Both the position numbers and the translations under genes were made by a program. Below the pieces are notes generated by a model. It saw only the letters and a program-made list of their open reading frames with translations, was not told where the DNA came from and made no database searches. This document shows positions 1-64,000 of a DNA stretch of 64,000 nucleotides, piece after piece (positions within the stretch are counted from its first letter, which is position 1; the number at the start of each line of letters is the position of its first letter). This DNA comes from a virus (lineage: Duplodnaviria; Caudoviricetes): the IMG/VR virus record IMGVR_UViG_3300017913_001781, positions 32,001 through 96,000 of that record; one strand, written 5' to 3'.

Positions 1-1
1 C

Positions 2-298
2 TTTAAAAAATTAGAAAGAATACAGGAAAAAGAAGAAAATACTGTTAAGCAACAATTTGTAGATACTAAAAGATTAAGTAAAAAAGATCAACGTAGAGCT
101 GAGGCTATGAAAAAGAAATATGATAAAGAGAATCTTTTACCTCCTAATGTAATATCGGTTGGAAATAAAACATTTAAGTTTGAAGCACGTGATATTATAT
201 TTGGTGCTCAAGCTCAAAATGACGCAGTAGTAGATTCCATTATAAATGATAAATCTAGGCTGAATAAAAAGCGCAATATTTCTAGAAGAACTCGATAA
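2..298 (+). CDS. C-terminal part of a protein running in from the window edge (possibly baseplate wedge gp53/LysM-like)
   Basis: Frame is open from base 2 (FKKLERIQEKEENT...) through the listed 107..298 ORF; lies directly upstream of baseplate hub-like genes. Confidence 0.45.
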   Translation, partial: FKKLERIQEKEENTVKQQFVDTKRLSKKDQRRAEAMKKKYDKENLLPPNVISVGNKTFKFEARDIIFGAQAQNDAVVDSIINDKSRLNKKRNISRRTR

Positions 299-300
299 AT

Positions 301-1773
301 ATGGATTTTAATAGTAACACATATGCAGTTGTTGAACCATCAATAACTCCTACTGAAATTAGGCTTAAATCTATGGGAGAAGAAAATGGAGGATTTAAGC
401 AAAGCAAAACAGTAGGCGTAAACGAACCATACGTTAGTGTCAATAACTATTCATTTAGTCCTGATGCCATAAGAAATTTTAACTTAAATTGTTCGGGAAC
501 TATTCCATTTTTAAACATAACAGTCGATGATACTAGAAGTAACTTTTCGGTAGATTCTTTTCCAAGAGATGGAGATGTATTAACATTTATGTTAAGTTCT
601 AAAAATGAATCTACATTTAAGTCTATACACATGGATTTCGATATATTAAAAGTGGCCAATTTTCCCGCAGACGAAGACGGAACGGTTAGATATAGCTTCT
701 CGTGTAAAGCAAAAATACCTTTTTTAGATAGCGAAGAATGCAGACACTATGAAGCAGATACTTCTTTATCACATATGGAACAAGAAGCTAAGCATTTAGG
801 TTTAGGGCTAGTAACCAACATCGATAGTACTATTGACACTCAAGTTAGAATACAACCATATATTTCACATTCAAAATTTATAGATAATATAGTAGAGTCT
901 TCATACATATCTGATGACGCTTTCCAAAAATGGTTTATAGACCAATATTATTATTTAAACTTTATAGATGTTAATCGCATATTTAATTCTAAAAATATTA
1001 TGTCGATTCAAGAAGCTCAAGATAGTTTGATGTCATTTACTGATCCAATATCTGTCGAAGCAGGATCTAACGATGCAGCTGATAATATGAAAACTAAATT
1101 GGTTTTAACTAATCACTTTAGATTTAAGGGCATGAATAATTACATAAATAAATTTGCTCTTGAAAATAATTCAGCAGCCGTTGTAGCTAATCATGGCCAT
1201 TTTAGAGACGTTCAATTCTATGATGCAACTATAGAAGAATTAAATGAATTTACAGTAGATCCCTTAACTTCTGAAAATATGTTAGATTCAGAAGAACCAT
1301 TAAGGGGTCGCAGAGATGAGGACCGATACTTGGGTCAAATTAAGCATAAATACGTGGGTAAGCAAGACGCCGGAGAAGACGGGATGGGTAATGTGCATCA
1401 AAACTATTCTTTTTCTAAAATACATAATTTTAGAAATAATGAAGAGGCATCTAAAATGAGGCTTAAGCTTACTATGGCATCATTTAACCCCTCTATTTAT
1501 AAGTATCAAAAGATTTCGGTTATAATATACGTATATTCTCAAGAGAAGAAAAAAGCAGAGGCTATTAAAATACAAGAAGCTGAAAAAATGGGCTTTAATG
1601 AAAGAGCATTCAAGGACAAGGGAGAAAATGAACAATCTCGAGTAGATTCATTTTTAAGCGGCAACTACATAATAGAGAATATAGACTATTCATATTCTAA
1701 ATCAAAGGGTATTGTTCAACATGTAACTCTAATAAGAAGAGAATGGCCTACTAGGTATGCAGCTCTTTTGTAA
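301..1773 (+). CDS. Putative baseplate hub / contractile tail protein (gp27/gpD-like)
   Basis: 490 aa; C-terminal 'FLSGNYIIENIDYSY...QHVTLIRREW' is typical of hub proteins; located before the spike gene. Confidence 0.5.
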   Translation: MDFNSNTYAVVEPSITPTEIRLKSMGEENGGFKQSKTVGVNEPYVSVNNYSFSPDAIRNFNLNCSGTIPFLNITVDDTRSNFSVDSFPRDGDVLTFMLSSKNESTFKSIHMDFDILKVANFPADEDGTVRYSFSCKAKIPFLDSEECRHYEADTSLSHMEQEAKHLGLGLVTNIDSTIDTQVRIQPYISHSKFIDNIVESSYISDDAFQKWFIDQYYYLNFIDVNRIFNSKNIMSIQEAQDSLMSFTDPISVEAGSNDAADNMKTKLVLTNHFRFKGMNNYINKFALENNSAAVVANHGHFRDVQFYDATIEELNEFTVDPLTSENMLDSEEPLRGRRDEDRYLGQIKHKYVGKQDAGEDGMGNVHQNYSFSKIHNFRNNEEASKMRLKLTMASFNPSIYKYQKISVIIYVYSQEKKKAEAIKIQEAEKMGFNERAFKDKGENEQSRVDSFLSGNYIIENIDYSYSKSKGIVQHVTLIRREWPTRYAALL

Positions 1774-1789
1774 AGATAATATATAGTAT

Positions 1790-3064
1790 ATGTCAGATTT
1801 TGTATCCATAGATCAATTTAGAAAGGGTAGGTTGCATAATAGAATGCATCAAGATCCTACGTATCTTAGCTTTTTTCTATCATTTGATTGGTATAGCGAA
1901 GAGTCTCCTTTATTTTCAGGGGAAGCAGAACGTTATTTAAGAAATGTAATAGGAGATAATGATAGAGCTGATAAGCTTAAACGTTTTATAAAGATACTTA
2001 AAAAGCTAAATACAGAAATGCCATGGTTTTGGCAATCTATTTCAGGATTAGAAACTACTAAACAGTATAACAAAATGGAAGACCCGTTTAGGGGAGGAAC
2101 TGATAGCAAAATAACTATAACTTGTTTAGAATCAGTTGAATTACCAGTAACAGGCCTTATAGACTTATATAAACAAGCTGCTTATGATTTTTCAAGATGG
2201 GTTGAGGTTATACCTCACAATTTAAGAAGATTTAATATGTATGTTTATGTAAGTGAAGTTAGAGTTTTTAGAACCAATAAAGCTAGTCAGTTTGTAGCCA
2301 ATACAATTGATAGCACCGGTTTATTAGGTACTAAAGATGATGGTCAAGCAAGGGCTTCTAGCTCTATAGTTAATTCTTCATATAACGGTGATATCAGATC
2401 TGTTAAGCCTCACTTTGAAATAGGGCTAAGTCATTGTACATTTGATATTGAATCTACAAATGCGGTTTTTCAAGATTTAAGTAAAAGCCCAGATCAACCT
2501 ATTACGCCATCAATAAGCATTATGTACGAAGGCGTTCATGACCATAAAAGCTATTATGTTAATAGTATTCCAGATGGTAATGAAGATCCAACTAATGGTC
2601 AACTACTCGCACAGGGCGCTAAAGATGCTATAGTTAGTAATGAAGATCCAACTAATGGTCAACTACTCGCACAGGGCGTTAAAGATGCTATAGTTAGTTC
2701 TGTTGCAAATAAAGTAGAAGGAGCTTTACAAAATACACTAGATAACGTTAAGGGTAGATTATTGCTAGGTAATGTATATGGCTTAAATGCAGCTTCTACA
2801 GTTCAAGATGCTATTAGGGCGGGCAGTATAAATGGTATCGCTAATATAGCAAGTCAAATTGGAGCTGACTCCAGACCTCCAGCTTCTCCAGATATTCCGT
2901 CAAACGTATATCCAGATCCCACTCAATTAAAATATGGCCCAGCCGGTAGCATAACTCCCGGTAATATATATGGAGTAGAACCTGCAACTTCTAGCCGGGG
3001 AAAGGATCCTTCGGTTTCTAGAATTCCAAAAGATTTAGGCAACGCAATTGAAAGAAGAGTATGA
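1790..3064 (+). CDS. Putative tail tube-like / tube initiator protein
   Basis: 424 aa; 'WFWQSISGLE...ITITCLES' is tube-fold-like; structural context; preceded by AATATATA. Confidence 0.4.
   Translation: MSDFVSIDQFRKGRLHNRMHQDPTYLSFFLSFDWYSEESPLFSGEAERYLRNVIGDNDRADKLKRFIKILKKLNTEMPWFWQSISGLETTKQYNKMEDPFRGGTDSKITITCLESVELPVTGLIDLYKQAAYDFSRWVEVIPHNLRRFNMYVYVSEVRVFRTNKASQFVANTIDSTGLLGTKDDGQARASSSIVNSSYNGDIRSVKPHFEIGLSHCTFDIESTNAVFQDLSKSPDQPITPSISIMYEGVHDHKSYYVNSIPDGNEDPTNGQLLAQGAKDAIVSNEDPTNGQLLAQGVKDAIVSSVANKVEGALQNTLDNVKGRLLLGNVYGLNAASTVQDAIRAGSINGIANIASQIGADSRPPASPDIPSNVYPDPTQLKYGPAGSITPGNIYGVEPATSSRGKDPSVSRIPKDLGNAIERRV
2577..2698 (+). repeat. Near-perfect 60-bp in-frame tandem duplication (NEDPTNGQLLAQG[A/V]KDAIVS x2)
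   Basis: Lines 2581 and 2641 are identical except gct/gtt. Confidence 0.95.
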
Positions 3065-3756
3065 AACAAGCTGAGCTTATAAATGATAACATTAGAGATA
3101 CACATTGGCTAGGAGAAGTAGTGGATAATCAGGATCCATTATCAAATGGTCGATGTAAAGTCAAAGTATTTGGTAAATTTGATACTATTCCGGTTGAAGC
3201 TATTCCATGGGCTTCGCCTATGAATAGAATGACGCCCGGTCATCATGTAGTACCAAGAGTAGGTGATATTGTTGGTATTAGATTTGATAATGGAGATATT
3301 TACCACCCCGAATACCTGTTTCAGGTCAATCAAAATACAGACTTAAAGGAAGAAGTACTTCAGAACAGCGAAACGCCATATGACGTTATATCTTTGGTCT
3401 ATGACGCTCAAAGAAAAGTAAGAATTTATTGGTCTCTAGAAGATGGTTTAGTCATGACTACCGGAGAGTCTCAAACGGCTCAGCCCATGATTAGATTCTC
3501 TCCAGAAGGTCAAATATTTCTTAACTCTAATGAGATATACATTGCTACCGATGGAACTAATACTGATGAACCCGCCGTTAAAGGTAAAACTTTAGCAGAT
3601 TTATTAGCTGAGATTATAACTCAGTTTAACGGCCATACTCATCCGACCGGTGTTGGCCCTTCTGGTCCTCCTCTACCTCCTCAATTACCGGCTATGATTA
3701 ATTTGCAAACGCAGATAAATAGTAATGCAGGCCCTGGTTTTATCCAGCAAAAATGA
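3061..3756 (+). CDS. Baseplate central spike, gp5/gpV-like OB-fold protein without lysozyme domain
   Basis: 'GEVVDNQDPLSNGRCKVKVFG...PWA...VPRVGDIVGIRF' gp5 OB-fold; C-terminal 'HTHPTGVGPSGPP' spike tip. Confidence 0.85.
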   Translation: MKQAELINDNIRDTHWLGEVVDNQDPLSNGRCKVKVFGKFDTIPVEAIPWASPMNRMTPGHHVVPRVGDIVGIRFDNGDIYHPEYLFQVNQNTDLKEEVLQNSETPYDVISLVYDAQRKVRIYWSLEDGLVMTTGESQTAQPMIRFSPEGQIFLNSNEIYIATDGTNTDEPAVKGKTLADLLAEIITQFNGHTHPTGVGPSGPPLPPQLPAMINLQTQINSNAGPGFIQQK

Positions 3757-3762
3757 TAGGCA

Positions 3763-4554
3763 ATGACTTTTGACAATCTTATTGATACATATGGCAATTC
3801 ATATGCCGTTAGCCAATCCTATAATACTATAGCTAGTAATATTATTTCAGCATGTGAAAACCTTTTGAGTAGTAACTTAAAAGCTGGAAACAAAACTTTT
3901 ACATTTTCTGGAAGTCATGATTTTGGAGATGCTATTTCCAATCTTTCAAGTAAACTTAGTAATGGTGATGTTGTTGGAGTTGCAGCTCAAATTGCCTACA
4001 TATTTCAAAATAGAAAAGGAACTATTGAGCAATTAACATATACTGTAAATCCAAATGATTTTGAAAATATAATTATTTTGTCAGTTAGAGGAGCATATGA
4101 TGGTAATAAAAATTTATATGATAGATTAACTGACTTTACGCAAATTAATAGACCTATAACAGTTAGTGGATCATCTATAGTTTTAGATTTTACTAGAATT
4201 AGAAATAGGTGTCAAGAATATGTTGAAGATTTTAAGATAGATGTTCAGGGTCAAAAGATTGTAGGAGAAGAATACGAAGAAGAAATACTCTTACATGGTA
4301 ATCAGGTTATGGCAACTGAAACTTCTCCAGAAGGAATAACGTATAACGTTGAAAAATCAGGAGATCTTCCAAGTGATGCATCTGCTAGAGAAGAGATAAT
4401 GGCTAGTCGAATACAAGACCTAGAAGATTTAGTAGAATCGGGTGTAATAGTCAAATATAATATAGAAGAGTTTTCTAGTAAGACGGTCGTTAAAACATAT
4501 TTTAGACTATTAGAGGATTATCAAAAAGAGTTTAATGTTCAAAGCATATTATAA
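3763..4554 (+). CDS. Hypothetical protein
   Basis: 263 aa ORF, TAATG-coupled to the next gene. Confidence 0.7.
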   Translation: MTFDNLIDTYGNSYAVSQSYNTIASNIISACENLLSSNLKAGNKTFTFSGSHDFGDAISNLSSKLSNGDVVGVAAQIAYIFQNRKGTIEQLTYTVNPNDFENIIILSVRGAYDGNKNLYDRLTDFTQINRPITVSGSSIVLDFTRIRNRCQEYVEDFKIDVQGQKIVGEEYEEEILLHGNQVMATETSPEGITYNVEKSGDLPSDASAREEIMASRIQDLEDLVESGVIVKYNIEEFSSKTVVKTYFRLLEDYQKEFNVQSIL

Positions 4555-5276
4555 TGAGCTTCGAGTTATTTAAAACAAATATGACGGCGTTCTTTCAAAA
4601 CAAGAACGGCAGTGCAAGCGGAGTTATTCCGGCTGAAGATATGCCAGTGTCTGATATGATAGAAATTCCAGATCCTCAAGATCCAGAAAAAACTATTGAA
4701 GTTTTAGATACCGATAAAGAACTAAGAAAGCTAGCTAGAAAAATAACTGATGAATATCATTTGGCAATAGGAACATCTATTCAACAAGTAGGAGGTACTG
4801 CTAGGCCTATAAATCCAGCTATTTATAATGGTGTTATGAACACTGCAAAAGAAGCTATATTTTTGGCTATTCTTGGAGTTTTAAAAGTTATGCATTCTGA
4901 TAAAGGACCAAAACCTTCGATACCCTTGATGTTACCAATCGGTGCAGCTGTCGTAGCTTATTGGGCAACTGCTCTTGCACCCGGATCTTTTTTACCGGTG
5001 CCCATGCCTTTAACTCCGCCTTATACAGTGCCAGCTCCTGGTGTTATAGTCTTATTTCCCGGTAATCCAAAACCGATTGCTAAGGGGTTTAAAGATGCTT
5101 TTTCAAAATATGATAATGAGAGAGATTTTAACGAAGCTCTTTCTAAAATGCTAGACGATATAATTAAGGGATTCGAAGACCACTTAGCTAGCGTCAGTGG
5201 AATTTATGTTGGATTGGTACCTGCACCTCCAGCAATTGTTCCAATTGTTACACCGTGGAAAGGAATCACAGTTTAA
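4554..5276 (+). CDS. Hypothetical proline-rich protein (probably structural)
   Basis: 240 aa ORF in the baseplate cluster. Confidence 0.65.
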   Translation: MSFELFKTNMTAFFQNKNGSASGVIPAEDMPVSDMIEIPDPQDPEKTIEVLDTDKELRKLARKITDEYHLAIGTSIQQVGGTARPINPAIYNGVMNTAKEAIFLAILGVLKVMHSDKGPKPSIPLMLPIGAAVVAYWATALAPGSFLPVPMPLTPPYTVPAPGVIVLFPGNPKPIAKGFKDAFSKYDNERDFNEALSKMLDDIIKGFEDHLASVSGIYVGLVPAPPAIVPIVTPWKGITV

Positions 5277-5278
5277 TA

Positions 5279-5286
5279 GATATATA
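5279..5286 (+). promoter_or_regulatory. Putative late promoter GATATATA (upstream of the S1-like gene)
   Basis: RATATATA recurs at 1778, 2963, 6635, 14478, 20850, 28598, 34272, 35390, 39820, 43611 and 58688. Confidence 0.65.
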
Positions 5287-5315
5287 ATATGTTACACCTT
5301 TAATATAAAAAATAA

Positions 5316-6614
5316 ATGTCACAAAAAAAATCAAGGCCTAGAATCAATAAAAAGGCCATCGAAGAGGTTGAAGTAACTCAACCGGAGTCAACGACTCAAC
5401 AAGAACAAACAGAAGTAAAAATCGAAAGCGAAAGAGACCGATGGACTCTTGACAGCGGCGAATTTGATTGGGACGGCTATGCTGCTGATTGCCCAAAAAC
5501 TCTTAGAAAATCTAATCCACATGTAAAAACTCAAGGAAATGATAAGGTATTTTCTAGAGAGTCGTATGCTCAAGAGTTTTATGATATTCTAACTAACCGA
5601 GAAAAAGAATCTGAATTTATTCCTAAATTAAAAGTTGGAGTTATTTATGAGGGTAAGGTATTTGGTATTAATGAAACGCACGCTACTGTCGATGTAAACT
5701 ATCGCCAACTTGTCTTTGTTAAACTTTCTAAAGAAGATCCTCAATATAGAGACGTTAGACCCGGAGAAGAAGTATCAGTTCTTATAACCGAAGGTACCAA
5801 CGACGACGAAAGGGGTAATATCATAGGAACTATATCGGGCGGTATGCGCCAACGTATATTTATGGATCTAAGAGAAGGTATAGACTCAGCTGATACTGCT
5901 TGGACTGGTGTTGTTAAAGAAATGATTTCTGCTGGAGGATATGTCGTTAATGTACAAGGTGTAGATTGCTTTATGCCAGGTTCTCTTGCAGGTATTAACA
6001 AATTACACGATTTTGAATCTATCTTGGGTCAAGAGCTTTATGTCGTTCCTGTTTCATTCTCACAGGACAGAGGTACAATTGTTGTTTCGCACAGAAAGTA
6101 TTTACAGGCTATGATTCCTGTTGAAATTTCAAAGCTTCGTGAGAATATTACTGACAGAATTACAGGCACTGTTACCGGTACTGCGAAGTACGGTGTCTTC
6201 TGTGAGTTTAACACTTGCTTAACGGGTATGATTCATGTTAACGACTTAGATGCAGAAACACTTAAGAGACATAAGTCACAAAGTATTAAACCGGGAGAAG
6301 AAATTGAGTTCTTAGTTAAAGATATTGTATCTAATACTAAAATTACGTTGACTCAAAAGACGCTTGAGGAAACTAATCCATGGATTAATATACTTGAAAG
6401 ATATAAGGTTCCTAGTGTAGTTGATGCAAAGGTTAAAGCCGTTAAAGATTATGGAATTTTTGTAACTCTTGAAGAAGGAGTTGTCGGTTTACTTCATATT
6501 AGTGAAGTCGGAGAAGATCTAATCAAAGTGTTTAAGAACGGTGATAATATTACAGTTCAGGTAACCAGAATTGATCCTGAAACTAGAAAGGTGTTCTTGA
6601 AGTTACCATCATAA
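5316..6614 (+). CDS. rpsA: Ribosomal protein S1-like protein (about four S1/OB domains)
   Basis: S1 repeats: 'GGYVVNVQGVDCFMPGSL', 'GTVTGTAKYGVFCEF..GMIHVND', 'AKVKAVKDYGIFVTLEEGVVGLLHISEV..ITVQVTRIDPETRKVFL'; linker 'IVVSHRKYL'; 'NPW' motif. Confidence 0.85.
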   Translation: MSQKKSRPRINKKAIEEVEVTQPESTTQQEQTEVKIESERDRWTLDSGEFDWDGYAADCPKTLRKSNPHVKTQGNDKVFSRESYAQEFYDILTNREKESEFIPKLKVGVIYEGKVFGINETHATVDVNYRQLVFVKLSKEDPQYRDVRPGEEVSVLITEGTNDDERGNIIGTISGGMRQRIFMDLREGIDSADTAWTGVVKEMISAGGYVVNVQGVDCFMPGSLAGINKLHDFESILGQELYVVPVSFSQDRGTIVVSHRKYLQAMIPVEISKLRENITDRITGTVTGTAKYGVFCEFNTCLTGMIHVNDLDAETLKRHKSQSIKPGEEIEFLVKDIVSNTKITLTQKTLEETNPWINILERYKVPSVVDAKVKAVKDYGIFVTLEEGVVGLLHISEVGEDLIKVFKNGDNITVQVTRIDPETRKVFLKLPS

Positions 6615-6667
6615 TATGATGTCATAGTTAGTCTGATATATACCATAACAAAGATATATCGGTCTAG

Positions 6668-7981
6668 ATGAACAAACTTTATAAAAATTCTAATAGAGAG
6701 GAGATACTTAATGCTTCGTTATGCGGAGTAGAGTTTGAGTTTTATTCCAAATTGGGCCTAAAAGAGACTACCAAGCAATTGGAGGATCTTTTAGGCCGCT
6801 CTATTAGTATAGAAGATAAGGCACACTCTGATTTTGAACCAACTGATAAAGAGTTCAAAATTGAACCTGATATGTCGGGCGGTAAAGGACTAATGGAGCT
6901 CGTTACTGGAGCTATGCCTTATAGAAACGCCAGAATTATGATGATTAAGGTGTTAGGTTGGATTAGACAAAATGGTTATACAACCGAAAGGTCGGGCATT
7001 CACCTTAACTTATCATTTGATAAAGACTATTTAGAAGATAAAAATATGATATCTAAGATGAACACTCTTAAGTTTATCTTGGACTTTAACGAAAAACAGG
7101 TTTACAACCTATTTCCTGATAGAGAAAATTCAGTTTATGCTAAAAGTATAAAATGGGTTATGCCAAAGGTTGACGCGTTCTACTATGATTCTGTTAATAC
7201 TTCTATTCATAATTACGATTTCCCCAATACTAAGTACTATGGCATTAACTTTGAAAAGAAGTTAAAGAATTATTTAGAGTTTAGATATTTGGGTGGAAAG
7301 AATTATGAACAAAGGCAAGATGATATTTTCTATCTTTGGGAATCATTTGTTATGGCTATTTGGAAATCTTGTAATAATTCTAATTTTACAGAAGAAAATA
7401 AATTAGAGCTTCGTAGAATTTTACATAAAAACGAGCCTGTTGCATTATCTTTAAGAGACTTTAGAAACGTAAATAAGAATTGGCCTAAGATAGAAATTTT
7501 AGTAGACCTCAACGATCATGGTGAGACCATAGATATGTATTGGGATCGTATGAAGCATAGGGTTATGGATCTAATAACCAAGGGTGGTATGACAGAGGGG
7601 ATAGTTAACTACGATAGCGATATTTCTCATGTTCAAATTAAAGATGGTAAGTTTCCAACTTGTTTTCAACTTGAAGGTTATGACTTCGTCAATTGCGAAA
7701 TTAGAGGCAATGTAGAAAAAAGTGACTTGTTTGATTGTAAAGTTGAAGGGTCTATGTTAGTAAGATGTAATTTATATCAAGGTACAGAAGTTAAGGAGTC
7801 TAAGATAGAGTCTTGTTTTGTACACGGTAGCTGCACCATTGTTAATAGTTTTGTCTTTGGTAGAGACGGTATATTTAAAGGTAAAATGAAAGGTGGCATA
7901 TTTAGAGAAGGAATGATAACTAAAGATTCTAGGTTTGAAGATGACGTAGAAGTTGTAGTTACTAAAAAAATAAAATCATAA
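6668..7981 (+). CDS. Putative amidoligase (COOH-NH2 ligase) with C-terminal beta-helix-like repeats
   Basis: 'GVEFEF', 'EPDMSGG..MELVTG', 'GIHLNLS', 'KYYGINF', 'YLEFRYLGG' match amidoligase_2 motifs; Cys-containing short repeats at the C-terminus. Confidence 0.75.
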   Translation: MNKLYKNSNREEILNASLCGVEFEFYSKLGLKETTKQLEDLLGRSISIEDKAHSDFEPTDKEFKIEPDMSGGKGLMELVTGAMPYRNARIMMIKVLGWIRQNGYTTERSGIHLNLSFDKDYLEDKNMISKMNTLKFILDFNEKQVYNLFPDRENSVYAKSIKWVMPKVDAFYYDSVNTSIHNYDFPNTKYYGINFEKKLKNYLEFRYLGGKNYEQRQDDIFYLWESFVMAIWKSCNNSNFTEENKLELRRILHKNEPVALSLRDFRNVNKNWPKIEILVDLNDHGETIDMYWDRMKHRVMDLITKGGMTEGIVNYDSDISHVQIKDGKFPTCFQLEGYDFVNCEIRGNVEKSDLFDCKVEGSMLVRCNLYQGTEVKESKIESCFVHGSCTIVNSFVFGRDGIFKGKMKGGIFREGMITKDSRFEDDVEVVVTKKIKS

Positions 7982-7982
7982 G

Positions 7983-8825
7983 ATGAGTAAAATCAGAAGC
8001 GGCAACGATAGTGGCTTAAATACTCCTAAAAACTTTGGTGAAGATTGTCAAGATCTATTTTTAGATGAAATAGCCGATGAGCTTACAGGAGCATGTATGA
8101 TTCCTGTTAACCTTCCTAAGAAGGAGGTTTTAAACATTATAAAAAGAGCGGTTAAGTGGTTCTATAAGAATTACGAATACTCTGTTAAAGAAAACTATTA
8201 TCACATTCCTAATAGCGTATTTAGTACTGACTATTTTAAATCTCATAGGGCTTTACATTTACCACAAGCCACTGGCGATGGTTCTGGTATGGTATTCTCT
8301 GTTTATGGCTTATATGACTTAGCGAGCGGTTGGAATCAGCCAGGTGGGGGCTTAGATTTAAGATTCGAAAGCGGATCTGACTTTGCGTTAGAAAGAATGT
8401 TGTTTAGAAACGTGTACGACGGCGACGGAGCTGCTAGAGGCGCAGAGGAGTTACAGTATTACGTAATTAACCAATCCATGGTGGATCTATCTAGGCAGAT
8501 CATGGAGAACCCGATTTCGTTTCATTTCTCGCAATTGACAGGTGAGCTTAAGTTTATGGGTGATACACCCAAGGGAGATGTCATACTTGAAGTTTATGAG
8601 ACTATTCCTAATTGTGCACTCTACTCCGATGAGATATTCTTTAGGTATGTTTCGGCTAAAGTTAAAATATCATTAGGTTCTAAATTAGGCGTTTTTAAAT
8701 TTGCACTGCCGGGTAATGTAGAATTTGATTATTCGGAAATAAAGTCTATGGGTGAAGAAGAACTTTCAACAGTAATAGAAGAAATAAAAGGAGACGAAGG
8801 CGTTGATTGGATGATGCATTCATAA
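7983..8825 (+). CDS. Neck protein, T4 gp13-like
   Basis: 'IPVNLPKKEVLNIIKRAVKWFY' and 'LGVFKFALPGNVEFD..I...GEEEL' resemble gp13 N- and C-termini. Confidence 0.7.
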   Translation: MSKIRSGNDSGLNTPKNFGEDCQDLFLDEIADELTGACMIPVNLPKKEVLNIIKRAVKWFYKNYEYSVKENYYHIPNSVFSTDYFKSHRALHLPQATGDGSGMVFSVYGLYDLASGWNQPGGGLDLRFESGSDFALERMLFRNVYDGDGAARGAEELQYYVINQSMVDLSRQIMENPISFHFSQLTGELKFMGDTPKGDVILEVYETIPNCALYSDEIFFRYVSAKVKISLGSKLGVFKFALPGNVEFDYSEIKSMGEEELSTVIEEIKGDEGVDWMMHS

Positions 8826-8853
8826 GCTAAACAAAAAGTTGAATAGATACTAG

Positions 8854-9210
8854 ATGGAACTCTATATTAAGACAATTGGTGACCCTAACTTTGACTCGTT
8901 TAAGGTACAAAGTAATAGCGAGCTAGCACAGCTTATGACTCAAATAGAGACCATACTTTTTACAAACAAACGAGAGGTTTTAGGAAAACCTCAATTTGGA
9001 TGCAACCTTGAAGATTTAGTCTATTCTCTTAATTATAACAATAATCAGATCAAAGAAACTATAGATGAGCAAATTGCAATGTTTTGTCCTCTTGCCCAAA
9101 AATACAATGTATCAGCTGAAGTCTCTTTTGTAAAAGGTACAGCAAGAGACATAGCTTACATAGATATAACTATAGATTCTAAATACCTATTACAGGTCTA
9201 TATAAATTAA
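8854..9210 (+). CDS. Baseplate wedge protein, gp25-like
   Basis: 'IETILFTNKREVLGKPQFGCNLEDLVY' GPW/gp25 signature; precedes the gp6-like gene. Confidence 0.85.
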   Translation: MELYIKTIGDPNFDSFKVQSNSELAQLMTQIETILFTNKREVLGKPQFGCNLEDLVYSLNYNNNQIKETIDEQIAMFCPLAQKYNVSAEVSFVKGTARDIAYIDITIDSKYLLQVYIN

Positions 9211-9223
9211 ACATAACTTTATA

Positions 9224-11065
9224 ATGGCTGAATTTAAATTTTTAGATACAACAAGAGCTATAGCATCTGATATTGTAGCAGATGCTAGAACTTATATAGG
9301 TCGTATTTATGGTAGGGCGAACACTTTATTTACTACGGCGTCTCCATTTTCACAAATACTAGAGGTTATGTCTGAGATAGGAGAATTTTTAATGTTCTAT
9401 GTTGAAGATGCAACAGTAGAACAAAATATCTATACTGCACAACAGCCCGAATCAATCTATGGATTATCTAGACTCGCTGGTCATGATCCAACTAGAGGCT
9501 TTGCTGCTTTTGGAGAAATAACTTTTAGATGGGCAGCTGGTGTAGATTTAAGCAAGGTAATTGGAGACGCTATTAACATCCCTGCAAATACTAAAATAAA
9601 GTTCGACGCAAATGGATTAAGCTATATGCTTAGAACAAATAAAGATCAATTTAGAATAGAAAAAACCAACAATAGCACATTTACGTGTTCTATTATACAA
9701 GGAGAAATAGAGTCTCAAACCGTGACAGGAACTGGTGAAAAGCTACAGTCTTTTAATATCCAAACTGGAGGATTAACAGACCATAATTTAGTTTCAGTAT
9801 CGGTTAATGGAGAATTATGGACCAAGTTTAATTCTTTATATGAAATGTTGCCGTCTGATAAAGGTTATATCATTAAAACGGGTATCGGTGGAGGATTAGA
9901 CGTTTATTTTGGTAATGGTAACTTTGGTATGATGCCTGTTTCTGGTTCTTCTATTGAAATAGAATATATTAAACATGACGGAGTTAAGGGTAACTTAGAC
10001 GATGCTTCGGATTTAACATTTAAATGGGTCGATGAAGGATCAGATGCTCTTGGAAATTCGTATGACTTAAATAAATTTTTACAAGCTAACGTTACCTCAT
10101 CTCCTAAAATGGGCGGCGACAGAGAATCAACCGAATTTACCAAGTTAATAGCACCAATGGCATCTAAAAGTTTTGTCTTAGCTACTCCGGACCATTACGA
10201 GTATTTCTTAGGTAGATATGGTATTTTCTCTTACATCGATGCGTATAATACGGTTGATGACCAATATATTGATGATGATAACGTTATTTACATATTTGCA
10301 ATTCCAGATGTTAAAAGAAAATTGGCTAAAAACCTAGATTACTTTTCATTACCCATAAACGAAATGTTTTTTGATGCTAATGAATATAGCGCTATGGCTG
10401 GTGTTTTACAAGAATCCGGTCAGCAAATGGTTACCACAGAAGTTAAGTTTGTAGAGCCTAAAGCTAGATATTATTCTATGGATATTTCTGTTAGATATTT
10501 TGAAGGTTTTAGAAAAGAAGATATTTTTAACGACATAAGAGATGTTGTATCTAATTACCTATTAAATGTGACTAGAAGAGATAAATTGCCAAAGTCAGAT
10601 ATCATCTACATATTAGAAGAAGTCGAAGGCGTTGATGCTGTTAATGTCACGTTTGTTTCTGAAACAGAAGAGACTGCCAGAAGGCTAGGTTACTATGAGT
10701 CTATAACTACCAAGGTTGTACCTTCGCAACCCGTTGTCTTAGAGGATATCGGTAATGGTAAGCAAAAATTTGTTTTCTTTAAGAAAGTTCAAGAAGTTGA
10801 ATTGGTTAATATTGGTGCTAACGATCCTATTCCTGCTGATGTTGCAGGCTTAGACGAGTACGGTGATATTATTATGGAAAAAGAAGAGGTTGCTGTATTT
10901 AGAGGAGGTTGGTTAGATAGAGATAGCCAGCTTGTTAAAGATATTCCTTCTATTAATGAAGATGCTGCTTTAACTGTTACATTTGACGAGACGCCTGTAC
11001 CGAGGACGGTTTATACTAGACTTCAAGCAGGAGATAGAAAATCAATAGTTAGAAGATCATCATGA
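9224..11065 (+). CDS. Baseplate wedge protein, gp6/baseplate J-like
   Basis: 'EQNIYTAQQPESIYGLSRLAGH', 'VYFGNGNFGMMP', 'GGDREST', 'LATPDHYE'. Confidence 0.85.
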   Translation: MAEFKFLDTTRAIASDIVADARTYIGRIYGRANTLFTTASPFSQILEVMSEIGEFLMFYVEDATVEQNIYTAQQPESIYGLSRLAGHDPTRGFAAFGEITFRWAAGVDLSKVIGDAINIPANTKIKFDANGLSYMLRTNKDQFRIEKTNNSTFTCSIIQGEIESQTVTGTGEKLQSFNIQTGGLTDHNLVSVSVNGELWTKFNSLYEMLPSDKGYIIKTGIGGGLDVYFGNGNFGMMPVSGSSIEIEYIKHDGVKGNLDDASDLTFKWVDEGSDALGNSYDLNKFLQANVTSSPKMGGDRESTEFTKLIAPMASKSFVLATPDHYEYFLGRYGIFSYIDAYNTVDDQYIDDDNVIYIFAIPDVKRKLAKNLDYFSLPINEMFFDANEYSAMAGVLQESGQQMVTTEVKFVEPKARYYSMDISVRYFEGFRKEDIFNDIRDVVSNYLLNVTRRDKLPKSDIIYILEEVEGVDAVNVTFVSETEETARRLGYYESITTKVVPSQPVVLEDIGNGKQKFVFFKKVQEVELVNIGANDPIPADVAGLDEYGDIIMEKEEVAVFRGGWLDRDSQLVKDIPSINEDAALTVTFDETPVPRTVYTRLQAGDRKSIVRRSS

Positions 11066-11331
11066 ACTTATTTCAAGATTTATTCAAATATAAGCTAGAA
11101 AAACTATATAGTTATAAAAAGACTAGAAAGGACAATCGTCTTAATTTAGGATATGACTACAAAGATAGACTATTAAACGATAATCTTTCTCAACATTTAC
11201 AAAGAAATGATATAATTAGAACATTTCTTTTGTTTATGAATGACTATTTCTATAAAGTAATAGGTTCTATAAAGAATTTACAAGGGTATAAAAATTATAC
11301 TATTAAAAAAGACGATACTAGAATACGATAA
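11062..11331 (+). CDS. Hypothetical baseplate-associated protein
   Basis: 89 aa, overlap-coupled on both sides. Confidence 0.65.
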   Translation: MNLFQDLFKYKLEKLYSYKKTRKDNRLNLGYDYKDRLLNDNLSQHLQRNDIIRTFLLFMNDYFYKVIGSIKNLQGYKNYTIKKDDTRIR

Positions 11332-14300
11332 TGTTTCAAAAGCTACGTTTTTTTAGAGGCACTGAGCATGATCTTAATTTAGTGCAAGATACCAATGGAG
11401 TTTACAAAGGTACTATTCATATGGATCCCGTTTCTACGGGTCTTTATGAGACTGTAAACCTGCTTGTGATGGAAGAAGTTGAGAAGGATAATCAAATTTG
11501 GTTAAATCATCCAACTTCAAACTTTCCTTTTGGGAGTACACTAAACTTTAGATGGCTTAATGACTTTGATACGTCAGATGATATTATCATGTACGGCGCT
11601 AAGCTAGATAAAGGTATTGTAAAAATAGATGTCAAAAAAGAACAAGGTTTTGATTTAATTGACATTATCGATAATGACTCATTAGAAACGTATTTCGACG
11701 TAAGCGTTGCTGCAGACGATGGCCTTAATTTTTGCTTAAATTATCCTAATGATGGTTTTCCAAACGACTGTGTATTTGCGCCCGAATTAACGCTAAAAAG
11801 GGGCTTTACATATGTTTTTGATCAAAGTGACGTATCTAATCAGCCATATATAATGGCTTTTTCAGAAACCCCAGATGGAGAAAATCCAGATGGATCTATT
11901 GCAAAAGCATACACGAATGGAGTAGAATATTCAGGAAATCCCGGTACAAATGGATTGTTAACCTTTAACGTACCGCTTGATGCACCTGACGCTCTTTACT
12001 ATTTTTCTCCAGGCGGAGTTATATTTAATGAGGCTTTAGGCAATATAATTAATATTGTTGATGCAGACATCGACATAGACGACGATGGCTTTAAAGAGGT
12101 CGAAGATTTGAATAATTCAGCGATCACTGTCAATATAGCCCTAATGTCTTTTGACGAAGGAAGACACCATCGTACACTTCAAATATACGAAAAAGATTCT
12201 ACATCTGAAACAATTGTTGCTGAAATTAAATTTTATGGAGAAGTAGAGGGTGAAGACGAAAGACTAAAAGTTATGTTGAATAACTTGGGTGCTAGATTAG
12301 AAGAAACAGACTTCTTATTGTTTAAGGACCATGACATTACTGAAATGGCACCTGACTTTATTCTCTTAAATCAAAAGAGAAAGGAGTTACTCCTAGAGTT
12401 ACATGATATTAAGCCATTTGTGGGAACTTATAAGGCAATACTAAATGCTATTGATTTCTTTGGCTATAACAATATTACGCTTAAAGAATATTGGATGAAT
12501 ATTGATGACTCAAGTGATCGATTTGGTAAACTAAAAGCTATTCCGGTTCCTAACTCTTCTACATATGGAGAGCTACAAAGAAAGATGATGTCAATTAAGG
12601 TACCTTCAAGTACTCTTAAGAAGACGAGTCGATTTAGCTTAGTGTACAAAATAAATGTACCTAACGGAGAGTTTGACTACTGGGATATTCCAGAAGTTGA
12701 TGAGGTGTTCGATTTTACGCCCGAAGAAGTTCTTATAAAGTTATACGGCCTGAAGGACAAGCTACAAAGAGAGTACTTGCCACTGAACGCTAAGATAGTT
12801 GATATTACCGGAGAAGGTGACTTTTTTGCTCAAAAAAGCATGAACTTTTGGAACAACCAAAACGGTATTGCCCTATTTACAGAAGGACATGACATTAAAT
12901 TTGATGTTCATCCAAAAGATAGAAACTTATATGTCGAAGATTTTGCCCTTGTCTTAAAGAACATATATGACGACGATGACACTACACTAGCTGATGACTA
13001 TAACGATCTATTAAATCTAGATTTTGATCAATATGGTGATCTAAGTGGAGATGTAAGAGATGCTAATGGAGAAGTTGTTACTCAAGGACAAAGATCGATA
13101 TTAAAGGATCAATACTTTGAATTTTATGAAAATTATTTTCAAGGTCCTTTAGATACATTTAACCAAGATATTCCAGTTGGATGTCCAATAACACTAGATG
13201 GCACTGAGACATTTACATATACGTGGGATGATGCTGAGTTTAATTGGAACGATGCAATGGATTCTAACCAAAACTTAGGTGTAACTTGGAAAGATTGGTG
13301 GAAGCGTTGGGTTTATGAAATAGAATGGGTAATTACTGGACCTAAAGATTATAACAATGCATTTAGAGGACCTATTGATGACTTTTTAGTTTTTCCATTA
13401 GCATTACCATATGAGGGTAAATATAGCGTTGAGATGAGAACGTATGACTTATTTGGTCATAGATCATATGAACACAGAGAAGATACTATCGATGTTAAAC
13501 TTAAAGATGTTGAAATCTACGGGCTATATAAGTGGATGGAGACAATGCAATGGAGAGATACTGATATCGATTGGAATTCTACCGGAGGCGTTTGGGCTAT
13601 GCCTCTAAATAACTCGACATATACTGAAGATATTTTATCTACCTTCTATTTGTCAATGGATCGAGCTAATTATTTACATGACGAGTCTCATAGTATTAAT
13701 ACGTCCATGGTTAAGAGATACTTGGACATTTATTCTGAAACCGGTTTTTCGGAAACGGCCGGCCCATATCAATGGGATAACTGTGAGTTTAGGTGGAATG
13801 ACGGTCAGCATAACTGGTGGGACGCTACAGTGGTCGGAATGGATCTAACATCCTCATTTAAGATACTTGGTCTATCAGCTAATGAAGTATTAATTATTGA
13901 ACATACTGATCCAAGCACGGGCGAGTCAAAGATTGGAACATTTACACCTACTGTTTCTCCAGCTAGTCCTAATTCTCTTGCAGATTGGCAACAATTGGCT
14001 GATGAATTAAATGCTTCAGAGGACGAGGTTATAAGTAAGTTTAATTATAACATTATATATGTGGACTATGATGGTGACGGCACTACTGATTCTACAGGAG
14101 AGTGGATACCAGTAGACGGAGATGAAGATGGTCAAACGGCAGATGGCGGAGGCCCAGCCGCAGATGACGTTGATGATATACCTCTTCAAAATATATTAGC
14201 TGCTAATATACTTGCAGTCGGTAAAAACTATTCAAGATACAATGATTTCGATAAAGTACTTGTTGTCGACGTCAATGGTCAAATATTAGACGGAAAAATA

Positions 14301-14609
14301 AGTGGTGAGTTGCACTGTGTTCATAATAATCCTACATTTGATAACGTAAGAGTTTTTAGAGATTTTGCAGAAGTAGAAAGGTCAACTCATTTGACTATTT
14401 CAGCAGATGTTACTAAGATGGCTGGAATCAAGAATCAAAAATGGACAATTTCTAATTCTATAAGCTCTGAAGCGAATGATATATACTATGATGATATGTG
14501 GTTAACATACATCTTTCAACATCCGGGATATTACACAATACGCTTAGATGTGGAAGATACAAATGGTAACGTAAACTCTATCGAAAGAAATATGCTAAAA
14601 GTAAAATAA
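11331..14609 (+). CDS. Large baseplate wedge protein (gp7-like) with PKD/Ig-like domains and Trp repeats
   Basis: 'KPFVGTYKAILNAIDFFGY' gp7/tail-I-like segment; PKD-like 'GKYSVEMRTYD' and 'PGYYTIRLDVEDTNG'. Confidence 0.6.
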   Translation: MFQKLRFFRGTEHDLNLVQDTNGVYKGTIHMDPVSTGLYETVNLLVMEEVEKDNQIWLNHPTSNFPFGSTLNFRWLNDFDTSDDIIMYGAKLDKGIVKIDVKKEQGFDLIDIIDNDSLETYFDVSVAADDGLNFCLNYPNDGFPNDCVFAPELTLKRGFTYVFDQSDVSNQPYIMAFSETPDGENPDGSIAKAYTNGVEYSGNPGTNGLLTFNVPLDAPDALYYFSPGGVIFNEALGNIINIVDADIDIDDDGFKEVEDLNNSAITVNIALMSFDEGRHHRTLQIYEKDSTSETIVAEIKFYGEVEGEDERLKVMLNNLGARLEETDFLLFKDHDITEMAPDFILLNQKRKELLLELHDIKPFVGTYKAILNAIDFFGYNNITLKEYWMNIDDSSDRFGKLKAIPVPNSSTYGELQRKMMSIKVPSSTLKKTSRFSLVYKINVPNGEFDYWDIPEVDEVFDFTPEEVLIKLYGLKDKLQREYLPLNAKIVDITGEGDFFAQKSMNFWNNQNGIALFTEGHDIKFDVHPKDRNLYVEDFALVLKNIYDDDDTTLADDYNDLLNLDFDQYGDLSGDVRDANGEVVTQGQRSILKDQYFEFYENYFQGPLDTFNQDIPVGCPITLDGTETFTYTWDDAEFNWNDAMDSNQNLGVTWKDWWKRWVYEIEWVITGPKDYNNAFRGPIDDFLVFPLALPYEGKYSVEMRTYDLFGHRSYEHREDTIDVKLKDVEIYGLYKWMETMQWRDTDIDWNSTGGVWAMPLNNSTYTEDILSTFYLSMDRANYLHDESHSINTSMVKRYLDIYSETGFSETAGPYQWDNCEFRWNDGQHNWWDATVVGMDLTSSFKILGLSANEVLIIEHTDPSTGESKIGTFTPTVSPASPNSLADWQQLADELNASEDEVISKFNYNIIYVDYDGDGTTDSTGEWIPVDGDEDGQTADGGGPAADDVDDIPLQNILAANILAVGKNYSRYNDFDKVLVVDVNGQILDGKISGELHCVHNNPTFDNVRVFRDFAEVERSTHLTISADVTKMAGIKNQKWTISNSISSEANDIYYDDMWLTYIFQHPGYYTIRLDVEDTNGNVNSIERNMLKVK

Positions 14610-14617
14610 CGTAAAAA

Positions 14618-15187
14618 ATGGCTAACATTACTGAAATTTTAGGAACTGATTCCTTATCTTCGTCTAGAATTACTATCAATGGTAATTTCTCCTCGTTGAA
14701 CAATGAGTTAGCGGATATTTCCACATTATTAGATACTACAACTTCTACTATTGCGGGTATGTCTGCTATTCAAACCGAAACGATTACTGTTCAAGATGGC
14801 GGTACTCTCGTTGCAAGTGCTAATGCAAATGTATTTCAAATTGGAGTAAGTTCAGAATTTGATAAAGAAGTTTCTTTAGGGGGTAGATTACTTAAGAATG
14901 GCGTTTTAGGTACAGCTGCGTCTCCTATTAATACTGGTGCAAATGCGCTAGACCCTGCAACTGGTGAATATACAACATATCTTATAAATAATAACGCTAA
15001 TCTACCAGCTGGCTTAGAGGGTCAAGAGATTACTATTGTAAATGAAGCCGGAGGATCAGTATCTATAACTGGATCGCTAGGAGCATCTTCGCTCACACTT
15101 GATAATACCAACTCCAATGTAACTTTAAGATATGTTGGTAGTAAATGGTATGTAACTTCTCACGTAGGGGCAACAATTGTACTTTAA
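14618..15187 (+). CDS. Putative virion structural/fibre protein
   Basis: 'DSLSSSRITINGNF' fibre-type N-terminus; 'LPAGLEGQEITIVN...VTLRYVGSKWYV' C-terminal module. Confidence 0.6.
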   Translation: MANITEILGTDSLSSSRITINGNFSSLNNELADISTLLDTTTSTIAGMSAIQTETITVQDGGTLVASANANVFQIGVSSEFDKEVSLGGRLLKNGVLGTAASPINTGANALDPATGEYTTYLINNNANLPAGLEGQEITIVNEAGGSVSITGSLGASSLTLDNTNSNVTLRYVGSKWYVTSHVGATIVL

Positions 15188-15202
15188 TCAAAACTAACTT
15201 AA

Positions 15203-17185
15203 ATGGCTACATCTCTAATTAGGATACCTCAGCCACAGGGTGGCACTATGTATGCTTTTGCTTCAGCGGCAAAAGATATAACTCGTGCGTTTAATAACCC
15301 GGATATTAAGTTTGAGTTTAGTAAGTTTGCACTTTTAGATTTACCAGATTTTACAACGCCTGTTAATGGTTTAAATACTATTAACTTAACAAATCAAATC
15401 GAAGCTTCAGGTAATCAATACTTAGCTGACAGTGAAGCTAATGTTGAGTTTGCTCAATCGTTTCAAAGCTATGTTCTTAATTTAGAAGAACTTTTATTAC
15501 AAGACGACGACCACGACCCTGTTCTTTTACAGTCAGATGCTGAAAAAATTCTTTTTAAGTGGTTATCTAGCTTGGGGGCTATTAGATTCAAGACAAGTGA
15601 CTCTTCTGAATCTACATCTGGAACTCATTATACTGAAGCGTTAGACGCAGCCGGAACTGGCTTAGACTATGAAAGAGTAGTTAAATATCTAGGCTCTATA
15701 GACGCAGAAAACGATATATCATATAAAGGTAACACATATCACGAAGTGTATATTAATGTGCCTTCAGCGGTTGGTAATACACCTACTGTTCTTTTTAGCC
15801 CTACTAATTACAATACAACCGCTACTAAAGTTTATTCCGATAACGATCTTTCTGGCAGAGGAGGTCAAACTCATCCAGATCCTAACTTAACTTTAGATGC
15901 TATAGTTGACGTTGGAGCAAACGCAGGAGGACCTTACTACGATATAAATTCAAATGCAACCGATAGTGTTCAAATTGATTTTGAGCCATTATCATATCAT
16001 GGTATTGCTAACGATACTAAAGTAAGTACCTTAAATGACTTTTCAAAGAAGGGACAAGACTTTAGATTTAATGCAGTTTTAGTATATTATGACTTATTTA
16101 GTGTTTCTACTCCTGTAAATAGAGCAACAAATCTATATGGCTTGTTAATTCTAGATAATATAGGTGGAAACTTTGGAGTAGGCTCAAAAATTCATGAGCA
16201 ACTTAAGTTTAAGCCAAATGAAGTTACAGGTCTTAATGGCAATGCATTCTCATTAAAGCTTAACTTAAAGTTCAATACTTCATTAGATAACGTAGGCGTT
16301 GAAACTAATATCAATGATTTTACTACGTTCTCGATGGACTTGTTCTTGGATACAACTACTGCCCTTGAGCATGCTACTGATTTGTTATTGAGAGCAAATG
16401 ATCTTTATGGCGGTTTAGCAAATAGATTAGAAGATTTAGAGAGAATTGTTTTAGCAGGCGAAGAAAGAGATGAAATGGTTCAAAGATTAGAGGATCTCGA
16501 GACTAGTTTCAATAATGCTTCTATAGCTTTACAAGATTCTGACTCATTACTTCAGTTAATTACTAAAGCACATAGTAAACTTAACTCTTTAATAGATGGA
16601 ACGATTCCAGTTGAATTACAATACAATACTGATGTCATATTTAACGGCTTAGGTACTGAAGTTGATAAAAGCGTTCCAAATAAAATTAAAGTCAATAACA
16701 CGGTTCAGGGGTATTCTAATAACAATGTTTTTAAATGGGATATTAATGCCGGTGAGAGAGTTGGAGGAGCTTTAGGTGGAACTAACACATTTAATCCCAG
16801 TGGGGCAGATGGGGGTTCAGCTTCATTTGGATTATGGTCTCAGCTAAAGCCATTTACAAATAGAATTAGTTTAATAAACAAAACTTCTGGAAATCCAAGT
16901 GGCATAGCAGGCGGAGAAGAAAAACCTACGCTATCAGGGGACTTAAATATATACATAGATGACGGACGAGTAGCCTGGAAAGAGGGTCAAACTGTTAAAA
17001 TTTCGTTTGAAACCATAGACGTTTCAGAGAGCGATATTTATATCAGGACCGGTTCAGCTAGTGGATTTGATAAAATAGTTGGGAGTGTTATTAGACCTTC
17101 TGACCTGCTATCAAATAAGCCTTATTTTGAGGTAGTCTGTATCGACCCAGTAAATTATATCTTTGAAGTAGACATTTTAAGATGA
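15203..17185 (+). CDS. Putative virion structural protein
   Basis: 660 aa with a coiled-coil segment; structural operon. Confidence 0.6.
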   Translation: MATSLIRIPQPQGGTMYAFASAAKDITRAFNNPDIKFEFSKFALLDLPDFTTPVNGLNTINLTNQIEASGNQYLADSEANVEFAQSFQSYVLNLEELLLQDDDHDPVLLQSDAEKILFKWLSSLGAIRFKTSDSSESTSGTHYTEALDAAGTGLDYERVVKYLGSIDAENDISYKGNTYHEVYINVPSAVGNTPTVLFSPTNYNTTATKVYSDNDLSGRGGQTHPDPNLTLDAIVDVGANAGGPYYDINSNATDSVQIDFEPLSYHGIANDTKVSTLNDFSKKGQDFRFNAVLVYYDLFSVSTPVNRATNLYGLLILDNIGGNFGVGSKIHEQLKFKPNEVTGLNGNAFSLKLNLKFNTSLDNVGVETNINDFTTFSMDLFLDTTTALEHATDLLLRANDLYGGLANRLEDLERIVLAGEERDEMVQRLEDLETSFNNASIALQDSDSLLQLITKAHSKLNSLIDGTIPVELQYNTDVIFNGLGTEVDKSVPNKIKVNNTVQGYSNNNVFKWDINAGERVGGALGGTNTFNPSGADGGSASFGLWSQLKPFTNRISLINKTSGNPSGIAGGEEKPTLSGDLNIYIDDGRVAWKEGQTVKISFETIDVSESDIYIRTGSASGFDKIVGSVIRPSDLLSNKPYFEVVCIDPVNYIFEVDILR

Positions 17186-20100
17186 ACACAAATAACTCAC
17201 TTTCTACGATAATCAAGCAGTTTTTAGAGATTAACACAAATACTCTAAACGCTTTCGAACGTATTAACGAGGCTGTTATCTCTGATAGAGAAACAGTGCC
17301 TCTTGATATCTTAACTGAAGACGGAGGCACTAAGACGGTTTACGTTCCCGCATTTGGTTATATGAATCGCGAGTTAAAGAGGTTAGAGCAAAATATGAAG
17401 GCCCTTACCGGTCTATCAGATGGCACGGCTAAAGTTAGGCTGGCAGATGGATCTTATCAAAAGATACTTAAGTCTAGTTTAAAAACTCCAGCCGCAGATA
17501 TAGGCACTCTTAATAGACCTAACACGTTTGAAGTTAAGTCTAATTATTTCTTTGAGGATTTTTTAACTCCTTTATTAAAGGTTTCTTTTGATGTTAGTGG
17601 ACAAGTTCCAACAGATACTGAAAGAGTTTTAGTTAAGCGAGTTATTATCGACGGTTCATTTGATTTTGCAGCACAGTTTTTTGATGACAATTACTTAGGC
17701 GAAGATGACGTAGATCATAATCAACTAATGTCGGCTATAGCAGCTAACAACATTCCATTCTTTATGGATGAAGAGGTTAGAGATATGCCGTATAGAAATA
17801 CATTATATTATGGCAAGTTTGATGTAACATCTATAGATACTGTTCAAAAGACTATTATAGTTGAAGGAGAAGAAAAGAGAAAAACCATCAAGCTTTATAC
17901 ACTTGATAAGTTAACATACACTGACGCTGATAAAGATCTAAAAGACACAGAGTTTATGAAGGTCGGTGATGAGCTAATTGTCAACACTCAAAGAAGAAGC
18001 ACTAAATATAAGGTTAAGACCATCTACACCGAAACACGTCAAGTTGAGCTTGATATTGTAGAAGGGTTTGAGGCTATTAAAATAGGTGCAGACGTTTTAT
18101 CAATCTATAAAGCCAACGATACTCAAGTTAGTATTGATATAAATGTTGGATTCGACGATAGGTTCGTAGTTTTCTTTAAAGTTATAGATGCTAACTCTAA
18201 GATTGTAGCTGAAAATTGGTCACCAGGTGCAGCTCTTTACTCTAATAGTCTAACAATGACTAAAGAAGATGGAGAGGTTATTACACTAGCTGATTACTAT
18301 AAAGATAGTGTAGCTGATTTTGGTCAGTTTATTAAGGCGTTAAAAGACGATCCAATCCCTCCTTCAACATTAGGTGTTGCACCTGACGCACCAGAAGTTC
18401 TAGAAGAGAACTTTAAAGTTGTACAGATCAACAAGCATCTAACGGAGAACGACGCGGCCCTGAAGGTTAAGAAGCTTAATGCTGATAAAGTAAGTGCAGA
18501 TTCAACTATTAAAAAATTAGACGATACTATTGCTAAGAAAAGATCATTGATTTCTAGGAAAAAGTATAAGTCAACCATTGAAAGAGATAAAGATAAAAAT
18601 GAGTTGGTTTCATTGGTTAATGAAAGGGCATCGGAATCTAAGCTTTATGGATCTATCGTTTCTCAAATTCAATCAGCGGCTTCAGATGCACAATTAACTG
18701 CTATTGCGCCTAAATATAGAATTAGAGGATTTTGGGCTATTCCAGAACCTAAATTAGTTGCAGAAACTATACCACAAGAGGTTATCAAGTTTAAAATTCA
18801 ATATAGATACTTATCTACTTCTGGTAAAACTTCTGAGATTGCTCAAATTTCATTTGACGACAAGGGCAATAAGAGAACAGGAGTCTTTAGCAACTGGAAT
18901 GAAATAGAAACTCCAGTTAGAGCTCGTTTAAGAAACGAAGAAGGCAAGTTTTATTGGTCAAATAGTGCAGTAGAAGACGGGCAAGAGGTTAACTTTAATC
19001 AGCTTGATATTCCTATTAGTTCTGGAGAAGTTGTTGAGTTTAAAGTTAAGTCTATATCAGAGGCTGGATGGCCAAGCAACCCATTAGAGTCAGAGTGGTC
19101 TGACATTATTAGAGTAGTTTTCCCAGAAGGAGAATTGGATAATGTTAGTGTTGTTAATTTGGTTGAAGAAAATGCAAATGAGGTCGCAAGAGTTAAACTA
19201 CTTGAAGAATTAGAAGCAGCTGGCGTTTATGGCCACGTAGGAGATTCTTTTTCAGCTAACGAAAAGTATTTTGCCCATACAACTAATACTATAGCATCTG
19301 GTTTCTTATCACCTGAACAAAATCCGGTTTCTCTATTCGATAAGCTAACAGAAATGCAAAATAAAATTTCTGTACTTGAAGAAACTATAAGTAATATTAG
19401 AGGCGAATTGGCAGTGACTTTAGTTGCTGAAGACGGCACGACTACTGAGATAAACAGAAATACAAATAATAAGGTTTTTGCTGGATATTATGTAGATGAA
19501 GTTGCAGACTTAGCAATTAAAAAAGGACATATAGTTACTAAGACATTTAAGCTTCTTCTTAAGAATACAAGAGCTACTACATTAGAATTAGTTGCTAGAA
19601 TAACCGGCGATAGAGATTTACCTGCGTTTAAGTCAACTGATTCAGCGATAGACGGAGGATTTGGTTTTGATGCTTCAGGAACTATTGACAATAGGGTAAT
19701 AGACGATGTTTATTATAGAACCGAGGGTAAGTATGATATGAGTCCTATCCAATATCAATCTTTGGGAGGAGAAACCGAAACTGAGTTTTCTAGACAAGCG
19801 CCATATCAATCTATTCAAAGAAGAGGTCAATTTGTCTACAACAGATTTATGGACGTAGCTAATGAAAAATCGTTATATATGAATCAGTCTGTTATTGCAT
19901 CGGAAAGTTCAGGTAATTTTTCAGATTATGAATATCCATTAGGTTATGCTGACTATACATCGGGGACTAGTTCTATTTTGCCGCTTGACGGCGATGCTTC
20001 TAGTAATGCATATATTTGGGCAGGAACTTTTGGTAGAAATAGACTTGTAAGTGCTATAGACGATGGCGAGACACCTACTAATCCAGATGCCGTAGCTTTA

Positions 20101-20841
20101 TTTGAAGCTGATAATATTAGCGGCGATGAAAGTAAACTTATATCACATGTAGATACTTCTGAAGTTCCTTCAGATCCACTTATTTATGATAATTCTATTT
20201 TCTTACATAAGTCTCATCCCGATCTAGCCAATATTTTCTTAGGTTATGTTAATTCTATAAATCCAGATTTTAGTGCCGGTGCTGCAGAAATAGCCGATGT
20301 TCAAGAAGACGCTGCGGTTTCTAATTTAGTACAAGGTATGATTTATAGTATGCCTAAGACCGCAACTTTAAAATCAACAGACACTAATGGTTTAAAGCAG
20401 CTGGCATATAGGTATGATGAAGATATAGATAGAACGATTAAAATGTCTTTTGATGCAGCTGATCAATATCTTTTAGGTGGCAAATCATGCGGATCTTTCT
20501 TATTCTTATCGCCTATAAATACTACTTCTTTATTAGTTGACGGTGACAATAAGTTCGGTAAAGCTAGAATAGAAAATGGAGATAACAATGCGTTATCATT
20601 AGACGTTGTCTTCCAATATAGAATGACTGATTATGCCGGTAATAATCCAGAAAGTGACACAGGTAGAATAGCTGGTATAATATCAAGGTCTGTAACTAAT
20701 GTGACGTACTCTAAGAAAATAGGTTTTGACATTTTTGATTCTGATGGAGAGCAATTCTCATTTGATTTAGAGGTTTTCTCTAAATATAAAGCGCAAGGCT
20801 CTAACCAAAACTCTATAAAGGCTGCGACTCTATCAGCATAA
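17182..20841 (+). CDS. Large putative virion structural protein (Fn3-like and coiled-coil segments)
   Basis: 1219 aa; 'VEFKVKSISEAGW...SEWSD' Fn3-like end. Confidence 0.6.
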   Translation: MNTNNSLSTIIKQFLEINTNTLNAFERINEAVISDRETVPLDILTEDGGTKTVYVPAFGYMNRELKRLEQNMKALTGLSDGTAKVRLADGSYQKILKSSLKTPAADIGTLNRPNTFEVKSNYFFEDFLTPLLKVSFDVSGQVPTDTERVLVKRVIIDGSFDFAAQFFDDNYLGEDDVDHNQLMSAIAANNIPFFMDEEVRDMPYRNTLYYGKFDVTSIDTVQKTIIVEGEEKRKTIKLYTLDKLTYTDADKDLKDTEFMKVGDELIVNTQRRSTKYKVKTIYTETRQVELDIVEGFEAIKIGADVLSIYKANDTQVSIDINVGFDDRFVVFFKVIDANSKIVAENWSPGAALYSNSLTMTKEDGEVITLADYYKDSVADFGQFIKALKDDPIPPSTLGVAPDAPEVLEENFKVVQINKHLTENDAALKVKKLNADKVSADSTIKKLDDTIAKKRSLISRKKYKSTIERDKDKNELVSLVNERASESKLYGSIVSQIQSAASDAQLTAIAPKYRIRGFWAIPEPKLVAETIPQEVIKFKIQYRYLSTSGKTSEIAQISFDDKGNKRTGVFSNWNEIETPVRARLRNEEGKFYWSNSAVEDGQEVNFNQLDIPISSGEVVEFKVKSISEAGWPSNPLESEWSDIIRVVFPEGELDNVSVVNLVEENANEVARVKLLEELEAAGVYGHVGDSFSANEKYFAHTTNTIASGFLSPEQNPVSLFDKLTEMQNKISVLEETISNIRGELAVTLVAEDGTTTEINRNTNNKVFAGYYVDEVADLAIKKGHIVTKTFKLLLKNTRATTLELVARITGDRDLPAFKSTDSAIDGGFGFDASGTIDNRVIDDVYYRTEGKYDMSPIQYQSLGGETETEFSRQAPYQSIQRRGQFVYNRFMDVANEKSLYMNQSVIASESSGNFSDYEYPLGYADYTSGTSSILPLDGDASSNAYIWAGTFGRNRLVSAIDDGETPTNPDAVALFEADNISGDESKLISHVDTSEVPSDPLIYDNSIFLHKSHPDLANIFLGYVNSINPDFSAGAAEIADVQEDAAVSNLVQGMIYSMPKTATLKSTDTNGLKQLAYRYDEDIDRTIKMSFDAADQYLLGGKSCGSFLFLSPINTTSLLVDGDNKFGKARIENGDNNALSLDVVFQYRMTDYAGNNPESDTGRIAGIISRSVTNVTYSKKIGFDIFDSDGEQFSFDLEVFSKYKAQGSNQNSIKAATLSA

Positions 20842-20894
20842 GGGGAGTAGATATATACTAGGAGATTAGTATATTAAAATATCCTATTTATAAA

Positions 20895-23800
20895 ATGGCA
20901 GCTGATGCAATATTTTTTATCAAGAGTATACAACTTTACTATAAAGAACACGATGGTTTAAGTTTATTCCAGGGAGATGCAGATCAACTTCCTACGTCAG
21001 TTGGTCCATTAACCTTTTACTACACGGTTGAGGCAGATCAAGATATACAGCCAGGTGATAATAACTGTGGTATAAATTATTTTACTAGACCAGGCTTCTT
21101 TCAACATCCGGGCGGTGTTTTAGAATTACCTTCGCCTCTTGATGCTGATCTTAGCACAGGCGGTCCAGGTTGTTCAAATCCCAGATGGAGTATAGCTCAA
21201 ATTGCGCCGCTAGGTATAAAGCTTTATTCTGATAATCAACTTCAAAATGAAGCAGCTCCCGGTAAGTACAGCGCTAATCCCTTTCCTGTAACTAATTTTG
21301 ATCCTGCCGATAATGAAGACTCTATAGTTTATAGCTATGATCCTCCGGCTAGCGTAACTCTACATAACACAAATTATATTTGGGAGACATACTCGTTTAC
21401 TAACTTTGAGGGAGACGAAGTTAATGCGCTACAAACTAGATTAATTAGTCCTGTAAATCCAGTATTAGTAAACTTTACAGGTACTGCTGGGCAAGTTTAT
21501 CGTAAGGTCCTTGGAGTTCAAGGAGATTCTCCTTGTAATTTTTCTACAGGGGCCATACCTGCCTTTAATGTAAGTTATTTCCCAACAGAAGAAGTACCGG
21601 CCGGTGCTACGTTAGCTGAAATAGCAGCAGGCGGTATACCTTTAATGGATTCTAATGGAGATATATTCACATTTGGTTACTTCTCCGATCAACAATTTCC
21701 TAGTACCTCTAATGATGTAAATATTTATAAAGCGGACGGCTTGATAAATGACTATATTGTTAATTGGCAAGCGTCAGTATGTACTCAAGTTGTTGCACCT
21801 AACGAAACTGTTAGAGAATTTACTGTAGATTTTGCAAATGAAGTAGAAGCTGTAGAATTTAATTCTAATCAATTTGGAGATTTTGTAGAAAATAGTTTAT
21901 TTTGTTCAAATGCACAACCTTTAAGGGTATTTTATACAAATAACAATACAGAGTATGATACGTTTTTTGATTTAGTAGTAGCTAATGAACCAATATATGT
22001 TACTCCTAATACTTTACCTAGTAATATTGTTCCTGAATATTGGCAACTTATTAATGCGCCTGAAGGTTCATATGGTGTAACTCTTAATAGTTATTTTTTC
22101 TATATTTTAGAAGAAATAGACAATAATTTATCAGCGGGGTTTGACGGACCTGGATGGTATCGTATTTACCCAGGCTCTAATAATATAACTTTTTATGTGC
22201 CAGCGGGACTAGGTGCAGCCGATTCAAGCGGATTTAATTGTGCTTTACCTGGCAGAGATTCTAACAATATCAAAACTATAACTCTTAATTATTCTAATAG
22301 TCAACAAGGTTATTGTGAAATTAATAGTAGTAATTTATCTAATAATCAAGTTACATGTCAATACTACAGCATAAATGGACAAGATCTGACATTAAATGAA
22401 ATTATACAAAATCAAATTTATCTATACAAAGATTCTTTAGAATATGCGGCTTACTATCAAATAGATGATCTACTATTTACATCTGGCTATTTTGGAGATG
22501 AATTTGGTTTTTATTACAATTTTAATTCAAATATTGCTGAAGAAGGCGGTAACCCATGGAGAGGTAGAGAGTTTATAACTATAAGCGATAGTTATAGTTC
22601 TCCGTTTATGTGTACTGGTAATGGAACAGAAATTAGATCTTTTGATGATTTAATTTATGTTTCCGGCATTTGGACTCAAATTTACCCCGATTATGATTTT
22701 TCAGATGAATTTTGTTATAGACAAAAGCAATCGTATTATGTGGTATATTATAGGACACATACTGAATCACCAGAGTTTACTTTAGATGAAATTGTTCAGC
22801 GAGATATACCATTATATAGAACTCCTACAGAACTTACTAATGGTCAATCTTTAAAAACTGGAGCATATTCTAGCGATACTGATTATTACTATAAATGGGT
22901 TGCAAACGAAGATGAAACTGGAGGACATTGGATGGGTTTAAATTCTAGTCAAACAGAATCTCAAGCATTTATAACTAATTCTATTCAATGTAATTTACAA
23001 CCAGTTCCCAATTACTTTGACACTTTAAATGACAACACATTAACCGAAAACTCAGGGGCTGATTATCTATTAGCATTTTATGTTTTTAGCTCTTGTATTC
23101 CAGTTAATGGCCAATATACACACTACTTATTATTCGGAGAACATACTAATTTACCTGATGACAATACAAGTTATATGTCGGAATTTACCGATGTAATAGG
23201 CTTTAATTCTGCGTTTTATAGTTTAGGATCTACTGATTTAAATTATGGCTGTAAGAAATATGTAGGTAAGATATTTGCGTCTTCTCCATCACAGGCCGAA
23301 GAGTTAATGTCATCGCAATTAGATTATTTCCAGGGAGATATTCAATTTGTTAGTCCAAGCGCAATAGGTTTATTTAGCGAAGAGTTAATACTATGGTATC
23401 CAAATGGATGCAATGATTGTCTTAATCAATTAGATTTTCCCGGACTTCCGGAGAGGTTAGATAAATTTGATGACGGCGGTCAAATTGAAGACTTAGCCCC
23501 TAGATTTGGTTTAGAACAAAACTATAATCTGCATAATAATTCCAAGCCACTTCTTAGAACTAACCCTAGACTAACAGGTAATATTAAGTTAGTTACTGAT
23601 TCTAGAGGCGAAATATACTTAGAATCAATAAATGCAAATAAAGATCTTTCGGATTCTCGTTATAAAAGATATGGAGTAAGTTCAGAAAGCGACTATTCAT
23701 ATGATGTTTCTAGATTTTTTAATGATAATAAAACGCCATATGACATGGTTTATGAGACAAAGAGAAGAGCGTCTGATCTTTCAGTCTTAGAGTCATATGA

Positions 23801-26800
23801 TTTGCAATTTGAAGAAGATTATCAATATGGTACTAGGTTTAACAATTCTAAGTTATATGATGAAAACTTTAGAATATTTGCTCCTATCCAAATAGACACG
23901 AATATACCTAAAACGTTTGTTATTTATAGAGTTAATTCTCCTAAACCAAATGTAAACTATGGGGATTTAGGTGCTGATAAGCAAGATAGAATTAAATCTG
24001 TGCTAGCTAATGCAACTATAATTAAGACGTTTGATTTAAGTGAATCTTCTAAATTAGGTAAATATATTAGACGTCATGTTTATAATGAATTTTTTCAAGA
24101 TAGCCAACTAACAGTTTCCTTTGAGAAGAATGAACAGACATTCTTTAAGGGAATAGATTTAGTAAAAGGAGGATTCTCAAGTAAAGGCGAATTTATCTAC
24201 AAGGATTTTGTAGCTACTGATAAACCTTTGATAGAAGCTAACGACTTTATTACAGATGGATTTAAGAGAAACAGAATAGTATCTTCTAATATTTTAAATC
24301 TAGAATTTATGTTTGATGATGAGGAAGCTAGTGAATATTCTGTAAGTCGTTATTTTGGATTATTTGTAGATGAAATACCTTCAGGTAAAGGTAAGATTCA
24401 AAGAGTTAATTCAGGCTTAATTAAGTTTAAAGACTTAACATCTTTTATGCATTACAATGATAGTGGTTCTAGTTCTTCGTTGATTGATGGTAATACATTT
24501 GCTATACCTTCTAGTCAAATGATGAGAGATATTCCTGTTTTAGGTTACGTAAAGTGCGATACACACTACCATAATATTAAAAACGGAAGCGAGTGGAGTG
24601 CTGAAAATTATACGTTAAAAATTAATGATAACGGGGATGATATTAATAGGTTTACAGGCATTAAAGATACTTTAACCACCGTAGAACTAGAAGAAAACGC
24701 GGGAGTAGGATATGATTTTGTTAAACTATCTGTTGTTGATATACCATTTAATGGGGATTCTATATCGGTAATAGAAAATAAAAGACAATCATATTGCATA
24801 AGAGTAATTAACCACGTCCCTGGTTCCAATATGACGATAACTGCATCGTATCCAACTCAAACTACTGTGCAAATAAGTTCTGGTGCTACCAAAGAGGAGG
24901 CTTTAGATAATTTAGAAAATCAGTTATCTATATCTGGTCTATCGGTAGAAAGAGAAGGCGATGTTATTTTCGTAAAAGAAGTGCATGCTTATTTTAATGA
25001 CATTAATTTAGAAGTTTCTTCATCTAACCCAGCTCAAGTTATTAAAGTTGAGAAGAACTATACTAGTTCTAATTTACTTGAAAATTTAATTACGGCTAAT
25101 TCAGCAATTGACAAAGGAAGATGTACTGATAGAGAATTTTCTAATCAAGGTAATATTAAAGATGTAGTTGTAGCATTGGCCGGCGCGATATCTAAACAAG
25201 AAGGCATCCAAACTATTGTCAATAATAAAGACATATATGTTTACTCAAATAGAAATATAGGTTACGCTAGATATCAGCACGCTATATTAGTAAGTAAGTC
25301 TAATGTAGTTGATTTTGTTTCTTCTTTAAATACAGACGAGTCTAATGATTTAAAAATTGCACAAGCCGTTTTAAACGATTGGAACGCATACTATTTAATA
25401 GGAGGCCATTCTGACGGTAGATCTGTACTAATATCTAACGATTCAATCGGCGGTTTAAATATAGGAGATTACATAGATAGCAAAAAAACTGCAGGTTATA
25501 ATAAAGTTTTAGACATAGTAGAAAACCTAGAAGACGTTACTTCTAATTATAGTAAAGTTGTATTAACCACTAGACATGATTTAGGTAAAGGAGAGTTTAA
25601 AGTATTTAGAGAGTTTGAAGCAGAAATAGGATTATTTTCAGCCTATGATATTTATGATATGAATTTTGATTTTTATGATACTTCTAATTCAGATCTTAAA
25701 GAACTTAAGTATGAGACTTATCAAAATACAAACTATACTCCGGCGAATCAAGCCATATTTAATGCTGAAGAGGGCCAAGAGGAAGAAGCTTTAGACGGCA
25801 TAATAGATCCAGATTATATTAAAGATCCTGCACTTTTCTTTGCAGGTTTAAATCCTATTCTATATCCTGAAACACCAGAAGAGCAAGTCATCTCTAAAAT
25901 AGATTCAGAATATGACCGATTACAAGAAAATGGTCTAAAAGAATTTGCAGTTGAATCTAGAGTGGTTCCAAATATTAACAAGTGGGTTTTAAAAGATGCT
26001 AAGACAGTTAGAGACAATCCATATTATTTAAATGTAAATGAGGCTTTTGGTAGAACCAATTTCTCACCCGATATTACAGTAGAAGGTAAAGATCCAAAGT
26101 CATTTACACACGAATGGTTCTATATTGTTAATAAGCCCGACTATCTAAAACATTTTATGTTGAATGATACTTTTAGTTATATTAATTATATCTCAGGATT
26201 TGAACTAACCAAAGACATGTTTAAATCAATAGAAGAAGATTATTTTACCAACTTTATGGTAAGTGATGGATTTGATGTTAGCATAGATCCTGACGAACAG
26301 CAAATTTACGTTGTTACTATTTCTGAGGATTCAAATAATGGCTATGTTGTTTACATAAATGGAGAAGCTGGTTCTACGTTAAATATGATTACAAATAATA
26401 CGTACTATTTTGATCTAAGTAATGTAGATCCTGCTCTATTTTCTATCGAAGACTCAGTGGGAATGTATCAACAAGAAAATATAGGAGGTATAGAATTTGG
26501 AGTTTATACACCTGATACATATGGATTTTTTGAGTTTACATATGGTTCATCTCAGGGTGGCAATATTTCAGTATCTAATCAAGACTTTAATAAATTTGAA
26601 GCTTTTGTAAAAACTAATAGAAACATTAAATATTCTATAGGTAATGGAGGAAATGATAGATCTTTTGCTTCTACTATATTTAAGGGTTTGAAATTTGAAT
26701 TTAAGAATAGAAAGGAGTTTGATAAGATTAAGCCATCTGAATTTTTAAAGGATGGAACTTTTAATGATTATAAGTTTTCTACGGTAGTTGATTATAAAAC

Positions 26801-28661
26801 CGGTCAAAATAGAAACTCAATCGATTATGAAGTCATTAAAAACGATGCTTTTAAATTTATTATTTTCTATATAACAGTTAATTTAGATGAAGATTATGTA
26901 GGAAATACATTAAATAGAAAGCTTTCATACCTTCTTTCAAATCAGTTAAATTTACAAGAAGATGGTGAATACGATGTTGATGACGTTAGAATATCCGGTG
27001 CTTTAGATTTAAGTAACATTGATTCTAATTCTCCAGGACCATATATCGTTAATGGTATAACTCATTTTGACGGTTCAGAACCCAATTTCTTAACACAAAT
27101 ATCTCCAAACTCTGATAACACATACGGACCCCTTAGTATAGATTATCAAATACTAGACGAGGACGGTAATCCTTTAATTTATCAAATACAAATAGTCAGT
27201 GTTATTTCAGATTCTCAATTGGTTATTGAAGGTTTACCGTTTAATGAAAACGGTGAAACTATAGATCCGGTCTATTTGCCACTTTCTTTACAAGAATTTG
27301 CTGAATATGTATATATGGGAGGTGGAGTAAATAATCATAGCTTACTACTAAATAACATATCGATTAACAATATAGTTAATTTAATTAATGAAAATGATCC
27401 TTCTATAAAATATACAACAGTTACCAAAGAGGGAGAAATTCAATCTAATAGATTTGTTATGTCTATTGATGATGGTAATGAAATAGTAAGAGCATCTAAT
27501 TTAATAGCGGCGGCAGATAACAATAAACCTAAAAGCTATTCTTTATTTAACGGAACTATAGGATATGAATTACAGACAAGAAATTCATACTATCCATTCT
27601 TAATTAGACATTCTGGCAATTACGTATGTGATTTAAAACCAGTAGTAACATTTACTGATGTCTACTCTCATTTTAAAGTTAATAGAAACTATGCAAAGAA
27701 TTCTTTCTTAGAAGAAAGAAACTTTAAAGATAAGTTCTATAGACACCCGTCTTCATATATTGACGAAAGCTTTTATAAAAGGGTTCATAGAGCTGAGTCT
27801 TATTATATCAAATACAATAGAACTAATGTCGCATTTAATCTTGGATTTATATCTGATGATGGTAGGCATGATTCAAATTGGGGAATGATAAAAAATCACT
27901 TTTATCACAAAGTAAACGAAGATAATTCAACAGGAGTTACAAAATTAAGTGAAAGTGGTGAAGCCTCTCCACTTTATCCTCTCATAGGGGAAATAGCGAT
28001 TGATAAACGAGACGTAAACGTATTTAGGTCTTCTTGGGAGGATGATTATTATAGAACCGCATTAGCTGGAGGGGAATCTTCTTCTTCGCCTGGAACTTTC
28101 TCTACTAAAGAGTCTAGATCTTATTTGTCTTCTACTGTGATGAAACTTAGAGAATCATATACTCTAACTTCATTTACTACTCAAAACGCAGGTACCTTTG
28201 AGAACTTAGATTTAATATTAAAGAATAATTCTCATGAAGCTAATGTGGTATTTGCTGAAGATTCAGAAAGAGTGTACATTGATTTTTATATGACAGATTT
28301 AATATCAGATGTTCTTTCTGTATCTGGCGTTGCTAATGAAATTCAAAAATATGTAGATGCTGCATCTTCATTCCAAGATAAAACAGATTTAACTGATGAC
28401 GTCAAGTCATATGTTAATACTAATTTAGTCAATTTATTTACAGTAGATGAAGTAGAAATATATACTAGACGATCGCAAAGCGAGTCTACATCTATTAATC
28501 CAGTTGAATCATTAGATCTTATAGATAACGGTGGATTTAAATTAGACATAAATTACACTATTAACCAACATGCTCAAAGGCCTATCAATTTTAGATTGAT
28601 ATATAATAAGAGCCAGGGATACTCTTATATTATAAGACCTATGATAAAAATAAAGCAATAA
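20895..28661 (+). CDS. Giant virion/tail-associated protein with N-terminal repeat region
   Basis: 2588 aa uninterrupted ORF; GATATATA upstream. Confidence 0.65.
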   Translation: MAADAIFFIKSIQLYYKEHDGLSLFQGDADQLPTSVGPLTFYYTVEADQDIQPGDNNCGINYFTRPGFFQHPGGVLELPSPLDADLSTGGPGCSNPRWSIAQIAPLGIKLYSDNQLQNEAAPGKYSANPFPVTNFDPADNEDSIVYSYDPPASVTLHNTNYIWETYSFTNFEGDEVNALQTRLISPVNPVLVNFTGTAGQVYRKVLGVQGDSPCNFSTGAIPAFNVSYFPTEEVPAGATLAEIAAGGIPLMDSNGDIFTFGYFSDQQFPSTSNDVNIYKADGLINDYIVNWQASVCTQVVAPNETVREFTVDFANEVEAVEFNSNQFGDFVENSLFCSNAQPLRVFYTNNNTEYDTFFDLVVANEPIYVTPNTLPSNIVPEYWQLINAPEGSYGVTLNSYFFYILEEIDNNLSAGFDGPGWYRIYPGSNNITFYVPAGLGAADSSGFNCALPGRDSNNIKTITLNYSNSQQGYCEINSSNLSNNQVTCQYYSINGQDLTLNEIIQNQIYLYKDSLEYAAYYQIDDLLFTSGYFGDEFGFYYNFNSNIAEEGGNPWRGREFITISDSYSSPFMCTGNGTEIRSFDDLIYVSGIWTQIYPDYDFSDEFCYRQKQSYYVVYYRTHTESPEFTLDEIVQRDIPLYRTPTELTNGQSLKTGAYSSDTDYYYKWVANEDETGGHWMGLNSSQTESQAFITNSIQCNLQPVPNYFDTLNDNTLTENSGADYLLAFYVFSSCIPVNGQYTHYLLFGEHTNLPDDNTSYMSEFTDVIGFNSAFYSLGSTDLNYGCKKYVGKIFASSPSQAEELMSSQLDYFQGDIQFVSPSAIGLFSEELILWYPNGCNDCLNQLDFPGLPERLDKFDDGGQIEDLAPRFGLEQNYNLHNNSKPLLRTNPRLTGNIKLVTDSRGEIYLESINANKDLSDSRYKRYGVSSESDYSYDVSRFFNDNKTPYDMVYETKRRASDLSVLESYDLQFEEDYQYGTRFNNSKLYDENFRIFAPIQIDTNIPKTFVIYRVNSPKPNVNYGDLGADKQDRIKSVLANATIIKTFDLSESSKLGKYIRRHVYNEFFQDSQLTVSFEKNEQTFFKGIDLVKGGFSSKGEFIYKDFVATDKPLIEANDFITDGFKRNRIVSSNILNLEFMFDDEEASEYSVSRYFGLFVDEIPSGKGKIQRVNSGLIKFKDLTSFMHYNDSGSSSSLIDGNTFAIPSSQMMRDIPVLGYVKCDTHYHNIKNGSEWSAENYTLKINDNGDDINRFTGIKDTLTTVELEENAGVGYDFVKLSVVDIPFNGDSISVIENKRQSYCIRVINHVPGSNMTITASYPTQTTVQISSGATKEEALDNLENQLSISGLSVEREGDVIFVKEVHAYFNDINLEVSSSNPAQVIKVEKNYTSSNLLENLITANSAIDKGRCTDREFSNQGNIKDVVVALAGAISKQEGIQTIVNNKDIYVYSNRNIGYARYQHAILVSKSNVVDFVSSLNTDESNDLKIAQAVLNDWNAYYLIGGHSDGRSVLISNDSIGGLNIGDYIDSKKTAGYNKVLDIVENLEDVTSNYSKVVLTTRHDLGKGEFKVFREFEAEIGLFSAYDIYDMNFDFYDTSNSDLKELKYETYQNTNYTPANQAIFNAEEGQEEEALDGIIDPDYIKDPALFFAGLNPILYPETPEEQVISKIDSEYDRLQENGLKEFAVESRVVPNINKWVLKDAKTVRDNPYYLNVNEAFGRTNFSPDITVEGKDPKSFTHEWFYIVNKPDYLKHFMLNDTFSYINYISGFELTKDMFKSIEEDYFTNFMVSDGFDVSIDPDEQQIYVVTISEDSNNGYVVYINGEAGSTLNMITNNTYYFDLSNVDPALFSIEDSVGMYQQENIGGIEFGVYTPDTYGFFEFTYGSSQGGNISVSNQDFNKFEAFVKTNRNIKYSIGNGGNDRSFASTIFKGLKFEFKNRKEFDKIKPSEFLKDGTFNDYKFSTVVDYKTGQNRNSIDYEVIKNDAFKFIIFYITVNLDEDYVGNTLNRKLSYLLSNQLNLQEDGEYDVDDVRISGALDLSNIDSNSPGPYIVNGITHFDGSEPNFLTQISPNSDNTYGPLSIDYQILDEDGNPLIYQIQIVSVISDSQLVIEGLPFNENGETIDPVYLPLSLQEFAEYVYMGGGVNNHSLLLNNISINNIVNLINENDPSIKYTTVTKEGEIQSNRFVMSIDDGNEIVRASNLIAAADNNKPKSYSLFNGTIGYELQTRNSYYPFLIRHSGNYVCDLKPVVTFTDVYSHFKVNRNYAKNSFLEERNFKDKFYRHPSSYIDESFYKRVHRAESYYIKYNRTNVAFNLGFISDDGRHDSNWGMIKNHFYHKVNEDNSTGVTKLSESGEASPLYPLIGEIAIDKRDVNVFRSSWEDDYYRTALAGGESSSSPGTFSTKESRSYLSSTVMKLRESYTLTSFTTQNAGTFENLDLILKNNSHEANVVFAEDSERVYIDFYMTDLISDVLSVSGVANEIQKYVDAASSFQDKTDLTDDVKSYVNTNLVNLFTVDEVEIYTRRSQSESTSINPVESLDLIDNGGFKLDINYTINQHAQRPINFRLIYNKSQGYSYIIRPMIKIKQ

Positions 28662-28662
28662 G

Positions 28663-30822
28663 ATGCCTATTAACTTAAAGGAAATATTTGTTAATGATTC
28701 TAATCAAATAAAAGTTGAAAAACTTAATTATAATTTTGATCAGATTATAGGAACCGGTGGACAGCTAGGGCCAAGAGGGCCACAGGGTGTTCAAGGTGGT
28801 ATAGGACCAGTCGGTCCTCAAGGTGCTCAAGGTCCTGTTGGTGCAACTGGAGCAGATGGTAGTGATGGTAATGATGGTCAAGACAGATGGTATTCAATGC
28901 CGCATGCTGCAGTTACTAATGAAGAAAATACTGATTACGATACAACAATCATTAAGCCCAAAATAGATAATAGTGCTAATCAACCTACTTCAGTTTATAT
29001 AGGTGATCCAACATTTGATGATACAATTTCAGAAGAAGGAGATGATGAAGCTAGAGCTTCATTAGTTATAGGAAAAAAGGATCCGTTTGAAAATCATATC
29101 AGGCTCGTGTCTGAGGATGGATTTAATATGGTAGTTAGAGGAGATACTTTAACTCAAGGTAACTATGGAGGAGTATTTCATATTCAAAAAGGTTTAGCTT
29201 CTAATAATTTAAAGATTAAAGGAGATATTAGTTTTGACGACATTACGATAAAAGCAACTAACGATAACGCTGGAATGGGCGTTATAGAATTTTCAGCAAA
29301 TAAAACAGAAGTAATTTCTACAGAAGATGGCTTTTATACAAGCGAAGGAACTAAATCTTACTTTAATGACAGAGTCCATGTGGTCGATGCAGACTTATTA
29401 GTTCAAGGTACAGGTTTTACTAGAATCTCAAAAGGAACAACTGCTGAAAGAGGAGTTATTTCTTCAGGAGATTTATCTGGAGGAAATATAAGATATAACT
29501 CTCAAACTAATCAGTATGAAGCTTATTATGAGAACACCGACGAAGGCGATATTTGGTTAAATCTTAGACAACTAACAGACGCCGATGGAGATACCTATAT
29601 TGAACTTCCATTAAATAATGGAGACTTTGATAGAATTCGTTTTATGGTCAAAGATGAACAATACATGAGAATAGGGGGAACTCAAAGATCATTAAAGTCA
29701 GAGTCATCTGCTAATAATACAGTACCTGCTATCGTAACGAATAAAACTTTATTCTCAGTAGAAAATGTTCATTTTATATCTGATTTTAAAGGTATTTCAT
29801 TTAAAGAGGGGCCGGCTGCAACAAACGTTAATTCACCAATTGGAGGTTCAGCTGTTAATTATAATACAAACATCGCCGATAGAACAATAGATGACTTTTT
29901 CTATAGACAAACTGGCCAATTTGAATTAGAGCCCGGAACTTTTGTCGAAGGAGGCGATGTTTTAGTAAATGGAGTTGAATTCCCAGGGGGTGTACCTGAT
30001 TCTGCAATATTAACCGACTCATTTTTTAGATGCTATAACTCTACTGTTTCTGGAAATGTAGGTAATTCCAGGCCGGTTGATTCAGGAGACTCATCAGTTA
30101 GCTTAGCGGCAGCAAGTGGAAATAACGATCCTAATACTAGATTGTTAACTCTAGTGCATTCTTTAGACTCTCAAATTACTTATCAAAAGATTGGAAATAC
30201 AGTTACTGTAAATTGTTCACTAACTTGGAGACCATATGTGTTCGCTCAAAACGGAGTTGATATCGGTGGAGTATCTCAATCGGGATCTAGTGACGCAGAT
30301 TGGAGTCCAGCGGCATGGCCTGCTACTTATTTTGACCAATTAAATGATGAAGCTCATACATATTGGAATGACCCGAGCATAGCTGACAAAGAATTCTATA
30401 TTTGTATACCTGAACTTTTTGATAGATTACCAAATATATGTAAAATGGTTAGGTTTCCTATCACATTACGTGAATGTACAATAAATGCTCCAAACGGTCT
30501 TAGAGAATTAAACGGAATATTAAGAGGAGAAACTTCAGACAATAGCGGTAATATTTTCTTTAAAATAGAAGCGATAGCAGCCAATGGCACACAATTCGGA
30601 CCGAGTGTAACTATAGGTGAAGTAATAGAAGGATCATTTCAATCATATGCAAATAACGATGTATGGATTTATACTGATTTTACGTTTACTTATTTCTGTA
30701 AAACTAAAAAATCTTGGCAACCTAATTCTTCATTTAATGATTCTATAAATAGCGGACCTCCTTCTTCAGGGTCTTCTAATAATGTATCAGAAGGCGCCGG
30801 TGGAACTGGATCTGGTAGGTAA
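28663..30822 (+). CDS. Collagen-repeat tail fibre protein
   Basis: 14 G-X-Y triplets at 28759-28884; fibre motifs 'KGTTAER', 'IRYNSQTNQYEAY', 'DADGDTYI'. Confidence 0.8.
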   Translation: MPINLKEIFVNDSNQIKVEKLNYNFDQIIGTGGQLGPRGPQGVQGGIGPVGPQGAQGPVGATGADGSDGNDGQDRWYSMPHAAVTNEENTDYDTTIIKPKIDNSANQPTSVYIGDPTFDDTISEEGDDEARASLVIGKKDPFENHIRLVSEDGFNMVVRGDTLTQGNYGGVFHIQKGLASNNLKIKGDISFDDITIKATNDNAGMGVIEFSANKTEVISTEDGFYTSEGTKSYFNDRVHVVDADLLVQGTGFTRISKGTTAERGVISSGDLSGGNIRYNSQTNQYEAYYENTDEGDIWLNLRQLTDADGDTYIELPLNNGDFDRIRFMVKDEQYMRIGGTQRSLKSESSANNTVPAIVTNKTLFSVENVHFISDFKGISFKEGPAATNVNSPIGGSAVNYNTNIADRTIDDFFYRQTGQFELEPGTFVEGGDVLVNGVEFPGGVPDSAILTDSFFRCYNSTVSGNVGNSRPVDSGDSSVSLAAASGNNDPNTRLLTLVHSLDSQITYQKIGNTVTVNCSLTWRPYVFAQNGVDIGGVSQSGSSDADWSPAAWPATYFDQLNDEAHTYWNDPSIADKEFYICIPELFDRLPNICKMVRFPITLRECTINAPNGLRELNGILRGETSDNSGNIFFKIEAIAANGTQFGPSVTIGEVIEGSFQSYANNDVWIYTDFTFTYFCKTKKSWQPNSSFNDSINSGPPSSGSSNNVSEGAGGTGSGR

Positions 30823-30828
30823 AGATTG

Positions 30829-31635
30829 ATGAAAAAACGAAACGACAAATATGGTATTGGAGCAATTGCTCTTCTTATTGCAGTTCTTTTCTTGCAGTGT
30901 AACCAGTCGCGTCGTTTAAAAAGGGATCTTCAGCTTGAAAAAGAAAGAGTTGAAAGAGAAGTTAACAATCGTGCAGCTGCAGAAGATAGTTTAAGACTTA
31001 TTAGATTACAAAATGGTAATTTAGCTACTACTATAAGATCTTATGAGTTTGACATTAAAAATCTAAAAGAAAGTGAAGAAATTCTTTTAGAAAAATATAA
31101 TAATTTAACAGCTGGTTATAAAAAGTTAAAAGGCATCAATTCTCTTATCAAAGCAGATCTTGAACTAACTGAAAAGATATTAGCAGAGACACAGGCTACT
31201 TTAATTAATGATACTACTATAGCTCTTACGTTTACAGAGTATGATATATTTAGTGAAGGTAATACTCGCTTAATTTCTGGCAAGTCTTCTCTTTCTATTA
31301 GTCAGTTAGACAAACCTAGGTTGATAAATACTGAAATTCAATTAGATCAAAGCATAAGATTAAAAGCTTTAATTGATGATTTAGAAGAAGGTCCAAGTTT
31401 AGTTATTTCAACCGATTATCCAGGTATTACAATAACCGATATTGAAAATATTAATCTAATTAACTCTAAATTAAGAGCTAAAGAATTAAATAATCCAGTT
31501 TCCAATAGTGGAGCTATTGGTTTTGGCTTAGGTATAGGTTATGGCCTCAACTACGTTGGAGAAGGTAATTTTAAAGTAAATCCAACATTAAACGTAGGAC
31601 TTATGTGGTCCCCAAAAAAATTAAGATTTAAATAA
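30829..31635 (+). CDS. Membrane-anchored coiled-coil protein (spanin-like / Bacteroidota-type)
   Basis: N-terminal hydrophobic helix ending LFLQC, coiled coil, C-terminal 'GFGLGIGYG...VGLMW' beta hairpin. Confidence 0.5.
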   Translation: MKKRNDKYGIGAIALLIAVLFLQCNQSRRLKRDLQLEKERVEREVNNRAAAEDSLRLIRLQNGNLATTIRSYEFDIKNLKESEEILLEKYNNLTAGYKKLKGINSLIKADLELTEKILAETQATLINDTTIALTFTEYDIFSEGNTRLISGKSSLSISQLDKPRLINTEIQLDQSIRLKALIDDLEEGPSLVISTDYPGITITDIENINLINSKLRAKELNNPVSNSGAIGFGLGIGYGLNYVGEGNFKVNPTLNVGLMWSPKKLRFK

Positions 31636-33722
31636 TGGCTCAGTCATCTAGATACTTTAGAATAGACGATGATGTATTGTTAGAGTTTATTTACCACGAT
31701 CAAGGCAACCCAGATGCACATTATATTGAGGTTGACGATAATGGTAGCGAGATAAAGAAACTAACAGTAAATCCTAACGACCCGTATACTGAGCACATTA
31801 ATCACCTAATTTGTGAGCTTGGTAGTCAAGTAGTTAACTTTGATGTGACTGTAGCCGGAGCATATCTTTCTGTTGAGAATTTTGCTGGAAGAACTCTTCT
31901 ACTCGAGGCTGGAAAAACATATAAGTTTAACTTAAGTGCTTTACCAGATCCTAGTTTATTTACTATTGATTCAAATTATGGAACATATAGCCTAAGTAGC
32001 GTAGGCATTGGTACATTTATACCTACAATTTATGGAACTATAAACTATAGCTATCCAGGATTAACAGGAGGTAAAATTGTTATAGCTGATAAGGCAAATC
32101 CTTTATTTTCTACGCCAGATGAAGATACCGGAAATGACATAAATCATTTAATCGGTAGATTTCATGCAATACCTCATGTAGATGATAATGTCAAATATGC
32201 TCTTTTAGGATATGATGTTGATGGTCTTTACGATCAACCTTTAAAATATATCAACTCTTATCCAGGTTGGAATGGATCTAACGAAGCTGATTTGCTTTCA
32301 TCACAAACTGATGCTAATGCTATTAATCGTATTTACTATGATGATATTAGACTTCATTTAAGATCTGGTTTTTCTTTTGCATCTAGAGGATATGAAGGAT
32401 TTTTATTCGAGGTTAAGACTGAAAGAGATAATGGTATTAAAAATTATTTAACTCAACTAGTTTACTTAAATCAAAGTAACTACGAGGTTTCTAATCCTAA
32501 GCCATTCCTATTAGGCGAAACTTTATTTACTAAGTTTGTAAATTTAAAGATTCCAACCCTTGTTAATCAAAATTTTGAATTTGAAGATTTCTTCTACGGT
32601 AACGGAGTCATTGAGCCTGTTTCTAACCAAACTTCTAACCTAAACCCTACATCTAATTATGAGATTAGCTTTAAGCTTATTGATAGATTAGAAAATATAG
32701 ACGGTTATAATTATTTCTATACGGCTGAAGTAAATACGTTTAGCGTAAGTAGAGAAGATGAATATACTGATTTTACAGTAGTTGTAGAAGAAGCAGAAGA
32801 TGGAGATTACTTTGAAATTTATGGAGAAAAAGACAATGATGCTGCTGCATTCGAAGGCTACATAACTAATAGAATTAATACATCAACGGATGACATTATT
32901 GTAATGTATGAAGTAGAAGTTTACGAGCAAGTTGGTATTTCTCAAATTAAAACATTCGATACAACATTTACACAAGTTGTTGATTTTGATACTCCAATTA
33001 CATTTAGACCTGTTATTATAAATGGCAATGTAGCTGTTAACTTTTCTATTGATGTAACTATGAGAATAGTTAACGAAACTGATAATACGCAGATAGTTAA
33101 AAGAGCGAGCGTTACATTTGACAGAGCCGCTAAATATGCTAAGCGTATGCAATCTGTTAAGATTAATTCTGCTACTAGATTGACAGAAGTATTTAATACA
33201 TTACCTAATTTATCAGCTAATAGAGCGGTTAAGGGTCTTATCAATAATTCATTACCCAAATCAACTAGATATGTACCCGCTTTTGTAGAGACGACAAACA
33301 TTGTTGCAGCTAATGTGCCGGTTAATATTACTAGTAATACCAATGCTGATTTACCACCAGATGAAGTAGAGGATCTAGAGACTCCAAAATATAAGTCAAG
33401 CGGCGATGTTACAATATATGTACCTCCGTTTACAACCTATTATAAATTCTATATCGCTAAAAAGAATGGAGATGATTTAGATCAACTTTCTTTAACAGGT
33501 GCTGATGATATAGTACTTTCGTTTGAAGATGGAGGTACTAAGAAGGTATTTAATCATCAAAGGAGTAAAGACATAGACTTAGGTAAAGGAGAAGTTCTAT
33601 TCAAAGTAGACGAAGCTAACGCTAGTGCAATTAGAGGTATGCAAAATAAACAATTCTATATTTCTTCTAAGAGTGGATCCGACAATACTGTGATTGCCCA
33701 CGGAAAATTTACCATTGAATAA
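31635..33722 (+). CDS. Putative virion structural protein
   Basis: 695 aa; shares a beta-sandwich module with two other structural ORFs. Confidence 0.6.
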   Translation: MAQSSRYFRIDDDVLLEFIYHDQGNPDAHYIEVDDNGSEIKKLTVNPNDPYTEHINHLICELGSQVVNFDVTVAGAYLSVENFAGRTLLLEAGKTYKFNLSALPDPSLFTIDSNYGTYSLSSVGIGTFIPTIYGTINYSYPGLTGGKIVIADKANPLFSTPDEDTGNDINHLIGRFHAIPHVDDNVKYALLGYDVDGLYDQPLKYINSYPGWNGSNEADLLSSQTDANAINRIYYDDIRLHLRSGFSFASRGYEGFLFEVKTERDNGIKNYLTQLVYLNQSNYEVSNPKPFLLGETLFTKFVNLKIPTLVNQNFEFEDFFYGNGVIEPVSNQTSNLNPTSNYEISFKLIDRLENIDGYNYFYTAEVNTFSVSREDEYTDFTVVVEEAEDGDYFEIYGEKDNDAAAFEGYITNRINTSTDDIIVMYEVEVYEQVGISQIKTFDTTFTQVVDFDTPITFRPVIINGNVAVNFSIDVTMRIVNETDNTQIVKRASVTFDRAAKYAKRMQSVKINSATRLTEVFNTLPNLSANRAVKGLINNSLPKSTRYVPAFVETTNIVAANVPVNITSNTNADLPPDEVEDLETPKYKSSGDVTIYVPPFTTYYKFYIAKKNGDDLDQLSLTGADDIVLSFEDGGTKKVFNHQRSKDIDLGKGEVLFKVDEANASAIRGMQNKQFYISSKSGSDNTVIAHGKFTIE

Positions 33723-34273
33723 TGATTCTAAATTCTAGAAATAATTTATTCTCATTTAGGTTTCCAAGAAACTTTATACCCGAGGAGGTAGCTAATAAAT
33801 ATGTTAAGTATTTAAATAGAATGCCGGGTAATCTAATGCAAAGACCCGTTGATTTCGTTAATTATTCTATTCAAGGCATTAATGTTCCGGGTGTTTCATT
33901 TGATCCTATTTCACAAGCTGATAATGACGGAACAACTAGATATCACAGAGGTGCAGTTCCCATTCAAAATACAGTAGAGCGACAATTTACAGTTACTATG
34001 CAACTTTTAGATGGTTACATTAATTATTGGATAATGTTAGATACCTTGCTTTACTATTATGCAAGATCAACCGAGCAACCATTTACTGAGAATCTAGTTA
34101 TGAGAATCATGGATGCTGAAGGAATAGGTATGGCTTCTATGGTTTTTGAACAACCTATCATGAACTCAATTAACGAGCTTAACCTAAACTTTGCCGAAAA
34201 TGTTGCCGAATTTAGTACGTTTGAAGTCACATTCTACTATAACAAACTCAACCTAAAGATAGAAATAGATTAA
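33722..34273 (+). CDS. Tail tube-fold protein (gp19/gp3-like)
   Basis: 'NYSIQGINVPGVSF', 'FTVTMQL', 'FSTFEVTFYY' tube-fold pattern. Confidence 0.6.
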   Translation: MILNSRNNLFSFRFPRNFIPEEVANKYVKYLNRMPGNLMQRPVDFVNYSIQGINVPGVSFDPISQADNDGTTRYHRGAVPIQNTVERQFTVTMQLLDGYINYWIMLDTLLYYYARSTEQPFTENLVMRIMDAEGIGMASMVFEQPIMNSINELNLNFAENVAEFSTFEVTFYYNKLNLKIEID

Positions 34274-34283
34274 TATATAAGAT

Positions 34284-34652
34284 ATGAAAACATTTTTAGA
34301 ATATCTAAACGAGCAAGACATTTCAGAAAAAGATCTTCTTATTTTAAACGAAGGTCTTCAAAGCGAGTGGACCGATGAATTAGAAGCTAAAGTCGATGAA
34401 GCTATAAATGCATTTGCGTCTGAATACATGCTAGAAGACGGAACTTATGATATCGATAGATTCAATGAAGAAATGACCAATGAAGGTATATTGGGTAGTA
34501 TTATAGGTGGTCTTACTGGTTTTGCTCTAGGTAAATCAGTTGGTAAATTAATAGCTAAAGTTTTAGGTGTACAAAAGGGTGTATTATATGACCTTCTGAC
34601 TTCAAGATTAGTTGGCGCAGCTTTAGGAGCTTCTCTGGGAAAAAGATTTTAA
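34284..34652 (+). CDS. Putative capsid-internal protein: acidic pro-region plus glycine-zipper amphipathic C-terminus
   Basis: Starts MKTFLEYLNE (like the T4 capsid targeting sequence); C-terminus GILGSIIGGLTGFALG... Confidence 0.55.
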   Translation: MKTFLEYLNEQDISEKDLLILNEGLQSEWTDELEAKVDEAINAFASEYMLEDGTYDIDRFNEEMTNEGILGSIIGGLTGFALGKSVGKLIAKVLGVQKGVLYDLLTSRLVGAALGASLGKRF

Positions 34653-34653
34653 A

Positions 34654-35304
34654 GTGAATTACGTAGCAGTAGACTTTTCTCTTAACTCTCCTGGCATTTG
34701 CATTTACAATGACAAGAGTAAAAAGTACCAATTTATAAGTTATATTAAAACAAAAACGGGTACAAAGGCCGAACAAGCTTTTCAAGAAGACATATCTAAA
34801 CTTAAGGATGTGGCCTTAATTTATCAACCTGACTTTACAACAAGCGATGCTTACTCAAGCCAAGAGTTGAATAAAATTAAAAGATATGATAAGATGGCAG
34901 ATGATATTGTCAATCTTATATTACAAGAGTCTCAGCAAGGAGACGGTTATACTATAGCATTTGAGGGTACAAGCTATGGTTCAAAAATGGGAACTAATAA
35001 TATGATTGATATGGCAGCCGGCGCTGCAATCTTAAAACTAAAAATGTTAAAGATCTTTAAACCTGAAGATATTCAAACAATTGCTCCAACTACAATCAAG
35101 AAATTTGCAGGTAAAGGTAATATGAATAAATTACAATTATGTCAGGCCTTTTTAGATAATGTAAATGGAGATCCATTTTTAATGAAGGGAGAATTATTTC
35201 ATTTTGTTACTAATAACATAACCATTGAAAAGAAAATTCCAAAGCCATTAGATGACCTTATTGATGCTTATTTTCTTTCAGCTCTTTTGGCATCAAAAGC
35301 TTAA
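34654..35304 (+). CDS. RuvC-like Holliday junction resolvase
   Basis: 'AVDFSLNSPG', 'IAFEGTSYG', 'APTTIKKFAGKGNMNK', 'DDLIDAY'; GTG start. Confidence 0.85.
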   Translation: MNYVAVDFSLNSPGICIYNDKSKKYQFISYIKTKTGTKAEQAFQEDISKLKDVALIYQPDFTTSDAYSSQELNKIKRYDKMADDIVNLILQESQQGDGYTIAFEGTSYGSKMGTNNMIDMAAGAAILKLKMLKIFKPEDIQTIAPTTIKKFAGKGNMNKLQLCQAFLDNVNGDPFLMKGELFHFVTNNITIEKKIPKPLDDLIDAYFLSALLASKA

Positions 35305-35401
35305 AGCCTATTCTTTCCCTGAAACCTAAAACCATTTATTGTATGCTAGTTGCCACGTTATGTTTCATGAAGAAACAAAAAGAAAAAGAGATATATAAGA
35401 T

Positions 35402-35629
35402 ATGTTGATGATTGATATAAATTATCCTAACATGGACATAAACACGTATGAGTTTCTTCAACTCAATAAGATCCTCAATAAAATGGTGTCAAATGGCCTA
35501 ATTTCTCAAGAAGAAAAAGAAGAGCTATTACACAAATCAGGGCTGATTAAGCTAGAGGATGGAAGTTGGAGACCTACGAAAGATGATCCATCGATGAAGA
35601 CTAAGATATTTCTTTCTGAAACTCTTTAA
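35402..35629 (+). CDS. Hypothetical protein
   Basis: 75 aa ORF; the start may be the later ATG (MDINTYEF). Confidence 0.55.
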   Translation: MLMIDINYPNMDINTYEFLQLNKILNKMVSNGLISQEEKEELLHKSGLIKLEDGSWRPTKDDPSMKTKIFLSETL

Positions 35630-35645
35630 GATTTAAAGGTATAAC
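35617..35645 (+). promoter_or_regulatory. Putative middle promoter TGAAAC-N17-TATAAC upstream of the SSB gene
   Basis: Recurrent motif before replication genes. Confidence 0.6.
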
Positions 35646-35696
35646 AAGCAACTTAAAGCTAATTTTAAGGTATTAACAAATTAAAGGTTTTTTATT

Positions 35697-36608
35697 ATGG
35701 CAGATTTTGATATTTTCAATCTCGGAGTTGAGGACGTAGAAACACATACTCAACAAACAACTACCTCAGCAAATGAGGTTTACAAGCCTACCGCAGATGA
35801 CGGTAAGGACGGAACTTATAAGGCGCTCGTTCGCTTCGTTCCAAACCCAGCTAACCCCCGTAATTCTCTTATTCAGAAGTACGTTCACTGGTTGGTTGAT
35901 TCTAATGGTGATGGCAAGATTGTCGATTCACCTCAAACAATCGGCGAGAAGTGCCCAATTGCAGATGTTTTCTGGAAGCTTCGTAAGTCCGATTCAGCTG
36001 TTGATCGCAAGACTTCAGACAAGCTTAAGCGTCGTCAACAGTACTATGCACTAATTAAGATTATCAAGGATCCTCAGAATCCGGATCTTGAAGGTCAATA
36101 CAAAGTATTCAAATTCGGATATAAGATCAAAGAAAAGATCGATGCTGAGTTGAAGCCTGACTTTGGAGAACCAACACAAGTCTTTGACCTTTTTGAAGGT
36201 AAGAACTTTGAGTTGATTATCACTCGTCAAGGTGAATATAACAACTACGATAAGTCTAAGTTCTCTGCATCTCGCTCTGCAGTCGTTATCAACGGCGAAC
36301 CAGCTGAGCGTAGCAAAGAGGCTATGGAAACCATCAAGACTGAACTTGAAGGTGCTCCTGACTTGTCAATGTATGACTATCAAGCATGGGACGAGGACAC
36401 CCGCGAGTTCGTCAACAACGTACTTCGCATGTACCTCAACCCAGGAGACTCTATTGCTGAAGTCACTCCAAGTGCTGCGCCTAAAACGCAAGCAAAGAAA
36501 GAGCCAGTCGCCACTCCGGTTACTGCTACCACCGAGTCAACATCAGACACTACTTCGGTCAGCACTGATGACGACCTTGATTCTTTCTTGAATGACCTCG
36601 ACATCTAA
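35697..36608 (+). CDS. Single-stranded DNA-binding protein, T4 gp32-like
   Basis: 'ALVRFVP', 'GEKCPI', 'DPQNPDLEGQYKVFKFGYKI', 'NYDKSKF', acidic tail 'DDDLDSFLNDLDI'. Confidence 0.92.
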   Translation: MADFDIFNLGVEDVETHTQQTTTSANEVYKPTADDGKDGTYKALVRFVPNPANPRNSLIQKYVHWLVDSNGDGKIVDSPQTIGEKCPIADVFWKLRKSDSAVDRKTSDKLKRRQQYYALIKIIKDPQNPDLEGQYKVFKFGYKIKEKIDAELKPDFGEPTQVFDLFEGKNFELIITRQGEYNNYDKSKFSASRSAVVINGEPAERSKEAMETIKTELEGAPDLSMYDYQAWDEDTREFVNNVLRMYLNPGDSIAEVTPSAAPKTQAKKEPVATPVTATTESTSDTTSVSTDDDLDSFLNDLDI

Positions 36609-37662
36609 TCTTACAGAGGATCTAAAGCACAAGATAAAGCTCGCGCTTAAGGAAGTAGTAGTTCAAGAACACGCTGCTTCCAATAAGCAAACCCTACGGG
36701 ACATGTCAGGACGAATAGTCTTGGCATGTCCTTATTGTGGGGATTCCCATAAAGATGATACCAAAAAAAGAGGTAACATATATTGGGATACGCTTCAGTA
36801 TCATTGCTATAACTGTAGTCATCACACTAACCTATTTGGTTTCTTAAAGGACCATGGTGTTAGAATGCCAAATACTGGCGATTCATTCGACGTTATAGAC
36901 TATATTAAAGCTAATGAGAGAAGTGTTAAGAAGGTTGAAACACTTCGTCACAATGTATTTACTAAGGCTGATGAACTTGCTATTCCTATAGATAAGTTTA
37001 AGCAGTATTTTGGAGCAGTCGATATTGAACCTGGAGATTGGATTTGGTTTAAGCTTAAAGAACGTTTGCTTCATCATATGGCCGATCACTTTTTATTTTC
37101 TAATAAGGATCAAAAATTATGGATTCTTAACAAGACTCCAGAGGGCAATATATTGGCCGCTCAAAGTCGTCGTATGAAGGGCAAAGGTTCCAGATATCTT
37201 ACGTATGATTTACCTAAGTTGTACGAAGAAATGAATATAGAACTAAACTTAGAAGAAGAAGATCTTGTTAAGGTAAGTAAAGTTTCAACTTTATTTGGCA
37301 TTATGCAACTTAACTTTCAACGAGACGTTACTATTTTTGAAGGGCCATTAGACGCTAAGTTTATGTCTAACTCACTTGCATTAGCTACAGCCGGCAGATC
37401 AACTCAAGAGTTTGATGAGATGGCGACAGTAAGATATATGTTTGATAACGATAAAACAGGCCGAGAAAAGATGGCAGAAAAACTTAAGAAAGGAAGGCCA
37501 GTATTTATGTGGTCCAAATTCTTAAGCGAAAATAAGCTAGATACATATAACATAAAAGACTTAAACGATCTTATGATCGTGTGTTACCGAGAGGGGTCTA
37601 AGGCTTATAAAAGAATAAATGAATACTTCACTACAAGCCCGCTAGACTTATGGTACGTATAG
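36592..37662 (+). CDS. DNA primase, T4 gp61-like
   Basis: Zn ribbon 'CPYCGDS...HCYNC'; TOPRIM 'IFEGPLDA', 'FDND', 'KDLND'. Confidence 0.9.
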   Translation: MTSTSNLTEDLKHKIKLALKEVVVQEHAASNKQTLRDMSGRIVLACPYCGDSHKDDTKKRGNIYWDTLQYHCYNCSHHTNLFGFLKDHGVRMPNTGDSFDVIDYIKANERSVKKVETLRHNVFTKADELAIPIDKFKQYFGAVDIEPGDWIWFKLKERLLHHMADHFLFSNKDQKLWILNKTPEGNILAAQSRRMKGKGSRYLTYDLPKLYEEMNIELNLEEEDLVKVSKVSTLFGIMQLNFQRDVTIFEGPLDAKFMSNSLALATAGRSTQEFDEMATVRYMFDNDKTGREKMAEKLKKGRPVFMWSKFLSENKLDTYNIKDLNDLMIVCYREGSKAYKRINEYFTTSPLDLWYV

Positions 37663-37871
37663 AAGATATAACAAAAATGGTTGAAGAAGATTTAGATAAT
37701 TTCTATGAAGATGGAAAGAGATTTAAAGGTCATAAGTTATTACTTGACTTTGATAGCTCCGAATATGATGTAGAATTACCTGAAACAGAGTCTATAAAAC
37801 CAAAGTTTAAAAAGAAAAAGAAGGCTAGCGTGTTCGTTAAGCCTAAATCGAATAGAAGATCGCTATTTTAA
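37650..37871 (+). CDS. Hypothetical protein
   Basis: 73 aa, acidic N-terminus and basic C-terminus; coupled to neighbours. Confidence 0.6.
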   Translation: MVRIEDITKMVEEDLDNFYEDGKRFKGHKLLLDFDSSEYDVELPETESIKPKFKKKKKASVFVKPKSNRRSLF

Positions 37872-38296
37872 TGGGAAGTAAAGAAAAAATATTAGAAATC
37901 GATGAGCGCTTAGGTAAGCAAAGGGGTGAATGGTCTGAAAAGATCAAAGAACTCGCTGATAGCCTTAAGTATATTAATGGTATGGAAGAAACCATTGCTA
38001 AAGTACTTTCGTCTCGCCAAACGCTAATCGACCAAATCGCATATATAAACACTAAGATTCGCGCGCAGAAGGCAACCCTTGCTAGTCGAAACCGCGAAGC
38101 TTATATTAGATATTTTGAGTATGACTATAAACTAGGAGAGAAGCAAAAAGTAATGTTTATGGAGGCAGACTTAGCCGATGACAATACTATATTAGCTCAC
38201 TTAGAAAACCAACTCGAATTTCTAAAAGAGTCGGTAAAGACCCTAGATAATATGGGTTTTGCCATCCGAAACAGACTTGCACTCAAGGATCTGTAA
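37871..38296 (+). CDS. uvsY: Recombination mediator UvsY-like
   Basis: 141 aa helical protein ending 'VKTLDNMGFAIRN', immediately upstream of uvsW. Confidence 0.7.
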   Translation: MGSKEKILEIDERLGKQRGEWSEKIKELADSLKYINGMEETIAKVLSSRQTLIDQIAYINTKIRAQKATLASRNREAYIRYFEYDYKLGEKQKVMFMEADLADDNTILAHLENQLEFLKESVKTLDNMGFAIRNRLALKDL

Positions 38297-38319
38297 GGAG
38301 AAGAAAACAACGAGTCAAT

Positions 38320-39828
38320 GTGGAACTTAGCTTAACAGAAAATAATCAGTTTCTAAGAGTAGATTCAGCGACAGAGTTAGAAATAGAACAACTCAACATC
38401 TCACTTACTAAGAGAATAGAATCATGGCGATTCAATCCTTTGGTCAAGCGAGGTGTCTGGGATGGTTACGTCTCGTATATTAAAGATGACAAATGGATTC
38501 CTTCTGGTTTATGGAAAGAAATTATGGATACGTGTAAGGAGTATTCATATGACCTTAAATTAAACGGAGTCACTGATCTTTTTGATAAAAGCGTTAACCA
38601 AGAAGAATTTGAAGCTTGGGCTTTAGACTTCTTTAAAGACTCTGAGATTACGCCACGCGACTATCAAATGGATGCAGCTTTTAACATCTTAAAGTTTAGA
38701 AGATGTTTGGCAGAATTAGCTACCTCAGCAGGTAAGACTCTTATTTCTTTCTTAGTAGTAGCATATATGCTTGAAAAGAAAAAGGCCAATAAGGTCTTAT
38801 TTATAGTACCTAACGTTTCACTTGTAGTTCAAGCTACTGAAGACTTTATGGACTATAACTATAAGAATCAGGTTAGTATTAAGATTCAACAAATCTACTC
38901 AGGCCAAAAGATTAGAGCTGGCCGTAATGTTGTTATTGGAACGTATCAATCTCTTGTTAAAAAGAACAAAGAGTATTTCGAGCAGTTTGATGCTGTTATC
39001 ATTGACGAGACACATAAGGCTAAGTCTAATTCTATTAAGACTATCTTGCAGAAGTGTGTATCGGCTAAGTATCGTTTTGGTTTGTCAGGAACTATTCCTA
39101 AAAGAGGTAAGTTAGACAGACTCACTTTGATGGCTTACACCGGTCCTGTTATTACAGAAGTCAGTGCTAATTTCTTGCAAAAACAAGGACATATTGCCGG
39201 TTGCAAAGTTAAAGTCATTGAAATGGATTATGCGCCAGATTCTACGAAACAAGCTTTCATGGAAATGGCAATGAACAAATACGAAAGCAAAGACGTATTT
39301 AAATTTGAACAAAACTACGTAATAAATTCCCCCGGTAGACTAAACTTTATTACGAATGTCATATCTAAAATTCCCCGAAATTCCCTTGTCTTGTTTCATC
39401 GCATCGAACATGGTAAAAAGCTTTATGAGAAGCTCAGACAGGATAGCGATAAGGTTGTCTATTATGTAGATGGAGGTACTGATAAGGACATAAGAGAAGA
39501 ATACAAGAAAAAGATGGAAGCCGGTGAAGAAGTAGTAATTGTAGCTTCATACGGCACTTTCTCTACTGGAATTTCTATTAAGAAAATACACAACATTTTC
39601 TTCACAGAATCATTCAAATCCGAGGTCATTATTAGACAATCTATTGGTCGTGGACTTAGACAACATAAATCAAAAGAAGAAGTTATTATTGTAGACTTTG
39701 TTGATGATTTATCTTCTCCAGAGTGGTTCAATTACTTAATGAGACATGCTAATGCGAGGCAGCGTATTTACAAGGAACAGAAGTTTAGCTATAGCGTGAA
39801 AAAGGTTCAATTTGAAGGAGATATATAG
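38320..39828 (+). CDS. uvsW: SF2 DNA helicase UvsW
   Basis: 'PRDYQ', 'ATSAGKT', 'DETH', 'GLSGT', 'QSIGRGLR'. Confidence 0.93.
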   Translation: MELSLTENNQFLRVDSATELEIEQLNISLTKRIESWRFNPLVKRGVWDGYVSYIKDDKWIPSGLWKEIMDTCKEYSYDLKLNGVTDLFDKSVNQEEFEAWALDFFKDSEITPRDYQMDAAFNILKFRRCLAELATSAGKTLISFLVVAYMLEKKKANKVLFIVPNVSLVVQATEDFMDYNYKNQVSIKIQQIYSGQKIRAGRNVVIGTYQSLVKKNKEYFEQFDAVIIDETHKAKSNSIKTILQKCVSAKYRFGLSGTIPKRGKLDRLTLMAYTGPVITEVSANFLQKQGHIAGCKVKVIEMDYAPDSTKQAFMEMAMNKYESKDVFKFEQNYVINSPGRLNFITNVISKIPRNSLVLFHRIEHGKKLYEKLRQDSDKVVYYVDGGTDKDIREEYKKKMEAGEEVVIVASYGTFSTGISIKKIHNIFFTESFKSEVIIRQSIGRGLRQHKSKEEVIIVDFVDDLSSPEWFNYLMRHANARQRIYKEQKFSYSVKKVQFEGDI

Positions 39829-39852
39829 AAAAAGTAAAATATTACTATAATC

Positions 39853-40482
39853 ATGAATAAATTACAAGACTTTAATAGCTTTGCTTCTGCTAAAAGACAA
39901 GAGGCTCAAATCAAGTTAGAGCAAGAGCAAGAAGCGAAAAGAACATCTAGTGCCGAAACATTTAAATCTCTTTTAGCAGAATACGGCGTAACAGATCTTA
40001 ATGAATTAGATGAAGAACAAAAAACTTCTTTCTTTTTAAAGTTAAGAGGCGGAGAAGTAAACGAGGACGTTAACTATATGATTGATAGATTAGAAGAGGC
40101 ATATTCAGTTACTGAAGCTGAAGTTAAGTCTGAAGAAGAGTTTCAAGAATATGCAATGACTGTCTTGAAAAAAGCATTTGGTGAAGATTTTGATGAAGCT
40201 AAAGCACAAGAAACTATCGATGGTATTCTTGGTAAGGCAAAAGGAGACTATGGTGCAGCTATAGGTATGCTAACATCTTCTTTAGGAGAATCAGTAAAGG
40301 TCAATGAATCCGATATTAAATCAGACGAAGATTTTAAAGAGTATGCATTCTCAGTTCTTCAAAAAGCATTTGGAGACGAGTTTGACGAAGCAAAGGCTCA
40401 AGAAGTAGTAGACGGAATTCTATCTAAAGCCGGCGGTGATTATGGTGAAGCTGCGGGTATGCTACAAAGCTCACTTGGATAA
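39853..40482 (+). CDS. Putative capsid-internal/core protein with a duplicated ~57-aa helical domain
   Basis: Acidic; repeats at about 40117-40286 and 40309-40479; each preceded by V-x-E. Confidence 0.55.
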   Translation: MNKLQDFNSFASAKRQEAQIKLEQEQEAKRTSSAETFKSLLAEYGVTDLNELDEEQKTSFFLKLRGGEVNEDVNYMIDRLEEAYSVTEAEVKSEEEFQEYAMTVLKKAFGEDFDEAKAQETIDGILGKAKGDYGAAIGMLTSSLGESVKVNESDIKSDEDFKEYAFSVLQKAFGDEFDEAKAQEVVDGILSKAGGDYGEAAGMLQSSLG

Positions 40483-41771
40483 TGAATAAAATCCTATTAT
40501 ATAGAGATTTTTTAAATGAAAGAGCGCAGCCCATAGACATGGGCTATTCTCTTGTTATGGAGGGCGGTGCAGCTGGTCATATGAATCATCCATTTGATGA
40601 TAAGTCTTTAACTTTTGGAGACTTTAAAAAGATTGTAGAATACGGTCTTAGAGGAGAACTTAATTTCGAAGAAGCTGCTACTGAAAAAACAGATGGACAA
40701 AACGTATTTGCCACTATTCAAGATGGTGAGGTAAAGTTCGCTAGAAACAAGACAGAACTAATCACGCCAATGGACTTGAATACATTTAAGCAAAAATTTG
40801 ATAACCATGCAAGCGCTATGGTTGAAGAGACTTTTAAGTTGGCCGCTGAAGATTTAGCATCTCAGTTAATGAAATTACCAAATAATGTTCAAGAAGAAAC
40901 ATTTGAAAATGGACTTAATTGGATGAATATGGAATTGATCTATTCTAGAAACCCAAATGTTATTTATTATGACAGAGATGTAATTCAATTCCATGGTATC
41001 AAGAAGACTGATGGTCAAGGTAATATTATCGGAGAAGATAATAAACCAGCATCTTCATTAGTTAAAGCATTGGCAGCAGTTAAAGCGAATGTTGGTAAAA
41101 CATTTACAATAATTCCCCCACAAATCATTAAGCTTGGTAAAGACATAGATTTTGAAACCAATAGAACTAAATTCTTAAAACAAATTGAAGTACTTAGAAA
41201 TAAGTATAATTTAACCGATGCTGATGAAGTATCGCGTTATCATGAGATGTGGTGGAGAGATCAAATTGAAGAAACTTTTGGCGAATTAACACAAGACCAT
41301 AAAGAAGGGCTTTTACTAAGATGGGCTTATGGTGATAAAAAGACTCTTAACCTAAGACAGCTTAAGAAAGAGGTTACTTCAGACCAAATGGATGCTATTA
41401 AAAAATATGATAAAGAAGACGTTAAGAAAAAGTACAAAGAAAACATTAGACCATTTGAAGATTTATTCCTAGAATTGGGTTCTATTATTCTTAAGAACGC
41501 CTCTAACTTTGTCGCTGCTAATCCAAGCGCAGAAATGCAAAGATTACATAATCAAATTAGAACAGAAGCTGAAAAAATTAAAAAAGGAGGCGACGTTAAT
41601 CAAATTAAAAAGGTTGAAGCAGAGCTTGCAAGATTAGAAAGAATCGGAGGAGTAGAATCTATTATGCCAACCGAGGGTATAGTATTCGTGTATAAAGGTA
41701 AAACATTTAAGCTTACTGGAACTTTCGCTGCTATAAATCAACTTATGGGAATTATAAAATACGGCAGATAA
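40482..41771 (+). CDS. RNA-ligase/capping-fold nucleotidyltransferase-like protein (DUF6267-like)
   Basis: 'EGGAAGHMNHP'; motif I 'TEKTDG', Ia 'ARNK', III 'NMEL', IV 'EGIV', V 'FKLTG'. Confidence 0.7.
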   Translation: MNKILLYRDFLNERAQPIDMGYSLVMEGGAAGHMNHPFDDKSLTFGDFKKIVEYGLRGELNFEEAATEKTDGQNVFATIQDGEVKFARNKTELITPMDLNTFKQKFDNHASAMVEETFKLAAEDLASQLMKLPNNVQEETFENGLNWMNMELIYSRNPNVIYYDRDVIQFHGIKKTDGQGNIIGEDNKPASSLVKALAAVKANVGKTFTIIPPQIIKLGKDIDFETNRTKFLKQIEVLRNKYNLTDADEVSRYHEMWWRDQIEETFGELTQDHKEGLLLRWAYGDKKTLNLRQLKKEVTSDQMDAIKKYDKEDVKKKYKENIRPFEDLFLELGSIILKNASNFVAANPSAEMQRLHNQIRTEAEKIKKGGDVNQIKKVEAELARLERIGGVESIMPTEGIVFVYKGKTFKLTGTFAAINQLMGIIKYGR

Positions 41772-43612
41772 TGGCACTTCAAGATCTAAGAAAACATTTT
41801 AATTCAGTTAATAGAAACGAGTTTATGGCTTTGTTAAAGCAAAGATGCTTGGTTACTGAAAAAATTCAAGCTTCTTCCTTTCATGTTAGAAATACAGATA
41901 AAGGCTATGACTACTATAAAAGCGGTTCTAAAACACCTATGAATAGGGTTGATAGAACAATAGTTAGGTATTATGAAAGTGCTATTGACTATTTTAGATC
42001 TATTCCTAAAGAAGTTAGAGAAGATATGCCAAAGGATTGGAAATTTGGTTTTGATTACATGACTGAAAAAAGAACAGTTGATATTCAATACGATGCTCTT
42101 CCCAAAAACAATCTTATATTAACACATATTCAAGTTTTAAATCCAACTGACCCAACTCAAATTAAGAAAGTAATTAGAGACCCTAAAGTTCTTGAAAAAT
42201 GGTCTAATATGTTACAAGTTCAGGCTCCTCCTATATTATTCAACGGAGTTTTAGATTCTAATCAAAAAGACATGTTAGTTGAGCTTTTAGAAATGAATAA
42301 TGAATCATTTAAGAACGTATTTGAAAATACTTCCTTTACTAGAAAGGTCTATAGTATTTTTAATCACATGGCAAATAAGACCGCTCTCAATGAAGGTTTA
42401 GATGGAGATATAGATTCGCTTATAGTTTCTTTTATAGACAAAAAGAATATTAAGAACTTTAAACTTGGTAGATTTGATAAAGTTGAAGAAAAAGAAAGAG
42501 AAGCTTCCGACATGTATCAAATTACTATTCTAGATCTTGTCGAGTATATGACTCAGTTCAATATGGATGATGTAAAATTGGTAGAAGAAGATACAGACTT
42601 AAGATACATTGAGCTAGTTTCAGAGATATTTAATCAATATATGTCTAAGAACGCCGTCAAGTATATAGGCGCTGAGTTTGATTCGGCGGGTTTTTCTAGT
42701 AGAAAGGGATTTGAACTCAATAAAGACTTTATCAAAAACGAAGGCACGGTAAAGCTAATTCAAAACGAAGATTTATCGGAATTATTTAAGATTATGTTGG
42801 GATCATTTAGAAAAAAAAGAACAAAAGAAACCAAGATCATAAATGCCGACCTTATGTCTCAAATGAACGAAATTGTAGAAAAGATAGAGTCCGCCGTCTT
42901 TGCAAAAAAGAATGAATCAGAGATTATGACATTTAATACTTACTTAAAGCAAGAAAAGCTAAAAACCCAAGTTAGTCCAATTATTGAAGCGCTAACAGTC
43001 GAACATCCTGATCAGGGGGCAAAGCCGGTTAATATGTTTGTTGGTAGATTCCAACCTTTTACATTAGGACACGCTAAAGTTATAGACGCTATTCATAAAC
43101 AAAACGGTTATCCCGTTGTTATTTTCTTAGTTAAGTCAAAGACTAAGAAAAAAGAGGATGCATTTAAAAGACCCTATTCTGAAGAACTACAAATTGAAAT
43201 GTTGGAAAAACTAAAAAAGAAGTATCCAATTGAAGAGGTATTTGTTATACCTTCTGCAGCCATCGACAAAATGTTTAATGAAATGAGACCTAAATATGAA
43301 CCGGTTCTTTGGGGAACTGGAACTGATAGATTAAAGGTTTATAGCTATCAAGTAGATAAGCAAGAATATAGAGATGATTTAGGCGTCAGAGATGATTTTG
43401 GACTGTTCGAGATACCAAGAACTGGTAAGAATATTTCAGCAACTCAAGTTAGAAATGCAATGTTAGCTGGAGATGAAAAAGAGTTTAAGAAGCTAACACC
43501 GAGGGAGATTCATTCGATGTATTTAAAACTTAAAGATACGTTAGAGCAATCAATGGCAACAATGGAGTCCACGTCAAACATTATGACTTTCAATCAGTTC
43601 TTAAAATCCTAA
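41771..43612 (+). CDS. Degenerate ligase-fold domain fused to an HxGH-class nucleotidyltransferase (cytidylyl/NMN-adenylyltransferase-like)
   Basis: N-terminal 'TEKIQAS'; C-terminal 'GRFQPFTLGH', 'GTDR', 'ISATQVR'. Confidence 0.75.
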   Translation: MALQDLRKHFNSVNRNEFMALLKQRCLVTEKIQASSFHVRNTDKGYDYYKSGSKTPMNRVDRTIVRYYESAIDYFRSIPKEVREDMPKDWKFGFDYMTEKRTVDIQYDALPKNNLILTHIQVLNPTDPTQIKKVIRDPKVLEKWSNMLQVQAPPILFNGVLDSNQKDMLVELLEMNNESFKNVFENTSFTRKVYSIFNHMANKTALNEGLDGDIDSLIVSFIDKKNIKNFKLGRFDKVEEKEREASDMYQITILDLVEYMTQFNMDDVKLVEEDTDLRYIELVSEIFNQYMSKNAVKYIGAEFDSAGFSSRKGFELNKDFIKNEGTVKLIQNEDLSELFKIMLGSFRKKRTKETKIINADLMSQMNEIVEKIESAVFAKKNESEIMTFNTYLKQEKLKTQVSPIIEALTVEHPDQGAKPVNMFVGRFQPFTLGHAKVIDAIHKQNGYPVVIFLVKSKTKKKEDAFKRPYSEELQIEMLEKLKKKYPIEEVFVIPSAAIDKMFNEMRPKYEPVLWGTGTDRLKVYSYQVDKQEYRDDLGVRDDFGLFEIPRTGKNISATQVRNAMLAGDEKEFKKLTPREIHSMYLKLKDTLEQSMATMESTSNIMTFNQFLKS

Positions 43613-43643
43613 TATATAGAAAAAGAAAATAAACTACATAAAT

Positions 43644-46139
43644 ATGAAATTCCAAGATTTCCTAAATGAAAAGAAAGTAACGTTAAAGAGACGTTACACT
43701 GAAAATCATCCAGCGATGGAAGCTGGTTTAACGGCAAGAGTCAGAAACAAAATGATAGAAGCGGTTGCTGATGGCACGTTAACTCAAGAAGAGTTTAATT
43801 CTATTTTATCTGAATTAAGCAATGATTCTAAAAGATGGATGACCAGAAATGCAAAATACTTTAATGTATCAGAAGACGGTATCACATTATCTAGATTTGG
43901 TAAAAGAGTTCTTAAAACATTTGCAATTAATGAAAATGAAGGCTTTATTTTAGAATCTACGCGTTCTCAAATTGGTATCATTGATAGAAGAGGCGTTATT
44001 CACTCTACATATGTTCATAGCGATGGTTATCCAGAAGGTGTAGGCCAAATGGCAAAAGATCATTTTTCTGACACTAAAAAGATGAAAGAACTATTAAAAC
44101 TTGGAAAGAATGGTATTTCATATTTAGAGCCTGGTATTGAAGGTGGTGAAGGACACCACTTTAATACACCAATCGATGGTCAAACAGTATTTTATGGTAG
44201 AGATAGAGGCGAAACTAAATACAATATGACTCAAAAAAGAAAGTTAGAAGATCTAGATGATTATCTACAAGATGTTGCCTTTGATGGTGCAGAATATGTT
44301 TATCTTTGGGATGAAAAAGAAAAAGAGTGGAAGTACGCAGTTGCTAAAACTAAAGACGGTAGACAAATGGGTCTTCAAGTCCTAGAGTCTGAGTTAATAG
44401 AAGATGATGTTATAGAAGAAGGTAAATATGAAGATATGTTAGATAAAGGAGATGGACATATTCACTTTATTTTAAAGGATGAAAAGACTGCTGAAAAATT
44501 AGCTGATAAAATTGAAGAGGAAGGTTTAGGTGATTGTGATTTTTATCCTCAAGGTAAAAAGATTTACTTAAGAGTTTCTTTAACAGGGCAGGAAAATAAA
44601 GCAAATTCTAATATACCTAAGATAGAAAAGATTGTAGGTATGAAAGCTAAGTCTGGCTCACCAGAAACATGGGATGGTTCTATGTTGGGTGAAGGTAGAA
44701 ACGCATTTATTACTGCAGCTAGAGCAGCTAAAGCAGAAGGTTTAAAAGAATTTGAATTTAAGGGTAAAACCTTTCCGGTTACAGTAAAAGATGTAAGTGA
44801 GGAAGCTCCCGAAGTAGAAGAAACAAAAGAAGTTACAGAAAATAAATTAGTCTCAGAATCATTTGGAAAGTTTATTGCTTCTCTAAATGAAGAAAATGTT
44901 AATGAATGGGGAACTTCTGATAGCTATGCTATGAGTGAAGTAATTCACTATATGATTAGAAAGCCTAAAAACATGCCATCTCCGTTTGATAAAAAACTAA
45001 GAGATGCGGCTGAAAGTGCAGTTGATAGATATTGGGATGAGTGGCCTGAATACAAAACCAATTATGAAGGTTTAGTAGACGACGCCGTTAGAACTTATTT
45101 AAGACATTTTCATAGAGAAGAGTTTAAATTGGCCCAAAGAATGTTTGAGCCAGTAGAGTCAAATTCTATTGAAGTAGGAGAGGACGTTAACGAGGCATTT
45201 AAGTCAGCCAAATTAGCTCAACTTTTTAATACTAAAATATCTCGCAGTTGGTCTTCTAGCTCATTAAAGGACTTACCTAAAGCTTTTTATAACATGGCTA
45301 ATATTGCTTTAGATAAAGTAGAGGATGAAGATATAATTGATATGAGTGCAGCTGAAGCGCATGCTATAACTAGAAAGGACAAAGATAATCGCTATGTTAT
45401 ATTTTACGTAGTAGATCAACAAAAAGAAAATCCGCATGCTGGTTACGAAGGGCAAAAAACTATCCCAGCTGGTATTTTGGCTATTGTTAAGGGTAATCAA
45501 TTTCAAGGCATGGCATGGGGCCGTAATTCATCCGGCCACGGCCGAACTTTAGCATCTAGCGAACCTGGTGATAGCGTAGGTATTAGTAAAAAGTATAAAG
45601 GCTGGGATTCAACGGGCCTTTACAATCCTAAGAGAATTTCAGAGGTTGCAGATAGAGCAGTTGTCTTAGATACTGCGGTACTTAGAGATAAGTATTCAAC
45701 TGCTGGAAAGATGGCTGATAGAGCAGCCGCTAAGAAAGGTGCAATCGCTTTTAAATCAGATAAAGATTTCAAAAGAGAAAATATGAAGCGATATAAAGAG
45801 ATCTTAGCAGACAAAGCAGCTAACTTACCTCTAGATAAAATGGTTAAGGACGCGGTAGATGCTTTAACTTTACAAATTCAACAGGGTCTAGCTAAAGGTG
45901 AAGTCGAAAATGGAGAGCCCTTAATCGGTAGAAATTCAAAGGGTAGAGCAGTAAAAATGAGAGACGCCGCTAATCATATGTCTCAGATTTTAGATAATTA
46001 CTCAAACTATGTGAGATATTCTAATGAAGCTCAAAGCGGTCTTATTGGATCTAGCTATTACGAAACAAGAGTTAAGGACGAAGCCAAGCTTATCAAAGAC
46101 AGAATTGATAAAATTGAAAATATGGACTATGCCTGGTAA
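43644..46139 (+). CDS. Multi-domain putative capsid-internal polyprotein
   Basis: Starts MKFQDFLNE; modules separated by acidic [ILV]-x-E linkers; contains a 'STRSQIG...YVHSDGYPEGVG' domain. Confidence 0.6.
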   Translation: MKFQDFLNEKKVTLKRRYTENHPAMEAGLTARVRNKMIEAVADGTLTQEEFNSILSELSNDSKRWMTRNAKYFNVSEDGITLSRFGKRVLKTFAINENEGFILESTRSQIGIIDRRGVIHSTYVHSDGYPEGVGQMAKDHFSDTKKMKELLKLGKNGISYLEPGIEGGEGHHFNTPIDGQTVFYGRDRGETKYNMTQKRKLEDLDDYLQDVAFDGAEYVYLWDEKEKEWKYAVAKTKDGRQMGLQVLESELIEDDVIEEGKYEDMLDKGDGHIHFILKDEKTAEKLADKIEEEGLGDCDFYPQGKKIYLRVSLTGQENKANSNIPKIEKIVGMKAKSGSPETWDGSMLGEGRNAFITAARAAKAEGLKEFEFKGKTFPVTVKDVSEEAPEVEETKEVTENKLVSESFGKFIASLNEENVNEWGTSDSYAMSEVIHYMIRKPKNMPSPFDKKLRDAAESAVDRYWDEWPEYKTNYEGLVDDAVRTYLRHFHREEFKLAQRMFEPVESNSIEVGEDVNEAFKSAKLAQLFNTKISRSWSSSSLKDLPKAFYNMANIALDKVEDEDIIDMSAAEAHAITRKDKDNRYVIFYVVDQQKENPHAGYEGQKTIPAGILAIVKGNQFQGMAWGRNSSGHGRTLASSEPGDSVGISKKYKGWDSTGLYNPKRISEVADRAVVLDTAVLRDKYSTAGKMADRAAAKKGAIAFKSDKDFKRENMKRYKEILADKAANLPLDKMVKDAVDALTLQIQQGLAKGEVENGEPLIGRNSKGRAVKMRDAANHMSQILDNYSNYVRYSNEAQSGLIGSSYYETRVKDEAKLIKDRIDKIENMDYAW

Positions 46140-46197
46140 AATTAAAAAAGTATTTTGGGAATATTGGATAAAACCATGGCACCCCATTTCAAATTAA
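46129..46197 (+). CDS. Candidate 22-aa Trp-rich micropeptide MPGKIKKVFWEYWIKPWHPISN
   Basis: Fills the intergenic gap, overlapping the upstream stop and ending 4 nt before the next ATG. Confidence 0.3.
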   Translation: MPGKIKKVFWEYWIKPWHPISN

Positions 46198-46201
46198 TAT
46201 T

Positions 46202-47371
46202 ATGCCCGCTCTTAGTAAAGTACAACAAAGATTAATGGGAATGGCTTACGCTTATAAGAAGGGTGAGCTTGACTCTAAAGATGCTAGTCAAGAGGTTAAA
46301 GATCTCGCAGATTCTATGACTCTTAAGCAGCTTAAGAAATTTGCTGCAACTAAACACGAAGGTTTACCAGAAAGAGTACCTGAAAATATTCAAGCCGGTC
46401 AAATTAATGGCATGGGTCCAATACAATTACCCGCTGACGGTTTACTTGGATCTGGAGATGTACCTGCTGGTAGGGGCGACGCAGAAGAAGAATATAAAAA
46501 AAAGAAAAAGAAGATGGCAAACTTCGAAGAATTTATAAATGGGTTAAATACTCAACCCAAATCAGGTGTTAATGAAACTAGATTTTACGCAATATTTCAA
46601 GGCGCAAAGCATGAAATTGAAGCAGATAGTCTATGGGCTGCAAAGCAAAAGGCTATCACAGATCTAAAGGTCAAAAAGAAAGATGTTGGATTATTGGCGA
46701 TTGTAAATGCAGACGAACATGATGATTTTTCTAAGGGAAAGAAGGGACAATTCCAATTTGAGTCTGATCAAGTCGACGAAGTTTATACCGGAACCGCATC
46801 TGATTTTAAATATGAATTTCCAAACCAATTTGAAGATGTCACGGGTTTTTCTGATAAAGCCATTAAAGGTATTAGAAAGAAAGGTAAAAATGGCTACGAA
46901 GTTAGAACTTCTACATATGCCGGTAAAGAATATATGGAAGCTGTTGGTAAACAAATGGGTCTAGAACTTAAAAAGTTTGAGAAGCATAGTAATATGTGCA
47001 TCACTGTTTATGAATCTGTTATCTCTGAAATCAGAACGTCTAGTTGGGGAGATTTAGAATATACAGAAGAAGATGTCAATAAAACTCACGGATGGTGTGG
47101 CACTTTAGCTAACGAATTAGGTGAAGATAAAGCTATGTTTTTAACTCATCAAGGAATTCATGACCTTCAAAAAAGACACATGGGTTTAACAGCTTGGGAA
47201 GCTTTAGCTGTTCTTAATTCAAAAGCAGGTAGACATGCGGCTGAAGCCTTTTTAGGAGGAGAAGCTGCCGCATCTGATACTACTTCAGCATTGATTTGGT
47301 ACTTTGGTAGTAAAAGAAAGGTACAGCAAGCTGCTAAAGAAGAAGCAGAGCTTCAATTTCCAAGTAAGTAA
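46202..47371 (+). CDS. Multi-domain putative capsid-internal polyprotein with DUF3008-like N-terminus
   Basis: 'MPALSKVQQRLMGMA..KKGE...LKKFAATKHEGLPERV'; internal MANFEEFIN; modules after VNE, VDE and ISE. Confidence 0.6.
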   Translation: MPALSKVQQRLMGMAYAYKKGELDSKDASQEVKDLADSMTLKQLKKFAATKHEGLPERVPENIQAGQINGMGPIQLPADGLLGSGDVPAGRGDAEEEYKKKKKKMANFEEFINGLNTQPKSGVNETRFYAIFQGAKHEIEADSLWAAKQKAITDLKVKKKDVGLLAIVNADEHDDFSKGKKGQFQFESDQVDEVYTGTASDFKYEFPNQFEDVTGFSDKAIKGIRKKGKNGYEVRTSTYAGKEYMEAVGKQMGLELKKFEKHSNMCITVYESVISEIRTSSWGDLEYTEEDVNKTHGWCGTLANELGEDKAMFLTHQGIHDLQKRHMGLTAWEALAVLNSKAGRHAAEAFLGGEAAASDTTSALIWYFGSKRKVQQAAKEEAELQFPSK

Positions 47372-47391
47372 TTAACATTTTAACAAAATTT

Positions 47392-47424
47392 AAAAAGCCC
47401 AGACTTTTAAGTTTGGGCTTTTTT
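47392..47424. terminator. Rho-independent (bidirectional-type) terminator ending the late block
   Basis: aaaaagcccagac-ttttaa-gtttgggctttttt. Confidence 0.8.
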
Positions 47425-47426
47425 AT

Positions 47427-47436
47427 GTATATTAGA
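47427..47436 (+). promoter_or_regulatory. Putative early promoter element GTATATTAGA (copy 1)
   Basis: Shared with 47921-47930, including upstream TTTTAACA and downstream TGTAA. Confidence 0.55.
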
Positions 47437-47442
47437 TATGTA

Positions 47443-47595
47443 ATGACAGACAATAAAAAAGATAAAGATATTCTAAACGGCCTTAATTTGCGCCACGTCG
47501 CTCAAATTGTGCGCCGTAAGATGATTACAAAATCAGTGCCTTCTAAAAAGAATTACACTCGTAAGAAGAAGCATAAAAATCAAGACGATCAATGA
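47443..47595 (+). CDS. Small basic protein (50 aa)
   Basis: ATG at 47443 after the promoter; ends SKKNYTRKKKHK. Confidence 0.6.
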   Translation: MTDNKKDKDILNGLNLRHVAQIVRRKMITKSVPSKKNYTRKKKHKNQDDQ

Positions 47596-47879
47596 AGCTT
47601 TTAATGTGTACCGAATGTAAAGACATCTTTAATCTCAAGTATGAGACTAAAGCATGTACTTGTAAAAAAACTAAAGGACGTTATATTGATGAACTAAATG
47701 CAACATATAGCGGACCTGCTATTCCTATTGGTTTTGCAAATTCAAGCTTTTTAGAAGCAGCTAGTCGGCAAAATTTTATGAATATTATAGAGAGAGACTC
47801 TAAAGATGTTTGTTGTGCAGGCGAAGAATTCACAGCCTTTATTATTCCAGAGTGGGCCACCTCGCTTGAAAAAATTTAA
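47592..47879 (+). CDS. Small Cys-rich (Zn-ribbon-like) hypothetical protein
   Basis: CTEC...CTC. Confidence 0.65.
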   Translation: MKLLMCTECKDIFNLKYETKACTCKKTKGRYIDELNATYSGPAIPIGFANSSFLEAASRQNFMNIIERDSKDVCCAGEEFTAFIIPEWATSLEKI

Positions 47880-47920
47880 CACTTTTTAACATTTCAGATT
47901 TTCAGGTTGACCAGAATTTC

Positions 47921-47930
47921 GTATATTAGA
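47921..47930 (+). promoter_or_regulatory. Putative early promoter element GTATATTAGA (copy 2)
   Basis: Repeat of the 47427 motif, upstream of a small-gene cluster. Confidence 0.55.
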
Positions 47931-47956
47931 CCTGTAACGTTAATCACAAACAAACA

Positions 47957-48172
47957 ATGATTAGAGCAAAACAACCCAAAAACGAGATCGTTATCGACCT
48001 CACCGGCCCCGAAGGCAACGCCAATGTTATCCTCGCTTATGCTAACCGATTTGCAAAGCAACTTGGCTATGACGCTGATAAGATTCTAGAAGAGATGACG
48101 AGCGGAGACTATGAAAATCTGATCAATGTCTTTGACTCTTACTTCGGTGACTTTGTAATCCTTGAACGCTAA
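47957..48172 (+). CDS. Conserved small phage protein
   Basis: 'IDLTGPEGNA...EMTSGDYENLINVFD..FG' is a widespread phage pattern. Confidence 0.75.
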   Translation: MIRAKQPKNEIVIDLTGPEGNANVILAYANRFAKQLGYDADKILEEMTSGDYENLINVFDSYFGDFVILER

Positions 48173-48191
48173 TTAATAAATCTTAAAAGAT

Positions 48192-48575
48192 ATGAGTAAC
48201 AAAATCAACTCCCTCGACCGCACTGCAGTCCGCCGTATTAATGACGATATTCAATCTGCACTTGATGCAGTAGCTAAGCGTTATGGTGTTCAGATCAAAG
48301 TCGGTAACTCTCGCTTCTCTAATACTAATTGTACTACTAAGATTGACATCTCTACTGTTAATGAAGGCGGAACAGTTATGACCAAAGAAGCTACTGATTT
48401 TAATCGCTTTGCCTCTAGCTTTGGTATTACTAAGAAGTTGGGTGATACTTTTGACTTCCGCTACGATACTTATGAGATTGTCGGTCTCAAGCCTCGAAGC
48501 TCAAAATACCCGGTTTTGGCCAAGAACCTTTCTAACGGCAAGACCTTTAAGTTTCCTGCAAATGTCATCAACTAA
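48192..48575 (+). CDS. Conserved hypothetical phage protein
   Basis: 127 aa; 'LGDTF...YEIVGLKPRSSKYPV...GKTFKF'. Confidence 0.75.
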   Translation: MSNKINSLDRTAVRRINDDIQSALDAVAKRYGVQIKVGNSRFSNTNCTTKIDISTVNEGGTVMTKEATDFNRFASSFGITKKLGDTFDFRYDTYEIVGLKPRSSKYPVLAKNLSNGKTFKFPANVIN

Positions 48576-48717
48576 TCAACTCACGGAACGGCTCGCTCTC
48601 CTTCGTGGAGCGCGAGCTAATCTTGCTCAATCTATCTCAGTTATGGAAGAGCAATATGAAGAACTTAATGTTCAAATAGAAGAAACTTTAGAAGAAATTC
48701 AAAAACAAAAATCATGA
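48562..48717 (+). CDS. Small coiled-coil protein (51 aa)
   Basis: 3' part of the listed 48409 ORF; plausible ATG at 48562 overlaps the upstream stop region. Confidence 0.55.
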   Translation: MSSTNQLTERLALLRGARANLAQSISVMEEQYEELNVQIEETLEEIQKQKS

Positions 48718-48851
48718 ATCAATACGCAATTAATCTCCTTAAAGAGGCGGGCTACTCACAGGCCACGATCGATCAAATGAACCCAAGTCAAATTCGAAAC
48801 TTGGCTCTTGAAATTGAAGCCGAACTCGAACAATTTAAAATGCAATCATGA
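48714..48851 (+). CDS. Small hypothetical protein (45 aa, MNQYAINLLKEAGYS...)
   Basis: Not in the ORF track; ATGA overlaps on both sides. Confidence 0.6.
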   Translation: MNQYAINLLKEAGYSQATIDQMNPSQIRNLALEIEAELEQFKMQS

Positions 48852-49078
48852 TCTGTACAGTAAAAGATTTTGTAATGTTTGGCTTTAACTTTCCGTCAAA
48901 CTTTGTTGAAAAAGCCTTTGAAAATCAAGGCGATTTGATGATTAATCATCTTAAAGAAAAATTTAATGCAGCTTACGATCAGGCTGGAAGTCGAGGTGCA
49001 ATGAACACCTTTTATGCTCAGCTTGACGGTAAAAACCAATTTCTTTTGGAGAATTACGTTGCTGAATATTATTCTTGA
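48848..49078 (+). CDS. Hypothetical protein
   Basis: 76 aa, ATGA-coupled. Confidence 0.65.
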   Translation: MICTVKDFVMFGFNFPSNFVEKAFENQGDLMINHLKEKFNAAYDQAGSRGAMNTFYAQLDGKNQFLLENYVAEYYS

Positions 49079-49100
49079 TAATTAGCGTTACACCTAAGTT

Positions 49101-49137
49101 AAAGGCAGTGAAACTTTCGCTGCCTTTTTCATATAAA
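49101..49137 (+). terminator. Terminator hairpin overlapping a TGAAAC-N17-TATAAA promoter
   Basis: aaaggcag-tgaaactttcg-ctgcctttttc then atataaa. Confidence 0.7.
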
Positions 49138-49151
49138 TAAAAAGTTATGAT

Positions 49152-49451
49152 ATGGCCAATAATATACTAGACCAAGCAAATAAGATTATCAACGAACGAT
49201 CAGAAGAGAAAGAACGCCAATATGGACCTTTCGAAGAAGGCATGCGTCGAGCTGCCATGATTTGTTCAGGAATGACAGGTAAAGAGTGGAATGGCTCTGA
49301 TATGTACGCTGCTCTTGTTGCACTTAAGCTTAGCAGACACTCTTATAACTATAAAGAAGACAACCTTCTTGATGCTGTAGCGTATCTCGGTGCTCTTAAC
49401 AATTATGTTGAAAAGCACGGCTATGGCGAATCAGAAGATCCAATTAAATAA
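49152..49451 (+). CDS. DUF6378-like nucleotide-modification-associated protein
   Basis: 'ILDQANKII...RQYG...ALKLSR...EDNLLDAVAY'. Confidence 0.7.
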   Translation: MANNILDQANKIINERSEEKERQYGPFEEGMRRAAMICSGMTGKEWNGSDMYAALVALKLSRHSYNYKEDNLLDAVAYLGALNNYVEKHGYGESEDPIK

Positions 49452-49453
49452 GT

Positions 49454-50527
49454 ATGAGTGAACTAAAGTACCTATCGGATTATATTGGCGATAAGTCGTC
49501 TCGTATTGGTATTGTAGCTCTTGTCGGTAAGTTAAGTCCTAAGATTAGCTCACATAAATCAGGCTGGGCATATCACTTGGCAAATCAATGCGTAAACGCA
49601 GGTTATGAGAACGTTGATGTAATCACAGATACCAATATAGATTGGTCAGATTACGACGCAATTCTACTAGAACATGGTATGGAATTTAAAGGCACCTTCA
49701 ATATTTTTGGCGGTGCTAATGACGATTTGTATCATCAAATTATGCGCATCTTTAGCTCTACTGAGTTGTACAGTTTACACCATGATATGCCATGTATTGG
49801 TACTTTAATTGAGCAGCGTCTTCATACTGGTACAGATCTATTCAAGACGCTTGAAGACAAGATCGAAGATATTAAACGAATCTGTGAAAATGAGATTCCA
49901 AGAATTGACTGTATTGAAAAGACAGACAAGCTTTGTTTTGGAGATAGTCATTCGTTTAGCCAATACACTCCAGGTTACATGACTCAGCGTCACGATGGTT
50001 TAACTATGCATGGCGCTCTTAAGCGAGGGTTGGACACATATGTTTATCCATGGATCAAGTCACTTCGAGTTTATTTAGGTAATATTGATGTTCGTCATCA
50101 TTTAATGAGACAGGATAATCCTTCGGCTTCTGTTAAGACACTGTTGAAGAACTATGAGAGTGAATTACTAAAGCTTCAAGAAAATGGAGTTGAAGAGATT
50201 GAAGTAGTTCATGTTTTACCTATTGAACATGAAAGCCGACCATTGCCGAAGACCGGTTACTACAAAGATACACCATTCTTTGGTACATGGGCTGAACGCA
50301 CAAGTCTTACTAAAGAGATTAATTCGGGCATTGATGAAATGTGTGCGCGTAACAATTGGAATGTTTACAAACACCCTGACGTTTACTTTAATGGAGATGG
50401 AGAATTGACATTTGACGTAATGGAAAAACCTAAGTCAGTTCATATCGCTAGAGAGTATTATCGTTGGGATTTAGTTGAAAACTGTCCTAATAAAAAACTA
50501 ATTAAACAAACTATGTCATTATTCTAA
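49454..50527 (+). CDS. Protein with C-terminal SGNH/GDSL-like hydrolase/acyltransferase domain
   Basis: 'CFGDSHS', 'G.TMHG', 'LGNIDVRHH', 'SVH' correspond to blocks I, II, III and V. Confidence 0.6.
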   Translation: MSELKYLSDYIGDKSSRIGIVALVGKLSPKISSHKSGWAYHLANQCVNAGYENVDVITDTNIDWSDYDAILLEHGMEFKGTFNIFGGANDDLYHQIMRIFSSTELYSLHHDMPCIGTLIEQRLHTGTDLFKTLEDKIEDIKRICENEIPRIDCIEKTDKLCFGDSHSFSQYTPGYMTQRHDGLTMHGALKRGLDTYVYPWIKSLRVYLGNIDVRHHLMRQDNPSASVKTLLKNYESELLKLQENGVEEIEVVHVLPIEHESRPLPKTGYYKDTPFFGTWAERTSLTKEINSGIDEMCARNNWNVYKHPDVYFNGDGELTFDVMEKPKSVHIAREYYRWDLVENCPNKKLIKQTMSLF

Positions 50528-51753
50528 TGGAGATTACAACAACCAAATATTATGACGAGTTTATTAGGTACTTTAACTTAGCTCTTGATCAGCAACAGAA
50601 AAGCAATCTAGGTCATACACCTCACCAAGATTCAGATATGAACGATCCATTGATGGAGCAGATTGAGCTCTATGATGTGGTCGAACGTAAGTTTGCTGGC
50701 TTTAGTCAAATTGTAAACGATGTATTTTATGGCTGGACAGAGGACCATCCATATTGGTCTAGAATGGAAGAAGGGTTAGTGACTTCTCAAAGACTTGAGG
50801 TTGCTAAGAACTGGACAGGCAAGCAAGATGTATTTGGACTTGAAGAGTGGCTGTATGTTTTTATTCTACACAGAGTCTGTGGATCTGCAATTAATTATGC
50901 TACTAAGCCAAGTGGTTACCATAACACTATCCTATTTGATCTGTGGCAATCTGATACTATTGAACAGATGTGTGAGCAAGTTAAATCTCGTACGACTCCA
51001 TTCTATACGTCAGTAGGTTATCAATTTCCAGCTTTTCCAAAGCCACCTCAACCAGAAGTTCAAGAGAATGTTTTTGTAGGCATGTCTGGTTTTGAAGCAC
51101 CTAAGTTTACATATAAAAGAGGTGGCGATTACTTCTTATGCGAGTTTGCTCCGCGATTAGCCCGCGATATGGCCAACTATTTGAGAAAGGGGCCAAAGAA
51201 AGACTTACGAGAATTAGGAGAGTGGATGTTTAAGTGGAACACTGATAATGGTTTAAGAGCTTATCGATTCCAATATGCAGCTGTGATTGCCGATGTTTGT
51301 GATTGGTTCCCAGAGTTTATGAATCGCGAGTCTATGTTTTATTATGGTACCAATGCGGTTGAATGTATCGGTTATTTGGCCGACACTAAAGACGGTAAAG
51401 GTAAGAAGTCTGAGCCATTCTTGGACGCAGTGATGACTAAGATATACGAAGAGACTGGTTCGTTACCCTATAATGCAGAAGATGTAGCATGTGACTTTAT
51501 TCGTTGGATAGAAAACTACATGAGACCGGGCGCTGATTACAATCACATCAATATGGATACTCTGTGGAATAGTTCTACTATATTGGATCACCCATACGGC
51601 CGACAAAAGGCTATGCTTGATTTAGGATTGGTCGAAACATTCAATGGTATGACTCACCACCCCTCGGATGATAAGATTATCTCAGAAGCTGGCTTGACGG
51701 TAGAACAATATAAAAACAAAGTCAAAAAACTATACGAATGTCAAACAGCGTAA
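50527..51753 (+). CDS. aGPT-Pplase / amino acid:DNA transferase-like protein (HhH-glycosylase fold), copy 1
   Basis: 'FILHRVCGS', 'FQYAAVIADV', 'YGTNA', 'NAEDVACDFIRW'. Confidence 0.6.
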   Translation: MEITTTKYYDEFIRYFNLALDQQQKSNLGHTPHQDSDMNDPLMEQIELYDVVERKFAGFSQIVNDVFYGWTEDHPYWSRMEEGLVTSQRLEVAKNWTGKQDVFGLEEWLYVFILHRVCGSAINYATKPSGYHNTILFDLWQSDTIEQMCEQVKSRTTPFYTSVGYQFPAFPKPPQPEVQENVFVGMSGFEAPKFTYKRGGDYFLCEFAPRLARDMANYLRKGPKKDLRELGEWMFKWNTDNGLRAYRFQYAAVIADVCDWFPEFMNRESMFYYGTNAVECIGYLADTKDGKGKKSEPFLDAVMTKIYEETGSLPYNAEDVACDFIRWIENYMRPGADYNHINMDTLWNSSTILDHPYGRQKAMLDLGLVETFNGMTHHPSDDKIISEAGLTVEQYKNKVKKLYECQTA

Positions 51754-52826
51754 AAGAAAAAGAAACTATTATTATGCCTTTGTTTGACGAGGAAGGTATC
51801 AACGTATTTCCAACTAATAATATTAAGTATCCTAAAACGGTTGAAGTGCCTTTAAAAAATGGCAAGCCTAAAGAATCTTGGATGCAAAAATGGAGCGAAG
51901 AAGAAAGAATAGAAAAGTTCTTTGAGTTTTGTCGAGTCTTTGACTTGAGAGAAGACGAGCTATTGAGAACAGATTACCAAATCTTCTCGCATCGTTTACA
52001 TTGGCACGAGCACTCTTACTGTGATTTTATGAAGAAGATCACTGATAATAAAGAGAGGTTATGGTACACTCTTGTCTTCTCATTTACAAACGAACATTGG
52101 AAGACTTTAACTACTCTTGTTGATAAGGGTGAAGAGGCTCTTGCTGAACGTTTTAAGAATCACAGGCACGCTCGTAATGACCTATTTCAGATATACTATC
52201 CAAAAGGAACAAACGTTAAGGAGTGGATCTTAGAAGGTCCAAAGAAGGCGGCTGAAGATATGTGTCATGTCTTAGAGAATCTCGATCGACCATATACGAT
52301 GATGGAGTTTGCTAAGATTATGGAAAAGTACTTTAAAGAAAAGCAAGACTTTAGAAGTCCTTTATATCCATGTAAGAATACTGCCAGATATTTGGCTATG
52401 ACTTGGCCAGAATTGGTTGACCCTAACTCAGTTTTGTTTGGTGGAACTGGTCACTTTGACGGCTTACATCAGATTTTTGGAGGTCAATATCTTAATGGTA
52501 AAGTTAAGTATTCTATTGATGCTGATGGTCAATTTGTTTGTGAGAATAAGCATGCTGAAGAATGGATTAGACAGATGGAAGTTTTAGCCCAACATCCTTC
52601 TAATCCTATTAGTGAGCAAATGTGGTTGAACTTAGAAGACAAAACTTGTTTCTTCTATAAACATATTGCTATTAGCCATGGTATCAAGTCAGCAACTAAG
52701 AGAATTCCATATAATTGGATTTTTGATTCTCAGTTTGATTTGGCCAAACACCCAAGCAATAGCGTGCAGCTTAACTCCAACACAACAAAATATTTATGGG
52801 CTAAAGATTACCCAGAAGAATTATAA
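51738..52826 (+). CDS. aGPT-Pplase / amino acid:DNA transferase-like protein, copy 2 (diverged paralogue)
   Basis: 'FFEFCRVFDLRED', 'FGGTG..DGL..IF', 'NLEDKTCFFYK' parallel copy 1. Confidence 0.5.
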   Translation: MSNSVKEKETIIMPLFDEEGINVFPTNNIKYPKTVEVPLKNGKPKESWMQKWSEEERIEKFFEFCRVFDLREDELLRTDYQIFSHRLHWHEHSYCDFMKKITDNKERLWYTLVFSFTNEHWKTLTTLVDKGEEALAERFKNHRHARNDLFQIYYPKGTNVKEWILEGPKKAAEDMCHVLENLDRPYTMMEFAKIMEKYFKEKQDFRSPLYPCKNTARYLAMTWPELVDPNSVLFGGTGHFDGLHQIFGGQYLNGKVKYSIDADGQFVCENKHAEEWIRQMEVLAQHPSNPISEQMWLNLEDKTCFFYKHIAISHGIKSATKRIPYNWIFDSQFDLAKHPSNSVQLNSNTTKYLWAKDYPEEL

Positions 52827-52827
52827 C

Positions 52828-53712
52828 ATGTCACATAATAAACATACCGATCAATTAATTAATCAAGACTTAAATCTAATGATGCCTAATAGACAGGCGT
52901 GGTTGGATTTAGCTGGTGATTGGAAGGATCCCTTTGAAGCTCCTGAGATTCACGAGCACATGGGCTTTAATGTAGTTAGAGAAGACCTAATGGGCTTTGG
53001 ATCTAAGTGTAGATTCGGAGACATTTTGGTTAGCACATGTGAGAAAGACACTTTAGTCTATGTTCAACCTCGATATGGCTTTGCAGGTATCTCACTAGCA
53101 TATTTAGCTAAAAAGTACAATAAGAAGTTGGTTTTGTTTAGTCCAAGCCAAAAAGAGATTTCAGATCACCAAGCTATTTGTGTAGAACGAGGGGCTGAGA
53201 TGAAGTTTAGAAGAGTTGCAGCTATGCCTAACCTAAATCGTATTGCAAAAGCATGGGCTGAAGATAATAACGCATTCTTTATTCCATTGGGTTTGAAGCA
53301 TGAACTTGTAACAGCTGCAGCTGTAAAGGTAGCATATGACCTAGCAGAAAAACATGGTTATCCAGAAGAAGTATGGTCAGCTATATCAACTGGCGTTTTG
53401 CAACGTTCATTGCAAATTGCATGGCCAGACGCCAAATTTAATGCAGTTGCAGTAGCTCGCAATATTCAAACAGGCGAAAGAGGCAAAGCTACAATATGGT
53501 CACACCCCAAGGCATTTAACCAAAATGTAAATGTTGAATATTATCCTCCATTCCCATCAGCTCTTAACTACGACGCTAAAGCTTGGGAATTTATGGTTAA
53601 GCATGGCAGCCCTGGTGCTTGGTTTTGGAATGTCGGCGGTGACCCTAAACCAGAACAAGAAGAAACTAAAAAGAAAGTCGACTCACAAAGAGAGTGGGGA
53701 GAAGTTCGTTGA
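52828..53712 (+). CDS. PLP-dependent enzyme (fold type II; TrpB/ACC-deaminase-like)
   Basis: 'VVREDL..GSKCR' (PLP lysine), 'GFAGISLAYLA', 'WSAISTG', 'YDAKAW', 'FWNVG'; true start ATG 52828. Confidence 0.8.
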   Translation: MSHNKHTDQLINQDLNLMMPNRQAWLDLAGDWKDPFEAPEIHEHMGFNVVREDLMGFGSKCRFGDILVSTCEKDTLVYVQPRYGFAGISLAYLAKKYNKKLVLFSPSQKEISDHQAICVERGAEMKFRRVAAMPNLNRIAKAWAEDNNAFFIPLGLKHELVTAAAVKVAYDLAEKHGYPEEVWSAISTGVLQRSLQIAWPDAKFNAVAVARNIQTGERGKATIWSHPKAFNQNVNVEYYPPFPSALNYDAKAWEFMVKHGSPGAWFWNVGGDPKPEQEETKKKVDSQREWGEVR

Positions 53713-53738
53713 AACTTTAACACATAAACCAATAAAAA
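53710..53738 (+). promoter_or_regulatory. Putative middle promoter TGAAAC-N17-TAAAAA
   Basis: Same motif as 35617, 49109 and 59021. Confidence 0.55.
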
Positions 53739-53742
53739 AATC

Positions 53743-54207
53743 ATGGCAAACTCAGATAATAAATGTGCAGATCTAGAAGTACAAGACTTCTACACTGACG
53801 TAAAAGACACGCTCGGCCTTGTATATAACAAACAGATCGAGCTACAAAGCAGACTCGGATTTAACTTCGAGAATTGGACCCTTAAAGAAATTGCAGATTT
53901 CTGGTGTGTTAACAAACATGCTATGAGCGATGAACTTAACGAAATGTTCGATGCTCTTGGTGGAGTTAATGATGGTATTGCTTCAGCAGCATGGAAATAC
54001 TGGAAAAAAGACAATGCTAAAGCGGCTACTATGACAGTAGCTGACCTTTCTAAAGAAGATCGCCTCGAACTATTTTACGAGTGGATCGATGGTCTTCACT
54101 TCTACATGAATTTTGCTATTTCAATTGGCATGACAGCAGAAGATATAGTAAACCTCTACATGGCTAAGAACGCAGAGAATCACGATCGCCAAAACCGAGG
54201 ATACTAA
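53743..54207 (+). CDS. Dimeric all-alpha dUTPase/dCTPase (T4 gp56-like)
   Basis: 'DELNEM', 'WKYWK', 'EWIDGLHF', 'YMAKNAENHDRQNRGY'. Confidence 0.85.
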   Translation: MANSDNKCADLEVQDFYTDVKDTLGLVYNKQIELQSRLGFNFENWTLKEIADFWCVNKHAMSDELNEMFDALGGVNDGIASAAWKYWKKDNAKAATMTVADLSKEDRLELFYEWIDGLHFYMNFAISIGMTAEDIVNLYMAKNAENHDRQNRGY

Positions 54208-55634
54208 TGCTACTTGATATTGAACAAAGAGAAAATGAGCTTATTGTAAGCTACTATAATCGAGAAGGTAAAGTTGATTTCAAGAGATATCCTATTTCTC
54301 AATTTGAGAATTGGGTTGTCACAGATGAAAAAGATCGCTACAAGCATCCACAGATCCTAAATTGGGATGGTCGACCTGTTAAAAAGAATCGTTCACGTTC
54401 TTATAATAAGTTTTCACTGATCTACTTTATGGATAATCTTCCAGAAAAGGATCGAGAAGAAATCTTTGAGTTTAATGTACCTCGTACTTATTATGTAGAT
54501 ATTGAGACTGAGATTGTAGATGGTTTTCCTAAACCAGAGGAAGCTAAATCTAGGATCCTCACGTTCTCTATAATCACACCCGAAAGAAAGGCTATTGTAC
54601 TAGGTCTAGAAGATCTTTCGGCTGAACAGATTGCTTCTATTGAGAAGGACACTAACGATCACTTTGAAGGTTATGATCAAGATTGGGAGTTTAGCTATTA
54701 TAAGTTTAAGAATGAGTACGAGATGCTCTATAACTTCTTGCATAAGTTCTTGCCTAAGTTTCCTATGATGACAGGCTGGAACTTCATCAACTATGACTGG
54801 CAATATATCGTTAATCGATGTAAGCATTTGCAAATCGATTTGACTGAAGTAGCTATCACCGGTTCGCTTGATCGTAATGATAGTCGACCACTTCATATGG
54901 GTATTCTAGACTATATGCAATTATACGATAAGTATGATCGCTCGGTTAAAGTAAAAGAGTCTAATACACTTGATTATGTTTCTGGTCAAGTTCTTAATGT
55001 TAAGAAGATTAAGTATCAGGGTGGTCTACAAGATCTATACGAGAATGACTTTAAGAAATATGTTTTCTATAACGTAGTTGACTCTATTCTTGTTTATTAT
55101 ATTGATGAGAAGCTAAAAAGCATGGAGGTCTTGTTAACGCTTGCTACTATTACAAAAATGCCTCTTTATAAAGCAGCTTCTCCTGTGGCTATGACAGAAG
55201 CTTTGATTGCTCGTAAATTGGTTGAGCAAAATAAACGAGTTGGCGTTGAATACGATAAAGCAGATAGTCAAAAAGACGGTAAGTATGCTGGCGCATTTGT
55301 TAAAGAGCCTATTTCTGGTTATTATAGCGGAGTTAGTGCTTTTGACTTCGCCTCACTGTATCCCTCTATTATGAGACAGTTTAATATTTCACCTGACTCA
55401 TATGTCGAAATGATACCTACTACACAGATAAATAGTCGTCGAAAGGATGAAAGTGTCATTGTGTGCGAAAACGGAGTTGTTTATGAAAAAGAAGACTCAA
55501 TTCTGAAGAAGATTCTCTCTGATCTTTATGCTCAACGTAAACAATATAAGAAAACTTCGTACGATTATTATGAAAAGGCAAGAGAGCTGAAAAAAAAATT
55601 AAATGAGAAAAAAGTCGGAGAGTCAGCTGCCTAA
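54207..55634 (+). CDS. Family B DNA polymerase, N-terminal subunit (3'-5' exonuclease and motif A)
   Basis: ExoI 'DIETE', ExoII 'GWNFINYDW', ExoIII 'YNVVD', motif A 'FDFASLYPSIM'; ends in the fingers helix. Confidence 0.93.
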   Translation: MLLDIEQRENELIVSYYNREGKVDFKRYPISQFENWVVTDEKDRYKHPQILNWDGRPVKKNRSRSYNKFSLIYFMDNLPEKDREEIFEFNVPRTYYVDIETEIVDGFPKPEEAKSRILTFSIITPERKAIVLGLEDLSAEQIASIEKDTNDHFEGYDQDWEFSYYKFKNEYEMLYNFLHKFLPKFPMMTGWNFINYDWQYIVNRCKHLQIDLTEVAITGSLDRNDSRPLHMGILDYMQLYDKYDRSVKVKESNTLDYVSGQVLNVKKIKYQGGLQDLYENDFKKYVFYNVVDSILVYYIDEKLKSMEVLLTLATITKMPLYKAASPVAMTEALIARKLVEQNKRVGVEYDKADSQKDGKYAGAFVKEPISGYYSGVSAFDFASLYPSIMRQFNISPDSYVEMIPTTQINSRRKDESVIVCENGVVYEKEDSILKKILSDLYAQRKQYKKTSYDYYEKARELKKKLNEKKVGESAA

Positions 55635-55668
55635 AATATATAAAACACTTACTAAAATACATCTAAAT

Positions 55669-55695
55669 GGGCCGATCTCACGATAGGCCTTTTTT
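55669..55695 (+). terminator. Probable terminator after the polymerase N-terminal gene
   Basis: ggccgatc-tcac-gataggcc followed by a T-run. Confidence 0.55.
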
Positions 55696-55725
55696 AGACT
55701 TCTAGGATAAAAAAATACAAACAAT

Positions 55726-56724
55726 ATGTCATTATTTAAAGATAGAATAGAATACAAACCATTTGAATACCCGGTCTATTATACAGAAGGCTGGTTAAAG
55801 CAAGCTCAAGCTTTCTGGCTTCACACAGAGATCTCTATGCAAGGAGATGTAAAAGACTGGAACGAAAACTTAATGCCACATGAGAAAAATCTTGTAGGTA
55901 ATATTCTTTTGGGTTTTGCTCAAACCGAATGTGCCGTATCTGATTATTGGACGACTATGGTTACGCAATGGTTTCCTAAGCATGAGATTAAGCAAATGGC
56001 TATGATGTTCGGTTCACAAGAGACTATTCATGCAACAGCATATTCATATCTAAATGAAACATTGGGATTAGAGGATTTCTCTGGTTTCTTGCACGAACCG
56101 GCAACCGCTAATAAATTTGAGATGCTGACCAGCACTGAGGCTGATTGGACTCATGAGGATTTGGCTAAAGATGCCAGAGCAAGAAAGGATGTTGCTAGAT
56201 CATTGGCTATTTTTTCAGCTTTTGCCGAAGGCGTTTCGCTTTATTCTTCGTTTGCGGTTCTTTACTCATTCCAAATGAGAAACCTTTTGAAGGGCATTGG
56301 TCAACAGATGAAGTGGTCAGTTCGCGATGAGTCATTGCACTCTAAGATGGGTTGCCAACTTTTCCGCCACATGTGTGAAGAATATGAGGAGCTAAAGGAG
56401 TTAGTTAGACCAGAGGTTGAACACGCTGCTGAATTAATGGTTCAAATGGAACATAAGTTTATTGATAAGATGTTTGAGATGGGTGATCTAGACAATATGA
56501 AGGCTGCTGATCTTAAAAACTTTATTCTTAAAAGAGCTAATGAAAAGTTGGTCGAATTGGGTTACGAGCCTAAAATGCAATATGATGAAAAATCAGCATC
56601 TGAACTTGATTGGTTTTATCATTTAACCGGAGGACATACTCACACCGATTTCTTTGCTGTTAGACCAACTGATTATTCTAAAGCAGGTGAAGATGAAAAT
56701 TGGGACGAAGATGATATATTCTAA
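55726..56724 (+). CDS. nrdB: Ribonucleotide reductase class I beta subunit
   Basis: 'ETIHATAY', 'EGVSLYSSF', 'RDESLH', 'DFFAVRPTDY'. Confidence 0.95.
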   Translation: MSLFKDRIEYKPFEYPVYYTEGWLKQAQAFWLHTEISMQGDVKDWNENLMPHEKNLVGNILLGFAQTECAVSDYWTTMVTQWFPKHEIKQMAMMFGSQETIHATAYSYLNETLGLEDFSGFLHEPATANKFEMLTSTEADWTHEDLAKDARARKDVARSLAIFSAFAEGVSLYSSFAVLYSFQMRNLLKGIGQQMKWSVRDESLHSKMGCQLFRHMCEEYEELKELVRPEVEHAAELMVQMEHKFIDKMFEMGDLDNMKAADLKNFILKRANEKLVELGYEPKMQYDEKSASELDWFYHLTGGHTHTDFFAVRPTDYSKAGEDENWDEDDIF

Positions 56725-56769
56725 ACAATTAACAGTTTAACACATATAAAAGCTTATAGAATAAATTAA

Positions 56770-58593
56770 ATGGAAGAAGAAACAATTAATCACGGACAAG
56801 AATTGGGTTGGGAATTAGGTGTAGACTTTCCAACTTGGGGAAATACAGAGATTTATGTTAAAACAATTAGCAGAGGTTATCTTTTAAGCGGAGAAACACC
56901 TAAAGACGCCTACTGGAGAGTAGCAACTGCAATTGCAAAAAGATTACGTAAGCCAGAATTGGCTTCTAAGTTTTTTGATTATATTTGGAAAGGCTGGCTA
57001 AATTTGGCTTCTCCAGTTCTTTCGAATACGGGAACTGAAAGAGGTTTGCCTATTTCATGCTTTGGTATTGATGTAGCCGACTCAATTCATGATATCGGTA
57101 ATAAGAATCTTGAAATGATGCTTTTAGCTAAGCATGGCGGTGGTGTTGGCATTGGCGTAAATCAAATCAGACCAGCTGGAGCGACTATTTCTCAAAATGG
57201 CACTTCAGATGGTGTTGTACCTTTTTGTAAGATTTATGATTCCGCTATTTTGGCCACAAACCAAGGTTCAGTTCGTCGCGGAGCAGCTTCTGTTAATATC
57301 GATATAGAACATGATGATTTTTGGGAATGGCTAGAAATTAGAGAGCCTAAAGGAGATGTTAATCGACAATGCTTGAATATGCACCAATGTGTTGTGGTTT
57401 CTGATGGATTTATGCAACGTATTGAAGCCGGTGAGAAAGAGGCTAGAAAACGTTGGGCTGCAGTTCTTCGCAAGCGTAGAGCAACTGGAGAACCATATAT
57501 CATGTTTAAAGGAAATGTAAATAACGTTAACCCAGACGCGTATAAAAAGAATGGACTCAAGGTCTATATGACTAATATCTGTTCGGAGATTACTCTTCAT
57601 ACGGATGAGTCTCATTCTTTTGTCTGCTGTTTGAGCTCTGTTAATTTAGCTAAATATAACGAATGGAAAGACACTGATCTAATTTACACGGCAACGTGGT
57701 TCTTAGATGGTGTTCTTGAAGAGTTTATTACTAAGGCTAAATATATGAGAGGCTTTGAAAATGCAGTTAGATCTGCAGAGAAAGGTCGAGCAATTGGTCT
57801 TGGAGTTCTTGGATGGCATACATATCTACAAGACAATAATATTCCCTTTGAAGGTCTAATGTCGCAGTTTGAGACTAGAAAGATTTTTAGCCAGATCAAG
57901 ACAGAATCTGAAAAGGCAAGTAGAGATCTAGCTCACGAGTATGGCGAACCACTTTGGTGTGTTGGTACGGGTATGAGAAACTCACACTTAAGAGCAGTTG
58001 CTCCAACGGTTTCCAACTCTAAGCTTAGTGGTAACGTTTCGCCAGGCATTGAACCATGGGCGGCAAATGTATTTACAGAACAAACGGCTAAGGGTACTTT
58101 CATCAGAAAGAATAAGTCTTTGGAACGTGCGCTAGATCACCTAGGTAAAAATGATAAAGAAACATGGGATCAAATTCTAATTGATGGTGGATCAGTTCAA
58201 GGTCTTAATTGGATCAAGGATTATTATGTGCATGCAGGTGAATCGCATGATTCTGAATGGGGATTACCGATTCACTCTGATAAATTGAAGGAAGCTCCAC
58301 AAGCAACGGCAGATAACTTTATTCCAATGGCTGATGTTTATAAGACGTTTAAAGAGATAAATCAACTTGAATTAGTTAAGCAAGCTGGCGTCAGACAACA
58401 ATATGTTGATCAATCAGTTTCACTAAACTTAGCATTTCCAAAAGAAGCAAGTCCTAAGTTTATTAACCAAGTTCACTTAGAAGCCTATAATCAAGGCATT
58501 AAGACTCTATATTACATGAGAACGGAAAGTGTATTAAGAGGAGATATCGCCACTGCAGCAACAGACCCGGATTGTCTAAGCTGTGATGGCTAA
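56770..58593 (+). CDS. nrdA: Ribonucleotide reductase class I alpha subunit (no ATP cone)
   Basis: 'ISCF', 'TNICSEI', 'CCLSS', 'APTVS', 'KTLYYMR', C-terminal 'CLSCDG'. Confidence 0.95.
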   Translation: MEEETINHGQELGWELGVDFPTWGNTEIYVKTISRGYLLSGETPKDAYWRVATAIAKRLRKPELASKFFDYIWKGWLNLASPVLSNTGTERGLPISCFGIDVADSIHDIGNKNLEMMLLAKHGGGVGIGVNQIRPAGATISQNGTSDGVVPFCKIYDSAILATNQGSVRRGAASVNIDIEHDDFWEWLEIREPKGDVNRQCLNMHQCVVVSDGFMQRIEAGEKEARKRWAAVLRKRRATGEPYIMFKGNVNNVNPDAYKKNGLKVYMTNICSEITLHTDESHSFVCCLSSVNLAKYNEWKDTDLIYTATWFLDGVLEEFITKAKYMRGFENAVRSAEKGRAIGLGVLGWHTYLQDNNIPFEGLMSQFETRKIFSQIKTESEKASRDLAHEYGEPLWCVGTGMRNSHLRAVAPTVSNSKLSGNVSPGIEPWAANVFTEQTAKGTFIRKNKSLERALDHLGKNDKETWDQILIDGGSVQGLNWIKDYYVHAGESHDSEWGLPIHSDKLKEAPQATADNFIPMADVYKTFKEINQLELVKQAGVRQQYVDQSVSLNLAFPKEASPKFINQVHLEAYNQGIKTLYYMRTESVLRGDIATAATDPDCLSCDG

Positions 58594-58595
58594 CG

Positions 58596-58682
58596 AAGTC
58601 GAGGTTTGAAGACCTCTTCTTAGGACCGGGATAGTTCTCGGACAGAGGCCAGGAGTTCGCTACTTCCTGGCCTCATTTTTTT
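58596..58682 (+). ncRNA. GC-rich three-hairpin element downstream of nrdA, ending in a terminator
   Basis: gaggt-ttgaag-acctc; ccggga-tagt-tctcgg; gaggccagga...tcctggcctc plus T-run. Confidence 0.35.
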
Positions 58683-58738
58683 AAAAGGATATATAGAAAT
58701 GGATCCAATGTCGGATTTACTAAAAAATTATTAAAGAT

Positions 58739-58966
58739 ATGTTTTTAACTAAAGAACAAATTTTCGGTCTAATTAGACATGGCTTAACTGCGCTTGGCGG
58801 TGCTTTAGTCGCAAAGGGCGTTATTGATGAAGCTGGTCTAACTGAAGCTGTAGGTGCATTGGTTACTTTAATCGGTGTTGTTTGGTCAGCTGCTGACAAA
58901 AAAGGTCAGCCACAGGTGGAAGGAGCTGAAGCTGCTACTACTAAAGAGGAGGTCGGAAAGGAATAA
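58739..58966 (+). CDS. Putative holin (two TM helices)
   Basis: 'GLIRHGLTALGGALVAKG...VGALVTLIGVVWS'; GATATATA upstream and terminator downstream. Confidence 0.7.
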   Translation: MFLTKEQIFGLIRHGLTALGGALVAKGVIDEAGLTEAVGALVTLIGVVWSAADKKGQPQVEGAEAATTKEEVGKE

Positions 58967-58987
58967 TTTAATTAATTCCACAGGAAT

Positions 58988-59019
58988 AAAGAGAGGCACT
59001 AACGTGCCCCTCTTTTTTT
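58988..59019 (+). terminator. Rho-independent terminator
   Basis: aaagagaggcac-taac-gtgcccctcttttttt. Confidence 0.75.
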
Positions 59020-59020
59020 A

Positions 59021-59050
59021 TGAAACAAAGCGTAGTTTTTAAGGTAAAAA
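59021..59050 (+). promoter_or_regulatory. Putative middle promoter TGAAAC-N18-TAAAAA upstream of the clamp/polymerase operon
   Basis: Recurrent motif immediately after a terminator. Confidence 0.55.
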
Positions 59051-59067
59051 GAATAAATTAATTCAAC

Positions 59068-59817
59068 ATGAAACTAGTAGTTAATCGTATTGACCAACAC
59101 GCGCTTTCCTCATTTATTAATCGAGTTAAGCTTATTGATTCTTTCATTTATATGAAAATGGATCAAAATCGTACAACGTCTGCAGTCTATCTTCCACAGC
59201 GAGACGCAGTTAAGTATCACTCAGTTGAGACAAATCATTTGTTTCAAATTGATGAAGCATCTTGGACTCAAGGTGATAAAGAAATGAAGATTGCGTTCTT
59301 CGATGGAGGTAAAGTCATTGAAGCCATTAAGCACTTTGAAAGTGATGCTATTCAAGGTGAAATTGAGTTTGTAGAAAATGAAGAAGACTTTGTAGCTTCT
59401 ACCTTCCGCATTTTTAACGATGAACTCGAGATTACTCTTGCATGTTCTGAGCCTTCTCTTGGTTACAAAGATCTAACCAAAGATCAAATCTCTGCCATCT
59501 TTAGTAAAGACGGAAGTAAGTTTAACTTTGAACTCGACACTCACATGATCGGTAAAGTAAAAAATCTGTTTGGCCTTGATAAAGATGAGACATTCTCTAT
59601 TAATGCAAACGGTAGTGGAGTTAATGTTAAGGGTAAGACATTTAGTGTTGTTATCAACCCGGAATCAACGGGTAATGGCGACGTAACGGTTTACAAAAAG
59701 TATTTGTCCCTACTTGACAAAGAAGAACAAAATGTTTATGTGTCTGATTCAAAGGTAGTGTTCTCGTCTAACGAGTCTGAAACACTGCTAACAATCTCTA
59801 CTTGTCAGACTGCATAA
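59068..59817 (+). CDS. Putative sliding clamp (gp45-like)
   Basis: 249 aa, two-domain alpha/beta pattern; directly upstream of the polymerase C-terminal subunit. Confidence 0.55.
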   Translation: MKLVVNRIDQHALSSFINRVKLIDSFIYMKMDQNRTTSAVYLPQRDAVKYHSVETNHLFQIDEASWTQGDKEMKIAFFDGGKVIEAIKHFESDAIQGEIEFVENEEDFVASTFRIFNDELEITLACSEPSLGYKDLTKDQISAIFSKDGSKFNFELDTHMIGKVKNLFGLDKDETFSINANGSGVNVKGKTFSVVINPESTGNGDVTVYKKYLSLLDKEEQNVYVSDSKVVFSSNESETLLTISTCQTA

Positions 59818-59818
59818 T

Positions 59819-61024
59819 ATGAATGTAGAACTACTAGAAGAAAAAGCGATTGAAGAGCTTTCTCCTGATGAGGGGAAAGCTCTCGTCGCACATTATGAGC
59901 AGCTAGCTGCTAAATATACGGCATATGAACAGGCTGTAAAACTTTCTTTGAATAGTATTTATGGAGCATTTGGTAATAAATGGTTTCACTTCTTTGATAT
60001 TAATATCGCAGAATCCATTACTTTACAAGGTCAAAATGCAATTCTTTATTCTGAAACTATACTCAATAAGTATTTTCACGATTTCTTTTATAAAGATAAA
60101 CCAGTACACGATCACTTAAACATAAGCGTTAGATATAAATTGGAAAGACCTTCAGTTATCTACATTGATACTGATTCGTGTTATGTCCAATTTGAAGAAA
60201 TGTATAATTCAATTGATTGGCACGGAGATAAGCTTACAATTGATGAGTTTATTTTAGAAATATATGATTTTAGACTTAGGGATTACATCGTTAAGTGTAT
60301 GGAAAAATACGCTAAGCTAAGAAATACTGATAATTTTCTTGCATTTGAATTAGAGACTATTGCTTACAATGGTATTTGGATGAGTAAGAAGAAGTACATT
60401 CAAAACATTGCATGGGACGATAAGCTTGAAACAACAGATCGACATCCTTCTCTTAAAAAGGTCAAAACAATCGGTTTTGATACTATTCAATCGTCAACTC
60501 CTAAGTTTGCTCGTGAAAAGTTGGTTGAAGCACTTAAGATTCTATTTAAGAAACAAGATAAGCCTTCGCCAGAAGATCTACAGGAGTTGGTTCAATTCAT
60601 GAAAGAAACCAAAAAGCAATTTAAGCTTTGTAATGTCGATGATATTTCATTCAATAAAAGAACTAACAATATTGACAAGTATATCGTTGATGATCAAATC
60701 GAGCTTCAGTTTGGCCTAAAGTGTCCGCCAAACGTAAAAGCTGCAGGTTACTACAACTATTTGCTTAATCAAAATAAAAAGTACAAGAATAAGTATCGCT
60801 TGATTGGTAATGGTGAAAAACTTAAGATTTATCACTGTGCTGATACAGCATTGAGCGATATGTTCTCATATTTACCGGGAGATTATCCTTATGAGTTTGC
60901 TCCACCTGTTGATTACGATGTGCAATTTGAAAAGTGCATGATTGATCCACTTAATAGAGTACTTAAGGCTATTGGTCTTCAAAAATTGGACACTAACCTA
61001 ATTTACGCAACAGCACTATTTTAA
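59819..61024 (+). CDS. Family B DNA polymerase, C-terminal subunit (motifs B and C, thumb)
   Basis: 'KLSLNSIYGAFGN', 'ITLQGQ', 'YIDTDS', 'KKKY', 'SSTP'; C-terminal clamp-binding-like 'ALF'. Confidence 0.93.
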   Translation: MNVELLEEKAIEELSPDEGKALVAHYEQLAAKYTAYEQAVKLSLNSIYGAFGNKWFHFFDINIAESITLQGQNAILYSETILNKYFHDFFYKDKPVHDHLNISVRYKLERPSVIYIDTDSCYVQFEEMYNSIDWHGDKLTIDEFILEIYDFRLRDYIVKCMEKYAKLRNTDNFLAFELETIAYNGIWMSKKKYIQNIAWDDKLETTDRHPSLKKVKTIGFDTIQSSTPKFAREKLVEALKILFKKQDKPSPEDLQELVQFMKETKKQFKLCNVDDISFNKRTNNIDKYIVDDQIELQFGLKCPPNVKAAGYYNYLLNQNKKYKNKYRLIGNGEKLKIYHCADTALSDMFSYLPGDYPYEFAPPVDYDVQFEKCMIDPLNRVLKAIGLQKLDTNLIYATALF

Positions 61025-61025
61025 T

Positions 61026-61193
61026 ATGGATTTACAAGAATTAGAACAACTAGTACTCAAGTACCCAAACAACATGGAATTGGGCCAAGTCATTAGAATG
61101 ATGTACTATGAGAAGAAGAAGGCTCTCGAAAGTCAAAATATGGTCAAGGGCCAATTAAACTTATTCAATGGATCTCAGCAAATTAACTCCTGA
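61026..61193 (+). CDS. Small hypothetical protein (55 aa; YPNNMELG motif)
   Basis: Not in the ORF track; open frame MDLQELEQLVLKYPNNMELGQVIR... Confidence 0.6.
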   Translation: MDLQELEQLVLKYPNNMELGQVIRMMYYEKKKALESQNMVKGQLNLFNGSQQINS

Positions 61194-61341
61194 TCAGGTT
61201 AAAATTATAACTAAATACAAGAGAATCCATGATGAATTGGGCTCTATTGAAAGGGATATAAAGAAACTAAACGAACGTTCTCGAGTATTAATAGAAGAAC
61301 TACAACAATTAAGAGATTACGAACAGTCTCTAGAAAAATAA
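61168..61341 (+). CDS. Small coiled-coil protein (57 aa)
   Basis: Not in the ORF track; MDLSKLTPDQVKIITKYKRIHDEL... Confidence 0.55.
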   Translation: MDLSKLTPDQVKIITKYKRIHDELGSIERDIKKLNERSRVLIEELQQLRDYEQSLEK

Positions 61342-61348
61342 TAAAAAT

Positions 61349-62461
61349 ATGGCAAAGAAAAAAGAATTTAGCTTCGATGATATTAACAGCGAACTAGCTA
61401 ATCTAAATCCATTGGGCTCTGTTATGGAGCAATCTAATTTTAGTGAAGTTACCGAATGGATTGACACTGGTAACTATCATTTAAATGCATGTATTTCAGG
61501 TTCTCTTTTTGGAGGATGGCCAAACAATAGATCTTGTTCAGTCGCTGGACCCTCAGGAACTGGTAAAACATTCTTGGTTTTAAACTCAATTAAGCGAGCA
61601 ATTGATATGGGTTATAGCATTATTTACTATGATTCTGAGGCTGCAGTTGATAAGTCAACTATGACTAAGTTTGGTATTGATACGACTAAGGTTAACTATC
61701 AGCCTGTCAATACGGTTCAAGAATTTAGACAATCAGTTACGACTATTACTCGTCGTATGCAAGAGGCCAAAAGAGATGGAGCCGATATTCCAAAGGTTAT
61801 GATTATTCTTGACTCGGCAGGTAACTTGGCAACTCAAAAAGAGATTGATGACGCAGTGTCCGGTAATGAAAAGGCTGACATGACTCGGTCTAAGATTCTT
61901 AAGTCTATCTTTAGAATCATTATGACACCTATGGCTGACCTTAAGATTCCATTTATTTTTACAAATCATACATACCAAACGCAAGACTTTATTTCACGCC
62001 AAGTCGCTGGCGGTGGAACTGGACCAGAATATGCAGCGTCTATTGTTCTATTCTTGAATAAAGCACAGCTTAAAGACTCAAGTGGAGATAAAGCCGGTAT
62101 TATTGTAACAGCAAAACCAAATAAGAATCGCTTTGCTAAGCCGCAAAACATTAAGTTTCACTTACACTATACGGAAGGTATGAATCGCTTTGTTGGTCTT
62201 GAAAACTATATTGACTGGGAAGACATCGGCATCACTAAGGGCGTAATTGAAAAAGGAAAAAAGGTTCCTAAAAAGACAGCCCGAGGTTGGATTTGCAAGC
62301 ATCTTGATGAGACGGTTCCTAATTCTGAGTTTTTCAGTGAAAAAGTATTTACACAAGAGATTCTACAAAAGATTGATGAGAAAATTCACGATCTATTTAA
62401 CTACAGTACAAATACTGAAATTGATGTAGATGAGTTAATCGAAGCCGAAGATGCGAATTAA
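61349..62461 (+). CDS. uvsX: RecA-like recombinase UvsX
   Basis: 'IDTGNYHLNACISG', Walker A 'GPSGTGKT', 'YDSE', 'LDSAGNL', 'TNHTY', 'GGG'. Confidence 0.93.
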   Translation: MAKKKEFSFDDINSELANLNPLGSVMEQSNFSEVTEWIDTGNYHLNACISGSLFGGWPNNRSCSVAGPSGTGKTFLVLNSIKRAIDMGYSIIYYDSEAAVDKSTMTKFGIDTTKVNYQPVNTVQEFRQSVTTITRRMQEAKRDGADIPKVMIILDSAGNLATQKEIDDAVSGNEKADMTRSKILKSIFRIIMTPMADLKIPFIFTNHTYQTQDFISRQVAGGGTGPEYAASIVLFLNKAQLKDSSGDKAGIIVTAKPNKNRFAKPQNIKFHLHYTEGMNRFVGLENYIDWEDIGITKGVIEKGKKVPKKTARGWICKHLDETVPNSEFFSEKVFTQEILQKIDEKIHDLFNYSTNTEIDVDELIEAEDAN

Positions 62462-62750
62462 TGAGGATAAGCTGCCAATAAAGTACATCCTCGGTATAGA
62501 ATCAACGCTCGAAGGTTATCCAACTGGACTAGATGTTTTGTATCACGAGGTGACTTTATGTCAAAGACACCCTGACAGATATAAAGGTAAGTTTACGCTT
62601 CATGCGTTAAACAAGTATCATTTCCCTGATACAACAAAGGAGCATCTCAAGACTTCTATTGAGGATCTCTTAAATGAAGGATTGATTGAACAAGTCAATC
62701 AAGAAGAAGGTAAGGAGTCATATAAAATACTAATAAATCCATTTGAATAA
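62451..62750 (+). CDS. Hypothetical protein (winged-helix-like)
   Basis: 99 aa; 'IEDLLNEGLIEQ...YKI'. Confidence 0.6.
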   Translation: MRINEDKLPIKYILGIESTLEGYPTGLDVLYHEVTLCQRHPDRYKGKFTLHALNKYHFPDTTKEHLKTSIEDLLNEGLIEQVNQEEGKESYKILINPFE

Positions 62751-64000
62751 TGCAGTTCGGTCAAGACTTTGAAAAGACATTCTTTAGGCTTTCACTTGAA
62801 AAGCCTAAGTATTTGCAGTCTATTAAGACAGGATTCTACACGTCTGATGAGATTGATACGTTAAGTTATTTGGCCAATGCATTTTACGCTAAGTTTAACG
62901 AGACCCCAACGAAGGATCAACTTAAGCTTCTTATTCAAAGGTCAGATAAAGCTAGAGAAAAGGTAAGTGATGATATCTTAAACATGATATTTGATGTTGA
63001 CCTTGATCAATACGATGAAGAATGGCTTTCAGGTACGGCAGAATCATGGATTAAGTGGAGAAACTTTGACACATCTCTTATTGATACTATTGAGTTTATT
63101 AAGACAACTAAGGTAACTCCAGAGAATGCTGAGTCAATTATTACCAAAGTTAAGGGTCTTATCAATGATCGTAATAATCTTAACTTTAACTCTGACCTTG
63201 GTCTTGACTTCTTTGATGTAGAATCGCACTCGCAAAGAGAAGAAGAAAAGGTTTCTACTGGTTACAACTTCTTAGATAGAGTTTTAGGAGGTGGTTATGA
63301 TAAAGGCGGAAATCTAATCGTTTATGCAGGTGAGCAAAACATTGGTAAGTCAATTTACTTGGCCAATGATGCAGCTAACTTTGTTAAGATGGGTACAAAT
63401 ACAGCTGTAATTACTGCCGAAATGGCAGCTCATAAGTTCGTCAAGCGTATTGGCGCTAATCTACTTAGTGTACCTATCAATGACTATGCTGAGAAGGCCA
63501 AGAACTCTGAATACATTAAGAGAAGACTAGAAACTGTGGGTGATGGATTCACTCCTCCTGGTCAACTATTTGTTAAGCAATTTCCAACTTCTCAAGCTAC
63601 GGTTCTTGATATTGAAGCTTATCTAAATCAAATCGAGGAGGAGAGGCAAATTAAGTTAGGCGCCGTAGTTATTGACTATATCAATATTTTGGCTAACTAT
63701 AGAAACCAAAATACTGAAAACACATATATGAAAATTAAACAGATCGCAGAGGATTTGAGAGCTATGGGTATCAGAAACAATTGGCTTATAGTTACAGCTA
63801 CTCAAATTACGCGATCTGGTTATAACGCATCTGATATTACCATGACAGATATCGCAGAATCAGCAGGCTTGTCACATACAGCAGACGTTATGTTAGGTAT
63901 TATTCAAGATGACCTAATGAGAGCGAGCGAGGAATATTGGTTAAAGATCTTGAAGATTAGAGATGGAGAAGGTAAAGGCGTCAAATGTAAGTTGAATATT
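62750..64000 (+). CDS. Replicative helicase, gp41/DnaB-like (runs off the window end)
   Basis: Not in the ORF track; MQFGQDFEK..., Walker A 'GEQNIGKS', 'AEM', 'IDYINIL', 'TATQITRSG', 'DIAESAG'. Confidence 0.92.
   Translation, partial: MQFGQDFEKTFFRLSLEKPKYLQSIKTGFYTSDEIDTLSYLANAFYAKFNETPTKDQLKLLIQRSDKAREKVSDDILNMIFDVDLDQYDEEWLSGTAESWIKWRNFDTSLIDTIEFIKTTKVTPENAESIITKVKGLINDRNNLNFNSDLGLDFFDVESHSQREEEKVSTGYNFLDRVLGGGYDKGGNLIVYAGEQNIGKSIYLANDAANFVKMGTNTAVITAEMAAHKFVKRIGANLLSVPINDYAEKAKNSEYIKRRLETVGDGFTPPGQLFVKQFPTSQATVLDIEAYLNQIEEERQIKLGAVVIDYINILANYRNQNTENTYMKIKQIAEDLRAMGIRNNWLIVTATQITRSGYNASDITMTDIAESAGLSHTADVMLGIIQDDLMRASEEYWLKILKIRDGEGKGVKCKLNI

Follow-up and report, generated by a model that had tools for sequence, protein, structure and literature searches.

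The window analysed here, a stretch of 64,000 nucleotides, covers positions 32001-96000 of a 122,950-bp virus record from IMG/VR (IMGVR_UViG_3300017913_001781). CheckV estimates that the record is 41% complete, which puts the genome near 300 kb. The GC content of the record is 35.8%, 112 of its 115 ORFs share one strand, and 7.6% of it is non-coding; other genes of the record include T4-like replication genes and those for a portal, a head protease, a major head protein and a terminase. The gene of interest encodes a protein homologous to bacterial ribosomal protein bS1 and is preceded by a promoter-like octamer and an A/U-rich leader (Table 1). Its location in a baseplate cluster, as originally predicted, is borne out by the flanking genes, namely those for a gp5-like hub protein, a gp13-like protein, gp25 and a gp6-like wedge protein.

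Table 1. Features of the S1-like gene and its surroundings; positions are counted from the first nucleotide of the window.
Feature	Position	Strand	Basis and remarks
gp5-like baseplate hub OB protein	3061..3756	+	PF04717, phrog_430
GATATATA, promoter-like octamer (probably late), no conserved -35-like partner	5279..5286	+	placement and conservation; 37 nt 5' of ATG
A/U-rich 5' leader of the S1 gene, core TTACAC-YY-TTAAT-A-TAAAAA	5287..5315	+	~27 nt, nearly invariant
S1-like protein gene (bS1 paralogue, domains 1-4)	5316..6614	+	432-aa ORF; homology and model
Basic N-terminal tip, residues 1-10	5316..5345	+	conserved; R7 and R9 invariant; disordered in model
Acidic/polar linker, residues 11-44	5346..5447	+	sequence and length variable across the family; pLDDT <50
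FDWDGY motif, residues 50-55	5463..5480	+	F50 and W52 invariant; resembles uS8-contacting helix of Bacteroidia bS1
Helix ESYAQEFYDIL, residues 82-92	5559..5591	+	resembles uS2-docking N-terminal helix of bS1
S1 domain 1, residues ~105-172, degenerate ribosome-binding type	5628..5831	+	alignment and model
S1 domain 2, residues 196-258	5901..6089	+	highest conservation in the protein at C218-F233
S1 domain 3, residues 282-346, canonical RNA-binding type	6159..6353	+	Pfam, alignment, model
S1 domain 4, residues 367-429, canonical RNA-binding type	6414..6602	+	best Pfam match; alignment, model
GATATATA of the downstream 437-aa gene	6635..6642	+	motif conserved in 80 related loci, its leader not
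gp13-like, gp25-like and gp6-like neck/baseplate genes	7983..11065	+	flank the S1-like gene on the 3' side; gp13-like 7983-8825, gp25 8854-9210, gp6-like wedge protein 9224-11065

A Pfam search with the S1-like protein identifies the S1 domain (PF00575) with an E-value of 1.1e-25 and three stretches above threshold, and the NCBIfam rpsA profile TIGR00717 aligns through positions 11-341 of its 516 to residues 99-429. Residues 18-346 of E. coli bS1 are colinear with residues 105-430 of the phage protein (E = 1e-47). An AlphaFold2 model built from an alignment of 79 relatives (mean pLDDT 74) contains OB domains at residues 110-172, 196-258, 282-346 and 367-429, together with two helices (52-58 and 85-93); residues 1-37 are disordered. 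The matches from Pfam, NCBIfam and the E. coli alignment are S1 proteins throughout, with GSP13/CvfD, PNPase and RNase R among the lower-ranked NCBIfam matches; a protein atlas search returned generic S1 clusters and nothing more, and a search of PHROGs matched no family, hence no tail or baseplate family. The scores against the bS1 equivalog models (TIGR00717 and NF004952), 151-177 bits, are far below the cut-offs of 524-577. Judged by these alignments, the protein is a genuine phage-encoded homologue of bS1 that is cut down to domains 1-4, and the original description of about four S1 domains behind an extension of ~100 residues agrees with Pfam, TIGR00717, the E. coli alignment and the model alike.

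Across the family, the N-terminal region consists of three parts, a conserved segment (residues 1-10), a variable one (11-44) and a strongly conserved one (45-95), the last with conserved G48, F50, W52, C59, N67, Y84, A85, Q86, Y89 and D90. Within the helix at residues 82-92, the family alignment shows little or no variation at Y84, A85, Q86, Y89 and D90, and by eye the phage sequence ESYAQEFYDIL is similar to the E. coli bS1 helix ESFAQLFEESL, the F5 and F9 residues of which stack on F32 of uS2 and are essential for ribosome binding (PMC4288201). An ESYAQEFYD-type helix motif is common to the S1 proteins of Acinetobacter, to clostridial-type S1, to the S1 of phage PhiMa05 and to that of Lak-C1. 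The second motif of this region, FDWDGY at residues 50-55, has the family consensus FMWDAY, and a Bacteroidales-type S1 encoded on a faecal contig carries FDWDAF at its N-terminus. A similar stretch in F. johnsoniae bS1 is FLANFNWHNF at residues 11-20, which contacts uS8 and, according to the 2026 cryo-EM structure, is the first of the two helices in a helix-loop-helix that lies on uS8 and uS2 (PMC13000457). The S1 domains, too, contain equivalents of E. coli contact residues: D126 and R130, invariant in 79 sequences, align with D39 and K43 of E. coli, which touch the zinc pocket of uS2 from a loop of domain 1, and the OB2 pocket residues F120 and F130 of E. coli (PMC10123108) correspond to Y209 and F219, both invariant.

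The likeness of the anchor to bacterial bS1 is seen only at the level of motifs, below what profile and BLAST searches detect. A HMMER search of 1.84 billion representatives, with the N-terminal 105 residues as the query, gave 26 matches, which are phage family members or fragments, and zero bacterial S1 proteins; a profile of the N-terminal region, run against the PDB with a limit of E <= 10, picked up no S1, and domain 1 with the N-terminus, used as the sole query, gave zero PDB matches. A BLAST comparison of the N-terminus with the Bacteroidales-type S1 yielded a 6-residue match, FDWD[GA][YF], with an E-value of 0.025 and nothing longer. At this motif level, the N-terminal region is a conserved putative anchor that resembles the two-helix bS1 anchor of the F. 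johnsoniae 30S subunit.

Phage residues 40-175, with the family alignment, were co-folded with F. johnsoniae uS2 and uS8 as stand-ins for the host proteins. The co-fold scores 0.62, compared to 0.06 for the best of three controls; among reference cases, 58 of 80 solved complexes and 2 of 110 mismatched pairs reached that mark. At least 74% of the contacts are common to the runs, and the pLDDT of the partners is at least 71. In the predicted complex, residues 75-92 lie on residues 29-45 of uS2, residues 126 and 129-132 of domain 1 on residues 204-209 of uS2, and residues 43, 50, 52 and 55-58 against uS8. Structure prediction with uS2, which had been put forward together with the original prediction as a way to check it, here passes its controls, with uS8 included, and supports docking on the 30S subunit, short of demonstrating it; the pass may also reflect likeness to S1-uS2 complexes that are already solved.

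A large protein collection contains 1683 homologues of the S1-like protein. The best 120 of these share 53-100% identity with it, are 424-447 aa long with one exception of 377 aa, and align mostly over their full length; many come from Tara and other seawater samples. In IMG/VR, 419 viral contigs carry an S1-like relative. From the sequences, this conservation across the family is the mark of purifying selection. A tblastn search with the S1-like protein against the LR7565xx and Lak genomes detects 30-37% identity over 68-87% of the query, and a megablast comparison of the first 20 kb with phage records gave zero matches. S1 and DNA polymerase agree on the wider kin: the Lak Prevotella megaphages together with the huge phages LR756500-504 and LR745206, with Chryseobacterium phages coming next.

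In a maximum-likelihood tree, the phage S1-like proteins, including those of LR756500-504, LR745206 and Lak-C1, form one clade with support of 100/100, and the branch between this clade and bacterial S1, represented by eight sequences, spans ~4.8 changes per site, which leaves room for altered function. The S1 of Microcystis phage PhiMa05 groups with bacterial S1 in the same tree and, given this placement, represents a separate capture. A scan of bacterial genomes returned one partial gammaproteobacterial S1, so the tree is limited to eight bacterial sequences and does not allow a donor lineage to be named. The phylogeny against bS1 that the original prediction called for thus sets the phage proteins apart from the bacterial ones and stops short of the donor. 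As far as the sequences tell, the S1-like gene has a long history of vertical inheritance among phages and belongs to the lineage that also includes the Lak and huge-phage S1 genes. Al-Shayeb et al. 2020 (PMC7162821) linked S1-like genes of huge phages to missing Shine-Dalgarno (SD) sites and suggested a role for them in initiation, so that both the gene type and the underlying idea were published previously.

The gene order around the S1-like gene was compared in the best 80 of the 419 loci. The downstream gene, encoding a 437-aa protein, is present in 80 of 80, and the gp13-like, gp25 and gp6-like genes follow S1 in 79, 77 and 75, respectively; the gp5-like hub gene is found 5' of S1 in 70. 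LR756500 has the gene order of the marine clade. In more distant relatives, the S1-like gene is not beside recognisable homologues of these baseplate genes; in Lak-C1, for example, it adjoins a tRNA-His guanylyltransferase gene. Since the order is lost in distant genomes, the baseplate position is a layout trait of the marine clade that is not tied to function.

The octamer GATATATA occurs 8 times in the window, where 6.1 +/- 2.6 copies are expected, so its raw count is not above chance, and only strand, placement and conservation are informative. In the 123-kb record, all 24 copies are on the coding strand and 19 of them fall within the 7.6% of the sequence that is non-coding; most are 12-45 nt 5' of a start codon, and several lie immediately 3' of terminator-like hairpins. 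In 79 of 79 related viral contigs, the motif precedes the S1 start at 34-39 nt, with the sequence 5' of it diverged. Around the copies there is no conserved position outside the octamer and no -35-like element. Genes headed by the motif are those for S1 and its downstream neighbour, for two fibre-like proteins and for the head protease, along with a terminase-adjacent gene; no polymerase, RNR, helicase or UvsX gene of the record has it upstream. In five genes it lies 12-13 nt ahead of the ATG, a spacing that suggests very short or absent leaders. Near the S1-like gene, sigma-70-type promoters and intrinsic terminators are not above chance, and the T4-type late element TATAAATA is not enriched in the record (8 copies on the plus strand, 9 on the minus strand, 2 non-coding). 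The best reading of these data is that GATATATA is a phage promoter for genes expressed at the time of morphogenesis. Of the gene's supposed own late promoter there stands, then, a conserved promoter-like element that otherwise heads morphogenesis genes; the late timing we infer, and the raw count is at chance.

The leader that separates GATATATA from the S1 start is more conserved than its surroundings: the mean frequency of the top base, scored on 38 unique sequences that encode proteins ~55% identical, is 0.89 over the 30 nt 3' of the motif, as opposed to 0.58 in the leader of the neighbouring gene and 0.61 upstream of the motif. The leader sequence is present once in the window, and a search ahead of the S1-like genes in LR7565xx and Lak revealed neither GATATATA nor the conserved leader. 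A small upstream ORF (ATG TTA CAC CTT TAA) was rejected as the explanation of the leader, several relatives being without the ATG, and a 7-bp hairpin was likewise rejected, as A-to-C variants in its 3' arm are uncompensated. The leader may be a single-stranded recognition site, serving as a translational enhancer or an autoregulatory operator. What is new here is the placement of GATATATA at a fixed 34-39 nt before the S1 start and the nearly invariant leader behind it.

An SD core at positions -20 to -4 is present in 3 of 112 genes, compared to 10% of random positions, and A is enriched upstream of the starts (54% at -3, 59% at -12 and 52% at -13) in leaders that are A-rich; the original observation that the phage genes are SD-poor with A/U-rich leaders is therefore confirmed. 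The same upstream A positions constitute the signature of F. johnsoniae (PMC13000457, citing PMC6847099). More generally, mRNAs of Bacteroidota are without SD sites and use upstream adenines, and bS1 stimulates initiation on them (PMC7797042, PMC13000457). The phage also encodes bS21; the gene is at record positions 13148-13306 and hence lies beyond the window. Among solved structures, this protein best matches the bS21 proteins of P. gingivalis (9I5V) and F. johnsoniae (7JIL), and it has a Tyr at the position of Tyr54, which in bS21 stacks on the sequestered anti-SD tail (PMC7797042). Of four S1-carrying huge relatives, two (LR745206 and LR756501) turned out to have bS21, and in the other two (LR756500 and Lak-C1) it was not found; given these two misses, the pairing of S1 with S21 is not universal. 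The SD-poor, A-rich starts, the Bacteroidota-type bS21 and the kinship with Lak and Chryseobacterium phages together make it likely that the host belongs to Bacteroidota, and it is probably marine.

This assignment bears on the central claim of the original prediction, that a truncated S1 replaces host S1 and biases ribosomes towards late phage mRNAs. If the host phylum is SD-less as well, missing SD sites are a host trait and no evidence of a preference for phage mRNAs. A bias drawn from SD-less, A/U-rich leaders is accordingly not supported, since Bacteroidota host mRNAs share these features, and no feature was found that would let the S1-like protein distinguish phage from host mRNAs. Replacement of host S1 is a plausible hypothesis.

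Taken together, the data are most compatible, with a probability of about 0.6, with the hypothesis that the protein is a ribosome-binding bS1 paralogue that is expressed late and supplements or displaces the loosely bound host bS1 on the 30S subunit of a Bacteroidota host. Under this hypothesis, the S1-like protein would be synthesized late from the phage-specific GATATATA promoter and would take the place that bS1 normally has on the host 30S subunit, held there by its N-terminal helix-loop-helix and domains 1-2, with FDWDGY oriented toward uS8 and ESYAQEFYD toward uS2. Domains 3 and 4 would then bind SD-less, A-rich leaders and pass them to the mRNA channel of host ribosomes that are expected to ignore SD sequences and to rely on bS1 and bS21. 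Binding of host bS1 would be weak and reversible, allowing the phage protein to supplement or displace it during the heaviest late synthesis, and the nearly invariant leader would be a binding site that sets the translation of the S1 gene itself, by enhancement or autoregulation. In an extended version, speculative and rather improbable, the phage bS21 would join the S1-like protein late in infection, and the two would together remodel the Bacteroidota ribosome around the mRNA exit and the platform, giving a phage-specialised 30S subunit; output of the S1-like protein would be set by its binding to its own leader.

Among proteins that act on RNA away from the ribosome, S1 has precedents in phage infection, given that host S1 serves T4 RegB and Q-beta replicase as a cofactor. 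The phage protein could similarly be an off-ribosome RNA-binding protein, such as a chaperone, a protector of late mRNA or a cofactor of a phage RNA enzyme, and its strong divergence from bacterial bS1 fits such a role, as does the invariant leader, which could be an RNA target with no link to the ribosome. The S1 domain itself is present in many non-ribosomal RNA-binding proteins (PMC6375957). However, non-ribosomal S1 proteins are without the degenerate pair of domains 1 and 2 or the N-terminal docking helix, whereas here this pair is kept and includes the stretch with the highest conservation, the residues equivalent to uS2 contacts do not vary, and the uS2-uS8 co-fold clears its controls; we consider an off-ribosome function unlikely.

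Docking on the ribosome is equally implied if the protein is a competitive blocker or remodeller that, without domains 5-6, fills the bS1 site and stands in for bS1 only in part, thereby halting host translation or a host response for which bS1 must be complete, for instance trans-translation or a defence that relies on S1. The family-wide lack of domains 5-6 combined with retained docking features would suit this activity, and the five genes with GATATATA 12-13 nt before the ATG hint at phage messages that possibly need less S1. Yet a simple blocker has no need of the conserved canonical RNA-binding motifs that domains 3-4 keep, and most late genes have host-like A-rich leaders of 25-45 nt, which makes blocking quite improbable. 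That the protein is part of the virion, either as a baseplate or tail component or as injected cargo acting on RNA at the start of infection, is very improbable: its position between the hub and the neck/wedge genes is kept in 70-80 of the best 80 loci and in LR756500, and the promoter motif is shared with morphogenesis genes, but PHROGs contains no tail or baseplate family that it matches, and in distant relatives the baseplate neighbours are missing, the Lak-C1 gene being next to that for tRNA-His guanylyltransferase.

If the protein is indeed a ribosome-binding paralogue of bS1, it bears on how bS1 and bS21 select start sites in SD-independent Bacteroidota. In the F. johnsoniae structure, bS1 past residue 40 and the adenines at -12/-13 are not visible (PMC13000457). 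The phage protein, a compact, abundant and strongly conserved version of bS1 with a docking anchor and two RNA-binding domains, would be a natural minimal S1 that is useful for structural work and for tests of the recruitment of SD-less mRNAs, and, if the S1-like protein and bS21 do alter the specificity of the ribosome, they would be a clear case of virus-built specialised ribosomes in a major group of marine bacteria. To the published idea, the present analysis adds the anchor, the link to a Bacteroidota-type phage bS21, the fixed promoter motif and the invariant leader.

Like GATATATA, the T4-type late promoter TATAAATA, a -10-only element dependent on gp55/gp33-type factors, is a lone A/T-rich octamer without a -35 element that lies ahead of morphogenesis genes, with a different consensus. 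The rpsA mRNA of E. coli has an autoregulated leader without SD, which is likewise conserved and A/U-rich and lies ahead of an S1 gene; by comparison, the phage leader is short (~27 nt) and has no supported secondary structure. Microcystis phage PhiMa05/MaAM05 also encodes an S1 homologue (PMC13157829), the gene of which adjoins ispH, rplU and rpmA. The S1 proteins of Lak and other huge phages (Al-Shayeb et al. 2020) belong to the same lineage and to SD-poor genomes, and even that of Lak-C1 shares the KVFS-x-ESYAQELYD helix; the marine clade differs in its fixed length of ~430 aa, basic tip and variable linker, and in an estimated genome of ~300 kb. It differs further in the constant place of the gene in the baseplate block, the GATATATA motif and the invariant leader, traits not seen in the huge relatives apart from the gene order of LR756500.

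E. coli bS1 (rpsA) is colinear with the phage protein through domains 1-4; its D39/K43 and OB2 aromatic pocket residues have equivalents in the phage protein, and its N-terminal helix motif is similar by eye. It has six domains as opposed to four, its N-terminal helix is without the ~80 residues that precede that of the phage protein, and the aromatic pattern is F5/F9 in place of Y84/F88/Y89. In F. johnsoniae bS1 (PDB 9ZCD), as in the phage protein, two helices come before domain 1, the first of them with the aromatic pattern F-x-W-x-x-F/Y. The loop between the helices is ~15-20 residues longer in the phage protein, where it is conserved (C59...NPH.KT...), and the bacterial protein is 591 residues long compared to 432 aa. 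On the F. johnsoniae platform, bS21 is the functional partner of bS1, and the phage has a bS21 gene of its own.

The 437-aa protein encoded downstream of the phage S1-like gene yields only a weak match, to phrog_33777, and its gene possesses its own conserved copy of the promoter-like octamer GATATATA. After the giant ORF, another gene behind this octamer, comes a gene whose 719-aa product matches collagen-like tail fibres. In five genes, the ATG is located only 12-13 nt past GATATATA (copies at G000 3225, 19000, 22860, 23584 and 67390, the last corresponding to window 35390); other genes behind the octamer have leaders of 25-45 nt. If GATATATA is a -10-type element, the short spacing implies that the mRNAs of these five genes would be leaderless or nearly so. 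Directly 5' of several copies, there are G+C-rich hairpins with a T-run after them (G000 10605-10641, 18975-19007 and 22830-22867), an arrangement that looks like terminator-promoter junctions separating transcription units.

Features of the window and of the whole virus record (G000, contig C1); L023 and L027 are loci of G000
Feature	Coordinates	Evidence or context
Conserved 437-aa gene	window 6668-7981	after the S1-like gene in 80/80 best related viral loci carrying an S1 relative
Giant ORF, 2588 aa	window 20895-28661	GATATATA in front, at 20850
Family-B DNA polymerase, N-terminal part	window 54207-55634	phrog_262 positions 92-500
Family-B DNA polymerase, C-terminal part	window 59819-61024	phrog_262 positions 497-840
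482-aa protein	G000 17417-18865 (L023)	phrog_850 "RNA-binding protein", E 1e-155
Phage-encoded bS21 homologue	G000:C1:13097-13336 (L027 1450-1689), outside the window	matches to solved bS21

The family-B DNA polymerase is split between two genes, with both ribonucleotide reductase subunit genes located between them.

Judging by its phrog_850 match, the 482-aa protein is the product of a predicted second RNA-handling gene of the phage. The bS21 gene adjoins a DnaJ-like gene (L027 424-1248), and a copy of GATATATA is present at record position 12775, ~320 nt upstream. The top solved matches of the phage bS21 are the proteins of P. gingivalis and F. johnsoniae, and the phage protein contains a tyrosine at the position of F. 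johnsoniae Tyr54. In the Lak-C1 megaphage (locus L011), a gene for a tRNA-His guanylyltransferase (Thg1-like; L011 11668-12480) comes after the S1-like gene, which therefore has translation-related surroundings there rather than baseplate genes beside it.

Follow-up and report, generated by a model that had tools for sequence, protein, structure and literature searches.

A putative genome-wide set of capsid-targeted proteins and protease-cleavable polyproteins in an uncultured marine T4-like phage

The window analysed here is a stretch of 64,000 nucleotides (positions 32,001 to 96,000 of IMG/VR record IMGVR_UViG_3300017913_001781) from the 123-kb contig of an uncultured marine T4-like large phage. 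Five consecutive genes at positions 39853-47371 are considered together with a sixth gene at 34284; all these genes and the features within them lie on the + strand. The block has no match among 50,697 phage records searched by megablast, and the 429-, 613- and 831-aa proteins have none below E = 0.03 in a sequence search against PDB chains.

The separate gene (34284..34652) encodes a 122-aa protein that begins with the leader MKTFLEYLNE (34284-34313), has a second LNE at residues 21-23 and ends in a glycine-zipper-like hydrophobic C-terminal half, for which the glycine-zipper matches in Pfam are weak and below cut-off. The first gene of the block (39853..40482) encodes a 209-aa acidic protein with the leader MNKLQDFNSFA, which contains an aromatic pair and lacks [LIV]xE. 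Three [LV]NE sites follow at residues 49-51, 69-71 and 150-152, the last of which divides two tandem helical repeats of ~60 aa. The 429-aa protein (40482..41771) carries the leader MNKILLYRDFLNE at 40482-40520, with a predicted cut after E13. Its body contains the KxDG-like string EKTDGQ, has no match to a Pfam family, a PHROG or a PDB sequence, and retrieved only viral clusters with DUF6267 in a protein-atlas search. The next protein is a fusion of 613 aa (41771..43612), in which an N-terminal domain (residues 1-385) is followed by an HxGH nucleotidyltransferase (~419-580). Residues 422-562 score 40.2 bits with PF01467 (cytidylyltransferase-like; cut-off 21), and the (T/H)xGH motif takes the form FTLGH, while the PDB sequence matches to NMN adenylyltransferases are weak (E = 0.085-0.27). 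The protein contains an internal fossil tag, MTFNTYLKQE (42926-42955), and a conserved C-terminus, MTFNQFLKS (43583-43609), which is devoid of Glu. A ligase/pseudo-ligase paralogue pair formed by the 429-aa and 613-aa proteins was considered; the best BLASTP match between them has E = 0.083, and thus the pair is not endorsed from sequence. The nucleotidyltransferase and the ligase-like enzyme could equally serve as ordinary cytoplasmic proteins.

The largest product of the block is an 831-aa polyprotein (43644..46139) that starts with MKFQDFLNE (43644-43670) and comprises several modules. Module A (residues 10-99) is winged-helix-like, with weak structural matches (probability 0.8-0.96, E about 0.2-0.4), and the linker AINENEGFILE (43923-43955) leads from it to module B (residues 105-245; phrog_1987), for which no structural match was found. 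An acidic linker (44379-44426) separates module B from modules C and D, which are followed by the internal tag SESFGKFIASLNE (44853-44891) and by module E (residues 412-520). A joint DVNE/AFKS near 45186-45194, with the predicted cut between E and A, then opens into module F (residues 523-831). The AlphaFold model of module F (pLDDT 85) has no Foldseek match in the PDB at E <= 0.001, and VIA-align of its C-terminal half gave generic helical-bundle matches only (Z <= 9.2). The last gene (46202..47371) encodes a 389-aa polyprotein consisting of DUF3008 (residues 3-59; PF11450, 42.6 bits against a cut-off of 24), a Gly/Pro linker, a poly-Lys stretch, the internal tag MANFEEFINGLN (46514-46549) and cassettes. 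A VNE joint at residues 123-125 is followed by T, and the cassettes beyond it are present or absent among relatives.

Acidic linkers ending in [LIV]-x-E had been described between the domains of these proteins, and the description is confirmed. The linkers fall on stretches that AlphaFold models with low confidence, which in the 831-aa protein comprise residues 1-27, 94-103 and 250-260, and on the breakpoints of cassette indels. Within the block, folded domains of 90-320 residues are modelled with confidence, and the predicted cleavage sites fall in the low-pLDDT linkers and not within the modelled domains. Cuts are predicted after E10 of the 122-aa protein, after E51, E71 and E152 of the 209-aa protein, after E13 of the 429-aa protein, after E9, E104, E416 or E417, and E517 of the 831-aa protein, and after E125 of the 389-aa protein. 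In the families of the 831-aa and 389-aa proteins, cassette indels break exactly after [LV]-[NT]-E, and gains and losses in the 389-aa family are bounded by VNE or VTE. The modules of the 831-aa protein recur in 2,512 representative proteins at varying positions and in shuffled order. In 150 distant representatives, modules A, B and F begin directly behind [LIVMF]-x-E in 93%, 100% and 100% of cases, respectively, against a background of 7-9%, a statistic that partly mirrors shared ancestry per module rather than independent events. Module copies at the N-terminus carry the full tag and some joints keep fossil tags, the full aromatic element being found at only 14% of internal joints against a background of 6.7%. 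By sequence comparison, the multi-domain proteins consist of cassettes joined at [LIV]-x-E.

Ahead of gene starts, those of structural and tagged genes among them, the coding strand carries a promoter-like motif, [GA]ATATATA. Its variant GATATATA occurs 24 times on the + strand and not once on the - strand, nearly always 12-50 nt before starts. Late-type promoter-like copies on the + strand are found 12 nt upstream of the 122-aa gene (AATATATA, 34272..34279), 33 nt upstream of the 209-aa gene within the end of the helicase gene (GATATATA, 39820..39827) and 33 nt upstream of the 831-aa gene (AATATATA, 43611..43618). In all five relatives compared (L002-L006), the motif is kept at -33 of the 209-aa gene and at -33 or -34 of the 831-aa gene, and it is absent ahead of the SSB, primase and helicase genes. 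Tag and promoter-like motif are associated with an odds ratio of 6.4 (p = 0.012), and the genes of the block are probably late, as judged by this motif that they share with structural genes. The canonical T4 late promoter TATAAATA was rejected as a candidate; it occurs 8 times on the + strand, where ~16 copies are expected from base composition, and not ahead of tagged genes.

The tag itself can be written as [FY]-x-x-[FY]-[LIV]-x-E, i.e. an aromatic residue, two variable residues, a second aromatic residue, an aliphatic residue, a variable residue and Glu. In the capsid targeting sequence (CTS) of T4, MKTYQEFIAE, targeting depends on residues 4 and 7 and processing on residues 8 and 10; the recognition motif behind which gp21 cleaves is L/I-x-E. 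The resemblance to this sequence that the preliminary description had drawn is borne out: the four functional T4 positions (4, 7, 8 and 10) are matched here with identical spacing; the residue ahead of Glu is mostly Asn, Lys or Thr. A coordinate check also recovered all eight of the listed motif strings in place. That the five block genes and the gene at 34284 carry the motif holds with a restriction: a full N-terminal tag is present in three of the six proteins (122-aa, 429-aa and 831-aa) and a partial one in the 209-aa protein, while in the 613-aa and 389-aa proteins a canonical tag is missing from the N-terminus and copies occur only inside the protein or at its C-terminus. Likewise, the block does not stand apart as a cargo locus of its own, as had been supposed; it is one cluster of a genome-wide set of ~15 tagged genes in 123 kb (~1 gene in 9), in which prohead-core genes are included. 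Tagged genes outside the block encode R2K ATP-grasp and GNAT enzymes, types earlier proposed as phage host-modifying factors, with GNATs among the injected ones. The bodies behind the tags are mutually unrelated and comprise ATP-grasp, GNAT, nucleotidyltransferase, winged-helix-like and other folds.

On the 123-kb contig, seven proteins have [FY]xx[FY][LIV]xE within their first 20 residues, whereas 0.31 are expected from 500 composition-preserving shuffles, none of which contained more than 4. [LIV]NE is found 70 times genome-wide against 35 +/- 6 expected, and its enrichment is among the highest in the 209-aa protein (3 against 0.14) and the 831-aa protein (5 against 0.66), [LIV]-x-E in general being a short and common pattern. 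The codons vary between tags within the genome, so it is the peptide, rather than a repeat in the DNA, that is under selection. Internal aromatic copies occur in the block proteins at about the number expected by chance, and they lacked a standout score when this genome alone was scanned with a PSSM built from the tags outside the block and the scaffold repeats. The same matrix recovered the held-out N-terminal tags of the block at modest rank only, with 1-9 chance matches expected at those scores, and it missed the internal copies partly because scaffold-specific residues dominate it. Support for the internal copies comes from family comparison and not from this genome by itself.

Among relatives, the tag of the 429-aa protein is conserved. 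Of the 120 best homologues, 117 keep [FY]xxF[LIVM]xE, ending at residues 12-15 and with constant spacing between the aromatic pair and the Glu, and the tag persists in >100 homologues at 73-95% identity while the x positions drift. L005 and L006 encode the transferase domain of the 613-aa protein in a tagged gene of its own, which starts with MKHVKLFEQFINE or MKYLKLFETFINE, and the remaining 426-aa protein still ends in MTFNQFV. Tenacibaculum phage PTm1, a distant cultured relative by MCP and the nearest annotated cultured one examined, was dropped as a proxy for this phage; its first 50 kb contain no tag family, with one weak regex match among ~50 ORFs, and its annotation holds no proteome flags.

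The preliminary description had also suggested locating a gp21 homologue, and an S77 protease with catalytic His and Ser is indeed present. It is encoded by a 649-aa ORF (contig positions 107213-109162), of which residues 1-190 form the protease domain. Its scores with PF03420 (S77, T4 gp21-type prohead protease; cut-off 27 bits) are 48.8 and 46.2 bits, and it also matches phrog_207 ('head maturation protease') at 1.9e-35. In a BLASTP alignment to T4 gp21 with 28% identity (E = 1e-12), an H and an S stand opposite T4 His85 and Ser140. In contrast to T4, the protease ORF has a C-terminal extension of ~450 aa, which holds 10 tandem Y-x-x-[YHT]-[LIV]-[AK]-E repeats, so that protease and scaffold are encoded in one ORF. 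The head module is ordered portal, 112-aa tagged protein, protease-scaffold, 138-aa tagged protein, MCP and 534-aa tagged protein, and it parallels T4 genes 20-67-68-21-22-23. The nearest MCP relatives are huge and jumbo phages. In T4, gp23 sheds its first 65 residues, of which residues 59-65 read FGSFLTE.

Taken together, these features argue for a real T4-type cargo system in a new form, which, as far as the genes reveal, would be genome-wide and not confined to this block. We consider it probable that the block and the gene at 34284 are part of a late set of CTS-tagged proteins that dock in the prohead, are cut by the protease, stay in the head and are likely ejected. Late-type [GA]ATATATA promoters would transcribe the tagged genes together with the head genes, and the tag would dock their products on a prohead core made of the S77 protease fused to the tandem-motif scaffold. 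After shell assembly, the protease would cut past the Glu of each accessible [LIV]-x-E; leaders would be removed, and cuts in the acidic linkers would split the 831-aa, 389-aa and 209-aa proteins, and probably the 613-aa protein, into separate domains. The freed domains would remain in the head beside the DNA and would likely be released into the next host. Core binding, packaging, cleavage, retention and ejection are each steps that we infer for the tagged proteins. The block proteins, most of whose modules have no recognisable function, may have an anti-defence or takeover role.

Entry into the prohead does not by itself imply delivery, and the tagged proteins could be cut there as core or scaffold accessories whose fragments exit before DNA packaging. 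The same tag on the 112-aa and 138-aa proteins points in this direction, because these sit where T4 has gp67, gp68 and gp22, which are degraded to peptides that exit the head; the 209-aa protein, which is acidic, repetitive, helical and rich in sites, would also suit such a role. We nonetheless regard a purely structural fate as unlikely. The block contains confidently modelled domains of considerable size and an intact HxGH nucleotidyltransferase, its sites cluster in linkers and not inside domains, and the tag elsewhere heads ATP-grasp and GNAT enzymes, which are unlikely to be made merely to be discarded.

Three observations would be left without explanation if the leader instead docked proteins to the phage's own Hsp70/DnaJ pair, directed their degradation or localisation or provided a context for translation start, and resembled the T4 CTS by convergence: the tandem array of the tag motif in the protease-fused scaffold, the nearly invariant Glu at fixed distance in 117 of 120 homologues, and the module joints that end in [LIV]-x-E. 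The variation of codons further speaks against a start context at the nucleotide level. DnaK-/DnaJ-like proteins, judged by their N-terminal sequences only, are encoded on the contig with two tagged genes between them, and the leader (MKYLKLFEQF...) combines basic with hydrophobic residues, a property of Hsp70 client motifs. The C-terminal copy of the 613-aa protein has no Glu and is not explained by a cleavage site, but T4 Alt has propeptides at both ends, and thus this copy fits a capsid signal too. A signal unrelated to the capsid is in our view quite improbable. Finally, the motif might have arisen without any signal function, from composition and from the ancestry of a few duplicated genes, since the AT-richness of the genome makes Lys, Asn, Phe, Ile and Glu frequent, a single ancestral N-terminus could account for several tags (MKY[LIV]KLFEQF) and the internal copies are individually non-significant. 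This explanation is already disfavoured and hardly tenable, given the excess of seven N-terminal matches over the shuffled expectation of 0.31, the unrelated proteins behind the tags and the persistence of the tag across more than one hundred homologues despite the drift of its x positions.

To our knowledge, the T4 CTS has been studied almost solely in T4, on a few small internal proteins and for engineering purposes. Here, the tagging logic of T4 appears in a distant marine lineage, on enzymes and on polyproteins whose modules occur in thousands of metagenomic proteins. A wider reading, which we put forward tentatively and as possible rather than probable, is that these polyproteins represent a very large, so far undescribed cargo class of marine T4-like and jumbo phages (>2,500 representative clusters), fused from CTS-tagged genes and re-cut in the prohead by the S77 protease, with a tag that mimics the scaffold repeat. 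In-frame fusion of tagged genes would leave Met-containing fossil tags at the joints. If this reading is true, the tag and the [LIV]-x-E joint would provide a metagenomic marker that lists the injected repertoire of uncultured phages. Confirmed packaging of the tagged proteins would supply a simple sequence rule for proteins delivered at infection, where anti-defence and takeover factors are expected, and would show that the repertoire evolves through fusion and exchange of tagged cassettes. It would also suggest loading by a tag that copies the scaffold repeat, which could be used for protein delivery.

The closest known counterpart is the CTS system of T4, with which the tagged set shares a leader of 9-13 residues containing an aromatic pair three apart and then aliphatic-x-Glu, a gp21-family protease, a T4-like order of head genes, unrelated bodies behind a conserved leader, and a locus that varies strongly from one relative to the next. 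Differences from T4 lie in the ~15 tagged genes, whose products include enzymes and reach a length of 831 aa, in the internal recurrence of tag and cleavage motif at cassette joints, and in the fusion of the protease to a scaffold of tandem tag-like repeats. In addition, Glu mostly follows Asn, Lys or Thr here, where the T4 CTS has Ala, and packaging is a prediction for the tagged proteins of this phage. T4 Alt, an ADP-ribosyltransferase, is a head-loaded enzyme that gp21 trims at both termini, and its C-terminal propeptide provides a precedent for the MTFNQFLKS end of the 613-aa protein; unlike in Alt, searches of the block revealed no ADP-ribosyltransferase domain, and no Glu follows the motif in the C-terminal copy.

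Other phages load cargo by related or parallel means. Phage P1 loads the anti-restriction proteins of its Dar system (DarA, DarB, Hdf and Ddr) into the head in an ordered manner that depends on signals, and some members are proteolysed; its lineage and signals are unrelated to those described here, and no homology was detected. In phiKZ, 201phi2-1 and SPN3US, many head proteins, the ejection and inner-body proteins among them, are cut after Glu at a three-residue motif by distant gp21 homologues (gp175 or gp245), often at several sites per propeptide and with a large cargo mass. The proteases of these phages recognise S/A-x-E, and a short N-terminal targeting leader that could be transferred is not known for the cargo, in contrast to [LIV]-x-E with an aromatic pair in the present phage. 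For the polyvalent proteins of phages and conjugative elements, Iyer et al. (2017, PMC5512222) proposed packaging and a division into units during or after delivery, the processing being assigned to a built-in zincin-like peptidase (MPTase). Like these, the block proteins are large, consist of shuffled unrelated domains and are encoded near late genes; as far as checked, their modules differ from the families in that study. The five proteins of the block contain no peptidase family in Pfam (E <= 0.1) or PHROGs (E <= 0.01), and, different from the polyvalent proteins, their processing would be carried out by the prohead protease at regular linker sites.

The source contig, of which the window covers bases 32001-96000, measures 122,950 bp (completeness ~41% by CheckV) and carries nearly all of its genes on the + strand. 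Its MCP is closest to those of uncultured huge phages, with 50% identity to a 462-kb record, and more distant relatives are found in Lak phages, Tenacibaculum jumbo phages and T4-like cyanophages. Directly downstream of the SSB, primase and helicase genes lies a block of five genes (39853-47371), encoding proteins of 209, 429, 613, 831 and 389 aa. The sequence features described here make it reasonably probable that this block encodes capsid-targeted cargo that is processed by the prohead protease.

The N-terminal leader that defines this group of proteins follows the pattern aromatic-x-x-aromatic-aliphatic-x-Glu, and the eight motif strings quoted in the preliminary description were all found in place. 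Within the first 20 residues, the strict form [FY]-x-x-[FY]-[LIV]-x-E is present in 7 proteins of the whole contig, versus 0.31 in shuffles that kept each protein's composition (n=500, maximum 4 per shuffle); in a looser reading, about 15/135 ORFs begin with such a tag. Examples include MKYLKLYEQFL, MKYIKLYEEFV, MGILKYIDFLNE, MRYVGNFSNFLNE, MRYLDFNQFVNE, MKYLRLFEQFIKE and MKYVKLFEQFLIAE. Codon usage varies from tag to tag, which shows conservation of the peptide itself as opposed to a repeated DNA sequence. More than 1,200 homologues of the 429-aa protein, none of them named, come from marine metagenomes. Among the best 120, 117 carry [FY]-x-x-F-[LIVM]-x-E with its Glu at position 12-15; F and E are invariant, and the x positions vary freely. 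Genome-wide, [LIV]NE is twofold enriched (70 observed, 35 +/- 6 expected), and the 209-aa and 831-aa proteins are among those most enriched. Two of the five block proteins have no tag at the N-terminus; if loaded at all, these could enter via an internal or C-terminal copy or from an internal translation start.

Tagged genes also occur outside the block. One, starting at 34284 (window 34284-34652), encodes a 122-aa protein with a hydrophobic, glycine-zipper-like C-terminal half and weak Pfam matches; if packaged, it could be a candidate membrane-active protein delivered at infection. It is directly followed by a RuvC-like Holliday junction resolvase gene (window 34654-35304; phrog_159, E = 2e-14). 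Outside the window, at contig positions 8267-10123 and 12071-12895, a DnaK-like and a DnaJ-like gene of the phage, so labelled from N-terminal sequence only, flank two tagged genes. On a distant 9-kb viral contig (L009:1463-5984), six small unrelated genes each start with MKH[IV]KL[FY]E.F and adjoin genes homologous to this window's 183-aa and 122-aa genes. The cultured relative that was compared, Tenacibaculum phage PTm1, proved too distant to be informative; its first 50 kb gave one weak pattern hit among about 50 ORFs.

In the T4 capsid targeting sequence (CTS), MKTYQEFIAE, suppressor studies assigned residues 4 and 7 (Tyr, Phe) to targeting and residues 8 and 10 (Ile, Glu) to processing, and gp21 cleaves after L/I-x-E. 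These four positions are those constrained in the contig's tags, with identical spacing. Maturation of T4 gp23 removes the first 65 residues, of which residues 59-65 read FGSFLTE (NC_000866, 12946-14511). Thus, the main capsid site of T4 fits the full tag pattern beyond L-x-E alone, a likeness that we did not find stated in the reviews consulted.

The gp21 homologue presupposed by the preliminary description was located (PF03420, 46-49 bits, cut-off 27). It shares 28% identity with T4 gp21 (E = 1e-12), and T4 His85 and Ser140 align with His and Ser. This S77 protease forms the N-terminal ~190 residues of an ORF of 649 aa that lies outside the window (contig 107213-109162; L011:8214-10163 on a piece of the source contig). 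The scaffold-like extension of ~450 aa holds, mid-ORF, 10 tandem 14-residue repeats of the form I-Q-Y-x-E-[YHT]-[VLI]-A-E, more fully I-Q-Y-x-E-H/Y-V-A-E-K-x-D-x-x. Each of these repeats resembles a single tag, so that the scaffold reads as a chain of such units attached to the protease. The head genes are ordered DNA-end protector, portal, 112-aa tagged protein, protease-scaffold, 138-aa tagged protein, MCP and 534-aa tagged protein, which parallels T4 genes 20-67-68-21-22-23.

The T4 late-promoter motif TATAAATA is not enriched on the contig. GATATATA is confined to the + strand of the whole contig, where nearly all of its 24 copies stand 12-50 nt upstream of a start codon. Together with its A-variant, it stands before the terminase, portal, protease-scaffold, baseplate and fibre genes and most tagged genes. 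Promoter-like motifs on the + strand lie 33 nt upstream of the 209-aa gene (39820-39827) and the 831-aa gene (43611-43618), 12 nt upstream of the 122-aa gene (34272-34279), and at 20850-20857 of the window. Within the tail/fibre region, a single 2,588-aa ORF (window 20895-28661) has a GATATATA motif upstream. Five related contigs keep the motif at about -33 of both the 209-aa and the 831-aa gene, and no copy was found upstream of the replication genes at these loci. A motif immediately upstream is overrepresented among genes with a strict tag (odds ratio 6.4, p = 0.012), and the remaining tagged genes continue without gaps after a motif-headed gene. From the association with structural genes we infer a late-type promoter, which seems to replace TATAAATA in this lineage; the several copies just 12 nt before the ATG would produce near-leaderless mRNAs.

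The related contigs L002-L006 are syntenic with the block and differ by entire cassettes. The acidic linkers described at domain boundaries were borne out, as each indel breakpoint in the 831-aa family (698-956 aa) directly follows a linker ending in [LV]-N-E, for example DVNE|AFKS and VNE|TRFY. Part of the 389-aa protein has a homologue in one of the inserted cassettes, and the 389-aa family shows the same breakpoint behaviour. With the 831-aa protein as query, an exhaustive profile search gave 2,512 representative proteins (E <= 0.001), in which modules of the query occupy many different positions. Allowing 0-2 spacer residues, [LIVMF]-x-E precedes the start of module A (residues 10-99) in 77/83, of B (105-245) in 24/24 and of F (523-831) in 23/23 cases, against a background of 7-9%, counts that are partly non-independent because of shared ancestry within each module family. 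The boundary rule is common to these three unrelated modules. Copies at a protein N-terminus carry the full tag instead (A 27/35, F 4/4). A minority of internal joints (14%, background 6.7%) bear a stereotyped element such as MKTKLVFESFGDFVN, also seen as SESFGKFIASLNE in the 831-aa protein, which looks like a retained N-terminus. An AlphaFold model of residues 1-260 of this protein is confident for the cores of A and B and of low confidence at 1-27, 94-103 and 250-260, the stretches that contain the predicted cleavage sites.

The 613-aa protein is a fusion, since L005 and L006 encode the nucleotidyltransferase domain in a gene of its own (199 aa), starting MKHVKLFEQFINE or MKYLKLFETFINE, so that the internal MTFNTYLKQE marks the joint. 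The 426-aa remainder in these contigs retains MTFNQFV at its end. The C-terminal MTFNQFLKS (window 43583-43609), a near-copy of the internal string, is kept in relatives with or without the inserted transferase and is therefore a conserved feature of the N-terminal partner; by analogy with the C-terminal propeptide of T4 Alt, it may be a targeting element. Both of these close relatives have two additional tagged genes at the block locus (5196-6676 in L005 and in L006), the 199-aa nucleotidyltransferase and a 293-aa protein that starts MKHVKLFEQFLFE and has no homologue on the source contig. Comparison of these sequences points to the locus as a hot spot of cargo gene turnover.

As to the predicted cargo, module A weakly resembles winged-helix DNA-binding domains, module B is phrog_1987, and the confident model of module F has no informative structural neighbour. 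The 389-aa protein starts with DUF3008, and in the 613-aa protein a cytidylyltransferase-like HxGH domain exceeds the Pfam cut-off. The 429-aa protein contains a KxDG-like string, has no family match in Pfam, PHROGs or PDB sequence searches and no significant similarity to the 613-aa protein; its protein-atlas neighbours carry DUF6267. Beyond the block, an R2K ATP-grasp and a GNAT also begin with the tag, enzyme types proposed as phage host-modifying factors, with GNATs among the injected ones.

The preliminary description read the block as T4-like capsid cargo, matured by gp21-type cleavage after [ILV]-x-E and injected with the DNA. Its computationally testable parts (tag, protease, scaffold repeats, promoter motif and joints) hold, while the biological end-point is a prediction. 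The proposed mechanism is that of the T4 internal proteins and Alt. In scale and in the multiple cuts, the system is also reminiscent of ejection proteins in phiKZ-like phages, but the cleavage motif there is S/A-x-E. Polyvalent proteins have a similarly shuffled multi-domain build and are proposed to be self-processed via an MPTase domain (Iyer et al. 2017, PMC5512222), which Pfam and PHROGs searches did not find in the five block proteins. As predicted from sequence, the present system differs from all three in the T4-type tag on many enzymes and cassette polyproteins, in the cleavage motifs, and sometimes whole tags, at internal joints, and in a protease joined to a scaffold built from tag-like units in tandem.

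Follow-up and report, generated by a model that had tools for sequence, protein, structure and literature searches.

Gene order in a coupled phage gene block

Which task is served by a phage gene pair that joins two ligase-like folds to a nucleotidyltransferase? This question is raised by P0001 (429 aa; 40482..41771, + strand) and P0002 (613 aa; 41771..43612, + strand), which lie in a 64,000-nt stretch of DNA, referred to here as the window, from a 123-kb record. The source is a large uncultured marine T4-related phage, of about 280-300 kb by completeness estimates, and it carries T4-type replication and head genes. We tentatively favor a reading to which we give a nearly even chance: the P0001/P0002 cassette repairs RNA, above all tRNA, that host defence nucleases have cut, and is possibly delivered by the virion.

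The initial annotation had described two coupled genes starting at 40482 and 41771 together with their motifs, and all of these were found in place. Both reading frames were open on the + strand, and a TAATG overlap was present both at the P0001/P0002 junction and between P0001 and the gene upstream of it, so that the locus would form a translationally coupled enzyme cassette. The upstream gene (39853..40482, + strand) encodes 209 aa with internal repeats, starting with MNKLQDFNSF; it was a neighbor in 72 of 80 related loci and gave no match in family or profile searches. A P0001 homologue lay directly upstream of a P0002 homologue in 79/80 relatives, and the pair was retained in huge phage LR756500. 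Two further genes of the block, encoding 831 aa (start MKFQDFLNE) and 389 aa, follow at 43644..47371 on the + strand and serve here as context. A gene like the downstream gene P0004, residues 105-239 of which matched phrog_1987, was also detected in 79/80 related loci. The block ends at a strong terminator-like hairpin of the intrinsic type (47392..47423, + strand; 14-bp stem plus T run), the sole strong + strand terminator within 35000 to 49500.

Ligase folds of P0001 and P0002

The ligase domain of P0001 opens with GGAAGHMNHPFDD (40563..40601, + strand), a nearly invariant Gly/His motif that occupied the same position in most of 150 representatives and contains the conserved GGAAGHMxHPFD, which sets the domain apart from known RNA ligases. 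In an alignment of 44 sequences (33-95% identity), G28, G29, G32, H33, and H36 were conserved at 90% or more. The full set of covalent nucleotidyltransferase motifs proposed for P0001 was confirmed: motif I, KTDG (residues 69-72; 40686..40697, + strand), with K69 as the predicted adenylylated lysine; ARNK (87-90); NMELIY (149-154); IQFHG (168-172); and motif IV, EGIVF (398-402), with motif V, KTFKLTG (407-413), at 41673..41720 (+ strand). K69, D71, G72, R88, E151, Y163, R280, E398, G399, and K410 were invariant in the alignment, as were T412 and G413 of motif V. The equivalents of the catalytic columns were also invariant in 42 long multidomain relatives, and motif I in the form EK[TLVIM]DG was present in 143/150 representatives.

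The AlphaFold model of P0001 (pLDDT 89.1) was compared with known structures. All of the top 50 VIA rows were ligases or capping enzymes, led by NgrRnl (Naegleria, Rnl5; 9.6), fungal Trl1-LIG (8.8), T4 Rnl1 (8.6), T. brucei REL1 (8.4), and T4 Rnl2 (7.9), and K69 lies as far into the aligned range as does NgrRnl K170. These alignments span residues 26-429, yet only about 185-200 residues are aligned. Foldseek returned T4 Rnl1 and Trl1-LIG as best matches, and the BFVD search listed members of P0001's own family first and then named RNA ligases. In contrast to ATP-dependent RNA ligases, P0001 had no profile match to Pfam RNA_ligase, a model touched by one of the 44 relatives (at 0.0011); it matched nothing in Pfam, NCBIfam, or PHROG, and no PDB chain by sequence profile. 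Everything beyond the nucleotidyltransferase core was helical in the model. An all-helical module of ~165 residues (about residues 224-390; 41151..41651, + strand) interrupts the core between motifs IIIa and IV, rather than being terminal as in known RNA ligases; it includes the invariant R280 and probably holds the substrate.

The model and the alignment thus support a ligase fold with a complete, family-invariant catalytic motif set, and P0001 is predicted to be an active RNA-ligase-like covalent nucleotidyltransferase. By the standard mechanism, Lys69 would react with ATP to form a lysyl-AMP intermediate, the AMP would be transferred to a 5'-phosphate end, and attack by a 3'-OH would seal the break, presumably in RNA. 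That P0001 instead acts on DNA, as a DNA or hybrid ligase sealing nicks or joining ends of the incoming or replicating genome, seems very improbable. DNA ligases were among the structural matches, genes for SSB, primase, and a UvsW-like helicase precede the block, and no canonical DNA ligase was found in the 123-kb fragment. However, DNA ligases reached VIA scores of 7.8 or below and ranked under RNA ligases in Foldseek, VIA, and BFVD alike; the P0001 model has no OB domain; the kinase and CCA-enzyme partners described below indicate RNA; and relatives with the pair also encode a separate canonical DNA_ligase_A_M protein, which argues that P0001 is not the replicative ligase. The absent OB domain, a part of capping enzymes, and the clearly higher VIA rank of RNA ligases also make it improbable that the pair makes or transfers another nucleotide-linked product, through 5'-capping, RNA or protein adenylylation, or a dinucleotide signal. 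Methyltransferase or triphosphatase partners were likewise not found in Pfam scans of the relatives.

P0002 begins with a second ligase fold of the Rnl2/Trl1 type followed by a helical domain (about residues 1-380; 41771..42910, + strand), for which Foldseek returned Trl1-LIG-KIN (2e-7) and T4 Rnl2 (3e-7). The ligase pair in the initial annotation is thus borne out by Foldseek and VIA. Its description of the P0002 domain as a degenerate paralogue held in part. Among the active-site motifs (TEKIQAS, 29-35; FGFDYM; DSLIV, 215-219; KNFKLGR, 228-234), the motif lysine is still present in P0002 itself, but huge-phage homologues carry N/D/N in place of K31 and Q/E/N in place of D95 and have lost the motif V lysines, suggesting that the active site is probably eroded. 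Paralogy did not stand: BLASTP and hhalign found no sequence relation between P0001 and the P0002 N-domain, the helical module sits differently in the two proteins, and the topologies differ. The eroded fold, joined to the NMNAT-like domain, may serve as a non-catalytic RNA-binding or partner module.

In bacterial Pnkp-Hen1, a single repair machine unites a kinase with a ligase-like adenylyltransferase, and sealing needs a second protein. The idea of an active ligase with a non-catalytic partner parallels this arrangement in general terms. In contrast to Pnkp-Hen1, no Hen1 methyltransferase or metallophosphoesterase domains were found here, and the putative partner combines a second ligase fold with an NMNAT-like domain in one protein.

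The nucleotidyltransferase domain and the partners of the ligase family

The C-domain of P0002 (about residues 417-595; 43019..43555, + strand) carries GRFQPFTLGH (425-434; 43043-43072, + strand) and ISATQVR (555-561; 43433-43453, + strand). The initial annotation had called it an HxGH nucleotidyltransferase; the enzyme class was upheld by Pfam CTP_transf_like (4.8e-10), whereas the signature begins with Thr and reads TxGH. Foldseek matched PPAT and NadM (1.3e-5), and VIA gave NadD (14.7) and archaeal NMNAT (14.1), with PPAT matches tied with those of NMNAT. These results support a real (T/H)xGH nucleotidyltransferase of the NMNAT/NaMNAT/PPAT class. We know of no role for HxGH nucleotidyltransferases in RNA repair, and any role of this domain in the repair scheme is conjectural.

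The domain is also the starting point for a different explanation that we consider rather unlikely, in which it rebuilds NAD+ early in infection, either to counter defences that deplete NAD+ or to supply injected ADP-ribosyltransferases, and the ligase-like domain performs a linked, non-sealing adenylyl transfer. Among named NCBIfam models and PDB chains, archaeal/NadM NMNATs scored best, and NMNAT, NadM, and NadD are the best named relatives in sequence and fold; one relative bears a Tox-ART-HYD1 ADP-ribosyltransferase domain, and the P-loop kinases of relatives could be nucleoside kinases. The authors of the S-CREM2 study take a virion cytidyltransferase as an NAD+-tuning NMNAT homologue (PMC10665884). 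However, the domain scored far below every NMNAT equivalog cut-off (e.g., 28 bits vs 181), and the tie with PPAT weakens the assignment. GRFQP...GH and IS-x-T-x-x-R are shared with phage NMNATs (NadM/NatV-type NMNAT-Nudix; NARP2), but P0002 has no Nudix domain, no Nampt partner was seen, and the fusion partners or neighbors of its nucleotidyltransferase are ligase folds instead of NAD salvage genes. Furthermore, this explanation leaves an invariant, complete ligase active site beside the nucleotidyltransferase without a role and does not account for the fusion to, and neighborhood of, CCA-adding enzymes.

The P0001 ligase domain defines a very widespread, unnamed family of about 1,800 clusters. 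An HxGH-type motif was present in at least 82 of the 129 longer representatives (560 aa or more), with the nucleotidyltransferase ahead of the ligase in 75 representatives and behind it in 4; Pfam CTP_transf_like was matched by 22/42 long relatives. Microcystis phage Mel-JY01 encodes such a nucleotidyltransferase-ligase fusion of 639 aa, and upstream of one stand-alone ligase, at a distance of four genes, lies a separate CTP_transf_like gene. Close P0002 relatives of 420-426 aa lack the nucleotidyltransferase. The partnership with this enzyme, which distinguishes the domain from known RNA ligases, is nearly always realized in one polypeptide or in neighboring genes, supporting the view that the two probably work as a functional unit.

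Some relatives fuse the ligase to a Zeta_toxin/AAA_33 kinase, and some to PolyA_pol with its RNA-binding domain; these fusions were a minority among the long relatives scanned. One kinase-ligase protein has a complete CCA-adding enzyme with an HD domain encoded directly upstream, and another relative has a HAD_PNKP gene 8 kb upstream. PNK-like kinases and CCA-adding enzymes belong to the healing and sealing toolkit for tRNA, and these links therefore tilt the likely substrate toward tRNA or other RNA. In this phage, neither a CCA enzyme nor a recognisable PNKP phosphatase was found in the 123-kb record, and the window contained no tRNA gene. Long relatives of up to about 2,000 aa combine kinase, ART, Pol-beta nucleotidyltransferase, HxGH nucleotidyltransferase, and ligase domains in one chain and adjoin virion genes, as do the polyvalent phage proteins of Iyer et al. 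(2017; PMC5512222), whereas the window distributes these modules over separate coupled genes. Fused domains of polyvalent proteins need not belong to one pathway (PMC5512222), and the kinase and CCA fusions could reflect co-delivery alone. A term search of that article yielded nothing on the P0001 ligase family or on HxGH-ligase pairing.

Capsid-targeting tags and virion packaging

The T4 capsid-targeting sequence (CTS) is MKTYQEFIAE (10.1101/2021.01.19.427310), in which targeting depends on residues 4 and 7 and processing on residues 8 and 10; gp21 cleaves after L/I-x-E (PMC9026906). The propeptide-like N-terminal segment of P0001 (residues 1-27; 40482..40562, + strand) is modelled as disordered (pLDDT below 50) and contains YRDFLNE (40500-40520, + strand), which agrees with the T4 CTS determinants. 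A variable linker separates it from LVME (40551-40562, + strand), directly ahead of GGAAGH, giving the candidate cleavage string VME|GGAAGH (residues 24-33). As in T4 internal proteins and Alt, aromatic residues three apart are followed by an aliphatic residue and Glu, (L/I/V)-x-E sites are present, and the genome encodes a gp21-family protease (Peptidase_S77). Unlike T4 cargo, the P0001 tag is shifted by three residues, the P0002 tag is internal and C-terminal, and the putative cargo would consist of enzymes acting on nucleic acids, not of basic internal proteins. Across all ORFs of the 123-kb record, the pattern [FY]x[DE][FY][LI]xE, defined after inspection of the data, occurred nine times; four occurrences, including that in P0001, lay inside the first 13 residues, against ~0.3 expected from the overall pattern frequency. 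The N-terminus varies among P0001 relatives, yet aromatic-x-x-F-[LIV]-x-E and L-[IV]-[LM]-E before GGAAGH are kept, and the exact T4 register was found in 16/142 representatives (background 0.0011 per position). VME|GGAAGH is not a universal cleavage site, because Met or Cys replaces Glu before GGAAGH in many relatives.

CTS-like motifs and cleavage sites had been assigned to both proteins. The strings exist in both, but P0002 has no N-terminal tag: IMTFNTYLKQ lies with SPIIE|A in the interdomain linker (42923..42991, + strand; pLDDT below 50 for residues 379-415), where IIE|ALT (404-409) is the candidate cleavage string, and IMTFNQFLKS is C-terminal (43580..43609, + strand). SPIxEAL is conserved among P0002 relatives, and IMTFNQFLKS is retained in both fused and stand-alone, nucleotidyltransferase-less relatives.

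It is quite possible that both proteins are unpackaged cytoplasmic enzymes of early or middle infection, with the F-x-x-[FY]-L motif, which recurs in N-terminal, internal, and C-terminal positions, acting as a docking peptide for another shared partner. The block runs in the same direction as the replication genes, only 24 nt from the helicase gene with no terminator between, and the P0002 motifs do not occupy the classical T4 CTS position. A promoter-motif scan found no enrichment of T4-type late promoters, and late expression of the block is hypothetical. Against the unpackaged reading, the tag register equals the experimentally mapped T4 CTS positions, the protease is encoded in the genome, and T4 Alt is trimmed at both termini (PMC9026906). 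Relatives also repeatedly adjoin terminase, portal, and protease genes: four have TerL (T4-type terminase) and Portal_T4 2-4 genes downstream, with Peptidase_S77 coming next in two of them. Adjacency to virion genes is the criterion by which PMC5512222 infers packaging of polyvalent proteins.

The T4-like cyanophage cytidyltransferases (gene cluster GC190), which have a DUF6267 gene upstream (e.g., P-RSM4 gp191/gp190 and S-CREM2 gp154), are of the same nucleotidyltransferase class and start with CTS-like tags (MKNFSSFLTE, MKKFNAFLIE, MKSFFQFLSE). S-CREM2 gp154 was detected by mass spectrometry in purified virions, from three peptides that its authors caution may be carry-over (PMC10665884), so that this evidence is weak. 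In P-RSM4 the nucleotidyltransferase gene overlaps an upstream gene with the P0001-like motifs KWDG, EGFV, and H-x-x-H. The likeness of P0001 to DUF6267 comes from ESM-feature similarity only; the DUF6267 model gave no match to P0001, and no link emerged from profile searches. In P0002 a second ligase-like domain precedes the nucleotidyltransferase, and those cyanophages lack it.

The packaging proposed in the initial annotation thus gains indirect support from the P0001 tag, the protease, the head-gene neighbors, and the S-CREM2 virions, but not from an N-terminal tag on P0002. The phage head may bring the pair into the host. A route of this kind is suggested by the N-terminal CTS-like tag together with the (L/I/V)-x-E sites: the prohead would take up the proteins, the gp21-type protease would trim them, and they would enter with the DNA, so that RNA repair would be present from the first minute of infection. 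Both S-CREM2 gp154 and the block here lie downstream of uvsW or a uvsW-like gene, and the N-terminus of gp154 (MKNFSSFLTE...) aligned with the P0002 linker at a weak BLASTP E of 0.01.

The RNA-ligase-like protein P0001

P0001, the 429-aa product of an ORF at 40482-41771 (+), is by its predicted structure an RNA-ligase-like enzyme. It has the nucleotidyltransferase (adenylyltransferase) fold of the covalent nucleotidyltransferase superfamily, and motif I (KxDG, with its conserved lysine) and motifs Ia, III, IIIa, IV, and V were all present, the names being assigned by order, spacing, and strand positions in the model. K69, D71, G72, R88, E151, Y163, E398, G399, and K410 were invariant both in an alignment of 44 sequences and in the corresponding columns of 42 long multidomain relatives, and the domain starts with a nearly invariant GGAAGHMxHPFD. 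A second KTDG string (41004-41015, residues 175-178) is not the invariant motif I and could be mistaken for it when motifs are scanned. The AlphaFold model obtained from the 44-sequence alignment had a pLDDT of 89 and a pTM of 0.84, with disorder confined to residues 1-31, and its top Foldseek matches were the ligase domains of T4 Rnl1 and fungal Trl1. Counted within the aligned range, K69 has the same offset as K170, the nucleophile in the Naegleria enzyme. Based on the models, we regard the fold assignments of P0001 and of its partner P0002 as very nearly certain.

In the model, a helical module (approximately residues 224-390, with the invariant R280 inside) sits between motifs IIIa and IV, whereas the named RNA ligase families have an accessory domain appended at the N- or C-terminus. 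P0001 could not be placed in any of these families (PF09414, RNA_lig_T4_1; Rnl1/Trl1, Rnl2, Rnl3, Rnl5), none of which gave a profile match; PF09414 (RNA_ligase) had no match in the genome and matched only 1 of the 44 relatives, at 0.0011. Unlike ATP-dependent DNA ligases and mRNA capping enzymes, the model has no OB-fold domain after the nucleotidyltransferase (NTase) domain, and everything outside the NTase core is helical. DNA_ligase_A_M likewise had no match in the genome.

There are few kinds of RNA ligase, and they find heavy use as tools. The present finding lies within a known enzyme superfamily and concerns a widespread group with no match in the profile libraries searched. P0001 matched nothing in Pfam, PHROG, NCBIfam, or PDB sequences, the PDB comparison giving no meaningful match by single sequence or by profile. 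A full-library search (E up to 0.001) returned relatives in 1,802 clusters at 50% identity, which combine the unusual inserted-domain topology with a near-constant NTase partner.

Gene order and the partner protein P0002

The source record is 122,950 bp long (the window being bases 32001-96000), with an estimated completeness of 41%, and its + strand carries all long ORFs. Larger contigs of the same clade reach 165-212 kb at 59-76% completeness, and the genome is therefore expected to be near 280-300 kb. Genes for a gp32-type SSB, a primase, and a helicase lie upstream of the pair. Among annotated proteins, UvsW helicases are nearest to this helicase; in the database as a whole, its closest relative comes from the metagenomic phage LR756500 (462 kb, 58% identity), in which the P0001-P0002 order is kept. 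The locus had no blastn match among phage genomes, and no tRNA genes were found within the window.

P0001 is linked to P0002 (613 aa, 41771-43612, +) by a TAATG overlap, which also joins the upstream gene at 39853-40482 to P0001. This coupled gene encodes a 209-aa protein with a tag-like N-terminus followed by two copies of a ~65-residue repeat (…EEF.EYA..VL.KAFG.(D/E)FDEAKAQE..DGIL.KA.GDYG.A.GML.SSLG) and no family match. In the 831-aa protein encoded at 43644-46139, residues 105-239 matched phrog_1987 and phrog_23089 (about 6e-20), and tblastn matched this part to hypothetical genes that stand alone in jumbo phages and cyanophages; the rest of the protein had no match.

The initial annotation described P0001 and P0002 as a ligase-fold pair, the second starting with a degenerate paralogue of the first. 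Every motif it quoted for the two proteins was present at its place, and the pairing of folds was confirmed by Foldseek, the N-domain of P0002 (model pLDDT 72) matching Trl1-LIG-KIN (2e-7) and T4 Rnl2 (3e-7). The term paralogue had to be dropped because neither BLASTP, nor hhalign of the family alignments, nor an HMM search linked one ligase fold to the other; an HMM of the P0002 N-domain found no match among 150 P0001-family representatives. The N-domain also has the canonical order of motifs I to V followed by a helical domain, unlike P0001. Complex prediction with P0002 (1-600) and P0001 (32-429) gave a score of 0.00, which speaks neither for nor against binding.

The marine clade keeps K31, D95, D215, K228, and K231 of the P0002 N-domain. 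In the huge-phage homologues, N or D replaces the lysine K31, the acid of motif III (D95) varies, and the motif V lysines are lost. The family therefore does not depend on these positions and a non-catalytic role is likelier, the residue pattern suggesting that this domain is probably inactive. Close relatives of P0002 (up to 91% identity) of 420-426 aa lack the NTase, which makes the fusion recent and variable.

The C-domain of P0002 has a Rossmann-like fold and carries both motifs that mark NMN adenylyltransferases of the archaeal/NadM type, (H/T)xGH (GRFQPFTLGH, residues 425-434) and ISxTxxR (ISATQVR, residues 555-561). It had been called an HxGH nucleotidyltransferase; the NTase motif was borne out, but the sequence is TLGH, with Thr first, a variant known from PPAT. 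Foldseek matched the domain to PPAT and NadM, and the structural-alignment scores for NadD (14.7), the archaeal (M. jannaschii) NMNAT (14.1), and PPAT (13.7) were statistically tied, within 1 Z unit. Pfam CTP_transf_like was detected in P0002 at 4.8e-10. Among named NCBIfam models, NMNATs scored best, all far under cut-off (TIGR01527, 28.1 bits versus an equivalog cut-off of 181.2; PRK01153, 31.5 versus 127), and the general domain model cyt_tran_rel was the only one passed.

Judged from gene and domain associations among relatives, ligase and NTase quite likely form a functional unit. Stand-alone members are a minority in the P0001 family; in most, the ligase domain forms the C-terminal part of a protein of 500-2,000 aa. 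The consensus of the 42 long relatives opens with a GRFQPF...H nucleotidyltransferase, and Pfam CTP_transf_like was found in 22 of them. By motif count, an HxGH-type motif occurs in at least 82 of the 129 representatives of 560 aa or more, preceding the ligase in 75 and following it in 4. Microcystis phage Mel-JY01 encodes an NTase-ligase protein of 639 aa whose sole annotation is 'cytidylyltransferase like', and the closest structural relatives of the P0001 model in BFVD are 'cytidyltransferase-like domain-containing proteins'. For one stand-alone ligase, the NTase is encoded separately, four genes upstream, and a P0001-like gene lies immediately upstream of the P0002 relative in 79 of 80 IMG/VR relatives. 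An NTase match in Synechococcus phage metaG-MbCM1 (NC_019443.1, 146499-147059) is annotated 'NrdB ribonucleotide reductase A subunit', and the BFVD entry H8ZNG8 (728 aa), which bears the same NrdB name, matches the P0001 model; this annotation is probably wrong, the product being instead an NTase plus ligase-like protein.

A comparable arrangement was observed in Prochlorococcus phage P-RSM4 (L096:1291-3433), where gp190, a DUF6267 protein (4.8e-89), overlaps the start of the cytidyltransferase gene gp191, which has a CTS-like tag (CTS, the T4 capsid targeting sequence). The DUF6267 protein has KWDG, EGFV, and H-x-x-H-x-x-D motifs in the same order as P0001, and DUF6267 is present in 23-24% of the members among the ESM-feature neighbours of P0001. 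P0001 itself is not a member of Pfam DUF6267: it had no Pfam match at E up to 0.1, the DUF6267 model had no match on the genome at E up to 10 and none in the 44 relatives at 0.01, and neither hhalign nor hmmsearch with two profiles related P0001 to gp190 significantly. Kinship is suggested by motif inspection, ESM features, and gene order only. The KWDG and EGFV motifs of gp190 are ligase-like and suggest that DUF6267 is an unrecognised ligase-fold family. As a lead, we offer that T4-like cyanophages may in general have a cassette with the ligase ahead of the NTase.

Possible packaging in the capsid

The T4 CTS is MKTYQEFIAE (10.1101/2021.01.19.427310), in which residues 4 and 7 serve targeting and residues 8 and 10 processing; the prohead protease gp21 cleaves after L/I-x-E, and T4 Alt is trimmed at both ends (PMC9026906). 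The genome encodes a Peptidase_S77 of the T4 gp21 family (3.6e-14, G000:C1:107279-107626 on the whole record). The tag of P0001 (Y7, F10, L11, E13) has the T4 CTS spacing shifted by 3. The pattern [FY]x[DE][FY][LI]xE occurred nine times in the genome, four of them at ORF N-termini, among them those of P0001 (YRDFLNE), the 831-aa neighbour (MKFQDFLNE), and the 34284 ORF (MKTFLEYLNE), the last in the exact T4 register. No other ORF in the window resembles the CTS as well as this one (122 aa, 34284-34652), which agrees with MKTYQEFIAE at M1, K2, T3, E6, and E10, has aromatics at 4 and 7, and is aliphatic at 8. Two further ORFs lie outside the window. One, of 314 aa at G000:C1:3237-4181, begins MGILKYIDFLNE, the fourth N-terminal copy of the tag pattern in the genome. 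The other (649 aa, G000:C1:107213-109162) contains the gp21-type protease domain and two internal copies of the tag-like pattern, YTEYLAE and YVDYLKE, and is possibly a fusion of protease and scaffold.

In 118 close relatives of P0001, the first ~27 residues vary freely, yet the tag motif and L-[IV]-[LM]-E before GGAAGH are kept. Of 142 family representatives, 16 showed the exact T4 register, the background being 0.0011 per position. Multidomain relatives lie 2-4 genes upstream of terminase in three contigs and in Mel-JY01, and several genes upstream of a T4-type portal in a fourth contig; a gp21-type protease follows in two of these contigs. The T4-type portal gene of one related contig (L009:15103-16934) also carries Intein_splicing (intein) and HNH_3 matches.

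Cyanophage cytidyltransferases open with MKNFSSFLTE, MKKFNAFLIE, and MKSFFQFLSE, all in the exact T4 register. In Synechococcus phage S-CREM2, cytidyltransferase gp154, which is only a distant NTase relative, was found in purified virions by 3 peptides; the authors warn of carry-over and state that cytidyltransferases are frequently detected in cyanophage virion proteomes (PMC10665884). The P0002 linker (IMTFNTYLKQ...) aligned to the N-terminus of gp154 by BLASTP with a weak E of 0.01, suggesting that the NTase gene already had its tag when the fusion took it up. The S-CREM2 locus (L095, OR473000 122030-125468) has the order uvsW helicase, Sm-like protein, gp55 sigma factor, and virion cytidylyltransferase, which echoes the window, where the block of coupled genes is directly downstream of the UvsW-like helicase.

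Three observations count against packaging: the N-terminus of P0002 bears no tag, GGAAGH is not always preceded by Glu, and the replication genes run into the block without a terminator or recognisable late promoter. The T4 late promoter TATAAATA gave 11 matches versus 12 expected, none before the block, and sigma-70-like sites did not exceed the shuffled expectation. On balance, we lean slightly towards delivery in the capsid.

RNA repair as the favoured function

Domains fused to P0001-type ligases include Zeta_toxin/AAA_33 P-loop kinases, a PolyA_pol head with an RNA-binding domain, ADP-ribosyltransferase, DUF5661, and ROS_MUCR. One T4-like contig has a complete CCA-adding enzyme with an HD domain directly upstream of the gene for a kinase-ligase protein, and another has an HAD_PNKP gene near the relative. 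Healing and sealing of tRNA, as by T4 Pnkp/Rnl1 and Trl1, requires a kinase, a 3'-end repair enzyme, and a ligase. A replicative role of P0001 is made less likely by the canonical ATP-dependent DNA ligase that relatives with the pair encode in addition. Because of the kinase, CCA, and ligase associations and the separate DNA ligase, repair of RNA, chiefly tRNA, is the function we favour, although tentatively, as only a minority of the scanned long relatives showed the kinase and CCA links. A further caveat is that domains fused in polyvalent phage proteins may reflect nothing more than co-delivery (PMC5512222). Term searches of polyvalent-protein and jumbo-phage reviews gave no passage on the P0001 ligase family or the HxGH-ligase pairing.

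If both tRNA repair and travel in the capsid are true, the pair would be a pre-loaded counter to anticodon nucleases and other tRNA-cutting defences, carried by abundant marine T4-like and jumbo phages, and a function would be assigned to the 'cytidyltransferase' recurring in cyanophage genomes and virion proteomes. Least explained of all is what the NMNAT-like domain contributes; it could supply NAD+ or act on a terminal RNA phosphate. That ligase and NMNAT-like domain together perform a single, previously undescribed RNA end-joining chemistry, delivered as capsid cargo, seems improbable. In one variant, the HxGH domain would act on an RNA phosphomonoester, as its relatives do on NMN or phosphopantetheine, nucleotidylating the terminal phosphate to give an AppRNA or a 3'-pp-A end that would be handed to the ligase. 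In the other, it would regenerate NAD+ on the spot for an NAD+-dependent RNA ligase, to our knowledge the first of its kind. Injected with the genome, such a machine would neutralise tRNA-cleaving defences before phage gene expression. A 146-aa AAA_33 P-loop kinase ORF (2.4e-11) is also present outside the window at G000:C1:20993-21319, 50 kb from the pair.

Follow-up and report, generated by a model that had tools for sequence, protein, structure and literature searches.

The targeting of proteins to the prohead by an N-terminal capsid-targeting sequence (CTS), followed by processing by the protease gp21, is textbook knowledge for phage T4, and biotechnology uses both elements to package foreign proteins. 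To our knowledge, the T4 system is known only in the form of one leader and one cargo. Within the CTS, positions 4 and 7 determine targeting and positions 8 and 10 determine processing, and Asp in place of the Glu at the cleavage site abolishes processing while leaving targeting intact (PMC9026906). The T4 protein Alt is cut by gp21 at ITE-6 and LTE-619 (PMC5694885). Multidomain phage polypeptides have been described as polyvalent proteins and likened to RNA-virus polyproteins (Iyer et al. 2017, PMC5512222). Here we analysed an 831-aa protein (P0001) encoded in a window of 64,000 nucleotides, the whole stretch of DNA under study. The window belongs to a 123-kb genome fragment from an uncultivated T4-like jumbo phage, and this fragment also carries the gene for a head protease of the gp21 type (S77). 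We conclude that the gene probably encodes a T4-style precursor of capsid-internal cargo, organised as a polyprotein.

Module anatomy of the 831-aa protein

The plus-strand reading frame at 43644-46139 is uninterrupted and encodes 831 aa, which confirms the ORF as originally predicted; the parts of the gene described below lie on the same strand. About six motif-bounded modules had been claimed, and six (A to F) were delimited by comparison with about 285 metagenomic relatives. The boundary motifs that had been listed (LNE, INE/ILE, VLE/IEE, LGE, LNE/VNE and VNE) were all found in the sequence: the candidate sites in the first half are LNE (residues 7-9), INE (95-97), ILE (102-104), VLE (246-248) and IEE (257-259), and those in the second half are LGE (348-350), LNE (414-416), VNE (419-421) and VNE (515-517).

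The protein opens with the leader MKFQDFLNE (residues 1-9; 43644..43670), a CTS-like propeptide ending in an [LI]-x-E motif (LNE) that is kept in relatives. It is similar to the N-termini of T4 IPIII and IPII (MKTYQEFIAE, read from NC_000866), with which its aromatic residues and I/L-x-E positions match up. Leaders of the form M..F..[LIVM]xE are present in 92 of 156 family members, and similar leaders occur on at least ten other ORFs of the same genome, including both small genes flanking the protease gene. Some relatives have no obvious leader and their N-terminus is the module itself (MATVTMDAMDPK...), which is a point against reading the protein as capsid cargo.

Module A (residues 10-97; 43671..43934) is basic (pI 9.8) and found in nearly all relatives, in an N-terminal or internal position; it almost never stands alone, with only two short matches that are possibly fragments. 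It is preceded by [LIVM]xE in 156 of 158 copies, in 69 distinct upstream contexts, and itself has about three conserved [LIV]xE motifs in its interior, where 1.35 would be expected, so that the motif alone is no proof of cleavage. The spacer NEGFILE (residues 98-104; 43935..43955), flanked by the candidate sites INE97 and ILE104, leads to module B (residues 105-248; 43956..44387) of the phrog_1987 family. The first residues of module B are STRSQIG, and S105 begins at nucleotide 43956, next to ILE, exactly where the original prediction had placed it. An acidic spacer (residues 249-259; 44388..44420; pI 4.05) with overlapping LIE, VIE and IEE sites follows.

Module C (residues 260-350; 44421..44693), the C-terminal end of which is LGE, is optional: close relatives that lack residues 262-349 run straight into module D, and where module C is present, in close relatives only, [LIV]xE precedes 7 of 7 copies. 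Module D (residues 351-386; 44694..44801) is short and basic (GRNAF...FPV), occurs in one or two copies in relatives, in tandem in P0054, and is preceded by [LIVM]xE in 33 of 33 copies with 21 distinct contexts. It is followed by an acidic linker with VEE, VTE and VSE sites (residues 387-405; 44802..44858) and by an internal CTS-like peptide of leader-like pattern, SFGKFIASLNE, plus ENVNE (residues 406-421; 44859..44906). Module E (residues 422-517; 44907..45194; WGTSD...), which includes the trailing VGE/VNE sites, has [LIV]xE before all 28 copies and comes first in relatives P0038-P0041, after a short MSNKLIKE leader. Module F (residues 518-831; 45195..46136) is the universal C-terminal module and is basic (pI 9.3). 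Its family falls into 175 clusters when grouped at 50% identity; F lies at the C-terminal end in every case, and [LIV]xE precedes all 162 copies in 86 distinct contexts. Charge is split between the constant modules A and F, which are basic, and the spacers, which are acidic.

Searches with P0001 gave nothing significant in Pfam (DUF4168 and DUF6323 were sub-threshold only), no match in NCBIfam and no meaningful match in a PDB sequence search (best E 0.031). Architecturally diverse relatives likewise yielded nothing significant (10 searched with Pfam, 4 with NCBIfam), and neither library detected a peptidase or a catalogued effector domain in P0001 or the scanned relatives, although more remote homology may exist.

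Junction motifs, stand-alone homologues and module shuffling

The whole protein contains 21 [LIV]xE motifs versus 13.8 ± 3.2 in shuffles (z about 2.2), an excess that is only mildly above chance and weak evidence by itself; it is the placement of the motifs that matters. This placement is non-random, with 16 [LIVM]xE in 81 linker residues versus 9 in 750 module residues. Among module starts having upstream sequence, 457 of 459 carry [LIVM]xE within ±2 residues, against a background of 2.5% per position, these counts being taken over related sequences and so not representing independent events. For modules A, B and F, the junction motif holds over 43-86 distinct upstream 12-mers. Positions P3 and P1 are kept at these junctions and P2 and the flanks vary freely; the linker glutamate is nearly invariant, and two or three redundant [LIV]xE sites are common at single junctions.

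The original prediction had referred to a family of stand-alone phage proteins beginning with M-[SA]-T-R-S. This family exists: residues 105-239 match the phrog_1987 profile (E = 6.2e-20; profile positions 2-122 of 128), 126 short homologues of module B were found, and 74 unique short homologues open with M followed by [SA]TRS. Cultured stand-alone examples are g357 of Yersinia phage fHe-Yen9-03 (MSTRS) and gp089c of Caulobacter phage CcrPW (MATRS). Module B covers nearly the whole profile, from its position 2, but most proteins of the phrog_1987 family are encoded on their own, with lengths of about 120-190 aa, whereas module B lies here inside a polyprotein. Where B carries an N-terminal extension, either a leader or an upstream module, [LIV]xE immediately precedes S/G/A-T-R in 71 of 71 cases, and the leaders of leader-bearing B end in [LIV][NT]E, followed by [SGA]TR. 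Together with the stand-alone M-STRS starts, these boundaries support the proposal that cleavage would regenerate the native N-terminus of the free protein.

The B domains also differ in their internal motifs. Leader-borne and polyprotein B have a mean of 0.59 motifs versus 1.21 expected from their own composition, with none in 33 of 71, and leaderless B have a mean of 1.92, about three-fold more than leader-borne B. In module B, T2 is invariant and R3 nearly so, and the invariant residues T2, Y19, H21, G24, S55, Y80, D83, Y116 and W125 are common to module B and phrog_1987. An Ntn-hydrolase-like identity, with an N-terminal nucleophile, was considered for module B and rejected, since the first residue varies between S, G and A and it is T2 and R3 that are conserved instead. 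The AF2 model of module B (pLDDT 94.8), in which beta-strand 1 begins at residue 4, matched no chain among solved structures at Z >= 5, and its matches in the ESM Atlas were unnamed viral clusters only.

Many module F proteins stand alone after a leader of 15-45 aa. The stand-alone F leader MKHKFLFE/SFEEFTESLNE/ (slashes mark the positions after Glu) is the same element as the internal linker of the polyproteins, and a single copy of the pattern [LIVM]xE/[SNT]FxxF...[LIVM]xE is present in 121 of 156 family members, against none in the shuffled controls. This equivalence supports the idea that stand-alone, leader-bearing genes may have been recruited into the polyprotein, as had been suggested. 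The architecture is not fixed among homologues: modules are deleted, inserted and reordered and have independent distributions, so that the module swapping anticipated in the original prediction is indeed present, and a junction consensus, ESVV[NT]E, recurs in relatives. The AF2 model of module F (pLDDT 84.8) had no match in Foldseek searches of PDB and BFVD or in the ESM Atlas, and VIA-align aligned residues 184-314 with generic helical bundles only (Z <= 9). Using tblastn with P0001 and two distant F relatives, no module F was found in cultured phages among 50,697 phage records.

These observations bear on the possibility that the protein is an uncleaved multidomain polyvalent protein, packaged or not, in which the [LIV]xE junctions are inert relics of leaders within one chain. 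Phage multidomain proteins that are delivered intact do exist (N4 virion RNA polymerase, ArdC; PMC5512222), and the equivalence of leader and linker shows that the junctions descend from leaders. Relics should decay, yet P3 and P1 have been kept while P2 and the flanks are free to vary, junctions frequently hold two or three redundant sites, and B domains in leader or polyprotein contexts are depleted of internal motifs. We therefore consider an uncleaved protein unlikely.

Genomic context and the proposed capsid cargo precursor

The protease gene was recognised by a match to PF03420 (Peptidase_S77; 48.8 bits, cut-off 27; G000:C1:107279-107626) inside a 649-aa ORF (G000:C1:107213-109162). The head gene order is T4-like, namely portal, small leader-bearing protein, protease, small leader-bearing protein and major capsid protein. 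S77 is also encoded in all eight records of more than 100 kb that have an F-module gene, one of which is a complete 256-kb genome. The neighbourhood of the 831-aa gene consists of replication and nucleotide-metabolism genes and lies outside the head module, which is a further point against the capsid-cargo reading; the adjoining ORF (46202-47371) has one module in common with the polyprotein.

A promoter-like motif, AATATATA, is located at 43611..43618 on the plus strand, 33 nt 5' of the start codon. There are 36 copies of [GA]ATATATA on the plus strand of the 123-kb record, 23 of which sit 12-45 nt before an ORF start. The ORFs preceded by ATATATA comprise portal, protease, baseplate and leader-bearing genes and none of the replication genes examined, and of 42 distinct homologous loci, 36 retain the motif at an upstream distance of 17-42 nt. 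ATATATA is called promoter-like on the basis of this sequence correlation only, which would be consistent with co-regulation with virion genes. For the late-promoter word of T4, TATAAATA, there was no enrichment (11 matches versus 12 expected).

The capsid-cargo reading is supported by the S77 gene in a T4-like head order and its presence in the eight large records, by the combination of a T4-like leader, [LIVM]xE at the junctions and the native N-terminus of module B, by module shuffling, the identity of leader and linker and the motif depletion in B, and by the ATATATA motif common to virion genes and the contrast of basic A and F with acidic spacers. From the observed motif anatomy, modularity, protease gene, leader-linker equivalence and common promoter-like motif we infer, by sequence comparison, cleavage, packaging and ejection as well as all module functions. 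Expression would probably occur together with the virion genes, and the protein would dock to the prohead core through its CTS-like leader, possibly helped by the SFGKFIASLNE peptide and the basic module A. The gp21-type (S77) protease would cut after the Glu of the linker-clustered [LIV]-x-E motifs, releasing module B with the N-terminus STRS as well as modules C, D, E and F; module A would be released whole or cut further at its internal sites, and the short acidic spacers would be thrown away. The freed proteins would remain alongside the DNA inside the head and probably be ejected into the host. The gene may have originated when stand-alone genes with leaders were fused in frame, and their former leaders would survive as linkers.

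If the protein served in scaffolding or core assembly, as gp22, gp67 and gp68 of T4 do, it would be chopped and largely expelled and would bring no cargo to the host. Such a role would be in keeping with the numerous cleavage motifs, including the conserved internal motifs of module A, and with the same leader type carried by the two small proteins on either side of the protease gene; T4 IPIII itself influences head assembly (PMC9026906). We nevertheless judge such a role improbable for the 831-aa protein, because modules B and F have compact, confidently predicted folds depleted in internal sites, B is an ordinary leaderless stand-alone gene in other phages, variable and shuffled cargo is atypical of scaffolds, and the gene is remote from those for the capsid. 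Enzymes other than S77 can also cleave after Glu, and the gene is surrounded by replication genes, as might be expected if a host or other phage peptidase acted outside the capsid and produced several cytoplasmic proteins from one ORF. This is very unlikely in view of the N-terminal leader that matches the T4 CTS, the same leader on the small proteins beside the protease gene, the promoter-like motif common to virion genes and not to replication genes, and the co-occurrence of S77 in the eight large records. That the junctions are mainly recombination elements or flexible acidic linkers without proteolysis, as extensive module shuffling and the recurring ESVV[NT]E consensus could suggest, is also very unlikely, since an amino-acid pattern is conserved (P3 L/I/V, P2 any, P1 invariant E) and no fixed nucleotide word, since this pattern also closes the leaders of single-domain proteins, which need no exchange junction, and since it agrees with the known gp21 specificity (PMC5694885).

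Beyond the cargo precursor proposed for this locus, we give about even chances to a widespread 'beads-on-a-string' system in uncultivated jumbo phages, in which leader-bearing genes are fused to an A+F carrier and provide changeable capsid cargo. The phages concerned would then be jumbo phages related to Bacteroidota phages. Any gene with a T4-type cleavable leader could be fused, its old leader becoming a protease-cut linker, and one late gene would load proteins into the capsid at a constant 1:1 stoichiometry, to be injected into the host. If multi-cargo precursors of this type are real, any module bounded by [LIV]xE in an S77-encoding phage would single out a protein that may be packaged, and would predict its mature N-terminus. 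The modules would constitute a pool of likely injected proteins, including the well-folded phrog_1987 without a solved-structure match, and might act in the early takeover of the host or in counter-defence. They would also offer a natural template for loading several proteins into phage heads at a fixed ratio.

Comparison with known systems

The polyvalent proteins also bring numerous unrelated domains together in a single phage polypeptide, are mosaic and rapidly shuffled, and have likewise been proposed to travel with the DNA (PMC5512222). Their release has been ascribed to embedded peptidase domains, and their membership is a catalogue of known effector domains (PMC5512222); in the protein described here, unlike these, the prohead protease would act in trans and release the modules at regularly placed [LIV]xE junctions. 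In phiKZ, 201phi2-1 and SPN3US, a related S80 gp21-like protease recognises a three-residue motif, cuts after Glu and often has several sites per precursor (PMC5694885), but the motif is A/S/G-x-E and the extra sites are mostly in discarded propeptides; gp175 of phiKZ has been prepared as a recombinant protein (PMC5694885). In the parts of the SPN3US literature consulted (PMC5694885, PMC10052503), no description was found of a precursor made of a row of shuffled domains that also occur independently of one another.

The closest resemblance is to IPI, IPII, IPIII and Alt of T4. These likewise have an M-K-x-[YF]-Q-[ED]-F-[IL]-x-E leader with a post-Glu [LI]xE site for the S77 prohead protease, which would also be the site of cleavage here, and they likewise combine diverse, poorly conserved cargo with a conserved leader. 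Their genes are also scattered outside the head cluster, and basic constant modules are common to both. The T4 internal proteins are homologous to no module of the 831-aa protein, and in T4 there is one cargo per gene, which is trimmed at its ends only (at both in Alt), whereas up to about ten shuffled, site-bounded cargo modules are found here per ORF, with the old leader inside. This locus and the roughly 175 clusters of its family suggest that the same T4 chemistry has been extended to multi-cargo polyproteins with exchangeable modules.

Modular architecture of the proposed polyprotein

The open reading frame at 43644-46139 (+) encodes a product of 831 aa. A search of 5.8 billion proteins, from which 8,000 candidates were scored, yielded 263 relatives at E ≤ 0.001, with lengths of 467-994 aa among the 120 relatives listed, and 80 more IMG/VR loci gave polyproteins of 330-956 aa. 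Breaks in the local alignments delimited six modules, namely A (residues 10-97), B (105-248), C (260-350), D (351-386), E (422-513) and F (518-831). Modules A and F are near-universal in the relatives, while B, C, D and E are variably present and replaced by unrelated modules in other relatives; the order also varies, with E in first place and A internal in the metagenomic homologues P0038-P0041. Comparison of orthologues bore out the module swapping expected of recruited units, with modules gained, lost and reordered, and on this comparative evidence the modules are real evolutionary units. No function or specific structural relative was recognisable for any of modules A-F in the sequence and structure searches run, and module F was not found in any cultured phage searched.

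The adjoining ORF at 46202-47371 (+) encodes another mosaic protein, of 389 aa. In it, residues 107-195 (VNE followed by TRFYAIFQ...) correspond to a module of query homologues in other phages and residues 287-379 to the N-terminal module of further family members, and its N-terminus matches several small PHROGs.

Junction motifs and the N-terminus of module B

All glutamate motifs listed in the original prediction were found where it had placed them, including ILE directly before STRSQIG, with S105 beginning at nt 43956. The total of [LIV]xE motifs is in modest excess (21 versus 13.8 ± 3.2 in shuffled sequences). The [LIVM]xE motifs are concentrated in the linkers, with 16 in 81 linker residues versus 9 in 750 module residues, including one in F (314 aa) and none in B. 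We pooled 285 unique sequences and sought [LIVM]xE within ±2 residues ahead of each module start, counting module copies with upstream sequence, against a background of 2.5% per position. The motif preceded 156 of 158 copies of A (69 distinct upstream 12-mers), 71/71 of B (43), 7/7 of C (3), 33/33 of D (21), 28/28 of E (12) and 162/162 of F (86). P3 is L, I or V and P1 is Glu, P2 is unconstrained (N, T, G, Q, E, H, F, A and others), and at P1' the residue is small or depends on the module (A/S in F, S/G/A in B, G in C and D); ESVV[NT]E is a frequent reading in relatives. This pattern equals the reported specificity of T4 gp21, the prohead protease. T4 Alt is cleaved at ITE-6 and LTE-619 (PMC5694885), and processing of the IPIII capsid-targeting sequence (CTS) is governed by residues 8 and 10 (PMC9026906).

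Module B, of the phrog_1987 family, allowed its start to be compared with free proteins. Of 145 unique hits reaching the domain start, 74 consist of Met plus the domain (MSTRS or MATRS), and in the remaining 71 the domain follows 15-40 aa of leader or another module, this upstream part ending exactly in [LIV][NT]E before [SGA]TR. The stand-alone M-[SA]-T-R-S family named in the original prediction is real, being represented by these 74 homologues, and two cultured phages confirm the free form: Yersinia phage fHe-Yen9-03 (g357, MSTRSNINV...) and Caulobacter phage CcrPW (gp089c, MATRSNVAV...). Position 2 of the phrog_1987 profile aligns to residue 105, the confident AF2 model of module B (pLDDT 94.8) has its first strand from residue 4, and T2 never varies and R3 hardly ever. 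Because family starts, profile alignment, model and conservation agree, the predicted cut at ILE104 would yield the N-terminus of stand-alone B after Met removal, as had been proposed.

The internal motif counts show signs of selection. B domains preceded by a leader or embedded in a polyprotein contain a mean of 0.59 internal [LIVM]xE versus 1.21 expected from their own composition, with 33 of the 71 free of the motif. In leaderless B domains the mean is 1.92, and the motif is lacking in only 7 of 74. Module F is likewise depleted (2.15 versus 3.21 expected). Module A, with about three conserved internal motifs, is the exception; it may serve as a long propeptide for targeting and be cut into pieces in its turn. 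Cleavage at the predicted sites would leave A, D and F basic (pI 9.8, 9.4 and 9.3) and the spacers acidic (pI ~4). In charge these three modules resemble the T4 internal proteins, which have been described as basic (PMC9026906).

Portable leaders and the genomic setting

The protein starts with MKFQDFLNE, comparable to MKTYQEFIAE of IPIII and IPII in the T4 record. Related CTS-like leaders (M..[FY]..F[LIV]xE) begin at least 10 other ORFs of the record; leader ORFs lie at 34284, 40482 and 43644 within the window and, beyond it, at positions 3237, 10668, 11312, 19719, 22872, 100195, 106816, 109162 and 111357 of the full record (C1). Stand-alone F proteins of 300-390 aa occur in many distant relatives, always preceded by 15-45 aa of leader, the final [LIVM]xE of which directly adjoins F; the minimal form (loci L028-L031) reads MKHKFLFE/SFEEFTESLNE/ and then F. 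The element [LIVM]xE/[SNT]FxxF...[LIVM]xE/ also occurs internally, once, in 121 of 156 family members and in none of the shuffled controls, the query copy being VSE/SFGKFIASLNE/ at residues 403-416. Stand-alone proteins of the B and F families, unrelated to each other, also share a second leader type (MKKSEL.KLIREE...LNE), so the leader is a portable unit, and the polyproteins have the look of leader-bearing genes fused in frame. The pattern of this second type, MK..[ST]..L..[IL]I[RK]EE...[LIV]xE, was seen in P0135, P0148 and P0150 (B) and P0296, P0338 and P0348 (F) from metagenomic phages, and suggests that portable targeting propeptides fall into more than one class.

The parent IMG/VR virus record comprises 122,950 bases (estimated completeness ~41%). 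All genes lie on one strand (GC ~35%). Within the window, genes for baseplate and tail occupy 9-31 kb, and there are T4-like replication genes (gp32-like SSB, primase, helicases, split family-B DNA polymerase, NrdAB, UvsX). The polymerase is encoded by two ORFs (54207-55634 and 59819-61024) separated by ~4 kb that contain nrdB, nrdA and a 249-aa ORF. Elsewhere in the record, beyond the window edges, lies a head module in T4 gene order: gp20-like portal, 112-aa protein, 649-aa Peptidase_S77 (T4 gp21) protein, 138-aa protein and major capsid protein. The two small genes flanking the protease gene carry leaders, starting MKYLRLFEQFIKE and MKYVKLFEQFLIAE. S77 is encoded in all eight related records >100 kb, one of which, at 256 kb, is a complete genome that has terminal repeats. 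The S77 ORF (G000:C1:107213-109162 of the full record, = L002:7213-9162) encodes 649 aa (602-782 aa in relatives), whereas T4 gp21 has 212 aa by annotated coordinates; its long C-terminal extension is possibly a fused scaffold. The capsid protein N-terminus (L002:9703-9822, MQKINEAEIR...IIEE) resembles the T4 gp24 propeptide MAKINELLRE, a hint that the capsid propeptide may be very short, with its cut at INE or IEE. The nearest relatives of the capsid protein are from uncultured huge phages, Prevotella Lak megaphages and Tenacibaculum, Chryseobacterium, Flavobacterium and Sphingomonas phages; as these are mostly phages of Bacteroidota, they hint at a Bacteroidota host.

A [GA]ATATATA motif lies at 43611 (+), 33 nt upstream of the query start codon. 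The record has 36 plus-strand sites, 23 of them 12-45 nt upstream of an ORF start. The motif precedes portal, protease, baseplate and leader-bearing genes, with a spacing to virion and leader-bearing genes of 12 or ~25-37 nt, and is absent before the replication genes examined; among 42 distinct homologous loci, 36 have it as well, 17-42 nt upstream. As a candidate late promoter for the phage clade, it differs from TATAAATA of T4. A GATATATA motif lies ahead of the 2588-aa ORF at 20895-28661 (+) in the tail/baseplate region.

Interpretation and relation to known systems

The most economical interpretation is an internal-protein precursor of the T4 kind that has grown into a polyprotein with several cargoes. 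The leader would target the precursor to the prohead core, the prohead protease would cut at every junction, and the released modules would stay in the head and then probably be ejected. Weaker explanations are an uncleaved polyvalent protein with junctions as relics, a scaffold-like protein destined for degradation and expulsion, and junctions that are recombination or linker elements; cleavage outside the capsid by another protease is weaker as well. No account of such an architecture, in phage polyproteins processed by prohead proteases, was found in open-access full text. The nearest known concepts are the CTS/gp21 system (PMC3012670, PMC9026906, PMC5694885) and the 'polyvalent proteins' (PMC5512222).
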